Assembly (NCBI GenBank): GCA_002269645.1 | Contig: NIVC01001835.1 | Span: forward strand, 37,046-101,045 | Direction: 5' to 3' | Length of the DNA: 64,000 nucleotides | Origin: Macrostomum lignano | Taxonomy: Eukaryota | Shown: positions 1 to 64,000 of the stretch, one piece after another | How the letters are laid out: each line of letters starts with the position of its first letter | Numbering within the stretch: position 1 is the first letter of the stretch | The notes under the pieces: model-generated | Database searches by the model: none | Told to the model about the DNA's origin: nothing | What the model saw: the letters and a program-made list of their open reading frames with translations, nothing else | Program-made: the position numbers and the translations under genes

Positions 1-46
1 TATCAAATCGCAAAAACCATCAATATCAACACACTTTGACCTGCAG

Positions 47-480
47 GCCTCACAGCGCTGCACATGCTCACCACAGCGAGTAACCGCGGACCCGGCGTCA
101 ACCTCCGCATCCAGATGACCTTCTGGAACGGTACAGAGGCCTTTGCCGAATACACCGGCTTCCAAGTGGCCGGCCACGAGGCCAATTTTAGCATGACCTA
201 CTCACAGATGAGCAAGTCCAAGTCCAGCGTGTTCTACGACGCGCTGGCCGACGGCAAAGGCGCCGGTTTCTCCACCTACGATCGGGATCGCGACAGAGAT
301 TCGGGTTCCTGCTCGCAGACCTGGGGCCGCGGCGGCTGGTGGTTCGGGGCCTGCTACAAGTTCTATCCTAACGACCTGTACCCACCGGGGGGCCGGAATC
401 TGGACTGGAAGTACATGAAGTGGGCCTCGAATAAGGAGATCGTATCGCTAAGCAGCGTTTTGATGATGGTCCAGATTTGA
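47..480 (+). CDS. Terminal exon of a fibrinogen C-terminal domain (FReD) protein; gene starts upstream of the window
   Basis: Acceptor ctgcag at 41-46, then (G)LTALHMLT...LRIQMTFWNG...FSTYDRDRD...CSQTWGRGGWWFGAC...MKW...MMVQI-stop, the typical FReD C-terminal motifs. Confidence 0.85.
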
Positions 481-789
481 AGGCTTACTAGCACTTGAAC
501 TATACGAGCTGGTATATTAAAAAGACGACTAACTATGCATATTCGGTATTAATTTCAGCTCTACCAGCTAAACTCAATAAGAAATGAATAGTTTTATATG
601 ATCTTGACTAATCAATCAATACTAATATACTCGTATATGTATGCACGTGACCGATATGAGGCACTTTTGATTATTTATCTAATCTACATGTTGTATCATA
701 GGCGTATAATTCCTTGTACTCCAGTGGGACCTACCCCATGTTCTCCACTGTGATACCCCCTCCCTCCCGTGACATCTCTCATGCTCTCT

Positions 790-2262
790 ACTGTGGCACC
801 CCCTGTTCCCCGGTGTGACATCCACTGTTCAACCAGTGTGGCATCCCCTGCTCAACCAGTGTGGCATCCCCTGTTACTAGTGTGGCATCCCCTGTTCCCC
901 AGTGTGGCATCCCCTGTTCCCCAGTGTGGCATCCCCTGTTCCCAGTGTGGCATCCCCTGTTCCCCAGTGTGGCATCCCCTGTTCCCAGTGTGGCATCCCC
1001 TGTTCCCAGTGTGGCATCCCCTGTTCCCCAGTGTAGCCTCCCCTGTTCCCCAGTGTGGCATCCCCTGTTCCCCAGTGTGGCATCCCCTGTTCCTCAGTGT
1101 GGCATCCCCTGTTCCCCAGTGTGGCATCCCCTGTTCCTCACTGTGGCATCCCATGTTCCCCAGTGTGGCATCCCCTGTTCCTCAGTGTGGCATCCCCTGT
1201 TCCCCAGTGTGGCATCCTCTGTTCACCAGTGTGGCATCCCATGTTCCCCAGTGTGGCATCCCCTGTTCCTCAGTGTGGCATCCTATGTTCCCCAGTGTGG
1301 CATCCCCTGTTCCCCAGTGTGGCATCCCCTGTTCCTCAGTGTGGCATCCCCTGTTCCCCAGTGTGGCATCCCCTGTTCCCCAGTGTGGCATCCCCTGTTC
1401 CTCAGTGTGGCATCCCCTGTTCCCCAGTGTGGCATCCCCTGTTCCTCAGTGTGGCATCCCATGTTCCCCAGTGTGGCATCCCCTGTTCCTCAGTGTGGCA
1501 TCCCCTGTTCCCCAGTGTGGCATCCTCTGTTCACCAGTGTGGCATCCCCTGTTCCCCAGTGTGGCACCCCCTGTTCCCCGGTGTGACATCCCCTGTTCAA
1601 CCAGTGTGGCATCCCCTGCTCAACCAGTGTGGCATCCCCTGTTCCCAGTGTGGCATCCCCTGTTCCCCAGTGTGGCATCCCCTGTTCCTCAGTGTGGCAT
1701 CCCCTGTTCCCCAGTGTGGCATCCCCTGTTCCTCAGTGTGGCATCCCATGTTCCCCAGTGTGGCATCCCCTGTTCCCCAGTGTGGCATCCCCTGTTCCTC
1801 AGTGTGGCATCCCATGTTCCCCAGTGTGGCATCCCCTGTTCCTCAGTGTGGCATCCCCTGTTCCCCAGTGTGGCATCCCCTGTTCCCCAGTGTGGCATCC
1901 CCTGTTCCCCAGTGTGGCATCCCCTGTTCCTCAGTCTGGCATCCCCTGTTCCCCAGTGGCATCCCCTGTTCCCCAGTGTGGCATCCCCTGCTCAACCAGT
2001 GTTGCATCCCCTGTTCCTCAGTGTGGCCTCCCCTGTTCCCCAGTGTGGCATCCCCTGTTCCCCAGTGTGGCATCCCCTGTTCCCCAGTGTGGCATCCCTT
2101 GCTCCCCAGTGTGGCATCCCCTGTTCCCCAGGGTGGCATCCCCTGTTCCCTAGTGTGGCATCCCCTGTTCCCCAGGGTGGCATCCCCTGCTCAACCAGTG
2201 TGGCATCCCCTGTTCCCCAGGGTGGCATCCCCTGCTCAACCAGTGTGGCATCCCCTGTTCTC
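790..2262. repeat. 22-bp minisatellite (TTCCCCAGTGTGGCATCCCCTG)n
   Basis: Directly visible; the overlapping ORFs show a 22-aa (3-unit) periodicity. Confidence 0.95.
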
Positions 2263-3234
2263 CCAGAAAAGAATGGCAGCCGAGGAGCAGAACAGCAGAA
2301 GTACCGATTATAGAGCTGTGGCTGGCACAGATATAAACACTTTTTATTAGCTATACAAATAATTCCTTTACTTTCAAACGAGCTCATGCGGTTACTAACG
2401 CATCGGGTGCCGTTATATGATATGCTATTTATAACTTTCGTACAGTTTCAAACACAAAAATTTATTAGCAAAAGTGTTATAAATCGTCACTTTTTACAGA
2501 TTATTAATAAGGCCTTTCTTTATACCATTATTGAGTAAAAACTTCAGTTAAATTGCAATAATAAATATTTTGGCTCGAGACATACACATGATAAAAATGT
2601 AATATTGGAAATGTTTATTACAAATCTCTTTGTAAACACAACATTTGCTACTTATTAAAATAGCAATAGTAAGCTATTAATCGTGAAGGGAATCAGCTGT
2701 TATAAAGGAATTTTACATTGCATAGCAACAACAAGCGACGTTTTGACAACAAAAAGAGTTAATAATAATTATAATCAGTTACTACTATTAAAATTGTATA
2801 TATTATTAAAAACAGCCAAGGAGGAAATTAACTGGCACAAATTCGGTAATAACTGTTAACCGCACAGCCAGATGGATGATGTTACCTGTATGCCGCACTG
2901 CATCAGACATTACACTGTAGTAAATGTAGCCCTGTCTACAACTATAAAATATGATCATTTTGGTCCAATTATTAAAACTGCTGTCCTGACACAGCGCACA
3001 ACACAGTTGATGAAAAAAACACATTTTTAAGGCTTAGCGCAGATTTTAGCACTGAAGAAGGGCTGCAGATGACTGACAGGACAGCGAAGTAATTGCAAAT
3101 TTTACAACATTTCAATTGTATTATACATGAAATATTCTCCCATGTTCGACTACTATGCCGGCATGAAGGTTGGCCAAGAAAGAAATTCGAAAAATAAGTT
3201 AACTGGTTAGCAATATATCGGCTGGCTAAATGGC

Positions 3235-3266
3235 AGTCAGACAGGCAGACAGACAGGCAGACAGAC

Positions 3267-3351
<85 letters not shown>

Positions 3352-3388
3352 GGCGGACAGACAGGCAGACAGACAGGCAGACAGACAC

Positions 3389-3431
<43 letters not shown>

Positions 3432-3476
3432 GGCAGGCAGACAGACTGACAGACAGACAGACAGACAGACAGACAC

Positions 3477-3561
<85 letters not shown>

Positions 3562-3638
3562 AAGACAGACAGACAGACAGACAGACAGACAGCCAGACAG
3601 ACAGACAGACAGACAGACTGGCAGACAGATAGACAGAA

Positions 3639-3671
<33 letters not shown>

Positions 3672-3688
3672 CAGACAGACAGACAGAC

Positions 3689-3726
<38 letters not shown>

Positions 3727-3778
3727 GCAGACAAACAGACAGACAGACAGACACAAAGACAGACAGACAGACAGACAG

Positions 3779-3810
<32 letters not shown>

Positions 3811-3846
3811 GCGGACAGACAGGCAGACAGACAGGCAGACAGACAC

Positions 3847-3877
<31 letters not shown>

Positions 3878-3928
3878 GGCAGGCAGACAGACAGACAGAC
3901 AGCCAGACAGACAGCCAGACAGACAGCC

Positions 3929-3969
<41 letters not shown>

Positions 3970-3972
3970 GGC

Positions 3973-4005
<33 letters not shown>

Positions 4006-4135
4006 GGCAGGCAGACAGACAGACAGACAGACAGACAGACAGGCGGACAGACAGACACACAGACAGGCAGACAGACAGGCAGGCAGGCAGACAGACAGAC
4101 AGACAGAAAGACACACAGACAGGCAGACAGACAGA
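3235..4135. repeat. (CAGA)n tetranucleotide microsatellite
   Basis: Directly visible, with CAGG/CACA variants. Confidence 0.97.
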
Positions 4136-4464
4136 CAAAATACAAACATAAAAAGAGGAACAGAGGACATACAAAAATACAGACAAGCAGAAGTCAGCAC
4201 TATCAAATCGGTGAGACAACATTGAAAAATCAAACTTATAATTAAGCATAGTACAGCTAGAAGCACATGAGGAGATAAAGTTAGAATTGATCAAGCGGTT
4301 AAGCAAAGAAAAACAAAATAAAGAAATAAAAAATATACGCTCAATTTCAAAGGTACTGATGGACGCCTATCTGTGTCTGTAGTAGAATCACACGTTAGCA
4401 GCAAGCTATTATTGCAATAATAATTATTAACATATTCATATATTACACAGATTACATAGTTATC

Positions 4465-17734
<13,270 letters not shown>

Positions 17735-18784
17735 TTTTAATTATCAATGCTATGGCCTTCAACTTAAATCCATGAGACAGTTTGCAGCAAGGTAAATTCC
17801 AAAACATTATTAATACAAAATTAATATGAGTAGCTTTAATATACAATGATTTTTATATGCCTAAATTAGCAAATAAATATCAAAATCTCACTAGAGTCCC
17901 TATTGTAAGGACTAAACTCTTTGTTTATCATAGTACTATATAACTATTGTCAAAGTATAAGCAATCCCAATTCCAAAAGCCACAATTCTCATGGCTAGGG
18001 CCTATAGGATATATTTGGCAATAATATTTTTAATGTTTATGCCAATTTATTCCCATAGGGCCATATATTCTAATCTATCACTATCAGTTTATTAAGAAAC
18101 CATTGCTAATAATGATGCTATGCAAAAATGAGATAAAGGGTTCAGTTTTACTTTTTTGTGGCTGTGGGGGGTAGGCCTAGTTTATTGGCAGTTGACAAAG
18201 TGACCGAGGTTTAAGATCATTTCATTGGCTAGTTAACAAAACAACCAGTGATAAAACCGAGTTGACAAAATAGCCAATTGACAAAATGACTAGGATCCTT
18301 TTGTGCTCAGTTCATACTTTTTTGTGAATGAGTTCATACTAAAAGACATAGAAGGTGGCTATATCCTTCATACAGAATCTATTTGATATTGGAAACAGTG
18401 GCAATCTTATTATTGCCAAAAATAAAAGTGATGGTACTATTATATATGCTTATATGGCAAATGTGCCCTTACATTAGAAGCTCATACATTATAATAGATA
18501 CAACTGCCATTTTGATATAATATAAGTAGGGCCTAATGTTTCCAAAAAATGTCCAACTTTTCTAATCTAGGGCCTAGGCAAGCAAATATATCAATTTGAA
18601 TTAGCTAGATTATGTGGCTATCTTATAGTATAGTATTAGGCCTATAATCATTTGTTAAATAATTTTTTCTCTTGAATTCAATTCCTGTTTATTTTTAAGC
18701 CCTAATATCTATATATTATATAGGCTTAAATTAAATTATATTGTTAAGTTCTCTATCAATTTAAGTTATATTATATATAGCCTG

Positions 18785-19074
18785 ATTGCAGCGCATGGGC
18801 ATTTTGGCGGACGGCGTCCGGCGTGGATCAGCCTGCGCGGCGCAGCATTGGTGGTGGACCAGGGGTAAGTCGCAAAAATGCCACCCCATAGAATATGGGC
18901 GTAGTACTAATTAGATGCCGAGGCATTTAGGCTTGATAAGACAGTCATAGTTACTCCTGCCGTTTACCCAAAACTGCGTTAATTTTGCTTTAGGGTTTCT
19001 TTCACAGGTAAGTCATTTCACAGCGTGGCGCAGGTTGTGTAGGCGTCTGGCGTACTTAAGCCATGCGCTGCAAT
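18785..19074. mobile_element. Candidate 290-bp MITE with 14-bp TIRs carrying a 28S rRNA-like fragment
   Basis: ATTGCAGCGCATGG (18785-18798) and CCATGCGCTGCAAT (19061-19074) are exact reverse complements; a 28S-like 63-mer lies at 18907-18969 (minus). No clear TSD seen. Confidence 0.5.
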
Positions 19075-20091
19075 AGGGGCCTATAGTATTATGTTGTCAA
19101 AACTTTAATTAATAAATAAACCTCAAACTTAAATGGTACACCAAAGAGGTACTCCAAATAGTATTACAGCATACTGATGCTTTTGTGGTGATAAAACCCT
19201 AGACATAGCCTAATACTATACTATAGCCATAGGAAAATTTCATTATAAGATATAAGTTAATACTATAGGTAAAGTAGATTAGATATAATGCCAATGGAAA
19301 GGCTTATATACAGGGACGGTTTTAAACTGTATTTAACTTAACCAAGGTCTTGGACAATAGCTTTAACACTTACACACTTTTAAGTCCTACGACACAAGTA
19401 CAGCACATACGCGTGGCGTGGGATAGGGCCCAATAAGATAGGATGGGACCATTCGCAAAATCTGCGGATTTCCGAGATATTTCTAAATTTAGAAATATGA
19501 TATAAGTAAATAAAACAAAGTTTTAACACTAATAGTTATAGCGTAATACAAATAGTTTTTAGTATATTAGATGTATCTTAACAAAAATCTACAGAATTTA
19601 CAATATTTTCTAAAATATTCTAAATACATTTGCAATTGTTTATACATAAGCGTCATTTGCAATATTTAACACGCCAAGTGTCATATTTTATTGCCCCTAG
19701 CCAAAGGCGTACTTCAGTCTTTCGATAACATTATATACCGGTTTGATACACCATTAAAGGTAAGTACTCGTTCATAATTAATATGACCAAGGGCTATAGT
19801 CAGTACCTGATAAGTATAGTACATTATGCTTCCATCGATAGCACACAGGCGTGACACAGCTAGTTGCATGCTCGAAATAATTTGTTCTTTGTATAAAAAT
19901 ATTTATTTGCATACGTGATGTAACGTCACATTTTTATAGTATATTGCTGCAGTATATTTAATACGAACAAAATTACATGCTATAAAAATCAAGTGCAACT
20001 TTTAAATGCCAGCTTTTTGTCCATAGCAGCAAATCGCTCAATCTACCAAGAAATATTTTGTAAATTTTTCAGCAAGCGAATTGATGATCAC

Positions 20092-24371
<4,280 letters not shown>

Positions 24372-25291
24372 GTGAGTAGATAAATGCAAAATACTTTTGG
24401 AAAGCAGTGAATAAGTTTTTGCCTGAAATATTGCTCAATAGTACCAAAAGTAGCACCGTAACAGCATGCGAGCTTTCGTTTCTTGGAACTATTCTAATAC
24501 GCTTTCCTACGAGATCAAGAATCTTAAACCTTCAAATATATTTTCTAAGAAATGAAAGATCGTATCTGCTACGCATATGATATGCGCGTTAAGTATTGTA
24601 AGAAAGGGCAAGAGGAACTAGAATTTTATATTTAATGGAAGAAGAAGTCGTGCCATTAGTAAATACATGTAAGTATTCACTACCGGTCTGGACTTTAGTC
24701 GAATGCACTGTAATATATTATATTATAAATACGGTCCACACAAAGCAAAAAAACTGAGGTAGAAATAACTAATAAAGATACATGATATTAAATAGTAATT
24801 TCATCGATCGAAACAAAATGAACACTGCTCTTCATACACCATATATTACGCACTGCAATGCCGCACTAAACATTTGGAAACACGCACTAGAGATTTTGAA
24901 TCTCAAATTTTAAATTTCAAAGAGCTCTTGGGTTGTAAAAATTCACTTTTTTGTTTAGTTTAAACTTTTTACGTATAAAGAAAAAATCTGATAAACAATT
25001 TGAAATGTTTCGCGCGATTTTGAATAGTATAAGCGTACAATTATAACAAAAACTATTTTAATAACTAAGACAGACTAGTAGCGCAGCTAGAAGTTTTTGA
25101 TTTGCAACACTGATTTTAACAAAAAATCAAGTTGCATTGTTAATTTCTCGACATTTTAAGCCCTTTAGCAGCTAGTTTTATTAGAATTATAATATCCATT
25201 GGAACTTACAACTACCAGGTTTAAAAACTATTAAATCTAAAGGAAAATGTTTCAGGTCAAACAAAGACTCAAAACTAAGTGTATTCTTTTG

Positions 25292-25322
25292 TTAATCTTT
25301 ATTGGCTAATTGATGAGTCATG

Positions 25323-25363
<41 letters not shown>

Positions 25364-25963
25364 GGACAGAGTTCTAGCTACCCGTTTCCGATGATGCTCC
25401 TCGCGTTTCTCGTACTCTTGTGGATCGAAGCCGCGCACCAGCAGGGCGGTGAGATTCTGCTGATGAGGCCTGTGAGGATGTCGCTGCTGCTGTCGGTGTT
25501 GATGATGGTGGCGATGTCTATCGTGATAATCCTGCCGTTTCTGATAGCGCTGATGATGATGGTACTGATAGTGTCCTCCGGTCAGACTCCAAATTGGCGT
25601 GGAAGTCGCTGGAGCCATCGACGATTGACGCGGCGGCGAACAGGGCTGACCGCTGCCGGCAGGGGCTGCGGGCGGCGTCAGGCAGTCAGCGGAACCGGCG
25701 CTTCCGCCGGACTTGTCGACAGCCCGAGCCAGGCGCTGCGGCAGGCTGCTGATCAGCCGGATGCCGCCGCCGCCGCCGCCGTTGGCAAACCTCTTGGCAT
25801 CTGCCAGACGGCCCAAGAAGTTGTTGCCATCGACTTGAGCCAGTTTGACTCCGCACGGCGCCCGGACCAGCACAGCGTCGGTGGAGTCAATCGAAGCGGC
25901 CGCCGACGATCTGGAAGATGTCGTTGCTACTGACGCGTCTAGCTTAGAATCTGATGAGCCCAT
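25292..25963 (-). CDS. 223-aa low-complexity protein with N-myristoylation-type start (MGSSDSK), His/Gln-rich C-terminus
   Basis: GC-rich coding-like ORF between AT-rich flanks, AG acceptor immediately before ATG (ttaaaag/catg), MGxxxSK consensus. No family recognised. Confidence 0.6.
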
Positions 25964-26395
25964 GCTTTTAATCGAAATAATTGCAGCCGTTCCAGTTAGA
26001 ACCGGCTTACTTATATATAGTCGCATGTGAAACTCTCCTCCCGCTGTTTTGGTTAGCAAGATTCATATGCGGGCATGTTGAGCCACACCCTGGCTTGACT
26101 CCACTGTGTTCCAATCTTCCATTTCCATTGCGTAATGCGAGAGAATATTGTGCAAGTAGTAAGGCCTGGGTTAGACTACATTTTAGTAGCTTCTCTCAAG
26201 CCGCGACTGACTCCACTGACTCATGCATCTAGCGCGGTCGATTACTAGCTATAGTAATAGTACATGTCATGGACAAATGAATTAAAAGGACGCCAAATTA
26301 AATTTTCTTAGAAACGCATAAAGCTACATTCGAGAGAGAGAAAGCATAGCGCTGAATGGGGCTTCGTCATAGAAAAATCTCGTTGAGTAAAATCT

Positions 26396-28070
26396 TCAAC
26401 TCCTGACTTCTGAACTCAGCAACTCCTGACCAAGCAACTCCTGACCAAGCAACTCTTGACCAAGCAACTCCTGACCAAGCAACTCCTGACCAAGCAACTC
26501 CTGACCAAGCAACTCCTGACCAAGCAACTCCTGACCAAGCAACTCCTGACCAAGCAACTCCTGACCAAGCAACTCCTGACCAAGCAACTCCTGACCAAGC
26601 AACTCCTGACCAAGCAACTCCTGACCCACCAGCTCCTGACCCACCAACTCCTGACCAAGCAACTCCTGACCCACTAACTCTTGACCCACCAACTCCTGAC
26701 CAAGCAACTCCTGACCCACCAACTCTTGACCCACCAACTCTTGACCCACCAACTCCTGACCAAGCAACTCCTGACCCACCAACTCTTGACCCACCAACTC
26801 CTGACCAAGCAACTCCTGACCAAGCAACTCCTGACCCACCAACTCTTGACCCACCAACTCCTGACCAAGCAACTCCTGACCAAGCAACTTCTGACCCACC
26901 AACTCCTGACCCACCAACTCCTGACCCACCAACTCCTGACCCACCAACTCCTGACCCACCAACTCCTGACCCACCAACTCCTGACCCACCAACTCCTGAC
27001 CCACCAACTCCTGACCCACCAACTCCTGACCAAGCAACCCATGGCCAAGCAACCCATGGCCAAGCAACTCATGGCCAAGCAACTCCTGACCCACCAACTC
27101 CTGACCAAGCAACTCCTGACCAAGCAACTCCTGACCAAGCAACTCCTGACCCACCAACTCCTGACCAAGCAACTCCTGATCAAGCAACTCCTGACCAAGC
27201 AACTCCTGACCCACAACTCCTGACCCACCAACTCCTGTCCCACCAACTCCTGTCCCACCAACTCCTGTCCCACCAACTCTTGACCCACAAACTTCTGACC
27301 CACTAACTCCGGACCCACCAACTTCTGACCCACTAACTCCTGACCAAGCAACTCCTGACCAAGCAACTCCTGACCTAACAACTCCTGACCAAGCAACTCC
27401 TGACCCACTAACTCCTGACCCACCAACTCCTGACCCACCAACTCCTGACCCACCAGCTCCTGACCCACCAACTCCTGACCAAGCAACTCCTGACCCACTA
27501 ACTCCTGACCAAGCAACTCTTGACCCACCAACTCCTGACCAAGCAACTCCTGACCAAGCAACTTCTGACCCACCAACTCCTGACCCACCAACTCCTGACC
27601 CACCAACTCCTGACCCACCAACTCCTGACCCACCAACTCCTGACCCACCAACTCCTGACCCACCAACTCCTGACCCACCAACTCCTGACCCACCAACTCC
27701 TAACCCACCAACTCCTGACCCACCAACTCCTGACCCACCAACTCCTGACCAAGCAACTCCTGACCCACCAACTCCTGACCAACCAACTCCTGACCAAGCA
27801 ACTCCTGACCAAGCAACTCCTGACCCACCAACTCCTGACCAAGCAACTCCTGACCCACCAACTCCTGACCAAGCAACTCCTGACCAAGCAACTCCTGACC
27901 CACCAACTCCTGACCCACCAACTCCTGACCCACCAACTCCTGACCCACCAACTCCTGACCAAGCAACTCCTGAACAAGCAACTCCTGATCCACCCACTCC
28001 TGACCAAGCAAATCCTGACCAAGCAACTCCTGACCCACCAACTTCTGACCCAACAGCTCCTAACCCAATT
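26396..28070. repeat. 15-bp minisatellite with two alternating variants (CTCCTGACCCACCAA / CTCCTGACCAAGCAA)
   Basis: Directly visible; source of the GQELL/GGSGV shadow ORFs. Confidence 0.95.
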
Positions 28071-28174
28071 TAGTCTCTTAGTTAACGCAGAAACTCCCAA
28101 ACTCCTGTACTCCAGAAACTCCATAATTCCCACATGTATGAATTTCATTCATGTTCCATTTCCTAACCACCCAG

Positions 28175-28357
28175 CTGAACGAGACGACCACCCACGGCGG
28201 AAGCGACAGAGAATCAACGGAACTTCGCAGGCGTCGCCAATTCCAGCGAAGTCCTTCGCAGCTGGCTGACGTTCTCTGCGGCGATGATGACGAGATCGGT
28301 GACGATGGAGCCAGTAGCAACGGTGGGGGCACAACGCTCTCCTCAGACGAGACGGCT
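28175..28357 (+). CDS. Putative internal exon (61 codons, phase 0-0), product unknown
   Basis: cccag acceptor, gtaagt donor, open frame LNETTTHGG...SSDETA, coding-like composition. Confidence 0.45.
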
Positions 28358-28671
28358 GTAAGTCTAACATGAGTCGCACATGGGATCTGCCGGTATAGGG
28401 GCGATGAAAGCGTCCATCTCGAGTTCTCGATTCTGTGTACTTTTCATGCAATTCGCGCTCATGCGGGTCATTGGGCAAGCCTGTGTTAGCGGAATGGGCA
28501 TGACTGCTCGCCTCCTCGCTGACTAAGCACCCCCCCCCCTGTTGGAGAGGAGTCGCTTTCTCAAACCCTAATTTTCACAACGTCGAAAAGCCGTGCACAG
28601 AATTTCATAAGCTCTGAATTTCATAAGCTCTGAATTTCACAACGCCTAAAAGCACTATGGGGATACAATTT

Positions 28672-29340
28672 AGGGCGAAAGATTTATGGTGAAAGATTTA
28701 GGGCAAAAGATTTAGGGTGAAAGATTTAGGGCGAAAGATTTAGGGTGAAAGATTTAGGGTGAAAGATTTAGGGCAAAAGATTTAGGGCGAAAGATTTAGG
28801 GTAAAAGATTTAGGGTGAAAGATTTAGGGCGAAAGATTCAGGGTGAAAGATTTAGAGTGAAAGATTTAGGGCGAAAGATTTAGGGCGAAATATTCAGGGT
28901 GAAAGATTTAGAGTAAAAGATTTAGGGCGAAAGATTTAGGGCGAAATATTCAGGGTGAAAGATTTAGGGTGAAATATTTAGGGCGAAAGATTTAGAGCGA
29001 AAGATTTAGGGTGAAAGATTTAGGGCGAAAGATTTAGGGTGAAAGATTTAGGGCGAAAGATTTAGGGCGAAAGATTTAGGGTGAAAGATTTAGGGCGAAA
29101 GATTTAGAGTGAAAGATTTAGGGTGAAAGATTTAGGGTGAAAGATTTAGGGTGAAAGATTTAGGGCGAAAGATTTAGGGTGAAAGATTTAGGGTGAAAGA
29201 TTTAGGGCGAAATATTCAGGGTGAAATATTTAGGGCGAAAGATTTAGGGCGAAAGATTTAGAGTGAAAGATTTAGGGTGAAAGATTTAGGGTGAAAGATT
29301 TAGAGTGAAAGATTTAGGGCGAAAGATTTAGGGCGAAAGA
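28672..29340. repeat. 14-bp satellite (GATTTAGGGYGAAA)n containing the telomere-like TTTAGGG
   Basis: Directly visible. Confidence 0.93.
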
Positions 29341-29344
29341 TCGT

Positions 29345-29400
29345 ATCTCGAACCAGGACGCGAGAATCAGACACGTTTACCGCTGAGCTGCTCTGCCTCC
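29345..29400 (-). mobile_element. tRNA-like (pol III A/B box) head, probably a different SINE family
   Basis: Minus strand GGAGGCAGAGCAGCTCAGCGGTAAAC...CCTGGTTCGAGA abutting the 14-bp satellite. Confidence 0.4.
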
Positions 29401-29503
29401 TAGCTTGAGACAAGGTCCGATATAGCAGTTTCAATAAGACACTGTAGGTCCTAGTGATCCTTGGTTTGACTTGAGCGTTTACTGCTCAATTATTGCACAT
29501 ATT

Positions 29504-29795
29504 GGGGTTGCAGCCTAGTGGTTAGAGAGTCCGACTCACGACTTGAAGGTCGAGGGTTCGATTCTCGATCCACTCAGAAGAATTTGTATCCTTGAGCAAG
29601 ACACTTAACTCTGCATTGCTTCAGTCCACCCAGCTGTAAAATGGGTGCCAGCAGTAGCTGGGGTAGCTGAGGGGGTGTGTGGCGACCCCCCAGTCCTTGG
29701 ACTGAACAGCCGTACGCAGCCTTCAGATGCGCCGCGCAATAGCTGCGGCTGAGCTGTCGGTTGCACATCTGGCCCTAATTGGGGAAGTGCAATCA
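29504..29795 (+). mobile_element. tRNA-derived CORE-like SINE, second copy
   Basis: Collinear with the reverse complement of 14870-15161 along head, CORE and 3' body. Confidence 0.85.
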
Positions 29796-29837
29796 TATTT
29801 TTATAATCGCACCCCATACATTTTCCTACTAAATTAG

Positions 29838-30205
29838 CCGTCGCACACTAAGTTGACTCCAGCAGCAGCTTCCGCGGCTCATCGCGACTCCAGCTTGACC
29901 GATGAAGAAGAATCCGCTAAAGAACAAGCTGACTTGCAGCTGCATCAGAAGACAAAGAAGACAAAGAAAAGCTGGCATCGACGACTTGCCGCTTTAAAAC
30001 CGGCGAAGCTGCTGCAGACTACGGCGGGCAGCTCCCCAAGGCACAGCAGCAGTCCTGCAGGAGGTGCGCACGGCAAAGATAAGTCAGCTGACTTCCGCTC
30101 AGCTGAGCCAGCATTGGCAACGGCAACGCAGGACCTGAGGATGGAGATGTCTCGGTGGAATTTCGATTACAGCGAGGTTGAAATCGACAATGAGGTGGAA
30201 TTTCG
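29838..30205 (+). CDS. Putative internal exon (phase 0-2), product unknown
   Basis: aattag acceptor, gtgagt donor, frame compatible with exon 28175-28357; no downstream exon found. Confidence 0.45.
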
Positions 30206-31236
30206 GTGAGTTTTGAAATAGCTGTCAAAAGGGACACGGTAATATCTCAGAACACACTGTGTGACCTTTAAAAGCTATAAAAAATCAAACGAAACCACAA
30301 TTGATATCACAGCTCAAATGCAATGATTTTATTGAGATGCCATGCAGCTCAAATAGGGTTTTTTGAGGTCAAAACTTTTATGGTAGTTGTGGGCCTTGTC
30401 AATGTGTACAATCACATGTGAGTTCTGCAATTCGAATTTCAGTTGTTATCCGGACGCCTTGGAGATTTACTGTCCGGCTCCAGGTTCAGCTAGTTAATCC
30501 TAATCCTTTGTAGCTACAATGTCTGAAGTCGTCTGCAAATTTTTAAAAAATCTCAACATGCATGCTACGAGCTTTACTGCTGTGCATTATGACTTTCACA
30601 GAATTTATACTACTGGCCATAGACTTCACAACAAGAGTAGTGCACACGAATTTTAATTCGGCTTCATGGAAATCGCTCGATTTGGCATTCTGTGTATATT
30701 CTGTGATGACTTATGAGTGAGTAAGTGCTACACGTATGCCATGCAGACTTTTTCGAATTCCAGGTTAGCCAGTATTGCGTTAGAGTGAATTTATAGTTAT
30801 ATCAGTTATAACTACGTAGTGTTGCCTTAATGCAATCCGTTATTTAGACTTGATGGCGTGTGGCTTCTTCTATTTAGATTTAAACCAGCTGAATAGTAAA
30901 CTAACGATGTGTAACCAGTACACAAATACACTGCACTGCGCAGCCTGACTTATTAAAAGTTGAGTTTTTATCCTGTATGTAAGTGAAACAGTACAGTGCA
31001 TTAATAATAGTATAATACTGTATAATAGTTCTAATAGTTTACTCGTTTTCATGTTTCTTAGAAAACTCTATTTTAAATCTGCGCTAAAAACAAATCTTTT
31101 ATCTTTTGTTTAAATGTTGTGAGTTATAAAAATATTTTTCACAATTATTCTTTTGCTTGAAACGATAAGAAATCTTAGTATAAATAGGAGCCAGAAGAGG
31201 CCAAGAAAAATAAATCGTGTTAACTCGTTTCCTTCG

Positions 31237-31790
31237 TGTTACAGTTCTGCGAGCTAAATAACTTGCTCTGAATATATTCGTTCCTATATCAAATCGCTAG
31301 ATTGCAGTATTCAAAGGCCTTACTCATTTTCTAGAGTATTAAGCCCCTCATTGGGAGTATCAGAAACCGCTAAGAGCGAGGATCGCCTCAGGGCAGGAAA
31401 AGCGCCTCAGGGCAGGGAAAACGCATAAGGCTGTGACCCTCTGATCCAGGGAACGCCCAGGACTGAGAGAAAACTTATAGGAGTAAATAGAGTAGACAGT
31501 GCCATTAAACCGCTCAGGCCAAAGAGTACAGTACATGTACAGACGCTACCAATAAGATAAGTAGACGCTACCAATATAGAAGTAGATAGAGAAGTAGTCA
31601 CGCTACCAATAAGTATAAGTACATTCGTGCAAAAGTATATTAAGTATAGGAATTAGCCCTGCGACAACTTTGGTGGCAGCTTTAGGATATTTAATAATAG
31701 GAATTAGAAAAGTAGCCCTACAACAGCTGGTGACTCAGCGGTGGGATAATTTCAGTGAGAGCATTCACGCCTACAACAGCTGGTGGCAGC
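31237..31790 (+). mobile_element. LTR-retrotransposon relic: candidate LTR (31237-31666) followed by tRNA-Leu-type PBS motifs
   Basis: TGTTACAG...CTGCGACA imperfect terminal inverted repeat; TGGTGGCAGC at 31671 and 31781, TGGTGACTCAGCGGTGGGAT at 31728. No gag/pol seen. Confidence 0.4.
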
Positions 31791-34700
31791 TCATAAGAAA
31801 AGTGACTAGGCAAAGGCCAACAGTTAGGATTCTAGAAAGACAAAACTAACAGCCCTAGCACCTAGCACATAAGTAATTTTTGCCATCATTACCTGTCAAA
31901 AGTTAACGAAAAAATACAGCTACTAACAGCTACAGCTAAATACTGTAAAAAATACAGTATGATTTTGGCGCGATGTGCTTCGATCGTCGCGCATCTTTTC
32001 TGTGTATTGTAAAATCCAGTTTAAATGGAGCAACTTGCATGGGAAGCCTTCGGGCCTCAGGTCTCAGAAATAAATCAATTAGAGTCCTGGCCCCCCACTC
32101 CTGTCAGATGGTCAGCCCCATGGTAGCTTGATCTTGTGGCAAGCAGTCTAGGTCCTATAGCTAAGAGAGGGACAGCGAGAGACAAGCAGGGAGAATTTTG
32201 AAGGTAGAAATTAGTTAACCCGCAGGTTAGCTAAGTCGCTGCCACCAGCCCGTGCGTCCTGGCTCACCACACCGGGACTCTCGAAATCGGGCTTCCGACT
32301 AGAAGGGGCTTTGCACTTACCTGCCAATTAGTGTCTTTTTGCTGTCTATCTCGAAGTCATAGCCGATGATAAGGGACACTGCTGGGACTTGATCGCATTG
32401 GCCATGCAGGTACAGAGGGGGCTTGTGCAGGGGGATTCTTGCAGTGGCGAGACTATGGGGTAGCTACATGTACTATTACATTGCTAAATACGAAGAATTG
32501 TACTTTTGGCCTTCAACGCGCCAACTATAGCCTCTCATAGCGCTGATGATAGACTAACTCGAACATCGGAGACCGCATGATTCATTACCCGAGCCGCTTG
32601 GCGAACCTAGAGTGCACAGAGTACATCGCTAGCGCCGATTTTGCACTATTAGCAATTTTGCTCACTGATTTGATGGATTGATCGACTGAGAACCGCCTTG
32701 CCATTGGTCCACTGTGACCGGCACCTACTACATGTAGCTTAGCTATTCATCTGAGCCATCGGCGAACAAAGAAATAAAACCGATAAAAATAACTGTCAGA
32801 TTTAACCTTCTCACTTATTCACTACACACCTCAGATTGAATTGGAGTTTCAGACAATAAGAGTATTATTGAATGACCTCTGCCTCAATAACAGCACTACT
32901 GAACAATTTGAGCAAAAGTGTGCGCCTAATCCAGCTACTGAAACAGGGGACAGATAGGGAATCACCCAAATCAAGCAAGTCTAGGCAGCCTCTCACCCAA
33001 CCAATCAGAAACTCAACAGCCGGAGACCAGGTAATCCACAGTGACCTGATCGGCTTAGTGCTTCGCAGCTGTAGGCCCGGGATGATGCTGATGTCACAAT
33101 CTTCGCAGATAGCTAGCAGGTGATGTTCTTAACTTTGATGTTCGCTGCTGACGACCGGGGGGATTCGTCCTTGATGATGACGGGGGGAGTCGCGATCCGG
33201 GGATCAAGAGACGACGGTCGCGTGTAGCAGCCGGGTGTCAGGTGACAGGTGACCAGACAAGGAATTAAGTCTGAGCGGGCCAAAAACGCCGGTTTTTATA
33301 GCCGCCAACTGGACCGCAATTTGTTATAATGGAACACATCGATGCTGATTGGCTGAGCCTGTTTGTTATAACTGACGTCGAATTTTCAGATTGGCTGAGA
33401 TTGTTGCCACCCAAACGATCACGTGACCAGAGGATCCTATCAGTTCCCTCGGGGCCATCAAAATACACCAGCAGGTGCAGTCAAAAATTACTCAAAGTCG
33501 CTACATAATGATTTATGACCTTTCGCGTAGGAATGACAAAAATTAATAACAAAATATGCATTAGAAAGATCTTATTACGTAGAAAGTGAAGATGGTGAAG
33601 AAGAATCGATAATCGCTAATCCCAAAGTACTTTTTAGGGGTAAAACGCATAGCTGTCAAAGCTGTCAAACGCTTGAGTGAACACGAACAATAGGCTCTGA
33701 CCTCATAAATCTGATGGCCTGTCAAAGATGATGTGAAAAAAGCTACCGCCCGCATCCTCTCAGACCATCTGGCGCCAGCCTCAGCACTGAGTTAGGCGCA
33801 GGTGGCTGTCAGACCAGCTCATAAGCAATGATTTATGACCCCAAAAGTAGCAAAAACCGCACCTATGTTTTCATAGCTACAATTATGGCAGATTCATACG
33901 AGTCCTACGAGTATGAATTCTAGGAAAATTACATAGAAAGAAGAAAAATGCCCATAGCCTGCTGTTAGTAGGCTAGCAAGTTTGGAGCCTATGTGCGAGC
34001 GTGAAATTTGGGAAAAGTGCGTCCTCAGATCATCATGATCATGTGTACATGTAAAGACATCACGTACGTGGAGTTTATCATAATCAATATAAACTCCAAG
34101 AAAAATGTTTTAAGTTTTACTCTTAGGCAAATTATTGCTAGTGCGGTGGTGATCCGGGTGCAACGTTAAAGTTGACGTTGAAGTTGACGTCGCTATCCAC
34201 GTCGTCGATGCAATGTAAAAGTAGATATTTGTAAGCAATCGATTGACATCGCGGAAACAGATCGGCCTCCAACTTTTTTAGTTTCCCATCCCTAGTTATT
34301 TAGTAGTCCCTGTGTGCAACCGAGGTTTAGGAAACCGCGGCCCAGCAGGTTTGGTACCCCTGTTGTTCCCATTTTTTGCAGTTCTATCAAACTACTGTCA
34401 TGCTGTACGACAATGTATGTGAAGCTTATATTAGCTTTGATGTTTCTTACCGAAAAGAAAGAAGCTCCCGATCGAGCACAGCTTTAGCGTCCTGCTATGG
34501 CGCCCTCTAATTCGGCTTACTGGGCACCTCACAATGGCAGTTAAAGCTAAGCAACCTCAAAGACGACGGAGCTAGAGGGAGCTACCACACACGACGCGGC
34601 GGCCCCCCATTGGCACGTTGTCACAATAAAAGCTACATTCCCAAATAAATTATTTTCCTGGCTGCGCCCTTGAGAAGTGGTGATGTATTTAGTCGAAAAT

Positions 34701-35123
34701 AAATTGCCCTTAAGATTACAGCTTGTTATCCGTTGCGATATACATTTGTATTTTAGCGATATTCAGCATTGCTTATCGAAAATTGTTTAACTACCTATTT
34801 GTTTTAAACGAACAGGTAATTTGCAAGTTACTAGTCAATTTTATCATTTTGGCAAAAACAGGACATTAAAAATCTTGTTATCATTTAAATGCAGAGTTTT
34901 TAGTTAAACTTTTATTTCGTATTATTTAAATTTGTGAATTTTCTACGAAACATAATCGACCTGCACTTTGCATTAAAAAACTAAGAACTCACAACCACAT
35001 GTGCACTGCATATAAAACTACTTAACTAGAAATTTGGCATAAATTAGTATTACTTCTGCTCACTCTGACTCTGGCAGCAGAAAATTGTGTTAACTTGCTC
35101 CAGAGTCTAACTACATTAGAACG

Positions 35124-38100
35124 ATGGCTACATATTTAAATCTAGACGTAGTGCATTACATTTGCTCGTGCAAAGTTAGCAAGCCTTTATGCCGCCTTTA
35201 TCTATGCAAACACTGTTTTGAACTTCGATGTCAAGATTGTGTACTTCCAGAGGTATGCATTTTCAGTTACTCTAAGTATAGAATATTTAGTATAATAATA
35301 TATTTAATTTAGTATTGTTGCATTGACTATTGCCATATCATATGGCATAGGCTATGCAAATTGTCGTTTATATGCTCTTGCTGATCTGTATTTGAATAGT
35401 CATAATATTGAAAGCATAGTGCTAAGCATAGGCCTAATAAAAATAAAACTTCCATTTATTTTTTAGGCCTATATAAAATTATTGATCAACAGCAACAACA
35501 ACCAACTACACCAATATACACATGCCTAACACCCATCTAACCTGTCCAAATTGGACAAGTGAAATGGCTGCTGGCCAAGGTAAATCACAAAACTGAAAAT
35601 GCAAAAAAATAAAAAATTAGGGAAAAAAGAAGGTAGTTGTTATTTGTCCAGTGACTAGAGGAATAGCAATGTGGTTATTTGTCTGGTTACTGGATAATGA
35701 CCATGCTTTCCTATTCGTCTGGTTAATACTAGGCCTAGACAAATAGGCATTTTGCTGTTTGTCTGGTTAAATTGATAATGCTAAAATATCTATTTCATAG
35801 AAACTACATGGGTAAATATTCCTAGACTGCAAATACTTCTTACTCGTATCTTGATTATTATGTTGTTATACTAGTGTGTGTTAATATATCAAATTATGCC
35901 AAATTGAATAAATTGCTTTGCTTACTAGTATATAAGACAATATTAATCAGTATATGAGAAAAGGTCTTAAAAATCTAGAATATCCATCATGAAACAAATA
36001 GATATTTGTATTAGCAATTTAACTAGACAAATAGTAAAAAGGCTATTTATCCGGTCACTGGACAAATAAAAATTGCCAAGAAAAAAGGAGAGGAAAAGAA
36101 AAGAAGGAAAAGAAAAAGAGGAGAAAGAGGAGAGAAAGAAAAAAGAGAAAAATGAGTGAAAGGCAAAAAAATTCATATACAAAGTGAAAATTAAGTCACA
36201 ATCAAGAGGAACTAAGTTGCAATCAGGAAAAACTAAGTCACAAATCTGGACAAAACTAAGTTGCACCAGATAGGTGAAATTTTAAGGTTGGACATGTGTA
36301 TACACCAACCTTGGGCAAGCCATGTTGGGTTGCTATCAAAAGGTATGTAGCAATGTGCAGATTTGCACAGAATAGCAAGTTTGCAAGGGTTAGATTTTAA
36401 TGTCTCTTAGAAGCTGTTATGACTTCTTCTCTAGCAGAAAACAGTGAGCGAAGACCTCTTAATAATTACTTTCAAAAACCAAGCGTCTTATTTGATGTTA
36501 TCATAACATTTTTTTTTATTTTCAAGCTTGAAGCATCACTTTTTTAGCTTATGGCTGGGTGTGTGCAATTGAGTTGTCTATGGCCATACCCAACAGAAGC
36601 TAGTTGTCAAATACAGACTTGTTTTTGCCTAACCAAGCCACTGTGGCCCTTGAAATGATAGCCTAGTTAGTAGCAACATATCCTAAAGTGGCTTAGGGCA
36701 GTAGTGCTCTGCTTAGATAATGTTACTAACTAGCTATAAGTGCCAAATGTGTAGAGCTAGTTAGGTCATTAAAGCTAGACCTATCAATATAGCTTGTTTA
36801 ACCTAAATTCTTGCTTTACACTGAATTTTAAGAGGCCTACATCTAATAGTTTGTAGTGTATTCACTATATTTTAGGTATTGTAGCATATTTCTATTTTCT
36901 ATGATATTCTATAATATGCTTAAATCTTCATATTCTAGAAAGTTCTCCAATTAAACAATGCATATATATGAAATAAGATAGTGTATAGTAAAATATTTGT
37001 ATTCTAAAAACTTCCACATAAACACTCACTTACTATATTTGGTATTTTAAACTCTTGCGCACCCTTTCTAGAAACTACTTTTTTAACTTTCTGGATTCTA
37101 GAATATGTTCTATCAATACAAATAAAATTATATAACACCTTAACATGCAATTATTCAAGTCTCTTTCTTTTCCATAAAGGAAAACAATCAGAGCAAAACC
37201 AAAGCAAACAAACCACTAGGTTTTATGCCTCAATTATTTTTGCAATCCTATAAGTTCACTATCATCTTTACTTTGTGGACTTCTTAAAGGCCTTTGAATT
37301 AGTTTTGAGGTAGGTTATTATAAACATTTTGCTCATATATCATATAGTTGAGCAGCTACTGATAGCTATGTTAGCTCTATATTAAGAATCTTAGATAGTA
37401 GTTGTGATACTAGATTACCTTTCTAAGCTTTTGACATATCCTCTAGCATTCTCCAAGGGGACACCTTGGCCCCATTTGTTTTTTCTTATCTAGGACTAAA
37501 TACTATATACTAGCCTCTTTGATAACTAGAAGACCAAAGGATTTTTTTCTGCTGCAAAATAAGCAAGCAATACCCTGAGAACCAACTCTATCTTAGTGTA
37601 CATGGATGACCTAGTGCTATTGTCTAACATAGCTGAAGGAGCCTAACACCTACTAGACTAGTTGATAGTAATGGCCATTACAATTGGACTACCCATGAAT
37701 ACCAAAAAGACAATGGAGCTTACTGTGCCAATAGACCTCCCAGCTAAATCTATACCATTGCATAAACAGGCAGGTTGTATAATATTGCTGCCCTATGCAA
37801 AGAGTTTATTTATCTTAGTAGTCTTGTACCAAGTATCATGGATGACATGGCATAGCACTTGGGGCACATCCACACTAGGGTGGACTGTCTTGCAGTGCCC
37901 CACATTGCTAGATTGACTAAAAGGGCAGCTTTTCTAGGCTATCATAAAAACCATCCTCCTTTACAATGCTAAAACATGGATACTGATTAGCCCATAGGAA
38001 TGGCAAATCGAAGCTACTTATGCTAGACTTCTAAGAACCACTTTTGATATCTACTATTTAATAAAGCAATACAATTTTCTATTTGAGAATGATATGTAAT

Positions 38101-41100
38101 TGAACCATTGACATTGCATTCTAAAAAAACTAAGCTTAGGCTTGTTGCTTATGTATAGATACTTTTATATTTATTAATCAAGTGGTCCAAAGGCCAAAAG
38201 ATTTCTAAATTAATTTAAATGTGTATCATAAATGAAAATTGAAAAGATATTCTAGTCCCTATAAATTAAGGTTTGAAATACTGTACTTAATAAGATGATA
38301 TAAATGTTGAATAATTCTAGCATATAGAGTGATCTGGCATTAACTGTTGGCATAATTGTTATATAGAGGGGCCTTGGATACCCCTTGGTATACAGCTTAA
38401 TACGAGTATACACAGATCATGAAGACAACAGGTGGGATTGAGTGTGTATATAGCTGTCTGTCTCTAATACAAAATACTTCATCTTTATGACTATGAATTA
38501 CATTTTGCTGCCAGGCGAGCTTACTATTTCTTACACTTCTTGTCCCTCCAACATATGCTCAACAGGTGGACTGCCAATACTGCCCCAACTGCCTAGACTA
38601 TATGTCATCTGGCGAGGCCAAGGTAAAAAAGAACCGCTGCAGTGCCTGCTATGACTGTCCCAGCTGCGGCCACACCCTGTCTACTAGGGCCACCTCTGCC
38701 ACTCTGCCAAGCCCCGACGATCCAACAAAACAGGTCGCTCAGAAAGTCTATTACCTGCTGTGCGCATTCTGTCGGTAAGTACGAGCGTACTTTATCAGAT
38801 TCTATATCAGTGCACCCAGAGTCTTGTGTTAATTCACTTCATTGGCCTTATTATGTGTCAACTAATTCCCAAATATCCTCTGAGAATTTGAGATTTATCA
38901 CAAATACTTTTAGGGACATGGTGGCTACACGTCACACTCTAATTAGGTGGGTACCCGTCACAAAGACTCGTATGAACTGGGTGGGTGCCCGTCACAAAGA
39001 CTCGTATGAACTGGGTAGGTACCCGTTAAAAAGACTTGTATGAACTGGGTGGGTACCCATCACAAAGGCACTAGAGCAAAGGTACTCTTCACAAAGACTC
39101 ATATCAACTAGGATTGGGTGGGTACCCGTCGCACAGAGTCAAAGACTCTACTATATAGAGTTGCTACTGGTAAGCAACAAAGAACTCAGACATGCCAGAC
39201 AGTTTCGATCCATCATCACAAAGTCTGAATCTGAATTTTAATAACGCCAATCAGTTGGACCACACGAGACGGCGGCATACCGGACCAGCGGGCGCCCTCT
39301 GTCCCGTGGCGCAACCTGGCCCAGGGCGCCGAGCTCAGGCAGGACAATTCCAAGCGATTAACCACCCTGACCGAGGCGTTTCGCCAGCTGGCTCTGAAAG
39401 AGAAGGCCGAGAAGGAGCGCAAGAAGATTGCAGTTAGAAAGAAATCGTTTTTCTCCCCGGGTCTGACCGATCGATACGGCCTGGCCTCTGTGGCTTTGCG
39501 AAAGAAGAGTCTGGCCAATCCCAGCCATTTCACGTGAGTTGCTGGCCTGCACCTGATGCCTAGCTAGTAGTTGCACTAGTAACCTGGTTATATGCTTTGG
39601 TACTAATCCCATTTTATTCCTTCGTGTATTCACCACTGCTGTCCCATTGTGTGTTGGGGGGGGTCACTGCTGTCCCATTGTGTGTTTGGGGGGGTCACTG
39701 CTGTCCCATTGTGTGTTGGGGGAGGTCACTGCTGCCCCATTGTGTGTTTGGGGGGGGTCACTGCTGCCCCATTGTGTGTGTTTGGGGGGGGGGGTCACTG
39801 CTGCCCCATTGTGTGTTTGGGGGGGGGTCACTGCTGCCCCATTGTGTGTGTTTGGGGGGAGGTCACTGCTGCCCCATTGTGTGTTTGGGGGGGGGTCACT
39901 GCTGCCCCATTGTGTGTTTGGAGGGGTCACTGCTGCCCCATTGTGTGTGTTTGGGGGGGGGTCACTGCTGCCCCATTGTGTGTTTGGGGGGGGTCACTGC
40001 TGCCCCATTGTGTGTTTGGGGGGGGGGGTCACTGCTGCCCCATTGTGTGTGTTTGGGGGAGGTCACTGCTGCCCCATTGTGTGTTTGGGGGGGTCACTGC
40101 TGCCCCATTGTGTGTTTGGGGGGGGTCACTGCTGCCCCATTGTGTGTGTTTGGGGGGAGGTCACTGCTGCCCCATTGTGTGTTTGGGGGGGGGGGGGGTC
40201 ACTGCTGCCCCATTGTGTGTTTGGAGGGGTCACTGCTGCCCCATTGTGTGTTTGGGGGGGGGGTCACTGCTGCCCCATTGTGTGTTGGGGGGGTCACTGC
40301 TGCCCCATTGTGTGTGTTTGGGGGGAGGTCACTGCTGCCCCATTGTGTGTTTGGGGGGGGGGGTCACTGCTGCCCCATTGTGTGTTTGGAGGGGTCACTG
40401 CTGCCCCATTGTGTGTGTTTGGGGGGTCACTGCTGCCCCATTGTGTGTGTTTGGGGGGAGGTCACTGCTGCCCCATTGTGTGTTTGGGGGGGGTCACTGC
40501 TGCCCCATTGTGTGTTTGGAGGGGTCACTGCTGCCCCATTGTGTGTGTTTGGGGGGGTCACTGCTGCCCCATTGTGTGTTTGGGGGGGGTCACTGCTGCC
40601 CCATTGTGTGTGTTGGGGGTGGGTCACTGCTGCCCCATTGTGTGTTGGGGGGGGGTCACTGCTGCCCCATTGTGTGTTGAGGGGGGTCACTGCTGCCCCA
40701 TTGTGTGTTGAGGGGGGTCACTGCTGCCCCATTGTGTATTTGGGGGGGGGTCACTGCTGCCCCATAGTGTGTTTGGGGGGGTCACTGCTGCCCCATTGTG
40801 TGTTTGGGGGGTCACTGCTGCCCCATTGTGTATTTGGGGGGGGGTCACTGCTGCCCCATAGTGTGTTTGGGGGGGGGGGTCACTGCTGCCCCATTGTGTG
40901 TCCGCAGAACTTGCATGGTGTCGTCTTGCTATTGTATAGTTTGGCCTGTTGAGTGTCCGGCTTTAAAAGCTAAATTAATCTGCAAACTATACACTGCTTT
41001 TTTGGCAGCTTTTGTTTGTCACGGCTCCGTACTAGACAAATATTTAAGCAAAATCAAACTTCAGATTCAAGCTTGTACCGCTATTCGATGACGAAGCTAA

Positions 41101-43793
41101 TGACAGGTTAAAACTGTTTATGATTGAATATAATTTATAGAAAACTATTTTTTACTATTTATGTGTCTTTTACTACTTTCAATTCAAGTAATAAGTAGTG
41201 CATGAGATAATTGAGGAAGTTTTTTATGCATGCTTGAATTTTATGTATTTAGTTTTTACTGAATTAGATTTTCATTACTCGTACTTTTCTCTTTAACAGT
41301 AGAAAAGGAGTTTTTTACTTTCAATCTAAGCAGCTGCAATCAGAGTTGATGTGCGAATTGCGATTGCAATCTTAAACGTGCTGCAGACAGTCAAATTCGA
41401 ACGCAAACATTCATTTCAGCGTATTGAGATTTCACATCGTCAAAAAACAGAATCTTTCACATTTTCACAAGCTCGATATTTTGTATACTCGAAACTTGAC
41501 AAACTCGGAATTTTGCATCGTTAAAAGTTTCGAGCTTGCAAAAAGTTCGAGCTTGTGAAGTTTCGAGCTTGTAAAATTTTGAGCTTGTGAAGCTTCGAGA
41601 TTGTGAAGCTTCGAGATTGTGAAGCTTCGAGCTTGTGAAGCTTCGAGATTGTGAAGCTTCGAGATTGTGAAACTTCGAGCTTGTGAAGTTTCGAGCTTGT
41701 GAAGCTTCGAGCTTGTGAAGCTTCGAGATTGTGAAACTTCGAGATTGTGAAGCTTCGAGCTTTGAAGCTTCGAGATTGTGAAGTTTCGAGCCTGTGAAGT
41801 TTCGAGCTCGTGAAGCTTCGAGCTTGTGAAGCTTCGAGATTGTGAAGTTTCGAGCTTGTGAATCTTCCAGATTGTGAAGCTTCGAGATTGTGAAACTTCG
41901 AGCTTGTGAAGTTTCGAGCTTGTGAAGCTTCGAGCTTGTGAAGCTTCGAGATTGTGAAACTTCGAGATTGTGAAGCTTCGAGCTTTGAAGCTTCGAGATT
42001 GTGAAGTTTCGAGCCTGTGAAGTTTTGAGCTCGTGAAGCTTCGAGCTTGTGAAGCTTCGAGATTGTGAAGTTTCGAGCTTGTGAATCTTCGAGATTGTGA
42101 AGCTTCGAGATTGTGAAGTTTCGAGCTTGTGAAGCTTCGAGATTGTGAAGTTTCGAGCTTGTGAAACTTCGAGCTTGTGAAGTTTCGAGCTTGTGAATCT
42201 TCGAGATTGTAGAAGTTTCGAGCTTGTGAAGCTTCGAGATTGTGAAGTTTCGAGATTGTAAAGTTTCGAGCTAGTGAAGTTTCGAGATTGTGAAGTTTCG
42301 AGATTGTAAAGTTTCGAGCTTGTGAAGCTTCGAGATTGTGAAGCTTCGAGATTGGGAAGGTTCGAGATTGTGAAGTTTCGAGCTTGTAAAAGTTTCGAGC
42401 TTGTAAAAAGCGAACCTAAAAGCCTAGCTGAACGAACAGCCACTTCATTAACCACTTAACCACAGGCCTCAAACTGTGGACATACCCGAAGCTCAAGCCA
42501 CCGAGGACCCCCCAGACGATCTGGACGAAGCCTACTGGCTGCCGCCGGTGCCCGAGCAGTCGCCGCTGGCGCCGGGGCTGCATACCCGCAGCAGCCTGCT
42601 GCAGCGCCTCGCCGACCCGGAGATCCAGCCGGAGCGCAGCAGCCAGCTCGCTCCCATCAGCAAGCCGGTGCTGTGCAAACGGTCGCTTCGCTGTCGCCAG
42701 TGCGATCACAATTTGAGCAAGCCAGAGCTGAATCCGGCCGCGCCTAAGTTTAAAATTAACCTGTGCGCCCTTTACAATGTGCCCGAGATGCGCCTGTACA
42801 GCGTGGGAGATGGAGAGGGCGGAGAGGGCGACGACTGGTGAGTGTGTTGCGCAGGTCATCGAAATTGGGGCCGGAGGAAATTTTTATTTGGGGATCAATA
42901 TGTGGGATGGGGATTTTTTGGGATAAGTATAGTGTGGAATGGGGATTTTTTGGGATATGTATAGTGTGGGATGGGGATTTTTTGGGATATGTATAGTGTG
43001 GGATGGGGATTTTTTGGGATATGTATTGTGTGAGTTTGGGATTTCAGTTTGTGGGATAAATATAATGTGGAATGGGGATTTCAGTTTGTGGGATAAATAT
43101 AGTGTAAAATGGAGATTTCAGTTTATGAGATAGTATAGTGTGGGTTAGGGATTTCAGTTTGAGGATCAATGCAGTGCTGGATGAGGATTTCATATTGGGT
43201 TTAATGTGTCAAATAGGAATTTCAGTTTGGGAAAAAATTAGACGAAGAAGTTAGTTTTGCTTGGGTTGATTCGGGCACTGGGATTTACGAGTAGATAAGC
43301 CTCTATGGGGATTTTACCGTGTGCAACTCTCCCTAACACTTGCTGATCCTCGGCCAACCCCCCCCCTCCGCTCAGCTGCCAGCTGACCCTGCTGCTCACC
43401 AACCCGGCCTCCAAGCCCACCGGAGTCCGTCTGCGCTGCCTGGACAGCCGGCTAGCCCTGCCAGACCGCGAGTTCAGCCTCGGACCCTGCGGCGACGCCG
43501 CCTTAGACCTCGACGATCCCCTAGCCGCTGCCGGCGCCCAGTCGCCGAGCTCGGAGCCGGACAGGCCCGATGAGGTGGCCTTCCGCGGCCCCGGCAGGCT
43601 GGGCCTTCTCGCTCGACTGCGCTGCGCCAGACAGCTGGCCGCTAGGGAAGGCGTCCGTCTAGAATTGAGCTACGAATTTCGCAATATTGTGCTGCCGTCT
43701 GCCGCGGCTGGCGAATCTGTTGAAGTTCGTCGGCTGACCGCCGAGCTGCTGCTGAGGCCGCCAGCGTCGTCTGGCGCTGCTGCTAAGGCTTGA
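35124..43793 (+). CDS. DCTN4: Dynactin subunit 4 (p62), 5 exons, 468 aa
   Basis: Exons 35124-35252, 38566-38774, 39255-39533, 42466-42837, 43376-43793 (1407 nt, phases consistent). Motifs [18 protein letters not shown]...[63 protein letters not shown]. Confidence 0.95.
37440..38050 (+). pseudogene. Heavily decayed non-LTR (RTE-like) reverse transcriptase fragment in DCTN4 intron 1
   Basis: Discontinuous motifs in RT order: [49 protein letters not shown]; many stops. Confidence 0.65.
38945..39135. repeat. Short 34-bp tandem repeat (GGGTACCCGTCACAAAGACTCGTATGAACTGGGT)
   Basis: About 4-5 degenerate copies in DCTN4 intron 2. Confidence 0.75.
39630..40900. repeat. ~30-35-bp minisatellite (GTCACTGCTGCCCCATTGTGTGTTTGGGGGGG)n with variable G-run
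   Basis: Directly visible in DCTN4 intron 3. Confidence 0.95.
41530..42410. repeat. 16-bp minisatellite (GAAGCTTCGAGCTTGT / GAAGCTTCGAGATTGT)n
   Basis: Directly visible in DCTN4 intron 3. Confidence 0.94.
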
Positions 43794-44807
43794 GTTTATT
43801 GAAATTCGTAGTTTAGCGTTCATGCGCGATTTACACTACTCTTCCTGGGGCAATTAGTAGGCAAGCTGCGAGTTTTTAATACTATTTTAAAAATATATAC
43901 TTATTAGACCCAATGAAGTCTGTGTTTTACTCGGTCCCAGCGGTTGACAATAGGATGGAATTTTTTCCAACCTATGGCTACATCATTAAGATATTGAAAC
44001 TCGCCATTTGCTATTTATTATCTTCTTGATAAAATCAGATTTGCAGAGCGCGTGTTTATTGGTGAAAGTGATATTATTACTTCTAAGCTATAGTGCTCAT
44101 GGTAAACTGGGTTGCCTATTAAATATACATCACTGCTGTCTAATGCTATTATCTTTGCATCAATTATATTCGGTGTCGCAGTCTATTATAAGAGTTTAAG
44201 GTATTTACTCGAATCGATATTTAGTGTGCCGCTTGCGAATCTCGTGACAGTCTGTGTTTTAATAGGAGCAAAACTTGGCAAGGTTAAACTAAAAGCTATG
44301 TATGAACACTATTTGTAGCTTTTTTAGGTAGTTTTTTTAATTACATGCTTTATAATAAGCGCAACTCGCTACTAACAGCGGTATGTGTTTAAGCTTGAAA
44401 ATTTTGGCATTGCTCTCTGGCTAGCGGTTTAATAATTTTCCATAAAGTCTTGTCAGGTCTTTGCTTAACTCTCGTTATATTATACTTGTAATATGCTTCT
44501 GAAGCCTGCTATTGATTAATATGTATTTTGCATACTGATAAATAAACTATGCTGGATTATTTATCCATCTGATTTATGGTTTGAATTTTATCTTCATAGA
44601 GAAATTGCGCGTAAAAAAATCGAATAGTTATTGTTTAATTTATCGATTACAAGAGCCGATAAAATTTACCGATGCTGTTTATTTGTTTAGATTATTCAGG
44701 ATTATTTTGTTAAAGCAGTAAAAATTAGCAAGTGTCACAGCTGTTACAGAGAGTCTTAAAACAGTCGTAGAACCTGGCTCGGATCGGGGCTGCAACAGTT
44801 CAGTTTT

Positions 44808-45125
44808 TTAGACAACGCCGCACACCATCGTGTTGTCTCCGGTTGAGAAGGCGTCACTCTTAGTCACGCTGCCGAACTTCATCCAGCAGGTGCCGCCGTT
44901 GTAGCGGGTCCAGGCGAAGTGGGTGCAGCGGTGGGTTCGGGCGCAGGCGCCACCGCACTGCTCGCCGGGCATCCGCTCATTCTTCAGATCGCGGTTGTAG
45001 AAGTCGCAACCGAACGCCCAGTTGCCGTTCCAGCGGATGCGTCGAGCCTCTACTTGAGTTGACACGGCGCAAAGGAGACCCGCGAACACCAGTAGAACCT
45101 TCAACGAGCTGATACGGCCGGCCAT
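44808..45125 (-). CDS. Secreted single PAN/apple-domain protein (105 aa)
   Basis: ATG at 45125 starts a signal peptide (MAGRISSLKVLLVFAGLLCAVSTQVEA), then WNGNWAFGCDF...CGGAC...CTHFAW...GGTCWMK...CGVV, clearly paralogous to the N-terminal module of 47782-48750. Confidence 0.85.
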   Translation of the reverse strand: MAGRISSLKVLLVFAGLLCAVSTQVEARRIRWNGNWAFGCDFYNRDLKNERMPGEQCGGACARTHRCTHFAWTRYNGGTCWMKFGSVTKSDAFSTGDNTMVCGVV

Positions 45126-46179
45126 CACTGCGCTCTGCTTTGCTAATAGATCGTAGGTAGGTATAGTACAGCTTCCGATTACTGATATACAGCTACAGCT
45201 GTGTCCGGTCTCCCAGCTCGTAAAATGGCGTTTTTGTGCGACAGAACCGAGTAAATTAAGAGCCAAGAGGCTCCTTAAGGAGTGTGAGAGACTTGGTGAC
45301 CTTAGGAGAGCTCATAAATGTTTGTACTCGTAGCGTACTGTGCAGGTAGAATTAGAAAATAAAGAGTTAGAATGGTAGATAGATATACCTACCCCTCGTA
45401 CCTAGAAACCATTTTTAGTTTAGCGGATTTTTACGAGCGCATGTTCTACTGAAGGAGCACACTTCACTCCAGACTCTCTAGCCCAAGGATGCAAGGGACG
45501 AATTTGGCACTCACAAATTTGACACTCACTAAAGGGATTTTAGATTTTTAGAAGCTTGATGAAATAGGAGCCAGTCGGGTGTAGCCTTTAATGGCCGCAG
45601 TTCAGATTCTCGTAGGCCCTACCTAAACGAAACCAGAGCAAAGATCTTGACAGCAACTTACCAAGTTTTGTGGTTGACTCTCGGTAAGGATAAACTAGAA
45701 TTAGTAGTATTTCGCAACCGATCCTGGGTTGGTTGTGTTTTTCTGAGTCAATTTTTACCTGCTTTTAAAGACTGGACAGTCTTTCAGTCGCTGCATTAGT
45801 TTGGGGTGGCAACGTGGCACAGCTCTGACGCTATTGGCTGTCGCGCTAAAGTAGCTCGTGCAAGTTAATCACCTACTGAGAGATGCACTCGTGAGGGCCA
45901 GATATAATTATCCCCAAGGCTCAGAGAGTACATGCCTGCAAGTGAGTCACTGCCCTCGTGCTGAGCATCTGCGTCAAGGTGCGCGCAGGGTGCAGGGGGT
46001 TTGCAATTTCGAAAGTAATCTTCCAATTAAAACTGCAACTTACGCATTGAAACTGAAACGTCTAAAAACTTATTCTGTGCGATAATTATCTAATGGTTAA
46101 TAGTTCAATTTTAATATTGCGCAATCACTCGACTTGTACTTTGCCACTGTGATGCATATCGCTTAAAAAGTTTGAACCC

Positions 46180-46640
46180 GATAGCCTATCGGTAATTAAA
46201 ACCATGTACAACTAAAATATAGGGACTTGAACTGGATAGCCTATCGGTAATTAAAACCATGGACACCTAAAGTAGAGGGACATGAACTGGATAGCCTATC
46301 GGTAATTAAAACCATGGACACCTAAAGTAGAGGGACATGAACTGGATAGCCTATCGGTAATTAAAACCATGGACACCTAAAGTAGAGGGACATGAACTGG
46401 ATAGCCTATCGGTAATTAAAACCATGGACACCTAAAGTAGAGGGACATGAACTGGATAGCCTATCGGTAATTAAAACCATGGACACCTAAAGTAGAGGGA
46501 CATGAACTGGATAGCCTATCGGTAATTAAAACCATGGACACCTAAAGTAGACATGAACTGGATAGCCTATCGGTAATTAAAACCATGGACAACTAAAGTA
46601 GAGGGACAGAACTGGATAGCCTATCGGTAATTAAAACCAT
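46180..46640. repeat. 55-bp minisatellite (GATAGCCTATCGGTAATTAAAACCATGGACACCTAAAGTAGAGGGACATGAACTG)n
   Basis: About 8 copies, directly visible. Confidence 0.92.
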
Positions 46641-47184
46641 GAAAATGCTGCTAATGTAAACAGAAATAGCGCACCTGGTGTTTGGTTTCACGTGCGCCAA
46701 TATGCTTGAATGTTTTAGGTGCCTAATGACTGACGAGAGAAACTAATGGGACCAATTAAAGTATCGAATTGATTTGAAATTGATCGCTATCAAGCTGTTA
46801 TGTAGCTTCGAATCACCTGATAAAAGAAATTATATCTAGTACACATAGTTGCACCAATAATCCCTTGATGCGTGCTTTTCAATTTGTATTTGGTTTCTGA
46901 TCAAAACAGCTCCATGATGATGAACAGCTAAAACAGAAGGACACTAAAGTCGCGAATCGTGCAAATCTTACTGGAGGCCAGTCATTGCTGCAAATTTTTT
47001 TTGCTTTTAAAGGTCAAAAAGCACATACTTGACTAGTTTTGCATTCTGAAGGTTGATAAAGCTGTTAATTTAGTGCACAAACACTGAAAACTTCAGATCT
47101 TTCTACGCTCCTATATCACTCTATCCGGACCTCGAGTCCTTTGAAACTTCACGATAGCAATACGGCTAGCTTAGGGTTTGTGTC

Positions 47185-47697
47185 TCTTCTCAGCTCTCCT
47201 CTCTCATCTCCCCTCTCTACCCTGCTCTCCACCCTCCTCTATCATCTCCCCTCTCTCCCCTGCTCTCCACCCTCCTCTCTCATCTCCCCTCTCTACCCTG
47301 CTCTCCACCCTCCTCTCTCATCTCCCCTCTCTCCCCTCTCTCCCCTGCTCTCCACCCTCCTCTCTCATCTCCGCTCTCTCCCCTGCTCTCCACCCTCCTC
47401 TCTCATCTCCCCTGTCTCCCCTCTCTCCCCTGCTCTCCACCCTCCTCTCTCATCTCCCCTGTCTCCCCTCTCTCCCTGCTCTCCACCCTCCTCTCTCATC
47501 TCCCCTCTCTCCCCTGCTCTCCACCCTCCTCTCTCATCTCCCCTGTCTCCCCTCTCTCCCCTGCTCTCCACCCTCCTCTCTCATCTCCCCTGTCTCCCCT
47601 CTCTCCCCTGCTCTCCACCCTCCTCTCTCATCTCCCCTCTCTCCCCTGCTCTCCACCCTCCTCTCTCATCTCCCCTCTCTCTACCCTCTCTACCTGG
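47185..47697. repeat. CT-rich ~38-48-bp minisatellite
   Basis: Directly visible. Confidence 0.92.
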
Positions 47698-47781
47698 CTT
47701 AGTTAAGACTCGCGAGTTTAACGTTCTTGATCTTTTTCAGTTGCCCATGGCTTAATGCCGTTCCAGTAAACTGAGTTCTAA

Positions 47782-48750
47782 TCAGTCGTCATCTCGCCTG
47801 CAGCCGCTGATAGCGACGAGAGCGTCCGGGCAGCGGACCCTCGAGTACACCATGGCGGGGTTGTCGGCCCCCCTGAACCAGTCGAATCGCCAGTAGCAGC
47901 CGTCGCGAATTTGCGCCGGCAGAGAGCCGCACTCGCTCCGTCTCGACACTCCGCCGTAGCGCTGGCCCCAGCCGTCTGGCCCCGCGTTCCACTGCGCGCT
48001 GCAGCCGTTGAAAATGCCGACACCGCCGCCTGGGATTTGCAAGTCGAACTGGTTCGGGTGCACGTCGCCTCCGCTGTTGGTGACCTGCACCACCATGGAT
48101 TTTCCCTGCACAGGGCCGTTGGTGAAGTCCAGCTTGTAGCAGGCGCAGCAGCGACCGCTCTCGTCCAGACCGGGGATGGTGGCGGCGGCGAAGCCGTAGG
48201 CCAGCTGGTCGCTCACCGCCCACGGCTTGTTGTTGTTGCAGGCGAACACGGGTCCGCCGTTGCAGCCGCTGGCACCGTTGGGATCGCTGGTCACTCCGTA
48301 GCCGTCGCGATAGCAGGCGCGCACGTATTTGTTATGGCCGGGCACTTTGCCTGGCCAGGAACAGCTGGGCTTGCAGCAGTCCCAGTAGCGGGTGGTGAAT
48401 CCTGGCACCTTGTTGCCTCCGCCGCCACCGCCGCCCCCGTTGTCTTCAATAACTCCGCACACCATGGTCATGTCACCAGTTGGGAAGGCATCGCTCTTTG
48501 ACACGCTACCTCGCTTCATCCAGCAGGTGCCACCATTGTGTTGAGTCCAGGTGAAATGGGTGCAGCCCTGAGTGTTGGCGCACCTTCCGCCGCACTGCTC
48601 TGAAGGGATTCGCACGTTCGACAAGTCGTTGTTACGAAAGTCGCAGCCATGCGCCCAGTTGTTGCCATTCCAGTTGATGTTGGCCAAGACGGAGCTTGAG
48701 CACAGGACCAGTACTGCAGCCACTAGTAGGCAGCTGTGTCTTAGCGCCAT
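47782..48750 (-). CDS. Secreted PAN/apple + GH45 (subfamily A-type) endo-beta-1,4-glucanase, intronless, 322 aa
   Basis: Signal peptide, PAN module, poly-Gly linker, GH45 signature TTRYWDCCKPSC, YGFAAA, CCACYKLDF, MVVQVTNSG, QFDLQIPGGGVGIFNGC, WGQRYGG, GCYWRFDWF; both catalytic Asp present. Confidence 0.95.
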   Translation of the reverse strand: MALRHSCLLVAAVLVLCSSSVLANINWNGNNWAHGCDFRNNDLSNVRIPSEQCGGRCANTQGCTHFTWTQHNGGTCWMKRGSVSKSDAFPTGDMTMVCGVIEDNGGGGGGGGNKVPGFTTRYWDCCKPSCSWPGKVPGHNKYVRACYRDGYGVTSDPNGASGCNGGPVFACNNNKPWAVSDQLAYGFAAATIPGLDESGRCCACYKLDFTNGPVQGKSMVVQVTNSGGDVHPNQFDLQIPGGGVGIFNGCSAQWNAGPDGWGQRYGGVSRRSECGSLPAQIRDGCYWRFDWFRGADNPAMVYSRVRCPDALVAISGCRRDDD

Positions 48751-48864
48751 ATCTGATTTCCTCTTGGACGGTTACGTAGTTTTGCGCTCTGGAAAAAATA
48801 GTTTGACGGTTCCGATGCTTTATAGCTACGTTGACAGGCCAAAAACCTGCTTGATGAATCAGTG

Positions 48865-49029
48865 GATTGATTGGACTAAAGCTATGCCTGCTGGATCGGT
48901 AGAGTGATTGGACTAAAGCTATGCCTGCTGGATCGGTAGAGTGATTGGACTAAAGCTATGCCTGCTGGATCGGTAGAGTGATTAGACTAAAGCTATGCCT
49001 GCTGGATCGGTAGAGTGATTGGACTAAAG
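48865..49029. repeat. 37-bp tandem repeat (TTGGACTAAAGCTATGCCTGCTGGATCGGTAGAGTGA)
   Basis: Period 48871 to 48908; about 4 copies. Confidence 0.9.
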
Positions 49030-49074
49030 TAGAAGGCATGAGGGGGCTTCTGGGACAAAATTTTTCACCTCCTC

Positions 49075-49282
49075 CATAATCCCATTAAATCCATCCATAT
49101 TATCCCTGACAGAATCAGAAAAAAAGGGGGGTCGCACTCGCTCCGAAAACGTCCTCCATAATCCACCTAAATCCATCCATATTATCCCCGACAGAATCAG
49201 AAAAAAAGGGGGGTCGCACTCGCTCACAAAACGTCCTCCATAATCCCATTAAATCCATCCATATTATCCCTGACAGAATCAG
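49075..49282. repeat. 82-bp subterminal tandem repeat (2.5 copies), possibly part of the viral TIR
   Basis: CATAATCC...ATATTATCCC...AGAATCAG at 49075, 49157 and 49239. Confidence 0.8.
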
Positions 49283-49482
49283 AGCAGGTGTCCACTGATA
49301 CCTGTTATGTTCACTGACACTGACATCCACCCATAACATTTCTAAAACAATCAGAAAATAATCTGCATTCTTCTCCCCATGGGGCCCACATTCAATCCGC
49401 AACGTGCTACCACATCCCAAAGACTTTAAATCATCAGCGCAGGGTCCTTACCCTTTGAAAAAAAATTAAATTCTCAATAAAA

Positions 49483-49725
49483 ATGTTTCCAGTTGTCTCT
49501 CCGGGTTCTTATTACAAAGCGGACGAGCCTAATTACAAGAGCAAGTACCGATGCAAACTTGAATGCAGCGAGTACATGAGAAAATATTGGCCTGACGTTG
49601 ATATCAATGTCCCTAATATTAATCAAGCTCTCCAAAGACACTGGTTTCATAAGTATGGAGTAACCTATGTAAAAGATTACGATAGCTATTATAACTTTGC
49701 AGAAGTTATAAGGCAGTTGCGTTAA
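49483..49725 (+). CDS. 80-aa Tyr-rich ORF of unknown function, probably viral
   Basis: TAAAAATG start context like the other viral ORFs; no motif recognised. Confidence 0.55.
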   Translation: MFPVVSPGSYYKADEPNYKSKYRCKLECSEYMRKYWPDVDINVPNINQALQRHWFHKYGVTYVKDYDSYYNFAEVIRQLR

Positions 49726-49729
49726 AAAA

Positions 49730-49825
49730 CCGAAAAACCAAAAGGCCAAAAGGCCAAAAGGCCAAAAAGGCCAAAAAGGCCAAAAGGCCAAAAAGGCCAA
49801 AAGGCCAAAAAGGCCAAAAGGCCGA
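49730..49825. repeat. (AAAAGGCC/AAAAAGGCC)n simple repeat
   Basis: Directly visible. Confidence 0.9.
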
Positions 49826-49875
49826 AATCGTTTGCATTTTGGCCTTCCCTCGAGACGGAATTCTTCCTCGGCTGG

Positions 49876-49933
49876 GCTCAGTCATAGAAATCTAGAATAC
49901 TAACGTTAGTATTCTAGATTTCTATGGCTCAGT
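49876..49933. other. 44-bp perfect palindrome (49883-49926) flanked by a 7-bp direct repeat GCTCAGT
   Basis: CATAGAAATCTAGAATACTAAC-GTTAGTATTCTAGATTTCTATG, with GCTCAGT at 49876-49882 and 49927-49933. Confidence 0.9.
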
Positions 49934-50118
49934 TAAAGTGAAAATCTCTCTCCCCCACGCGCGCTGCGCCCACACACATACACTCCCCTCTCCCCCGCGC
50001 ACCCGACGCCCGCGCCCACAAACTGTCAGAATGGGGTAAGAGATTTTGAGTACACATGCGCGCATTTTTTCATACCACTCTATTCTCTGCAAGCATACTT
50101 AAAAGGGAACGCATTTTC

Positions 50119-50720
50119 TCACATTCTCTCAATGATCAACGTCAATACAAACTCTTCACCGTTGAAATCAACACCCACCCCATCTTCAGTCTCAAACTGT
50201 AGCACAATCTCGTGAATCTCCTTATTACTCAATACAACTCTTTTCACTGGATTTGGTTTCTCTACCACCATCTGTCCTCCAGCTACAGAGTTGGAGATGT
50301 TGTACAAAATATTAGTTCGCTTTCCCTTAAATACCCAATCAAGACTGAGATTAGTTCTGATTAGAATATTCAAACCCTTTACAATGTCTGCTATATTGGG
50401 TGCTAAGAACAAACCGCGTACACTTTCCCGGGCCATGATAACGGCCCCCGTCGCTTGAGTGGCGGTCCGCGCCGCGGATTCTGCCTTATAAACTTTCTTC
50501 TCGAATCCTAATTCCCTATACCAAGTGTCATCTTTAAACTCAACCTCCGCATTTTTGTGAACTTGCATGACCACTCTCATTACAGTGAGATCATAGGATA
50601 GTTTGACAGGGAACAGTTTTTTATCTGGCTTACTCGCATCAGGTGTCTCAAAATGGCCTCTTTTAGTAAAAACGTTTTCTAGAAAGTAATTGTAGGTATC
50701 CACACTTTGCGTGCTAACAG
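50119..50720 (-). pseudogene. Minor capsid protein (penton), C-terminal part; split by transposon
   Basis: Joins in frame with 54022-53761 after removing the insertion and one TSD copy (..AEPVVFP/VSTQSVDTYNYF..). C-terminus NILIRTNL...NILYNISNSV.GGQMVVEKPNP...IHEIVLQFETEDG..VDFNGEEFVLTLII has the penton-type pattern. Confidence 0.8.
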
Positions 50721-50725
50721 GGAAT

Positions 50726-53700
50726 CACAGTGTATTTCTATGGTAAGATTTTTTGAAAAAATGGCCAATCAAGATTTTTACTATCATTAATAGATCACAT
50801 TTTTCTAGAGAGGAAGCCACAATATTAAAAAAATCTGTCGAGCGGTTGCTGAGTAACTACTGTTTTTCTGTTTTTCATGCTGTTTCATGCTGTTTTCATT
50901 TTTTTGCTTTGATACAGGCTATAATAGGCAAATTGGTATCAAAAACGTTATTCAATGTTTTTCTTTCAACATTAATAAATTATATTATTAGTATAAATTT
51001 AAAGAATGCTTGTACAATATAAAAACTTTCAGCTTGAAACGTAGTTGTACAATGTCAATATAAATTACACATTAGGAGTGAAAACAATGTCAAAGTCCAC
51101 ACTGACTACATGTCCTACACATGTCGGCTATTATAATGATGCACAGCCTGAAGCAAACGACTTCCAAAGCTGGGATTTTCTACATCCTTGACCTTGAAGT
51201 TCGCCCATAGCTGCTGAAAGTCGTGGTGCACTGCTTCAGATGCCTGTTCACTCCAGGGACCAAGTCCTCGCTGTTGCATCAAACAGAACTGTGGCACATG
51301 ATGCAGCACTGTGTGAACTTTCGGTGTCACTGAGATCCCGAGGTCCATGAACGCCACTTGAAAATCAGTGATCGTCTGCTGGAAATTGGAGGCCAGTTCA
51401 TTGCCAAAGCAGCTGGACACAACAAGCCTGAAGCAGCGCAGTGCAGCAACGTACGGCAAGCACTGTAGCGGGCACATCGATGCCAGAGCATCAACATTCT
51501 GCAGGAGCACTTTGCAGCTGTTGCCGGTAAAACTGCCTCCGTGAATTGCCTCCCTGGCGACGTGGCAGTGATGCAGCCATCTGTCACACTCTGGCCACAC
51601 TGACTGCATACTACAGTAAATGGTATTTACTACTCCAGTTAGCAGGTGCAGTTCAGGCGGTGGTACAATTTCTAGGACCATTGTTGAGGCTGGGAAATTT
51701 TCTAGAAGACAGGGACGTACCACATTTCCAAAATTCTTGGCAGCTGCAAGCTTAGAGCCAGAAGCCTGGAAGTTTGCATGGCTGTCTTCGAGAAGCTTCA
51801 GTGTGCGATCTGTGCCCTTCTGCAATAGCTTATTCTTGTGGGCATCGCACCAGCAGCAGGGATGAGCAGCACTGTGAGCCATAAGCCCAAGCAGCATGTT
51901 GCACAGCTTCAAGTCGCTAGCGATGGTAAATTTGCCTTGAAGACTGCTCAGTCCAGCTGCCCTCCACAGCAACTCCAGGTTCTGGTAATTTTCTTGAATA
52001 GCTGGTGCGATGGCTACAATAAGAATTCGTTTAACACCGGAGTGCTTTAGCCGACTGCTGCGAGAGTTGCTGCTACAGGCTGCCTGCGAAGGCTCAGTGG
52101 AGTCAACACACCAACTGGAATCAAACACAGACAGGCAGATCTTGAAGAACCCACCACCTCCATCAATGCCAACCTTAATCATACAGGTCGATGGGTTCAG
52201 TTGTCTTTCTTGAATAATTCGCTCGAGAAGCTGCTGAATGCGCACACAAATAACAGCTGGACGTGATGTTACTTCTGTCACAACTCCTCGCTCCATGTTG
52301 ACGAAGTCCAACTGTTGTAGTTCAAAAAAGCTGTCGAGCTGGTGGTGAATGTCAGACAGCTTTTGTTGGAGGTACGACTCTACAGCTGTTTTTGAACCCG
52401 ACGCTGCTCTAATATGGTGAGCCAGCTTCAGCATAGAGCGCGTGCTGAGGCCCATATCCTGCTGAATGCTCACCATGCTGCTGACGCTCAGCTGCTGTGG
52501 TTGCTTCGGCGTACTCTGAGATGGTGGCTCCACTTCCATGTAAAAGCTTTCTGCATTATGTGCCCTTGTAGCAGGAGTACAGACATGTGACTTGCCTCGA
52601 TTTAGCTGCGAGAGGCACTTCACACAGAGCTTCATGCTGACTGGGCGTCGAGTTTTTGACACAGTGCTGGCAGTGGGCTTGCAACCAATCCTACTTTGAC
52701 TGTCAGCGCTTGGCCTTCCTTGTGGTCGCCGATTAACTGCTGCTGGATGTCCAAAGTTTGCGGAGCTTTCTCTGGCAGCCTGACACACAATACAGTTGCA
52801 TCGAGTAGCTGCTCGGCTTCGTGTTTGAGGAGGCTGGGCTCCAATCTTAGAGTGGTCGAAGTTGGGCAGCGAGGACGAAAAGTTTCCTTTCTCGTACTCT
52901 AGCAGCGTTATCCTGCATTTTGTGCACAGAGCACTTGGTAGCCGATTGTCCTGCGTATCGTAGCCATGCATCTTGAACTCTGAGATGAGTGACTGCATGT
53001 GCTCATTTATCCGGCGTATTTCCTTGCCCTTATGCATGCAGATGAGGCAGACGATGAGACGAGCATCTTCGTGCGTTCTGGCACTGCTGCTTTTACTCAT
53101 AATGCCTGACACTGAGCGTGCTTGGTGTCGATTAAGAAAGGTGCTACACAACAAATCTGATATGTAATGAGACGCAGAGATTGTGCAATGAATATAAAAA
53201 CTTCTCTGGTTAGATTAAAGTGAAATCAATCGATAAGAGCGACTTATATATATTCATTGATTGCTGAGCAGACGAGTTTTTAGCTCAGCAAACTTGTGTG
53301 CATTGCGCACTGTATAGCACACTATTTGATTGAGTAATAGATGAGTGACTGCGTTCTTCAACTCCAAATCATGCACACGCAGTCTCCCCTCAATAGAGAA
53401 GTAGTACAGTTAGTACAAAACCCATTTGTTACATTCAATCACAATTGTACCCTGTATTTTTGGAACATTCATTTTGATTAGCATATGAAATGTGTGTAAA
53501 AAACAGCCTATTTGTTGGCTAAACAAATGGACCTTAAGCTTATAAGTGATTTTCTGTTTGAACTAGAAAAACAAAAACAAATAACACGAAACAGCATAAA
53601 ACAGCATTAAAAACAGAAAAACAGTAGTTTCTTAGCAACTGCTTGATGGATTTTTTAAAGTCTTGTAGCATTCTCTCTGGACATACATGATCTATTGATG

Positions 53701-53760
53701 ATAGTAAAAATCTGGGGTGGCCATTTTTTTCAAAAAATGTCACCATAGAAATACACTGTG
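50726..53760 (-). mobile_element. 3035-bp RAG1/Transib-like DNA transposon with CACAGTG termini and 5-bp TSD GGAAT
   Basis: GGAAT at 50721-50725 and 53761-53765; both ends start CACAGTGTATTTCTATGGT (19 nt identical); imperfect TIR similarity extends to ~50900 and ~53585. Confidence 0.95.
51115..53100 (-). CDS. DDE transposase with RAG1/Transib-like core and N-terminal Chapa/RAG1-like zinc module (661 aa from ATG 53100)
   Basis: GIDGGG (D, cf. RAG1 D600), ASDLK...GL...CCWC (D, cf. GYDEK...GL...CTLC), ELHLLTG, FTGNSC, KVHTVLHHV (HxxxxH), GPWSEQASEAVH (E, cf. E962). N-terminus H-x7-C-x2-C...LP-x3-C-x2-C...CxC-x2-C. No stops or frameshifts. Confidence 0.88.
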   Translation of the reverse strand: MSKSSSARTHEDARLIVCLICMHKGKEIRRINEHMQSLISEFKMHGYDTQDNRLPSALCTKCRITLLEYEKGNFSSSLPNFDHSKIGAQPPQTRSRAATRCNCIVCQAARESSANFGHPAAVNRRPQGRPSADSQSRIGCKPTASTVSKTRRPVSMKLCVKCLSQLNRGKSHVCTPATRAHNAESFYMEVEPPSQSTPKQPQQLSVSSMVSIQQDMGLSTRSMLKLAHHIRAASGSKTAVESYLQQKLSDIHHQLDSFFELQQLDFVNMERGVVTEVTSRPAVICVRIQQLLERIIQERQLNPSTCMIKVGIDGGGGFFKICLSVFDSSWCVDSTEPSQAACSSNSRSSRLKHSGVKRILIVAIAPAIQENYQNLELLWRAAGLSSLQGKFTIASDLKLCNMLLGLMAHSAAHPCCWCDAHKNKLLQKGTDRTLKLLEDSHANFQASGSKLAAAKNFGNVVRPCLLENFPASTMVLEIVPPPELHLLTGVVNTIYCSMQSVWPECDRWLHHCHVAREAIHGGSFTGNSCKVLLQNVDALASMCPLQCLPYVAALRCFRLVVSSCFGNELASNFQQTITDFQVAFMDLGISVTPKVHTVLHHVPQFCLMQQRGLGPWSEQASEAVHHDFQQLWANFKVKDVENPSFGSRLLQAVHHYNSRHV

Positions 53761-54022
53761 GGAATACCACAGGTTCTGCTGCTGCACCTTTCCATTTGTA
53801 ATAAAACTTATTATTTGCTGCCGACACATTGGGAACGTTTGACCAACCAGTGAAGTCGTTAAGATAGACATGATAATTAGCACCTGGATCCAGGCTAATC
53901 GCCTGCTCTAATTTTTGAATAAATATCCCGTTTGAGTCATTAATTCGCCCAGTTATTGTAATAGGAATGCTCTCCTTGGAGTGCGAAATAATATTATTTA
54001 GTCTTTCAGCAATCGCTTCCAT
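53761..54022 (-). pseudogene. Minor capsid protein (penton), N-terminal part
   Basis: MEAIAERL...LEQAISLDPG..YHVYLNDFTGWSNVPNVSAANNKFYY, a penton-type N-terminal pattern; reconstructed length 287 aa; directly downstream of MCP. Confidence 0.8.
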
Positions 54023-54044
54023 TTTTCCACCCACAAAAAAATAT

Positions 54045-55331
54045 TTAAACTTTACTGGATGAATTGTTGATCATGTTAAGCTTCACCTTCCTCTCAAATG
54101 CATAGATAATGTACAAGTCCACGGGTGTTGCGTCAGTCCTCTCAATGTTAGTCACGATATTCACAGGGCTGTTATCAGTAGGCATTTGTCTGGCAGACAC
54201 ATCAGCGCCAAACATTGGATATAGAGTTCCATATTGAAGAGCTGTGATAGCAATTCCGTTGTTCTCTTTCACAGCCAAGTCGACCAACTCGCTGTAAAAT
54301 TTGCTAATCTTGTTCTGACTGAAATTTCCATTTTGTGGCAGTGCAGGGTAAAGATTATCACTGATTTCATGCTGAATGGACCGCACGTCTCCATGCATGT
54401 AGCGTATAATGCTATTTGGGTTTCTCATGCTAATAATAATATACCTTGGATTGCTGCATGATCCCTCTTTGATGCAGATGTTTGTTCTAGTTTCGTTTCG
54501 CTCATCTCGACACATGTAGGCTGTGTATGCAACATCAATGTCCTTCTCTATTGCCTTAAGATAATCTGCTTTTAGTGCAGTCTTTGGCTCAATGACTTCC
54601 AAATACAGCTCGATTCCGGTTAGCTTCACCTCCATCCTAGTGTGGTCCGCCCCAGTCCACAACACTCTACTGCGATCATCTCTAGTCATCTTAAAGGTGT
54701 AGCTAAAGTTACTAGTCAGTCGATTAAATGTATTACAGAATCCACTCATAAATCTCAGTGGTACAAATACATCAACAGACCGATACAGCGGGTTTTTAGC
54801 AGCATCATCAGCACCTTGCAATGCATAGTTGTATCTCTTCTTCCTCTTTTTATAGCCACTGTCATTGATGTCTCCTTCTTTTTCATCTGCAATAAAACCC
54901 GCACCGCTTCCCAACTGAATAAAATCAGGATTCTCGATCAAACAATGAGCGTCATAGACAATTCCAAAGTTGGCGATTCGCTCCAACTCAGTGCTCCCAT
55001 TCGATACACTAAACTCCTTGAACATGTACGCCCAAAAGTTACTGATCAGAGCCACATCCGCATCATGCTTGTCAACGTTAGCACGAGCCGCATCCGCACC
55101 ACCTTTTGTCTTGAATTGAAATGTCATATGGAAGCCGCTCTTAAAACTGTGCACACTAACCAAAGACGAACATCCATTGTATGTGAATGTCAGTGTTTGG
55201 CCAGGACCAAGATTAGTTTCATTCTGATTTTCCTGACTGGGAACTCTTACCTGAGTCGCTTTGATTGTGCTATCATCACTCAAAATAGGCTTGTTAATTT
55301 TGTAGAAAACTGGTGTCAGTGGGTCGTTCAT
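54045..55331 (-). CDS. Double-jelly-roll major capsid protein (428 aa), intact
   Basis: Size, position between penton and ATPase cluster, and pattern SDDSTIK...LISNFWAYMFKE...LERIANFG...VFVPLRFMSGFC...PRYIIISM...FGADVS fit Polinton/adintovirus MCPs. Confidence 0.8.
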   Translation of the reverse strand: MNDPLTPVFYKINKPILSDDSTIKATQVRVPSQENQNETNLGPGQTLTFTYNGCSSLVSVHSFKSGFHMTFQFKTKGGADAARANVDKHDADVALISNFWAYMFKEFSVSNGSTELERIANFGIVYDAHCLIENPDFIQLGSGAGFIADEKEGDINDSGYKKRKKRYNYALQGADDAAKNPLYRSVDVFVPLRFMSGFCNTFNRLTSNFSYTFKMTRDDRSRVLWTGADHTRMEVKLTGIELYLEVIEPKTALKADYLKAIEKDIDVAYTAYMCRDERNETRTNICIKEGSCSNPRYIIISMRNPNSIIRYMHGDVRSIQHEISDNLYPALPQNGNFSQNKISKFYSELVDLAVKENNGIAITALQYGTLYPMFGADVSARQMPTDNSPVNIVTNIERTDATPVDLYIIYAFERKVKLNMINNSSSKV

Positions 55332-55362
55332 TTTTTTAACTAAAAATAAAATAAAATAAGAA

Positions 55363-56574
55363 ATGAAGCGAAAAAGTACACAGCAGATATCTGAATTGGA
55401 GAAGCTAGCACAAGCAGAGAAACGAGTTACCGGGCTAATAAATAAGGAGCAACAATCCTACAATGAGTTTGTCCAAGCAGCTACAGAGTTTCATAAACCC
55501 GGGTATGGAGAAGCTAAGAAAAATATTGATCAGGTCAAAGAAACTATCGACGACATACAGGAAACCCAGGTGCAAAAGGCTTTGGGCAAAATTCCAGAAG
55601 CACCACAGATACAGCCGCAACTACAACAATCACAACCACAACAACCACAACCACAACAACAGCAACTAAAAGTGACAGATAACATTTTTGGACCAGTAGA
55701 GCGTGTAGAACATGATGGGAAATATATATTTGGAATAAGTATGTGGAGAAAAAATATTTATAATGAACCAGTGGAATATTATATCGACATAAATAAGAAA
55801 CATATTTCTGTTGTCAAAGGCTCGGAAACTAAGAGCATTCCTTTCACAGAAACCTTACTGAATTTTATGACCAAGAACCAAGAGAGAATCTCGGACAAAC
55901 AGCTAAAGAACTACAGAGATCTAGTGATTTTTTCTCTTGCTAGAGATATAGAAATACTAAAGGTCCCAGAAGTTCTGAAACACATGTACGATGGCGGTGT
56001 CAACCTGACTAATTTCAAAAAGTACAAGCACTTTAAACAATGGTTTGGTTTGCCAGATCAGGGGGAAGTCATTGATCAGATGAAATATCTAGAACAACAA
56101 CAGCAACCGCCACAACAGCAGCAACATTCCACAGAAGAACAAGTACTTAGTCAACTCGAGCAGTTAGACCCTTTGAAAGTAGCTGAATATAAAAATGATC
56201 ACCCAGATGCCTGGCAACTCTTAGAACAACACTCTCCAGATCGAATGAACAGAATCAAGCAAAGAGTTTTCACACCTCAACAAAGACAGGCGCCACATGA
56301 CAGTTCCATCTCTGAAAGTGAGCAGTCTTTTGCATCACCTCCCCAGCAGCCACAAGCCCAACCAACTCCACAACCTCAAGACCAACCGCCTTCAACTGGA
56401 AAAGGAATAGCTGAAATCTACAAGCGAGTAGCGGTTCTTCTAGGAGCAGCAAAGACCGGAATGAAAGATGAGAATAGAAAAGAGTTCGTTCACATCCTCA
56501 ATAAAATGCTTGAGAGAAAATACATCGATAAGAGGGCGAGAGAGCTTCTGCTTTCACGGTTCAACAAAAAATAA
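55363..56574 (+). CDS. 403-aa viral protein (coiled N-terminus, Q/P-rich linkers, C-terminal GKG...RVAVLLGAAKTG...E...IL helix), function unknown
   Basis: Long intact ORF; the C-terminal motif resembles a recurrent Polinton accessory gene (recalled pattern, not searched). Confidence 0.7.
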   Translation: MKRKSTQQISELEKLAQAEKRVTGLINKEQQSYNEFVQAATEFHKPGYGEAKKNIDQVKETIDDIQETQVQKALGKIPEAPQIQPQLQQSQPQQPQPQQQQLKVTDNIFGPVERVEHDGKYIFGISMWRKNIYNEPVEYYIDINKKHISVVKGSETKSIPFTETLLNFMTKNQERISDKQLKNYRDLVIFSLARDIEILKVPEVLKHMYDGGVNLTNFKKYKHFKQWFGLPDQGEVIDQMKYLEQQQQPPQQQQHSTEEQVLSQLEQLDPLKVAEYKNDHPDAWQLLEQHSPDRMNRIKQRVFTPQQRQAPHDSSISESEQSFASPPQQPQAQPTPQPQDQPPSTGKGIAEIYKRVAVLLGAAKTGMKDENRKEFVHILNKMLERKYIDKRARELLLSRFNKK

Positions 56575-56590
56575 TTTATTTCAAGTAAAA

Positions 56591-56968
56591 ATGCCACTTA
56601 TTTTCGAAAAAGACATTGACAAATACTATGACAAAGAGGAACTTAATCTCATTAAACGCGGATCTGGACTTTTCCCTGCAGGCCACTATCCAAGAAAAGA
56701 ACGCTCAGGGAACGGTCTTGCCGATTTGATCGCTCAGGGGGCCAAGATTTTTAAGGTCATTGGAGAGAACAAAGAGAACATCAAGAACGTTGCCGAAGCG
56801 GCTGGCAGTGTAGCCACAGCAGCCAAAAAGATAAAGGATACTGTAACACCTAAACAAGAGATTCAACCGCTGGCTCCGCTGGCCCCAAATCCAGACAATG
56901 TGGACCCTGCAGTCTATGAGAAGATGAGAGCTAGCATTAAAAAGGGAAGCGGTTTCAAATTTGACTAA
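56591..56968 (+). CDS. 125-aa basic protein with repeated GxG motifs; candidate protease-processed core protein
   Basis: ATG 56591 in AAAAATG context; RGSGLF, SGNGLA, KGSGFK motifs. Confidence 0.65.
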   Translation: MPLIFEKDIDKYYDKEELNLIKRGSGLFPAGHYPRKERSGNGLADLIAQGAKIFKVIGENKENIKNVAEAAGSVATAAKKIKDTVTPKQEIQPLAPLAPNPDNVDPAVYEKMRASIKKGSGFKFD

Positions 56969-57011
56969 AGGGTACTTTTCAAGGGTACAAGACATGTAAG
57001 AGTATAAGACT

Positions 57012-57110
57012 AGTCCCAAAATGACACATCTAAGTCCCAAAATGACACATCTAAGTCCCAAAATGACACATCTAAGTCCCAAAACGACACATTCAAGTCC
57101 CGAAATGACA
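57012..57110. repeat. 21-bp tandem repeat (AGTCCCAAAATGACACATCTA) upstream of the ATPase
   Basis: About 4.5 copies, directly visible. Confidence 0.85.
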
Positions 57111-57160
57111 CATCTTCTAAATGATTTATTATTTAAATTTTTTTTCAATCATAGAAAAAA

Positions 57161-57960
57161 ATGGACTTCTCAAACGACTTCAATCCTCACTGGACGCGTA
57201 ATCAGATTAAGTTTTCTCATCACGAGTCAATCCCGAGTCACTTCAGATGCATTGTTGTTGGTTCATCAGGTTCAGGTAAAACATTCAGAGTCTTTAACAT
57301 GCTTCTTAGACCTGGCTTTATCGACTATGACACTCTGCACATCTACTCTCCCACACTGTATCAAGATGAGTATAGAATGCTGATTGCAGGGCTTCAAAAC
57401 AAGCTGAACAAAGAGGACATTATTGCATGTTTTAATAACCAACAAATCCTTCCCAGCAACCCAGAAATTGTAGCTGCCGAATATGCAAAGCACCTCAAAG
57501 ACAATGAAAAATGGCAGAACATTAAAGTGTTCACCTATGGAGATCCACAGGCTGATCCAAAGACCAAACTTCTACCCCAACCAGATGAGCTAGAAAAGGG
57601 AGAAAGCATTTGATCGTCTTTGATGATTGTATGACAGGCCCACAGAAGCAGATAGAAAACTATTTTACAAGAGGGCGACATAACAATTGTAATGTAATTT
57701 ACATTGCACAGAACTGGTTCGAGCTCCCGAACAAAACAATTCGTGGGAACTGCAATCTGATTCTCCTGTTTCCAACCATTCCACAGGATAGGCTAAAACG
57801 ATTTTACAATGAGGTCATTGCGCCTGCCTATTTCATAAATCCAACAAAAAACTCAAGCAGAAAGATTTCACAAGAGGAATTCGTTAATCTTTGCTATGAC
57901 AAGTGGAACCAACCCTATCAGTTTGTCATGATCAACAAGGAAAAAAGAACTGTAATTTAA
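57161..57960 (+). pseudogene. A32/FtsK-HerA family genome-packaging ATPase, split by one frameshift at ~57603
   Basis: Walker A VVGSSGSGKT, Walker B LIVFDD, FTRGRH, IYIAQ, IRGN. Adding one A to GAAAG gives ...GEKHLIVFDD; may be intact in vivo. Confidence 0.9.
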
Positions 57961-57976
57961 AATTTGCTAATAAAAG

Positions 57977-58795
57977 ATGTCTATTAATTTTGCAGGTGAA
58001 TCCATTTCTGGCAACAGCGCTCTTACATCAGCTCAAATATCCATCCTTGACATGCGATATATCAACAGCGACGAAAAGATCCCAGAGATCAAACTGAATA
58101 AAAACAGACTGAAAGCCCTGGAGCGCTCCATGCACCAGTTACAAATAAACATGGAAGATCTCAGGCTTAAAGTAGCTAGGCAGAAGTTTGAAAGTGATAA
58201 GCTTTATGTGCCGTTGTTAAACGCAACTAATGAACTTAGGTCAGAAATAACTTCGGCAGTCTCGCAAATCAACAGCTTAAGATCGACAGTTAATCTTCTG
58301 GGAAATTCCACTGATAGACGGATGCGTATTCTTGAAGGAGGAGTTTTCACAAACACAGCTAAAGTGAATAATTTAGAAGAGTTCATGAACCAGTCAACAG
58401 CGTTGCATGATAGAATTAAAGAAAACGTCGCAACCAACACAGTTAAAGTAAATAATTTAGAAGAGTTCATGAACCAGTCAACAGCGTTGCATGATCGAAT
58501 CAAAGAAAGACTTGAAGCATTAGAGAGAAGCGATGTATCACACAGTAGCTATCTAAACGGAGTGTATAGCTCTTGGGGTAAAATACTAAGGAGGCTTGAT
58601 CGTCTGGAGAGAACACTCAATCTTCGTGATATTGCTATTGATGAAGCAGAATCTACTGCTCGTCCGGTCATGTCTACAGATCGAGTAGAAGGAGCTCTGG
58701 ACCCCGCCGGAGTAATCCGGCACGCTCTCAAACGTCAGCCGCCCAGCCGCTGCCTGCTGGACTCGCGATCCTCCGGCGTCACGAGAGCCGCCTAG
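57977..58795 (+). CDS. 272-aa coiled-coil viral protein with a 28-aa tandem duplication
   Basis: Intact ORF; 84-nt repeat (58367 vs 58451). Confidence 0.65.
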   Translation: MSINFAGESISGNSALTSAQISILDMRYINSDEKIPEIKLNKNRLKALERSMHQLQINMEDLRLKVARQKFESDKLYVPLLNATNELRSEITSAVSQINSLRSTVNLLGNSTDRRMRILEGGVFTNTAKVNNLEEFMNQSTALHDRIKENVATNTVKVNNLEEFMNQSTALHDRIKERLEALERSDVSHSSYLNGVYSSWGKILRRLDRLERTLNLRDIAIDEAESTARPVMSTDRVEGALDPAGVIRHALKRQPPSRCLLDSRSSGVTRAA

Positions 58796-58886
58796 ACAAC
58801 CGGCGGTGCAGATGGAATTATCAAAAAGAAAACAGATCTTTCAACCGGGTAGTTTTGTAATTTTTTTATTTTTTCTAGAGAAAAAA

Positions 58887-59618
58887 ATGGCCCAACAAAA
58901 TTCTCTATACGATCAGTCTCAATACGTTGAACCTAAAATACCGACAGCACCAAACCCAATGGCACCGAATTCGAACACACAAAGCCTGAATGCACCGAAT
59001 CTGAATGCACCTCAATATGAGCAACAAAAACTCTACCCCGTCATTACTTGTAACTCTCAGCAGTTTCGACTAGTGGAGATTCAAAAAATGCGAGATGATC
59101 TTGAAAAAAATATTTTCCACAACACAAAGAAAATTAAGCGCTATGACAGCCACTGTAAATTTTTCGACTACAGCAATATGATTCTAGGATCTGTGTGTGT
59201 TCTAACTGGGTCTGCTGCAGCTGTCTCAGTGTTGCCAGTCATCACAGCCCCAATCGCAATCCCGCTCGGCTCTGCTGGTGCTGCATGTGGACTTATTTCA
59301 GCAATTACTGGAGCATTAGCGCGAAACAGGCGAAAAAAACTAAAGCAGCTACAGGAGAAGCAAGTAAAAGAGAAAGGGGTGCACACATCAATCATAGGGT
59401 ACATTTCAAGGGCAATCGAGGATAAGTTCATTTCAGAGGATGAGTTCAAAACCATTCAGGATCTTTATGAACAAACAATTCGAATGAACTTGAACATGGT
59501 CGGTACTGATGACATGAGTCAGCTGAGAAATGAACTCGAGAAATTTCTTCAACATTATGTGGAAAGAAAGTCGGCAAGAAATTCGGCAAGAAGGACAACG
59601 AGAAATACACCACAATGA
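58887..59618 (+). CDS. Viral membrane-associated protein (FRL..I coil, hydrophobic hairpin, ..ED.FISEDEF.. tail), 243 aa
   Basis: ATG 58887 in AAAAAAATG context; two Gly/Ala-rich hydrophobic segments followed by a basic RNRRKK stretch. Confidence 0.7.
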   Translation: MAQQNSLYDQSQYVEPKIPTAPNPMAPNSNTQSLNAPNLNAPQYEQQKLYPVITCNSQQFRLVEIQKMRDDLEKNIFHNTKKIKRYDSHCKFFDYSNMILGSVCVLTGSAAAVSVLPVITAPIAIPLGSAGAACGLISAITGALARNRRKKLKQLQEKQVKEKGVHTSIIGYISRAIEDKFISEDEFKTIQDLYEQTIRMNLNMVGTDDMSQLRNELEKFLQHYVERKSARNSARRTTRNTPQ

Positions 59619-59622
59619 ACCC

Positions 59623-60046
59623 CTATGAAACACAGCCAAGAATAATTTCCTTGTAGGTCTTTCGTGTTTTGGTCATTGCATACAAAACAGTCATGCACAG
59701 CTCACCGCAAATATCACTGCTAAGACCTTGGAGAATAAAGTCTGAGCGATAAATTTTTTTATTATTTTTTCCCTTCATATAATTTCTTAGCTCTTCTGGT
59801 ACTGCCGTCCCATAGCTATCGAAGTAATAACACTTGTGCTTGCGATCGGGATCAATCACCCAGCAAACCCAATGAGATCCTGGCTTATCGGTGGTGTCAA
59901 AGTTCATGATGAACTTCCTTTCTTTCCTTTCCTTTCCTTTCCTTTCTTAGAGGAAAATCAGGCAGAGTGTCCCTCATAAATATTCCTCTAAAGTTTGGGA
60001 TTTCCAGTTCGTTAGCCAAATCTTCAAGAAAGTTATTTGTCGTCAT
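59623..60046 (-). pseudogene. Adenain-like (adenovirus/Ulp1-type) cysteine maturation protease, frameshifted in an (AAAGG)n tract
   Basis: N-part MTTNNFLEDLANELEIPNFRGIFMRDTLP; C-part NFD...GSHWVC...YYFDSYG...LQ...ICGELC (H/D/Q/C catalytic set). Confidence 0.88.
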
Positions 60047-60140
60047 TTTTATGAGGTTTATTAAACTTTCTCTTAAACCTAAACCCAATCTCCTAATCTC
60101 CTAATCTACAGTGCCCGAGTCTAACCTCCAGTGCCCGAAT

Positions 60141-63100
60141 CTAACTCCCACCTCCTAAACCTAACCTCCAATGCCCGAACGGTAGACTGTTAATATTGTC
60201 ATCAAAAATGAATCTTTTATTATCTGCACCTGACAGTCCAATCTTTTTTTGCTGAATTGTGTGAATAATATGGTTTTTGGATTGTAGCTTTGAGAACTCA
60301 TGTGATGTCTTTTTGTTGCAATTCAAGGCGTCTCTGTATTCAGCTTCATTAATTTCCTTCCTAACCACGCGTTTCGGAATTCCCTTTGATTTTTTAATTG
60401 GGTCTGACGACTCACATTTTACAAAATAGGACTTTGCTCTCAACCCAATGAATTCAGTGATTATGTCACCAGCAATCTCGTCCTTCATTTTCCCAATCAC
60501 TTTCTTGTTAGTGGCGTCAAACACTTGATCGCCATTCTGTGTCCTGAAAGATTCATCATACTCAGACAAGTCAAACAAATATTTTTGCTGCAGCATGTCC
60601 TGATAAATGTCTTCTGTTTGAATGTCCATAATAAAACTGTCTGTGTCAGTGTACAAGAGTTTTATTTTATCCTTGTACTGCTGCTTCATGTCATAGAAGA
60701 ACTGGTACATCAGACGTTTTGATTCGTCGAGAACAGTGACACCTGTATAGATCGGCTTGCGCAGCGTCACCTTGGTTTTGTAAAATATGATCACACCTAA
60801 GTAGCTATTAAAGATATGGAGTTCTTTGAATGTTGGCTTTGACATATTTGCCTGAATAACAGCAGGCTCTGATGAGGTAACAAGTTTCAGGTTTGTTCTT
60901 TTCCGCTCATTCTCAAGAGTCTTGCCATAGACAGAGTTGTTGGCCAACTTAAAGAGGTTCTTGTCAAAGTCGTTGGTTGCTTTGGTCCTAAACTGGGTGT
61001 TCTTATCAATGTAGGGTTTCATCCACGCTTCCTCTGTAAATGTAAGAGCCCGGTGAACTTTAGTGACCCTGCAACCAAGTGAGATAAAATACTGAAGCAG
61101 TTTGTAATGGATTTTGTAACGTGTCTTGTTGTTTAGATTCTGTGTTAGTTTCTCTGTATGTTCTTTTTCTGTTCCTGACAGGTGCCAAGTTCCATTATTA
61201 TCATTGGGAGTTTCGATTATTTTCGGGCACTTGATGTTCTCTGGGAAGGGTGGAAAGTCAGAGAAATAGTCGTGAAGCTCTGGTGGAATGTAAACATCAA
61301 CCTCATAAATGGCAGCCAATGAAAAGTCCCACTTTAGTTCTGATGAGGGTAGCCATCGAAAATCTCTAACTGGAAGATCTTGACTCATCGCCCAACCGTA
61401 GAGATTATTAGCGTCCAAGTAAGTAATGTAGTTTGAGGGTTGCTCCTTATTGTAAGATTCAATGTAGGGATTGTTTGCTTTTGCATACCTGTTAACGCAA
61501 ATTGAGATCCCCCCTCGTTTTGACGATTCGACAAAATTGTACATGTCAATGTCTGTAAGAAGTTCAATGTACCAATCTGGATCTTGATCCATTTCATTTT
61601 AAGCAAAGATTCCCAGCTAGTGGCAGGCAGAGACACATAATGTGCTGGATCGAGGCCATATGCTGTGTACCAGGTGTATCTGAAGGTTTCAAACACATCG
61701 GCCAGCAGAAACACATCTGTGAAGAGGTAAAGCAGGTGATACTGGAAGAAGTTTTGACAATTAAAGTAATTATAGACATGCTTCGCGTGCTCATAGTCTT
61801 TGTCAGAGATTCCAGAGTCTGTTAGCTTTGAAAAGAACTTCTCCTGTGGTGGTAAACCTTCTTCAAATACGTGATACCCAGTAATATTTTCATAGGGGTA
61901 GAAGCCTTTCTTTCTTAAAAGTTTAAATGATTCATCAGTGTTGTTAATTTTACTTGCAAACATCTTTGTATATGTACATTGTTCATCTTTTAGATTCTTG
62001 CTTAGTTCGTCTAGACTGGCAGCTAGAAATTGATATGAATCCTTCAGTCTTATTTTACCTGTACCCGAATTATCCTGTTTAATATCAACACACTTAAACT
62101 TCTCCTTGTTCTCTGCGATGCAATCAAGGTGTATGTCTGGAATCATGCCGATTTTTTCAACTATTAAATGCATGTCATAGTTCTTTGCGTTGTGACAAAA
62201 TATCGTTAGATCATGAATGTTCAATTTTAGCTTTAGATTACAGGTGTTATGCGCTGCGCCTCTAAATTTCCCAGTAAAGTGGCAGTGGTCCCTAACGGTG
62301 GGGTTTTTTAAATCAGTGCAAGTTAAATGTTTCCTGCAGATGTGGCAATGAGTTGCTGATAGGAAATTGCTTTCATCCTCCTCAGACATATCTTATTGGA
62401 ACAGGTTGAAGGTGCTAATCACTTTTGCACTCTAACATTCTGGCAATAAACTGCTCCACACACTGCTCTCCAAAGAAATAATTATACTCAACAAGTCCTT
62501 TTGTATTAATAAAGGCATATGCTACTGAATTGGGGACATGTTTTTGTGTTTGAGTTTGTTTTTGTGTTTCCGGCATGATTGAGCATTCGAAATCAGCATA
62601 TACAACAAATGGGAGCTTCTCCATCTTGTGATAGTTCTTAAACGAAGATACTTCTCTTCAGCTGAAGGAAGAGAGCAGTTTGTTGGGTGATCCTCGCATG
62701 ATAATTCATGCTCTACTAGTTTTTTTAAACGCTCAGGTCCACTGTAATGCTTAAGGCACAAGCGGCAGATGGCAACAGCCTCGTGATGATTATTCAACTG
62801 TTTGTGAATGAGTCTTGAAAGATCTTTAATCCAAACATAGTGAGCCTCCTCTAGTAAATTACCAATCACTAGAAGATCCACTTCAGTCCGCCTTTTCCCT
62901 CGGATCTAAAACGTCTTTGCTACATCTGACCGGTTGAACTTTCTCAGTTTTTTCACTCCACTCAAAGACTGTGATTCTAATTTTGTTATTAAACACTTCT
63001 TCTAGCTTTGGGATTTGAGAGATCGCCAAACCTCCTTTGTCAAACCTGATTCCCTTCTTTTCGCATTCGATGAGATAGTAGTTGAAATAATTTTGATAAT

Positions 63101-63969
63101 TTGAGGTTCTTTCGGGGTGCGAGGTACACTATCATAAAGAAGTGCAGAAAGAACTGCCCATAGAGCACAGCAATTGTCTTTATTTTTAACATTTATGCAA
63201 GCTTTTTTGCCGGCAAGCTTGTGTGGGAGCTCTATATAAGAGGAGGCTTTAAGTGGGTCATATTTCATGACCATGACAGTCGCTCTTTGAATCCCTCCTA
63301 CGACCCATCCGGAACCTCTGGATGTAAACGCTTCAATTTTCTTATTGACATCTTGTAAGGAAAGGATCCAGTCTGTCTGTAGGGGTGAATGGCTTTGCCT
63401 TTGTTGTCATGTAATACTCGAGATGCTCAGTGGGTTTTGCAGGCATATAAAATGCAATCTTGAATGATATCTGTAGTTTAAAGGTCTTGCGTGTTTTGAG
63501 TGTGTGATCAACAACTGATTGGATGCTGTCTTTATAGTCGTAGATGTTTGCGGTGTATCCTTAATTGGGATTGTGTACTCTATGTAATGTTCTGTAAACT
63601 TCCTCTGTGCAAAATTAATCTCTTCAATGGCAAGCTCCGACTCTTTTAAATGAATTAATTGCTTTAATTTCTCTTGTTCCTGCTTATTTTGTGGGTACTT
63701 TGCTTTTTCACCAGTGAGAGTTTCGTATTTGTTAATTAAGTTGCGACTCCTCTCTTGGTGTTCCTTTGCAGGATTTTTTATAGGCGCGCATACTGGTTGG
63801 ATTTAATTGATTGATGATTTCCAACTGTTTTTCATAGCTTCCAGGTGACCAGGTCGTGTTAAACTTTTGCTTGCACGCTTTTCTTAGTAAATTACTTTTG
63901 TCTTGAAATGAGACGCCTTTTGAAAAATATTTGTTGACTAAATCTTTTTGCTGGATTAGCTTTTGGCAT
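60141..63969 (-). pseudogene. polB: Protein-primed family B DNA polymerase (TP/OTU-like N-region, exonuclease with endonuclease-VII-like insertion, polymerase), multiple frameshifts
   Basis: SRGSGW, SYIELP...INVKNKDNCCALWAV, HYVWIKDLSRL, VYADFEC, CHIC...VRDHCHFTGKFRGAAHNTCN, HNAKNYD, YLFTDVFLLADVFETFR, YLDANNLYGWAMSQ, KLANNSVYGK, YTDTDS. Putative ATG at 63969. Confidence 0.95.
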
Positions 63970-64000
63970 TTTTTTTCTATAAAATAAAAAAAAATTTTGA

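What the first reader, a model, noticed from the sequence alone, without database searches (positions are those of the whole stretch)
47782..48750. Intronless secreted PAN+GH45 cellulase in an intron-rich animal genome
Seen: signal peptide + PAN module + Gly linker + complete GH45 domain, GC-rich and intronless, while neighbouring host genes have 5-10 exons. A strong acceptor (ttttttccag, AG at 48790-48789) lies ~40 nt upstream of the ATG. Established: TTRYWD-type GH45 enzymes in animals (beetles, nematodes, rotifers, springtails) are usually horizontally acquired from fungi or other microbes. Inference: a domesticated HGT cellulase with a PAN module where a CBM normally sits, perhaps for digesting algal or plant-type glucans.
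Basis: partly seen in the sequence, partly recalled or inferred. Interest (0 to 1): 0.7.

Follow-up and report, generated by a model that had tools for sequence, protein, structure and literature searches.

The report
Flatworm secreted PAN-GH45 cellulase gene
This is an intact, intronless gene of the flatworm Macrostomum lignano for a secreted cellulase with a PAN/apple module at its front; its closest relatives are the same two-part gene in bdelloid rotifers, not fungal genes, so it probably reached the flatworm ready-made by gene transfer among tiny animals.

Summary
Window 47782-48750 (-) is a 322-aa intronless ORF: signal peptide, one PAN/apple module, poly-Gly linker and a complete GH45 subfamily-A domain with both catalytic Asp. 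The host is Macrostomum lignano: a GenBank contig has the same gene next to DCTN4 at about 96% DNA identity, so it is not a contaminant.

- The PAN module was not added in the flatworm. The same PAN+GH45 architecture, with PAN 65-78% identical, occurs in bdelloid rotifers, tardigrades, a springtail and an ostracod assembly.
- The nearest relatives are rotifer genes, not fungal ones. The flatworm gene nests among bdelloid sequences in 76-97% of NJ bootstraps.
- GC-richness is not a foreign signature. GC3 is 0.78, against 0.57-0.76 in DCTN4 exons, and each homologue matches its own host.
- The upstream acceptor fits the published SL motif, but that motif is no more frequent than chance, and the RNA-derived GenBank model starts downstream of it.

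A stand-alone PAN gene lies at 44811-45125. [quoted passage not shown] It is the first flatworm case I could find, and the PAN link is undescribed in the searched literature.

The parts
47782..48750 (-). Complete intronless CDS (322 aa plus TGA stop) of the secreted PAN-GH45 endoglucanase
   Evidence: ORF list and sequence. Pfam GH45 E 2e-73 plus PAN_4 and PAN_1. 98% identical to M. lignano PAA89100.1, Mlig002476.g1.
48682..48750 (-). Signal peptide, residues 1-23 (MALRHSCLLVAAVLVLCSSSVLA)
   Evidence: Read from the sequence: basic n-region, hydrophobic core, V-L-A before the mature NINW. Modelled as a helix at residues 2-18. Three of the five non-synonymous differences between the two M. lignano copies fall here. 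No dedicated predictor was run.
48448..48681 (-). PAN/apple module, residues 24-101, with six invariant Cys (C36, C53, C57, C63, C76, C98) and conserved Trp (W27 and W32 invariant, W68 nearly so)
   Evidence: Pfam PAN_4 and PAN_1 just above cutoff. Invariant columns in a 37-sequence alignment. Modelled at pLDDT about 86-93. Foldseek hits to the SML-2 lectin, HGF N domain, FXI apple domains and Colletotrichum oxidase PAN.
48403..48447 (-). Poly-Gly linker, residues 102-116 (DNGGGGGGGGNKVPG)
   Evidence: Sequence. pLDDT below 50 at residues 104-111. Folsomia has a similar Gly run.
47785..48402 (-). GH45 subfamily-A catalytic domain, residues 117-322. The catalytic base D124 (TTRYWD) is at 48379-48381, the catalytic acid D236 (NQFDL) at 48043-48045, and D229 (GGD) is also conserved.
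   Evidence: Pfam. PDB sequence hits 5h4u, 5glx, 1l8f and 2eng at E 1e-70 to 4e-76. Predicted fold superposes on 4eng and 5h4u at TM 0.94-0.96, rmsd 1.2-1.3 A. D124 is invariant and D229 and D236 are at least 90% conserved.
48789..48794 (-). Acceptor-like TTCCAG (AG at 48790-48789), 39 nt upstream of the ATG; a possible SL trans-splice site, unproven
   Evidence: Sequence. Fits [T/C]TNCAG (PMC8629364). Kept as CTCCAG in the second copy despite a 7-nt indel in the pyrimidine tract. The motif is not enriched over chance. The GenBank RNA-derived CDS starts at 48768.
48819..48824 (-). TATAAA box-like motif, with its first T 75 nt upstream of the ATG and about 30 nt upstream of the acceptor-like site
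   Evidence: Sequence. Identical in the second M. lignano copy. Function is inferred only.
48868..49029 (.). 37-bp tandem repeat (4.4 copies) directly upstream of the promoter region; expanded to about 900 bp in the GenBank copy
   Evidence: TRF; blastn against L001.
47196..47691 (.). CT-rich 38/47/85-bp tandem repeat array downstream of the gene, between it and the PAN-only gene
   Evidence: TRF. The ORF-like readings at 47141-47755 are repeat artefacts.
44811..45125 (-). Stand-alone paralogue: signal peptide plus one PAN module (104 aa plus stop), same strand, 2.66 kb downstream. It stops exactly where the Gly linker starts in the cellulase.
   Evidence: tblastn shows 65% identity to the cellulase N-terminus including PAN. 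Pfam PAN_4 27.1 bits. Annotated in GenBank as Mlig017410/029562/021770 apple-domain proteins, five copies. The model is PAN-like. It shares the 5' string cagAGCGCA with the cellulase gene.
38497..42838 (+). Host context: two confirmed exons of dynactin p62 (DCTN4), at 38497-38775 and 42452-42838, convergent with the cellulase gene
   Evidence: Pfam Dynactin_p62 E 3e-8 and 1e-11. Same neighbour in GenBank contig NIVC01000164.1.

Best explanation
The ORF encodes a working secreted two-module enzyme of the flatworm Macrostomum lignano. A signal peptide sends it out of the cell, most plausibly into the gut lumen. An N-terminal PAN/apple module on a flexible Gly linker holds it on a polysaccharide or glycan surface. 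The GH45 subfamily-A domain cuts beta-1,4-glucan chains by the inverting mechanism, using D124 as base and D236 as acid.

The gene is not a private flatworm invention. It belongs to a PAN-GH45 family shared with bdelloid rotifers, tardigrades, springtails and an ostracod assembly, in which PAN and GH45 were already fused.

It entered the Macrostomum lineage horizontally as the finished fusion, from a bdelloid-like rotifer lineage or from a donor shared with bdelloids. That happened long enough ago for it to adopt host codon usage, to gain a stand-alone PAN paralogue as neighbour, and to be copied along with the genome duplication.

Shown here: architecture, fold, catalytic residues, integration in the host genome, family distribution, tree position and composition. 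Inferred: secretion into the gut, the substrate, the binding role of PAN, and the direction of transfer.
For: Identity and integrity.
- Pfam GH45 E 2e-73 plus PAN.
- PDB hits 5h4u and Humicola EGV at E about 1e-70 to 1e-76.
- AlphaFold pLDDT 88; the GH45 part superposes on 4eng and 5h4u at TM 0.94-0.96.
- Catalytic D124, D229 and D236 are conserved.

Host integration.
- GenBank M. lignano contig NIVC01000164.1 has HDAC, PAN-GH45, PAN-only and DCTN4 in that order.
- The window matches it at about 96% over the shared ~11 kb from the upstream repeat through the cellulase and PAN-only genes into DCTN4.
- The assembly holds at least three copies, each with a PAN-only neighbour.

Expression and selection.
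- The GenBank models derive from RNA-seq (PMC5730564).
- The CDS is 98.9% identical between copies, against about 96% for flanks. There are 6 synonymous and 5 non-synonymous codon differences, three of the latter in the signal peptide.

The family is shared.
- PAN+GH45 occurs in Rotaria, Adineta, Didymodactylos, Hypsibius, Paramacrobiotus, Folsomia and Darwinula.
- PAN is 65-78% identical across phyla.

Source.
- The flatworm gene pairs with P0004-7 at 82-87% bootstrap.
- The contig carrying P0005 is bdelloid-like by its MFS neighbour gene.
- The flatworm is nested among named bdelloids in 76-97% of bootstraps, and rotifer monophyly without it appears in 2-23%.
- It is 69-73% identical to Rotaria, while Rotaria and Adineta are 64-70% identical to each other.

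Against vertical descent.
- No other flatworm, monogonont rotifer, mollusc or annelid is among the best 120 hits.
- No intron position is shared between Folsomia (5 introns) and Hypsibius (2 introns); the gene is intronless in the flatworm and in rotifers.

Age.
- GC3 is 0.78 in M. lignano, 0.11 in A. vaga and 0.31 in L005; each fits its host.

PAN as a binding module.
- Foldseek hits include the galactose lectin SML-2, MIC4 apple and the heparin-binding HGF N domain.
- The same PAN is fused to a second, unrelated wall-type domain in rotifer and springtail.
- In oomycete CBEL proteins PAN is paired with CBM1 (PMC3532174).
Against: - Only neighbour-joining trees could be built. Nodes inside the rotifer clade are weak (28-45%), and with named taxa only the nesting drops to 76%.
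- Flatworm plus rotifers forming one group is also what vertical descent within Spiralia predicts.
- Many relatives are unnamed environmental sequences, so a non-animal donor carrying PAN-GH45 cannot be excluded.
- Absence from other flatworms rests on what the protein database holds, not on a genome-by-genome search.
- There is no direct evidence for secretion, tissue of expression, enzyme activity, substrate or PAN binding.
- PAN Pfam scores are barely above cutoff.
- M. lignano is fed diatoms in culture (PMC12732829), and diatom walls are not classically cellulosic, so the natural substrate is unclear.
Confidence: 0.68

Rival explanations
1. Ancient vertical inheritance. A PAN-GH45 gene existed in an early protostome or bilaterian ancestor and survives only in a few meiofaunal lineages (Macrostomum, bdelloids, tardigrades, springtails, ostracods) after massive loss elsewhere. 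The apparent nesting in bdelloids reflects old paralogy.
For: - Every named organism with PAN+GH45 is an animal.
- In the NJ trees, flatworm and rotifers (both Spiralia) group together, with tardigrades and Folsomia outside.
- Full amelioration to each host's composition shows long residence.
- Introns are present in the ecdysozoan members.
Against: - It requires losses in nearly all animal lineages. No other flatworm, monogonont rotifer, mollusc, annelid or non-sciarid insect is among the best hits.
- The flatworm falls inside bdelloid diversity rather than sister to it in 76-97% of bootstraps.
- The flatworm-Rotaria distance is no larger than the Rotaria-Adineta distance.
- No intron position is shared between springtail and tardigrade.
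- Published analyses found metazoan GH45s polyphyletic (PMC6509783).
Confidence: 0.17
2. A bare fungal or microbial GH45 was transferred directly into the flatworm lineage, then fused there to a host PAN exon that took the place of a CBM.
For: - Fungal GH45 domains (Mucoromycota, Ascomycota) are about 55-62% identical over the catalytic domain.
- A stand-alone PAN gene lies 2.66 kb away and could look like a donor of the module.
Against: - The cellulase's PAN is 65-78% identical to the PANs of rotifer, tardigrade, springtail and Darwinula PAN-GH45 genes, but only 65% identical to the neighbouring PAN-only gene.
- The whole fusion, including the position of the linker, is shared across phyla.
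- The GH45 domain alone also nests in the rotifer-dominated clade (bootstrap 0.80) and not with fungi.
Confidence: 0.04
3. Same enzyme, different job. It does not digest dietary cellulose. Instead the PAN-GH45 protein and the stand-alone PAN proteins act on microbial or self-made glycans: biofilm or diatom exopolymers, oomycete or fungal walls (defence), or the worm's own secreted matrices. PAN would act as a lectin for galactose-type glycans rather than for cellulose.
For: - The closest structural analogues of the PAN module include galactose-binding lectins (SML-2, MIC4) and protein- or heparin-binding apple domains.
- The CBEL PAN was suggested to bind another glucan, and CBEL binds glycoproteins through galactose (PMC3532174).
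- Hundreds of small secreted PAN-only proteins exist in the same animals.
- The laboratory diet is diatoms.
- Some beetle GH45s act on glucomannan or xyloglucan (PMC6509783).
Against: - The catalytic machinery and substrate-cleft motifs are those of classical endo-beta-1,4-glucanases.
- GH45s from rotifers, beetles, nematodes and molluscs are cited as cellulolytic (PMC6509783).
- The closest solved structure, 5h4u, was deposited as an endo-beta-1,4-glucanase/cellulase from a springtail.
Confidence: 0.1
4. Artefact: a contaminant (rotifer or fungus) or a chimeric assembly join.
For: The nearest relatives are rotifer genes. Upstream of the 37-bp repeat the window and the GenBank copy share nothing.
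Against: - Two independent sequences carry the gene between the same host-specific repeats and DCTN4 at about 96% identity.
- There are at least three annotated copies in Mlig_3_7.
- GC3 of 0.78 matches M. lignano exons and is far from rotifer values of 0.11-0.37.
- The upstream difference is explained by a copy-specific block of mobile-element ORFs.
Confidence: 0.01

Closest known systems
Bdelloid rotifer GH45 genes (Rotaria, Adineta, Didymodactylos; the family studied in Adineta ricciae by Szydlowski et al. 2015, as cited in PMC6509783)
   Same: The architecture is identical: signal peptide, PAN, linker, GH45. Identity is 61-73% full-length with named bdelloids and 78% with an unnamed bdelloid-like sequence over the mature protein. 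The genes are intronless and are regarded as horizontally acquired.
   Different: The host phylum is Platyhelminthes. Codon usage is at the opposite extreme (GC3 0.78 against 0.11-0.37). Some rotifer copies have 2-3 tandem PANs. The A. vaga copy has a head-to-head PAN-X partner gene that the flatworm locus lacks.
Cryptopygus antarcticus (springtail) GH45 endo-beta-1,4-glucanase, PDB 5h4u
   Same: It is the best PDB sequence hit (E 4e-76) and matches the catalytic domain at TM 0.96 and 55% identity. It is an animal GH45 of subfamily-A type.
   Different: The crystallised chain covers only the catalytic domain. The related Folsomia gene has five introns, while the flatworm gene has none.
Humicola insolens endoglucanase V (Cel45A; 2eng, 3eng, 4eng) and other fungal GH45-CBM1 enzymes
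   Same: Same fold (TM 0.93-0.94, rmsd 1.2-1.5 A), the same TTRYWD and HFDL-type catalytic motifs, and 52-56% identity.
   Different: The fungal enzymes carry a C-terminal CBM1 after a Ser/Thr-rich linker. Here the accessory module is an N-terminal PAN/apple domain on a poly-Gly linker.
Horizontally acquired GH45s of Phytophaga beetles and Bursaphelenchus/Aphelenchoides nematodes
   Same: They are animal-encoded GH45 cellulases with a patchy distribution, attributed to HGT from fungi (PMC6509783).
   Different: They form separate clades, have no PAN module, and are only 35-59% identical.
Oomycete CBEL-type proteins (CBM1 + PAN/apple)
   Same: A PAN/apple module is built into a secreted cellulose-interacting protein (PMC3532174).
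   Different: CBEL is non-catalytic, and its cellulose binding is assigned to CBM1 rather than to PAN. No sequence relationship to it was tested here.
Colletotrichum graminicola copper radical oxidase with an N-terminal PAN domain (6ryv, 6ryw, 6ryx, 6stx)
   Same: A PAN module is appended to a secreted fungal copper oxidase; it is structurally similar to this PAN (Foldseek probability 0.92-0.99).
   Different: The catalytic domain is unrelated, identity is about 12-14%, and the function of that PAN is not established here.

Membership tests
Glycoside hydrolase family 45, subfamily A | Sequence match to the GH45 profile above the curated threshold | tested here: met
   PF02015 scores 247 bits against a cutoff of 27 and covers profile positions 2-214 of 214.
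Glycoside hydrolase family 45, subfamily A | Double-psi beta-barrel GH45 fold | tested here: met
   The AlphaFold model (domain pLDDT about 90-97) superposes on 4eng, 5h4u and 1l8f at TM 0.94-0.96, rmsd 1.2-1.3 A. This is a predicted structure, not a solved one.
Glycoside hydrolase family 45, subfamily A | Catalytic base Asp in TTRYWD (EGV Asp10) and catalytic acid Asp in HFDL (EGV Asp121); residue roles are taken from established knowledge of Humicola EGV | tested here: met
   D124 in TTRYWDCCKPSC and D236 in NQFDLQIPGGGVG. D124 is invariant, and D229 and D236 are at least 90% conserved in the family alignments.
Glycoside hydrolase family 45, subfamily A | Inverting endo-beta-1,4-glucanase activity | not testable with these tools
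   This needs recombinant enzyme assays.
PAN/apple domain superfamily | Profile match | tested here: met
   PAN_4 scores 27.2 against a cutoff of 27, and PAN_1 scores 22.4 against 21.4. Both pass, but only just. The PAN-only paralogue scores 27.1 on PAN_4.
PAN/apple domain superfamily | Fold: an alpha-helix packed on a curved antiparallel sheet, stabilised by conserved disulfides | tested here: met
   The model has helix 50-58 plus five strands. Six Cys are invariant. The top 48 Foldseek hits of the PAN-only model are all PAN/apple or the PAN-related MANEC fold, at probability 0.54-1.0 (0.8 or higher for most) but with weak E-values of 0.025-0.3.
PAN/apple domain superfamily | Ligand (carbohydrate or protein) binding | not testable with these tools
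   There are only analogies: SML-2 and MIC4 bind galactose, and the HGF N domain binds heparin.
Horizontally acquired animal gene | Physically integrated in the host genome next to bona fide host genes | tested here: met
   DCTN4 and HDAC are neighbours, seen in two independent sequences.
Horizontally acquired animal gene | Patchy taxonomic distribution, absent from close relatives of the host | tested here: met
   Among named hits, only M. lignano among flatworms and only bdelloids among rotifers are in the best 120. This is limited by database content.
Horizontally acquired animal gene | Gene tree conflicts with the species tree, nesting inside a donor group | tested here: inconclusive
   The gene nests among bdelloid sequences in 76-97% of NJ bootstraps, but no ML or AU test was possible, internal nodes are weak, and the deeper link to fungi is unresolved.
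Horizontally acquired animal gene | Compositional or structural foreignness (atypical GC, no introns) | tested here: inconclusive
   The gene is intronless in a genome with about 5 introns per gene, but its GC3 equals that of host exons.
SL trans-spliced M. lignano gene | [T/C]TNCAG acceptor at the 5' end of exon 1 with no upstream cis donor | tested here: inconclusive
   The motif is present and kept in both copies, but it is no more frequent than chance. The RNA-derived GenBank CDS starts 21 nt downstream, after CG rather than AG.
SL trans-spliced M. lignano gene | RNA-seq reads carrying the 35-nt SL joined at that site | not testable with these tools
   No read data are available here.

The most novel reading that the evidence does not exclude
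A PAN-tagged plant-wall toolkit has moved between animals. On this reading the PAN-GH45 gene passed from a bdelloid-like rotifer lineage into Macrostomum. A head-to-head PAN-GH45 / PAN-X gene pair, which is shared by Adineta vaga and Folsomia candida with X 49.5% identical and matching no Pfam family or solved structure, spread among meiofaunal phyla as a cassette. The strongly conserved, Trp-rich PAN module would then be a previously unrecognised carbohydrate-binding module family serving several catalytic partners.
Probability: 0.3. Interest if true: 0.8.

Novelty: new variant of a known kind. Interest (0 to 1): 0.55.

Why it matters
Animal-encoded GH45 cellulases are a textbook case of horizontal gene transfer into animals, but the accepted picture is several independent fungus-to-animal events.

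This locus adds a new phylum, Platyhelminthes, in a genetically tractable model with transgenesis and RNAi.

It also shows that the flatworm, rotifer, tardigrade, springtail and ostracod genes share a derived PAN-GH45 fusion that the searched literature does not mention. That points to one origin of the fusion followed by spread among microscopic animals. Animal-to-animal transfer of this kind is rarely documented, and here it can be tested.

The finding further nominates a small PAN module as a candidate new carbohydrate-binding module. That module also occurs alone, and fused to a second unknown wall-type domain.

If the simple reading holds, this is an ordinary domesticated digestive cellulase.

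Tried and rejected
- **Contaminant or chimera:** rejected on synteny in two sequences, at least three annotated copies, and host-like GC3.
- **GC-richness as a foreign signature:** rejected. Confirmed DCTN4 exons have GC3 of 0.57 and 0.76, and the PAN-only gene 0.67.
- **Acceptor as evidence of SL trans-splicing:** the motif is not enriched (302 hits against 341 expected), and the RNA-derived model starts downstream. Left undecided.
- **Operon with the PAN-only gene:** the 2.66-kb spacing, even after removing about 0.5 kb of repeats, exceeds the published 1-kb operon threshold. Not pursued.
- **Link between the gene's arrival and the Maverick/Polinton-like block upstream:** rejected, because that block is absent from the other M. 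lignano copy.
- **A remnant of domain X next to the flatworm PAN-only gene:** none found by tblastn.
- **X as a diverged GH45:** hhalign probability 0.3%. PDB sequence search found nothing. There is only a faint EXLX1 expansin hit at E 0.004, far below cutoff.
- **Exact-sequence look-up of the window protein:** not on record.
- **Literature searches that returned nothing:** GH45+Macrostomum, 'PAN domain'+cellulase+GH45, GH45+'apple domain', and Mlig002476. Macrostomum+cellulase gave one irrelevant paper.
- **ML phylogeny:** no ML software was available, so only NJ with bootstraps and Dayhoff-6 recoding was done.
Full report
**1. What is in the sequence**

The minus strand of window 47782-48750 holds one uninterrupted 322-aa ORF. 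It starts at ATG, and an in-frame TAA lies nine codons upstream.
- Pfam finds a full-length GH45 domain at residues 117-318 (E 2.2e-73).
- Pfam also finds a PAN module, with PAN_4 at 27.2 bits against a cutoff of 27 and PAN_1 at 22.4 against 21.4.
- The first 23 residues read as a classical signal peptide.
- Residues 102-116 are a Gly-rich linker.

An AlphaFold model built on 37 homologues has mean pLDDT 88.4, and only the linker is disordered.
- The GH45 part superposes on Humicola endoglucanase V, Thielavia, Neurospora and Melanocarpus Cel45 and on the springtail enzyme 5h4u, at TM 0.90-0.96 and rmsd 1.2-1.5 A.
- The N-terminal part matches PAN/apple proteins.
- The catalytic Asp pair (D124 in TTRYWD, D236 in NQFDL) and the auxiliary D229 are conserved.

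**2. Whose genome, and is the gene really in it**

The best database hit is Macrostomum lignano PAA89100.1 (Mlig002476.g1), at 98% identity. Its 252-kb GenBank contig carries, in order, histone deacetylase, the intronless PAN-GH45 gene, a 105-aa PAN-only gene and dynactin p62. The window aligns to that contig at about 96% identity over the shared ~11 kb from the upstream repeat through the cellulase and PAN-only genes into DCTN4.

Two DCTN4 exons are confirmed in the window by Pfam. The Mlig_3_7 assembly holds at least three copies of the cellulase gene, each with a PAN-only neighbour. That fits the known redundancy of this assembly (PMC5730564). A contaminant or a chimeric join is excluded for practical purposes.

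Upstream of the 37-bp repeat the two copies share nothing. The window instead carries a block of mobile-element ORFs there (see section 7).

**3. Signs of use**

The GenBank gene models come from an RNA-seq-based transcriptome (PMC5730564), so the gene is transcribed.

Between the window copy and the GenBank copy the CDS is 98.9% identical, while the flanks are about 96% identical. There are 6 synonymous and 5 non-synonymous codon changes. Three of the non-synonymous changes are in the signal peptide, and only two are in the mature protein. The sample is small, but it fits purifying selection.

**4. The 'foreign' signatures**

The gene is intronless in a genome that averages about five introns per gene.

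Its GC-richness, however, is not foreign. GC3 is 0.78, against 0.57 and 0.76 in the DCTN4 exons and 0.67 in the PAN-only gene.

The homologues each match their own host: GC3 is 0.11 in Adineta vaga (locus GC 0.30), and 0.31 and 0.37 in two rotifer-like metagenome contigs. Whatever its origin, the gene has been resident long enough to be fully ameliorated.

**5. The upstream acceptor**

TTCCAG at 48794-48789 fits the published SL-acceptor motif [T/C]TNCAG (PMC8629364). It survives as CTCCAG in the other copy, despite a 7-nt indel in the pyrimidine tract.

Three points weaken it as evidence.
- The motif occurs 302 times in the window against 341 expected from shuffles.
- The RNA-derived 5'-partial CDS in GenBank begins at the position equal to window 48768. 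That is 21 nt downstream of the acceptor and follows CG, not AG.
- A TATAAA lies about 30 nt upstream of the site, so a conventional transcription start is equally possible.

This point remains undecided.

**6.

The PAN+GH45 architecture is not a flatworm peculiarity. It is found in:
- bdelloid rotifers (Rotaria, Adineta, Didymodactylos; 61-73% identity);
- tardigrades (Hypsibius, Paramacrobiotus; 53-58%);
- the springtail Folsomia (59%);
- many unnamed environmental sequences;
- the ostracod Darwinula, whose annotated model is truncated. Two intact PAN modules lie directly upstream of it, so that gene is PAN-PAN-GH45.

The PAN module itself is 65-78% identical across these phyla, with six invariant Cys and conserved Trp. 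Fungal GH45s match only the catalytic domain, at about 55-62% identity, and carry CBM1 instead. The fusion therefore predates the gene's presence in Macrostomum.

Busch et al. 2019 treat GH45s of Collembola, oribatid mites, tardigrades and rotifers as products of several HGT events. They mention neither a PAN module nor flatworms (PMC6509783). Full-text searches combining GH45 with Macrostomum, 'PAN domain' or 'apple domain' found nothing.

**7. Where the flatworm gene sits in the tree**

No ML software was available. I used neighbour-joining on Kimura-corrected distances, with 200-1000 bootstraps.

- On the GH45 domain alone (117 sequences), the flatworm pair falls in a 38-sequence clade of bdelloid, environmental and Darwinula sequences, at bootstrap 0.80. 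Deeper nodes are unresolved.
- On PAN+GH45 (46 sequences, 288 columns), the flatworm pairs with environmental sequences P0004-P0007 at 82-87%.
- The 310-kb contig that carries P0005 is bdelloid-like. Its neighbouring MFS gene has named hits only in Rotaria, Adineta and Didymodactylos at 55-65%, and the next best hit is at 38%.
- The flatworm gene is nested among named bdelloid sequences in 97% of bootstraps. This is 95% after Dayhoff-6 recoding and 76% with named taxa only.
- Rotifers are monophyletic without the flatworm in only 2-23% of bootstraps.
- Distances agree. The flatworm is 69-73% identical to Rotaria, and Rotaria and Adineta are 64-70% identical to each other.

Intron positions add to this.
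- Folsomia has five introns.
- Hypsibius has two, both shared by its two paralogues.
- None coincides between the two phyla.
- The flatworm, A. vaga and the rotifer-like contigs have none.

No other flatworm, monogonont rotifer, mollusc or annelid appears among the 120 best hits.

Taken together, horizontal spread of a ready-made PAN-GH45 gene is more likely than vertical descent with massive loss. The flatworm copy would come from a bdelloid-like source or from a donor shared with bdelloids. The support is moderate because it rests on NJ trees only, and the vertical rival is kept at about 0.17.

**8. The PAN module and how the enzyme probably works**

The module occurs in three contexts.
- It is fused to GH45.
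- It stands alone behind a signal peptide. This includes window 44811-45125, 65% identical to the cellulase's N-terminus including PAN, with five annotated copies in M. lignano. A PAN profile finds 583 proteins; the 120 listed are 83-147 aa, and those that carry a name are from bdelloids and M. lignano.
- In A. vaga and F. candida it is fused to a different domain of about 205 aa, 'X', in a gene lying head-to-head with the PAN-GH45 gene.

X is 49.5% identical between rotifer and springtail. It has no Pfam family, no PDB relative and no relation to GH45 by hhalign. Its only lead is a faint hit to bacterial expansin EXLX1, at E 0.004 and far below cutoff.

Within each of those two species the two neighbouring PAN modules are almost identical, which suggests gene conversion.

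Structural analogues of the PAN module include the following:
- the galactose lectins SML-2 and MIC4;
- the heparin-binding HGF N domain;
- the PAN of a secreted Colletotrichum copper oxidase.

Oomycete CBEL proteins couple PAN with CBM1 (PMC3532174).

The most likely mechanism is that PAN tethers or targets the catalytic domain to a polysaccharide or glycan surface through the flexible Gly linker, much as CBM1 does in fungal Cel45A. Binding specificity and the natural substrate are inferred, not shown. The laboratory diet is the diatom Nitzschia (PMC12732829), so substrates other than crystalline cellulose are possible.

**9. Verdict**

The gene is a domesticated, horizontally acquired GH45 cellulase in an animal, which is a known kind. 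Three things are new.
- This is the first flatworm instance I could find.
- The PAN-GH45 fusion is undescribed in the searched literature and is shared by at least five animal phyla.
- The tree position points to spread among meiofaunal animals rather than direct uptake from a fungus.

Interest is moderate at 0.55. It would be higher if animal-to-animal transfer and a carbohydrate-binding role for this PAN family were proven.

Noticed in passing
window ~53500-64000 (ORFs 54048-55457 -, 57155-57957 +, 59626-59946 -, 60144-62392 -): This is a block of large intronless ORFs. It includes a double-jelly-roll capsid-like domain (Pfam DJR-like, E 3e-5) and a type-B DNA polymerase with Endonuclease_7. 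From the sequence alone there also appear to be a P-loop ATPase and an adenain-like protease. Together they look like a Maverick/Polinton-type virus-like transposon. The block is absent from the other M. lignano copy of the locus, so it is a copy-specific insertion unrelated to the cellulase's origin. It was deliberately not assembled or printed.
   Followed up: partly
L002 1438-2367 (-) (Adineta vaga) and L003 3307-4355 (-) (Folsomia candida): In both a rotifer and a springtail, the PAN-GH45 gene lies head-to-head with a gene that encodes the same PAN module fused to an unknown ~205-aa domain, X. X is 49.5% identical between the two phyla (E about 1e-73). It has no Pfam or PDB match, only a faint EXLX1 expansin hit at E 0.004. 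Within each species the two PAN modules are nearly identical, which suggests gene conversion. A gene pair conserved across phyla points to a shared cassette.
   Followed up: partly
window 44811-45125 (-): This is a stand-alone secreted PAN gene (104 aa) that ends exactly where the cellulase's Gly linker begins. It shares the 5' string cagAGCGCA with the cellulase gene. It belongs to a large family of small secreted PAN proteins: a PAN profile finds 583 hits, of which the 120 listed are 83-147 aa, with named ones only in bdelloids and M. lignano. Its function is unknown.
   Followed up: partly
L008 5536-6660 (Darwinula stevensoni assembly, CAJPEV010003843.1): The annotated 219-aa GH45 protein is a truncated model. 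Two intact PAN modules lie directly upstream with no intron evident between them, so the gene is PAN-PAN-GH45. It was not checked whether this 27-kb contig belongs to the ostracod or to a co-sequenced rotifer.
   Followed up: partly
window 39557-40949, 41460-42455, 46173-46641, 47196-47691, 48868-49029, 49070-49283: There are long tandem-repeat arrays, some of which read as long spurious ORFs (for example GGHCCPIVC-type repeats at 39557-40949, inside a DCTN4 intron). They surround the locus. The 37-bp array upstream of the cellulase has 4.4 copies here and about 25 in the GenBank copy.
   Followed up: no
window 51118-53214 (-): A 699-aa ORF with no significant Pfam match lies between the cellulase locus and the Maverick-like block. 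It is absent from the other M. lignano copy within the region available.
   Followed up: no
L005 11846-15248 (bdelloid-like metagenome contig, ENA ERZ26165376): Next to the rotifer PAN-GH45 gene lie an intronless condensation-domain-like gene (487 aa; the Pfam hits are flagged as faint) and an MFS transporter gene. This may be a cluster of foreign-looking genes of the kind reported in bdelloids.
   Followed up: no

Follow-up and report, generated by a model that had tools for sequence, protein, structure and literature searches.

A chromosome of Macrostomum lignano (contig NIVC01001835.1), of which a window of 64,000 nucleotides was analysed, carries an integrated Polinton/adintovirus whose left end lies exactly at position 49028. 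The element very probably belongs to a young, high-copy family of alpha-type Polintons that likely multiplied through free linear genomes, capsid packaging and re-integration, the copy in the window having later been hit by a Chapaev-type transposon. The first-pass annotation, made from the window alone, had proposed an endogenous Polinton/adintovirus, and this was borne out by a pair of terminal inverted repeats (TIRs), a 6-bp target-site duplication (TSD), a predicted double-jelly-roll major capsid protein (MCP), an ATPase, a protease and a protein-primed DNA polymerase B (pPolB). The right TIR, expected past position 64000, was found when the contig was extended beyond the window; it ends 19,733 bases from 49028 and is directly followed by the same six bases that precede the left TIR, in agreement with the predicted 6-bp TSD. 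The two TIRs are 99.2% identical over 242 nt (1 substitution and 1 indel in 240), which, together with the close copies described below, bears out the proposal of a young provirus, and the host lineage is indeed a little-studied one. Within the family, 6-bp TSDs were present at eight of ten paired ends examined (two of which represent the same insertion). None of the short-read contigs listed bridges the host-TIR or the penton-transposon junction. The left end and its host flank comprise the following features:

47782..48750, minus strand: host gene adjoining the insertion, intronless, encoding a secreted PAN + GH45 cellulase (PF02015, E 2.2e-73; PF14295, E 4.1e-6)
48868..49027, no strand: host 37-bp minisatellite, the insertion site of the element; the array resumes beyond the right TIR
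49022..49027, plus strand: left copy of the TSD, GACTAA, 6 bp
49028..49269, plus strand: left TIR, beginning AGTAG, at least 242 nt, containing 82-bp repeats

The genes of the window copy are arranged as follows:

49483..49725, plus strand: 80-aa ORF without family hit, in several sister copies also present near the far end, inside a longer TIR
50119..50725, minus strand: 3' piece of the likely penton (minor capsid) gene, corresponding to about residues 87-287 of the 287-aa ORF in sister copies and matching one sister ORF at 99%
53761..54022, minus strand: 5' piece of the same likely penton gene, separated from the 3' piece by a nested transposon
54045..55331, minus strand: MCP, 428 aa, unbroken ORF, predicted double jelly roll (PF21738 at E 2.7e-5, short of the curated cut-off)
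55363..56574, plus strand: 403-aa Gln/Pro-rich ORF without usable hit
56591..56968, plus strand: basic 125-aa ORF in which a G-x-G motif occurs three times, without family hit; a candidate for the core protein and for a substrate of the protease
57161..57960, plus strand: A32/FtsK-like packaging ATPase, split between two frames near 57600
57977..58795, plus strand: 272-aa coiled-coil-like ORF with an 84-bp repeat and weak coiled-coil-type hits only
58887..59618, plus strand: 243-aa ORF whose sequence shows a PTAP motif and an extended hydrophobic segment
59623..60046, minus strand: adenain-type cysteine protease, split between two frames within a TTCCT repeat near 59915-59946
60141..63969, minus strand: pPolB with a vOTU region and an endonuclease-VII-like insert, in about ten frame pieces

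The MCP is predicted with high confidence to be a double jelly roll. An AF2 model built from a 110-row alignment reached a pLDDT of 94.4 and a pTM of 0.91 (pLDDT 31.8 with single-sequence input), and its Foldseek matches were double-jelly-roll capsid proteins (PBCV-1 Vp54, E 2.9e-18; Sputnik MCP, TMq 0.65); the first-pass annotation had made its reading depend on this fold, which model and matches both returned. Nine relatives of the MCP were found at 43-77% identity, none of them informatively named, and the next ones at 31% or less; named reference hexons, by which the MCP could be placed in the Mayetiola-class capsid cluster of the Alpha adintoviruses, were absent from the sequence hits, and short-pattern searches of viral and metagenome contigs, a weak test, found neither MCP relatives nor related loci. 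The 287-aa ORF likely encodes the penton, as judged from its position beside the MCP, its size and a C-terminal motif that we take to support the label; no relevant hit was obtained for it in Pfam, PDB, PHROG or NCBIfam. The penton and the putative core protein of the first-pass annotation thus stood in part: the penton candidate adjoins the MCP but is split by the transposon and labelled without a family or structure hit, and the 125-aa ORF has the matching position, size and motifs but likewise no family or structure hit.

The ATPase and the adenain-like protease are both present, frameshifted in the window copy, and gave hits above the cut-off in sister copies (PF04665, E 3.6e-6 on a 266-aa ORF, and PF00770, E 5.9e-5 on a 133-aa ORF, respectively). 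Also present is the pPolB with a GSGW/OTU-like region and an endonuclease-VII-like insertion, one window piece of which matched PF03175 (E 2.7e-8) and PF02945 (E 0.0013); PF03175 was not matched by a sister's long pPolB frame. The Cys- and His-bearing motifs of the putative vOTU region align with Corynactis PolB and can be read in the window pPolB pieces. The module described as complete is, however, not intact, the penton gene being split, the ATPase and protease lying in two frames each and the pPolB in about ten pieces, and one of four ORFs left unassigned by the first-pass annotation may be the 661-aa transposase of the nested Chapaev-type element, which is not viral. Among the remaining ORFs, the 243-aa protein is possibly membrane-active, judging by its sequence (look-alikes at 0.93 in Atlas were hypothetical proteins, which is weak evidence), and the 403-aa ORF has an allele about 18% divergent in some sisters. 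Sister copies carry an rve integrase (E 6.2e-9; 117 matches at 90-100% in the family), a PLA2 (E 9e-14) and an Adeno_PX protein (E 4.3e-7), the latter two as separate ORFs; the corresponding part of the window copy is unreadable. Neither the window nor any of 14 sister stretches gave an Rfam match (group I intron), and GGNCC was not avoided (20 observed, 19.6 expected).

Most of the pPolB frameshifts of the window copy, which are concentrated in its last 2 kb, are probably assembly errors. Private frame-changing indels numbered 9 in the first 8.2 kb and 14 in the last 2 kb before readable sequence ends, whereas the rise in private substitutions across the same stretches was small, from about 8 per kb to 12. 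Between two contigs that share one insertion, 7 indels were counted over 8.4 kb and 12 over 6.8 kb, almost all of them 1 bp long, and the sisters have the same patchy bursts of 1-bp indels. These figures, and TIRs only 1 substitution apart, make it rather unlikely that the frameshifts of pPolB, ATPase and protease reflect real decay and that the window copy is an older fossil, a reading that would fit the later arrival of a transposon in this copy and is compatible with the short-read contigs: these cannot rule out private mutations and are uninformative on private indels because the private substitutions of the window copy are missing from them as well. A programmed frameshift or intron in pPolB, shared across the family, was rejected, because the breaks vary from copy to copy and the gene is a single long frame in some of them.

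The nested transposon, which splits the likely penton gene of the window copy, consists of two features:

50726..53760, minus strand: Chapaev-type (CMC) DNA transposon, 3035 bp, bounded by CACAGTG...CACTGTG, its imperfect TIRs about 170 nt long, with a 5-bp duplication
51115..53100, minus strand: 661-aa transposase whose N-terminus has a Cys/His zinc finger (putatively Chapa-like) and whose DDE-type core has the motifs C(2)C, LH and H(4)H

The insert was absent from all 34 sister stretches spanning the site, and nine other copies of it were found at 98.7-99.1% nucleotide identity. A 60-sequence alignment placed the conserved motif residues at C415/C418, L484/H485 and H596/H601, and those of the N-terminus at H10, C18, C21, C59, C62, C101, C103 and C106, a residue pattern that suggests a Chapa-like zinc finger. 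The termini CACAGTG equal the RSS heptamer, the 5-bp duplication at the window site is the length that is the rule in Transib/RAG-like families, and the Cys/His-rich N-terminus could be read as a RAG1-type zinc finger, so that the element might be a Transib/RAG-like 'missing link' and not an ordinary Chapaev. That reading is largely refuted and now highly improbable: the TSD is 4 bp in all nine other near-identical copies (at five independent sites) and, by eye, in 8 of 11 copies from related families, PMC4079192 gives 3-4-bp TSDs and CAC/GTG ends as Chapaev hallmarks, neither the protein nor a 60-row profile query matched RAG1 or Transib in PDB, and the 3-kb element has no RAG2-like ORF. A RAG-like identity was accordingly rejected on TSD length and on the lack of a RAG1 or Transib match. 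The Chapaev assignment follows described hallmarks; the CAC/GTG termini, the 4-bp family TSD, the N-terminal zinc finger and the C(2)C/LH/H(4)H motifs agree with PMC4079192, bioRxiv 10.64898/2026.01.24.700457 and PMC4411706, while the window site departs from them by its 5-bp duplication or contains a one-base error in a G run.

The terminal 22-mer of the element had 346 exact matches (control 0), and the family amounts to at least about 170 element-equivalents, haplotype duplicates included; membership among well over a hundred close copies was not visible from the window alone. Out of 676 candidates, 98 MCP matches were scored, all of them 97-100% identical and 95 without a stop. For the pPolB, 4 of 88 scored matches lay in a frame of at least 1,250 codons, one of these with an internal stop, and most assembled copies therefore look broken. 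The pN/pS ratio, for a gene set that took in unbroken ORFs only, was lowest for the MCP among all genes tested (0.08, 20 rows), followed by the ATPase (0.13, 11 rows), the pPolB C-terminus (0.15, 10 rows), the protease and integrase (both 0.21, 11 and 4 rows, respectively) and the penton (0.22, 15 rows). When copies were chosen on the pPolB and not on the MCP, the MCP ratio was 0.10 (7 rows) and 0.09 (4 rows), with 8 of the 20 stretches lacking an MCP where one was expected and a single badly disrupted row excluded. MCP alleles in single copies comprised 33 synonymous and 18 non-synonymous changes (normalised ratio 0.14); being mostly synonymous, they indicate that the differences between copies are variation filtered before insertion and not later decay. 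Two MCP/penton alleles about 79% alike occur beside near-identical polymerases, and this second capsid allele has a low pN/pS too. One fold-back defective copy lacks pPolB, protease and integrase and has its own clean 6-bp TSD. Runs presumed to be RNA give nearly uniform coverage of the element, including the TIR and spacers; DNA carry-over from a high-copy family could yield such a pattern. No published description of this family was found in a search for Polintons/Mavericks of Macrostomum and flatworms outside Repbase and subscription journals; the supplements of bioRxiv 10.1101/2025.04.19.649669 may list it.

The family likely spread recently as virus particles, because its capsid genes are conserved by selection. 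The 346 terminal matches, the near-identical capsid genes with a pN/pS of about 0.1, the second allele and the fold-back copy together argue for recent capsid-dependent amplification. By analogy with Polinton biology as given in PMC11161782 and PMC8097293, free linear genomes would be replicated by protein (terminal-protein) priming, with processing by the vOTU, ATPase-driven packaging into double-jelly-roll capsids, maturation by the adenain, entry assisted by PLA2 and pX, and re-integration by the family's own integrase. The window copy would have been hit by the Chapaev-type transposon afterwards; it could make no whole penton, yet its copying and packaging with the help of sisters is conceivable. 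Purifying selection on the capsid genes could also derive from an external virus population or be maintained by complementation, and it does not date the last virion.

An intracellular route, that of a 'self-synthesizing transposon' with excision in germ cells, replication by pPolB and re-integration without virions, would account for the very high copy number and for defective derivatives such as the fold-back copy, whose clean 6-bp TSDs imply integration in trans; the lack of MCP relatives in the weak short-pattern scans of viral and metagenome contigs also accords with it. Capsid conservation would then be only apparent, a product of a recent burst from a diverse starting pool, whereas the MCP pN/pS is the lowest of the genes tested and is low also in single-copy alleles and the second capsid allele, and PMC8097293 argues for re-infection from the same kind of selection evidence. 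We regard this route as improbable, though to be kept in mind, and spread through capsids as the better reading. It is possible but doubtful that M. lignano carries a currently productive adintovirus, in which virions are still made in laboratory worms, capsid modules are swapped between lineages and fold-back defectives are integrated in trans.

On its sequence, the window element is best placed as an alpha-type adintovirus, as the first-pass annotation had proposed. The Corynactis coral adintovirus, listed as Alpha in PMC8502044 (Fig. S2, panel A), was the only named adintovirus among the best 120 polymerase hits (35% identity over 1,203 columns), and the PLA2 of the sisters also supports the alpha type. 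The OTU-type PolB does not serve as the marker it had been taken for, since PMC8502044 (section 3.1) gives an OTU to the PolB of both Alpha and Beta, and the group 1 label found no support either, as the same section puts Alpha together with Polinton group 2, and Beta together with group 1 (group names vary between authors). Shared between the family and the alpha adintoviruses of that paper (Starrett et al. 2021) are the OTU-bearing PolB, rve integrase, FtsK-like ATPase, adenain, double-jelly-roll capsid, PLA2 and TIRs; in contrast, the MCP is divergent (adintovirus entries in BFVD match at about 10% identity only), PLA2 and pX are separate genes in the sisters and not a fused PLA2X, and the host phylum is absent from the main text and the searched part of the supplement. 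With the vertebrate Mavericks of PMC8097293 (Barreat and Katzourakis 2021), the family shares 6-bp TSDs, TIRs, intronless genes and purifying selection on morphogenesis genes, taken there as evidence of virions and re-infection. Copy numbers in those Mavericks have a median of 8 and reach at most about 290, the high-copy cases being all defective, as against at least about 170 of one young family here; the pN/pS of about 0.1 compares with an omega of 0.001-0.0001, although method and time scale differ.

Taken singly, the window locus is an ordinary, damaged provirus, and the family is of more interest than the single locus. Macrostomum lignano is a transparent worm that is easily cultured, and a young family in such a host, with well over 100 close copies, capsid genes under selection and derivatives that are defective, therefore makes the virion question testable by observation. 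Polinton virions in animals are still inferred and not seen: the abstract of PMC8097293 states that particles have not been observed, and PMC8502044 gives one unpublished co-purification toward Polinton/adintovirus virions. If the adintovirus of M. lignano is productive, the virion and life cycle still missing for Polintons would have a whole-animal model in this worm.

The left end of the window Polinton was placed at 49028 (first bases AGTAG), within a 37-bp host minisatellite, and the right terminal inverted repeat (TIR), located beyond the window, was 99.2% alike to the left one over 242 nt. The element spans 19,733 bases from end to end, is flanked on both sides by a 6-bp target-site duplication (TSD), GACTAA, and the host minisatellite picks up again beyond the right TIR. 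Matching TIRs, GACTAA flanks and minisatellite on both sides establish that the Polinton is integrated in the DNA of its host, the free-living flatworm Macrostomum lignano, and the right TIR and 6-bp TSD that the first-pass annotation expected beyond 64000 were both recovered. A protein listed by NCBI under M. lignano is encoded in the same genome at 100% identity, which identifies the host species. The interval between window end and right TIR, where the integrase is expected, agreed in length with that of the sister copies; five sisters having two ends and a 6-bp TSD were 15.5-16.4 kb long. The principal features of the locus are:

44808-45125: PAN-only neighbour of the PAN and GH45 cellulase gene
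47782-48750: PAN and GH45 cellulase, intronless and secreted, the gene next to the Polinton
50726-53760: nested transposon, with imperfect inverted repeats starting CACAGTG
54045-55331: major capsid protein (MCP), unbroken ORF

Because the Polinton sits upstream of the cellulase gene, about 280 bp from its start, it may influence expression of that gene. A hairpin with 28-bp arms (49877-49932) was found near the left end, and window positions 1-44500 consist of host DNA with many minisatellites and exon-like ORFs, presumably resembling pieces of PDZ (11009-14635), fibrinogen (64-480) and lipid-kinase (20604-20999) domains.

Structure prediction for the MCP, fed with a 110-row alignment, gave a model (pLDDT 94.4) that matched the capsids of PBCV-1, Sputnik, iridovirus and mavirus in structure comparison, so the annotated candidate, which was to be dropped if it lacked a double jelly roll, stands. 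The morphogenesis module described as complete is broken in this copy: the penton candidate (a 287-codon ORF adjoining MCP) is interrupted by the nested transposon; ATPase and adenain, both present as annotated and above Pfam cut-offs on sister ORFs, are each frameshifted into two frames; and the protein-primed polymerase (pPolB), in which the GSGW/vOTU region and the endonuclease-VII-like insertion were both seen, is spread over about 10 frame pieces. A 21-bp repeat (57012-57115) lies upstream of the ATPase. The penton and core-protein candidates are putative labels drawn from position and motifs, for which searches of family, profile and structure databases gave no support. The genes found past pPolB in the sisters were a pX-domain ORF, an rve integrase and a PLA2 ORF. 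Between PLA2 and the far TIR they had a variable slot, whose small ORFs differed by copy (sister stretches L006, L014, L050, L052 and L054) and gave no match in family searches; two of these ORF types (131 and 214 aa) were distant homologues (27.5%, E 3e-7).

The window copy had 9 private indels over its first 8.2 kb and 14 over its last 2 kb, with 7 of the latter falling within the terminal 500 bases, and private substitutions changed little along the same length. Two contigs holding one and the same insertion differed by ~1-2 single-base indels per kb, and sister copies showed patchy bursts of similar indels. Given this late crowding, the differences between same-insertion contigs and the sister bursts, most of the pPolB breaks are quite probably consensus errors close to the end of readable sequence rather than decay; the short-read contigs do not discriminate between the two, since the private substitutions are missing from them too. 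The window locus itself is an ordinary damaged provirus.

The nested transposon was absent from all 34 sister stretches spanning the penton site, and hence arrived after integration of the Polinton. Counting the window copy, 10 copies at 98-100% aa were present in the genome, the other nine (five independent sites) with a 4-bp TSD and the window copy with 5 bp; given its duplication, the insertion is unlikely to be an assembly artefact, and its junction was bridged by none of the short-read contigs listed. The transposon fits the Chapaev type (as defined in parts of PMC4079192, and likewise of bioRxiv 10.64898/2026.01.24.700457 and PMC4411706) in its CAC/GTG ends, in the conserved motifs C(2)C, LH and H(4)H, and in its N-terminal zinc finger. 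A RAG/Transib link was rejected after protein and profile searches of PDB sequences yielded no RAG1 or Transib match. Several further Chapaev-like families (L023-L042, other genome loci) were 35-46% aa identical to the transposase of the nested element, and many of them had TIRs and open frames.

In a sister's long pPolB frame, the C-terminal 769 residues were 40-46% identical to many animal Polinton polymerases, and the frame was 35% identical across 1,203 columns to PolB of the Corynactis coral adintovirus, an Alpha member (Fig. S2 in the accessible part of PMC8502044). The OTU-type PolB architecture had been taken as a marker of group 1 and alpha-adintoviruses; since the same part of that source gives OTU for both Alpha and Beta and places Alpha alongside group 2, neither the marker nor the 'group 1' label is supported. 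HNH and VSR inserts are described in nematode pPolBs (portions of bioRxiv 10.1101/2023.08.22.554363), which does not decide the grouping here. The capsid of this family is a distinct lineage. Polinton-type insertions in flatworms have been presented (bioRxiv 10.1101/2025.04.19.649669, whose main text, as far as accessible, does not mention Macrostomum), and no earlier description of this family was found in the literature searched on Polintons/Mavericks of flatworms and Macrostomum. Overall, the first-pass observation was confirmed in part and its interpretation supported in part.

The terminal 22-mer occurred exactly 346 times in the genome (control, 0). Scored candidates numbered 98 of 676 for MCP (every one 97-100% identical), 88 of 1,370 for pPolB and 117 of 1,619 for integrase; distinct insertion sites are fewer, as some insertions are present on two contigs. 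In a DNA run, summed contig depth for the Polinton exceeded that for the adjacent host gene several hundredfold, a figure that is not a copy number. Only 4 of the 88 pPolB matches lay in a frame of at least 1,250 codons. Among unbroken ORFs, pairwise pN/pS ranged over 0.08-0.22 in the six main genes; pX, with 2 rows, gave 0.29. Because the original copies had been chosen by MCP itself, the MCP test was redone on 20 stretches chosen by pPolB, of which 12 contained MCP; excluding one row with 19 indels, pN/pS was 0.10 (7 near rows) and 0.09 (4 rows, second allele). The capsid is under selection, single-copy alleles included. Rfam gave no group I intron in the window or in 14 sister stretches, and GGNCC sites were not depleted in this family (20 counted, 19.6 expected). 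TIR pairs differed by 0-21 substitutions across 240-700 nt (at most 3 in five of eight pairs), and the family is unusually large, young and selected.

The second MCP/penton allele (sister stretches L068, L069, L075, L079 and also L078; ~79% nt, and 82-83% aa in 3 full-length cases) was as far from the polymerase gene as expected; the C-terminal part of these polymerases was at least 95% identical to that of the window. Second alleles were also found for ATPase (~20% divergent) and ORF403, the Gln/Pro-rich ORF between MCP and the core-protein candidate (~18%). Divergent MCP/penton alleles beside near-identical polymerases suggest that capsid modules may have been exchanged between lineages. Other sister copies contained a retrotransposon with gag-protease, RT, RNase H and integrase domains (L003:5791-9692), adjoined a primase-D5 helicase ORF (L010:6165-8171), or ended in the protease gene of another Polinton (L047:9151).

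In the proposed life cycle, pPolB would prime at the TIRs via its own terminal-protein domain and be processed by vOTU (parts of PMC11161782), MCP and penton would form the capsids that the ATPase fills, the core proteins would undergo maturation by adenain, PLA2 and pX would assist entry (PMC8502044, accessible part), and the integrase would produce the 6-bp TSD. Life-cycle parts, TSDs and capsid selection are all present in this family, and we infer that its amplification went through virions, an argument already made for fish Mavericks (in the accessible part of PMC8097293). Capsid-free intracellular spread is a rival to virion passage, because a fold-back derivative of ~11.3 kb (L043:1605 to L044:6933; the same insertion, one event on two contigs, in L045/L046) carries a clean 6-bp TSD yet has no pPolB, protease or integrase, indicating that defective genomes were integrated in trans. 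In this derivative the TIR-penton-MCP-ORF403-core segment occurs twice, mirrored around a single ATPase, with arms 99.9% alike across 1.9 kb, and it looks like an integrated snap-back defective genome. Since the host is a laboratory animal and the family is large, young and under selection, whether animal Polintons form virions can be tested here by observation.

Follow-up and report, generated by a model that had tools for sequence, protein, structure and literature searches.

The window, a stretch of 64,000 nucleotides of Macrostomum lignano DNA, contains a DNA transposon inside the capsid gene of a virus-like Polinton. This nested arrangement raises the question of how the transposon came to lie there. 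It may have jumped into a Polinton that was already integrated, or it may have been inside the Polinton when the latter arrived.

The insertion and its empty site

The sequence GGAAT-CACAGTG is read from the window at 50721-50732 and CACTGTG-GGAAT at 53754-53765. The element between the two GGAAT copies separates two pieces of a gene that is transcribed from the minus strand:

50119-50725, minus strand: penton (minor capsid) gene, downstream piece; 200 codons translated with no internal stop; 99.7% identical to the sister copy L032
50721-50725, no strand: 5-bp duplication GGAAT, left copy
50726-53760, minus strand: putative Chapaev-type DNA transposon, 3,035 bp, with CACAGTG...CACTGTG termini and inverted repeats of ~185-193 bp
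51115-53100, minus strand: transposase, 661 aa, single ORF, with conservation in 67 homologs and a predicted RAG1-core fold
53761-53765, no strand: 5-bp duplication GGAAT, right copy
53761-54022, minus strand: penton gene, upstream piece, 87 codons with no internal stop

With the right flank as query, a genome search returned 373 candidates; 40 of them were scored and 30 were fetched, including the present locus. Among the 29 sister Polinton loci obtained in this way, 28 contain the empty site with an exact 5-bp overlap of the flanks. The exception, L045, is without the left part. The earlier note had proposed that deleting 50726-53760 and one GGAAT restores a split 287-aa frame, and that empty copies failing to match the reconstructed junction would count against this proposal. 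The termini, the duplication and the match in 28/29 sisters confirm it. An open 287-aa frame spans the site in 19/29 sisters, and in the remaining 10 the frame measures 30-255 aa. Contigs of 4/4 public runs, from 4/4 studies, also contain the empty-site joint, in which 5-6 letters are ambiguous.

The filled junction occurs a single time in the assembly. That a chimeric assembly joined two repeats to give this nesting is hardly credible. Both parts are repeats, and no contig piece listed for the four runs bridges the filled junction, although contigs drop rare variants. Against a chimera, the termini are exact and the precise duplication matches the empty site in 28 sisters. The transposon copy also has 14 private differences (11 substitutions and 3 indel columns), which are not expected from a mis-join.

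The interrupted gene product

The two gene pieces differ from the nearest sister at 0/262 and 2/607 bases, with no gaps. The upstream frame continues into the transposon end, forming a 160-aa chimeric ORF (53540-54022, minus strand). The natural sister protein has 13 relatives at 39-66% identity, and a Pfam search assigned no family to it.

A structural model was built on the natural sister copy with 12 aligned sequences (pLDDT 76.7). Among 48,161 solved chains, its best match is the mavirus penton (Z 12.2, rmsd 5.7, 240 aligned), followed by PBCV-1 capsid chains (Z 12.2 and 11.5), a Sputnik virion chain (Z 11.4) and a fowl adenovirus chain (Z 10.9). In BFVD, predicted viral structures with a minor capsid or penton annotation give matches at E 1e-8 to 1e-11. 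The model has the single jelly-roll base with an insertion domain that characterises the pentons of virophages and adenoviruses. As modelled, the product of the interrupted gene is a penton; the mavirus match and the BFVD matches bear out the same identification made earlier from the DNA alone. The predicted strands at residues 18-60 precede the break, which is near residue 88, and those at residues 204-286 follow it. Since the break divides the jelly-roll strands between the two pieces, neither piece would be expected to fold as a penton or to form the jelly roll.

The host Polinton

The penton gene lies in an element with these further features in the window:

49022-49027, no strand: Polinton 6-bp target-site duplication GACTAA, left copy, inside a 37-bp host tandem repeat; the 6-mer is repeated after the right terminus
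49028-49269, plus strand: Polinton left terminal inverted repeat (AGTAGA...), 242 bp, 99.2% identical to the right repeat
54045-55331, minus strand: major capsid protein, open frame of 428 aa; match to Pfam DJR-like at E 2.7e-05, short of the curated cut-off
57161-57960, plus strand: A32-like packaging ATPase, two frames (150 + 109 aa); Pox_A32 E 0.0023
59623-59907, minus strand: adenain-like protease frame, 94 aa; Peptidase_C5 E 0.0023
60141-63274, minus strand: protein-primed DNA polymerase B region, several frames; DNA_pol_B_2 E 2.7e-08 for the 61385-62389 frame

Among these genes, only the polymerase match passes the Pfam curated cut-off. The right terminus lies ~4.8 kb past the window end, giving a length of ~19.7 kb with the insertion and ~16.7 kb without it. 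The element has the terminal inverted repeats with AGT.../...ACT ends, the 6-bp duplication and the gene set (protein-primed polymerase B, A32-like ATPase, protease and double jelly-roll capsid, with the further capsid gene) of the Polinton/Maverick elements, or polintoviruses, described in PMC8097293. No retroviral-type integrase gene is seen in the portion of the Polinton that was read. Unlike the elements in that comparison set, this one belongs to a family with several hundred candidate copies in a single genome. The family comprises 200-390 copies of 10-16.7 kb, or ~0.3-0.9% of the genome, counted as first-look candidates and not as curated elements.

The state of the other genes varies among sister copies. 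The major capsid protein is 428 aa long in 26/29 sisters. The ATPase is in one frame in 10/14 sisters, versus two frames here. Across 14 sisters, the protease frame is 133 aa in 7, 94 aa in 4 and 51-93 aa in 3, and the polymerase frame with the C-terminal part is only 415-677 aa in 11/11. Decay and assembly indels look the same in these data, which makes the frame breaks in the ATPase, protease and polymerase uncertain. The transposon is nevertheless not the sole lesion shown in this Polinton copy. The earlier note saw no other lesion, which is correct for the penton gene (no stops, no gaps) but not for the whole element, where the ATPase is split. Its suggestion that the insertion disables virion formation is right in that the penton is broken in cis. 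It is overstated in that the ATPase frame is also split and in that 19/29 sisters have an open penton gene. These sisters could, in principle, supply the penton protein. The insertion was rejected as the only inactivator of the Polinton.

At two homologous host loci, where the neighbouring gene is 98-99% identical, the tandem repeat is present without a Polinton terminus, so the Polinton copy itself is young. It differs from its nearest sister at 7/2,156 bases (0.3%).

The transposon family and its transposase

The terminal 36 nt of the transposon are 94% complementary. Ten full-length copies at six distinct sites make up its family, with 98.7-100% identity, and the 661-aa frame is kept in 9/10. 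The present copy differs from the others by 21-33 substitutions (0.7-1.1%; nearest copy 21/3,035) and is the most separate of the family. Two of its 11 private substitutions are silent, 5 cause replacements and 4 are outside the ORF. A decayed sister family is 84% identical to the transposon; its termini could not be delimited.

The five other family sites all have 4-bp duplications (ACTG, AGGA, GGGT, TATG and CCAC). A search of the genome with the transposase protein gave 314 candidates, of which 113 were scored. Other families account for 100 matches, and 60 of these were fetched. Fifty-eight of these 60 have a terminal repeat pair and represent 55 distinct sites. The duplication at these sites is 4 bp in 43, 3 bp in 2, 5 bp in 1 and only 2 bp in 1, with none in 8. 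When the transposon's own family and the related families are taken together, 5-bp duplications occur at 2 of the 52 sites with a duplication of 3-5 bp.

In the 67 homologs of the transposase, D313, D396, C415, C418 and L484-H485 are invariant (67/67 each). H596 is conserved in 64/64, H601 in 62/63, E618 in 59/62 and E622 in 60/63, with E618 and E622 as candidate catalytic glutamates. A set of N-terminal Cys and His residues (H10, C18, C21, C59, C62, C101, C103 and C106) is near-invariant. Matches to zf-AD are present in 4/67 homologs (best E 0.0038), which fits the ZAD likeness reported in 10.64898/2026.01.24.700457.

The transposase model (pLDDT 89) is most similar to the RAG1 core (Z 23.3, rmsd 3.3, 409 aligned), followed by HzTransib (Z 15.6) and the P element transposase (Z 13.4). 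This search with the whole transposase barely probed the residues before ~200. The transposase shares only 10-14% identity with RAG1 and HzTransib. When solved structures were searched by sequence, the single transposase gave 0 matches and a profile gave only E 0.45 to RAG1; a Pfam search assigned no family. A search of representative sequences returned 10,929 relatives, a number that indicates no more than the large size of the clade.

Chapaev and Transib affinities

Chapaev elements are described in PMC4079192 as having CAC/GTG termini and 3-4-bp duplications, and further sources for their classification are PMC12730594 and PMC3014272. The present family has 4-bp duplications at 5/6 sites. 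In common with the Chapaev group (the CMC/CMCT clade of PMC4079192, PMC4411706 and PMC12730594), it has CAC...GTG termini, inverted repeats and a single ORF. It also has a putative N-terminal Cys/His finger and a DDE core in which C415xxC418, L484-H485 and H596-x4-H601 correspond to the DDE/C(2)C/LH/H(3-4)H pattern of Chapaev. It departs from the Chapaev norm in the 5-bp duplication at the present site and in that no RING finger is evident. Chapaev3 was rejected as a label, there being no TWA 3-bp target.

It is very improbable that the element is instead a canonical Transib, with 5-bp duplications and a place in the line ancestral to RAG. The present site has both a 5-bp duplication and a CACAGTG heptamer terminus, as in the Transib and RAG1 transposases of PMC1131882, where duplications are 5 bp for Transib and 3 to 5 bp for RAG itself. 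The predicted catalytic fold is like the RAG1 core, as in Transib, and the best structural matches are to RAG1 and HzTransib. In PMC4411706, moreover, the Transib superfamily is drawn broadly and includes Chapaev as one of its clades. Against the Transib label, a 5-bp duplication is present at only 1/6 family sites, and 4-bp duplications are the rule, at 5/5 other family sites and 43/55 related-family sites. The conserved Cys/His finger lies in residues 10-106; the Chapa finger is a feature of Chapaev, and canonical Transib has no such domain (PMC4411706; 10.64898/2026.01.24.700457). The low identity to RAG1 and HzTransib, the failure of the sequence search of solved structures and the lack of a RAG2-like gene also set the element apart. 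The Transib label was rejected.

Judged from its sequence, the transposon is best filed as a putative cut-and-paste element of RAG/Transib type, and as Chapaev-type by its termini, duplications, motifs and putative finger. The description of a RAG-like transposon given in the earlier note stands with regard to the RAG1-like fold, but the 5-bp duplication, which suggests Transib, is an exception within the transposon's own family.

Origin of the nested arrangement

The single filled junction and the two host loci without the Polinton make a single insertion after integration most likely. The presence of a Chapaev-type transposon in the penton gene of this one integrated Polinton is likely the result of one chance jump (probability roughly 0.88), and it would stop penton production from this copy. 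In such a jump, a RAG1-like DDE transposase would bind a donor copy at its CACAGTG inverted repeats and excise it. The excised transposon would then be joined to the target by a staggered cut, of 5 bp here and normally of 4 bp in this clade, and repair of the gaps would produce the GGAAT duplication. The view that the insertion is recent agrees with the divergence from sister copies, which is 0.3% for the Polinton and 0.7-1.1% for the transposon.

At ~0.3-0.9% of the genome, the Polinton family is a sizeable target. By chance, 0.3-1.0 nestings would be expected among the 113 transposase loci that were scored, or 0.8-2.7 if all 314 candidates are counted. Two nestings are observed among the 70 loci examined. 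In the second, on contig C217, a reverse-transcriptase element that has a 166-bp direct repeat interrupts the polymerase region of a Polinton, and this retrotransposon itself contains a different Chapaev family. No Polinton protein is found in the flanks of the other 5 family sites, and the transposase sequence is found in 0/54 sampled Polinton loci.

Three observations run counter to a chance jump. The contig pieces listed for the four runs do not include the filled junction. The chance that one of the six family sites would lie in a Polinton is only 2-5%, for a case that was chosen after the fact. In addition, the transposon is 0.7% from its nearest sister, whereas the Polinton is 0.3% from its own. 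Since the transposon is more diverged than its host Polinton, the donor copy is absent from the assembly, and which event came first is not proven. The missing donor fits a donor that was moved or lost, and leaves room for arrival as cargo.

Arrival as cargo would mean that the transposon entered the Polinton before integration, in another individual or in an extrachromosomal copy, with capsid proteins from intact sister copies enabling the ferrying of Chapaev. This is improbable, and it is slightly less probable again that the Polinton arrived here with Chapaev inside, its penton-broken but intact-ended genome packaged with the help of sisters. The greater divergence and separateness of the transposon copy are consistent with cargo, as are the intact Polinton termini and the open penton frame in 19/29 sisters. 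There are also precedents in nematode Maverick-borne cargo (10.1101/2022.07.12.499685) and in a bracovirus with Chapaev (PMC4079192). Against cargo, just one filled copy is present in the assembly, and all 20 runs that contain the transposon, from 8 studies, are of one organism; none of those listed is recorded as RNA. The closest outside protein relatives of the transposase are only ~44-46% identical. Many resident families of the same clade are present in the host genome, so no outside source is needed. Relatives of the transposase and penton were not found in viral contigs by pattern scans with both alignments, an insensitive method. The suggestion in the earlier note that Polinton virions could ferry RAG-like transposons between hosts is not supported: there is one filled site, no viral-contig relative in these scans, and 20/20 runs are from one organism. 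A chance jump after integration is the preferred reading.

Precedents and significance

Transposons inside Mavericks and Chapaev in a virus are already published, and the insertion is of a known kind. Secondary transposon insertions in Mavericks are masked routinely in a vertebrate survey (PMC8097293), and a jump into a nematode Maverick has been proposed for a MULE (10.1101/2022.07.12.499685). Introners are present in 25% of dinoflagellate viral elements, mostly gained after integration, and a vector role is proposed for these elements (PMC11957031). An apparently intact Chapaev3 is reported in a bracovirus (PMC4079192). A literature search confined to titles and the start of abstracts found no Chapaev inside a Polinton among the papers listed, which is not proof of novelty. 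The present case shares with the MULE in a Maverick, the introners in Maverick-Polinton-like viruses and the bracovirus Chapaev3 a transposon within a virus-like element and the hypothesis of a vector. Unlike in those cases, a structural gene is broken, the nesting is single-copy and there is no sign of cross-species transfer.

The locus is a clean example of nested transposition, in a genome whose Polinton family is large and young and has many open capsid genes. The analysis also indicates that transposases of the Chapaev clade occasionally produce a 5-bp stagger, as is typical of Transib and RAG (2/52 clear sites). If arrival as cargo were true, Polintons would transport RAG-related transposons from one animal host to another. 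There is little direct evidence for such transport of DNA transposons by Polintons, and finding the filled element in particles or in other species would raise the importance of this locus.

Repeats and GH45 gene in the window

The Polinton copy is adjoined by a GH45 endoglucanase gene, from which it is separated by approximately 280 bp. Tandem arrays and a pair of inverted arms are also present in the window.

47782-48750, minus strand: GH45 endoglucanase gene, intronless, 322 aa, domain match
26285-28200: tandem array, ~15 bp units
41460-42330: tandem array, ~16 bp units
47190-47690: tandem array, C/T-rich units
48850-49020: tandem array, ~37 bp units
14864-15161 and 29504-29795: inverted arms

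The GH45 gene is an animal cellulase. Its product matches endoglucanases in the GH45 domain (E 2e-73) and also contains a PAN domain and an N-terminal hydrophobic stretch. Near-identical copies of the gene are present on two contigs of the genome assembly G000, C434 and C164. The inverted arms are perhaps the termini of another element.

Chapaev-clade and nested copies

The Chapaev-clade loci L111-L114, L118 and L119 form one family with termini CACCGGAAAAG. A near-identical palindromic A/T context (…TAAAAAATT|AATTTTTTA…) is found at all six sampled loci, reflecting either a strong target-site preference or termini longer than those called. A triple nest occurs on contig C217.

G000:C217, about 262-270 kb: triple nest (loci L127 and L197)

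Here, a reverse-transcriptase element interrupts a Polinton copy and itself holds a 3.2-kb Chapaev, which belongs to a different family from the transposon in the penton gene of the window.

For three groups of loci (L003/L004/L006, L008/L009/L010 and L200-L202), identical insertion sites and host genes recur on three contigs per group, which suggests that the assembly contains duplicated chromosomes or haplotypes left unmerged.

The Polinton family across the assembly

Paired Polinton matches, two per contig, occur on C1652, C276, C2829 and C3268. On the first three, the matches are oppositely oriented with ~5-6 kb between them, suggesting inverted or nested copies. A first-look, genome-wide count of one Polinton family gives about 370-390 candidates, and those scored have 90-100% identity. 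The major and minor capsid frames are open in many of the candidates. This first-look count far exceeds the copy numbers of most vertebrates, which are reported as low in PMC8097293.
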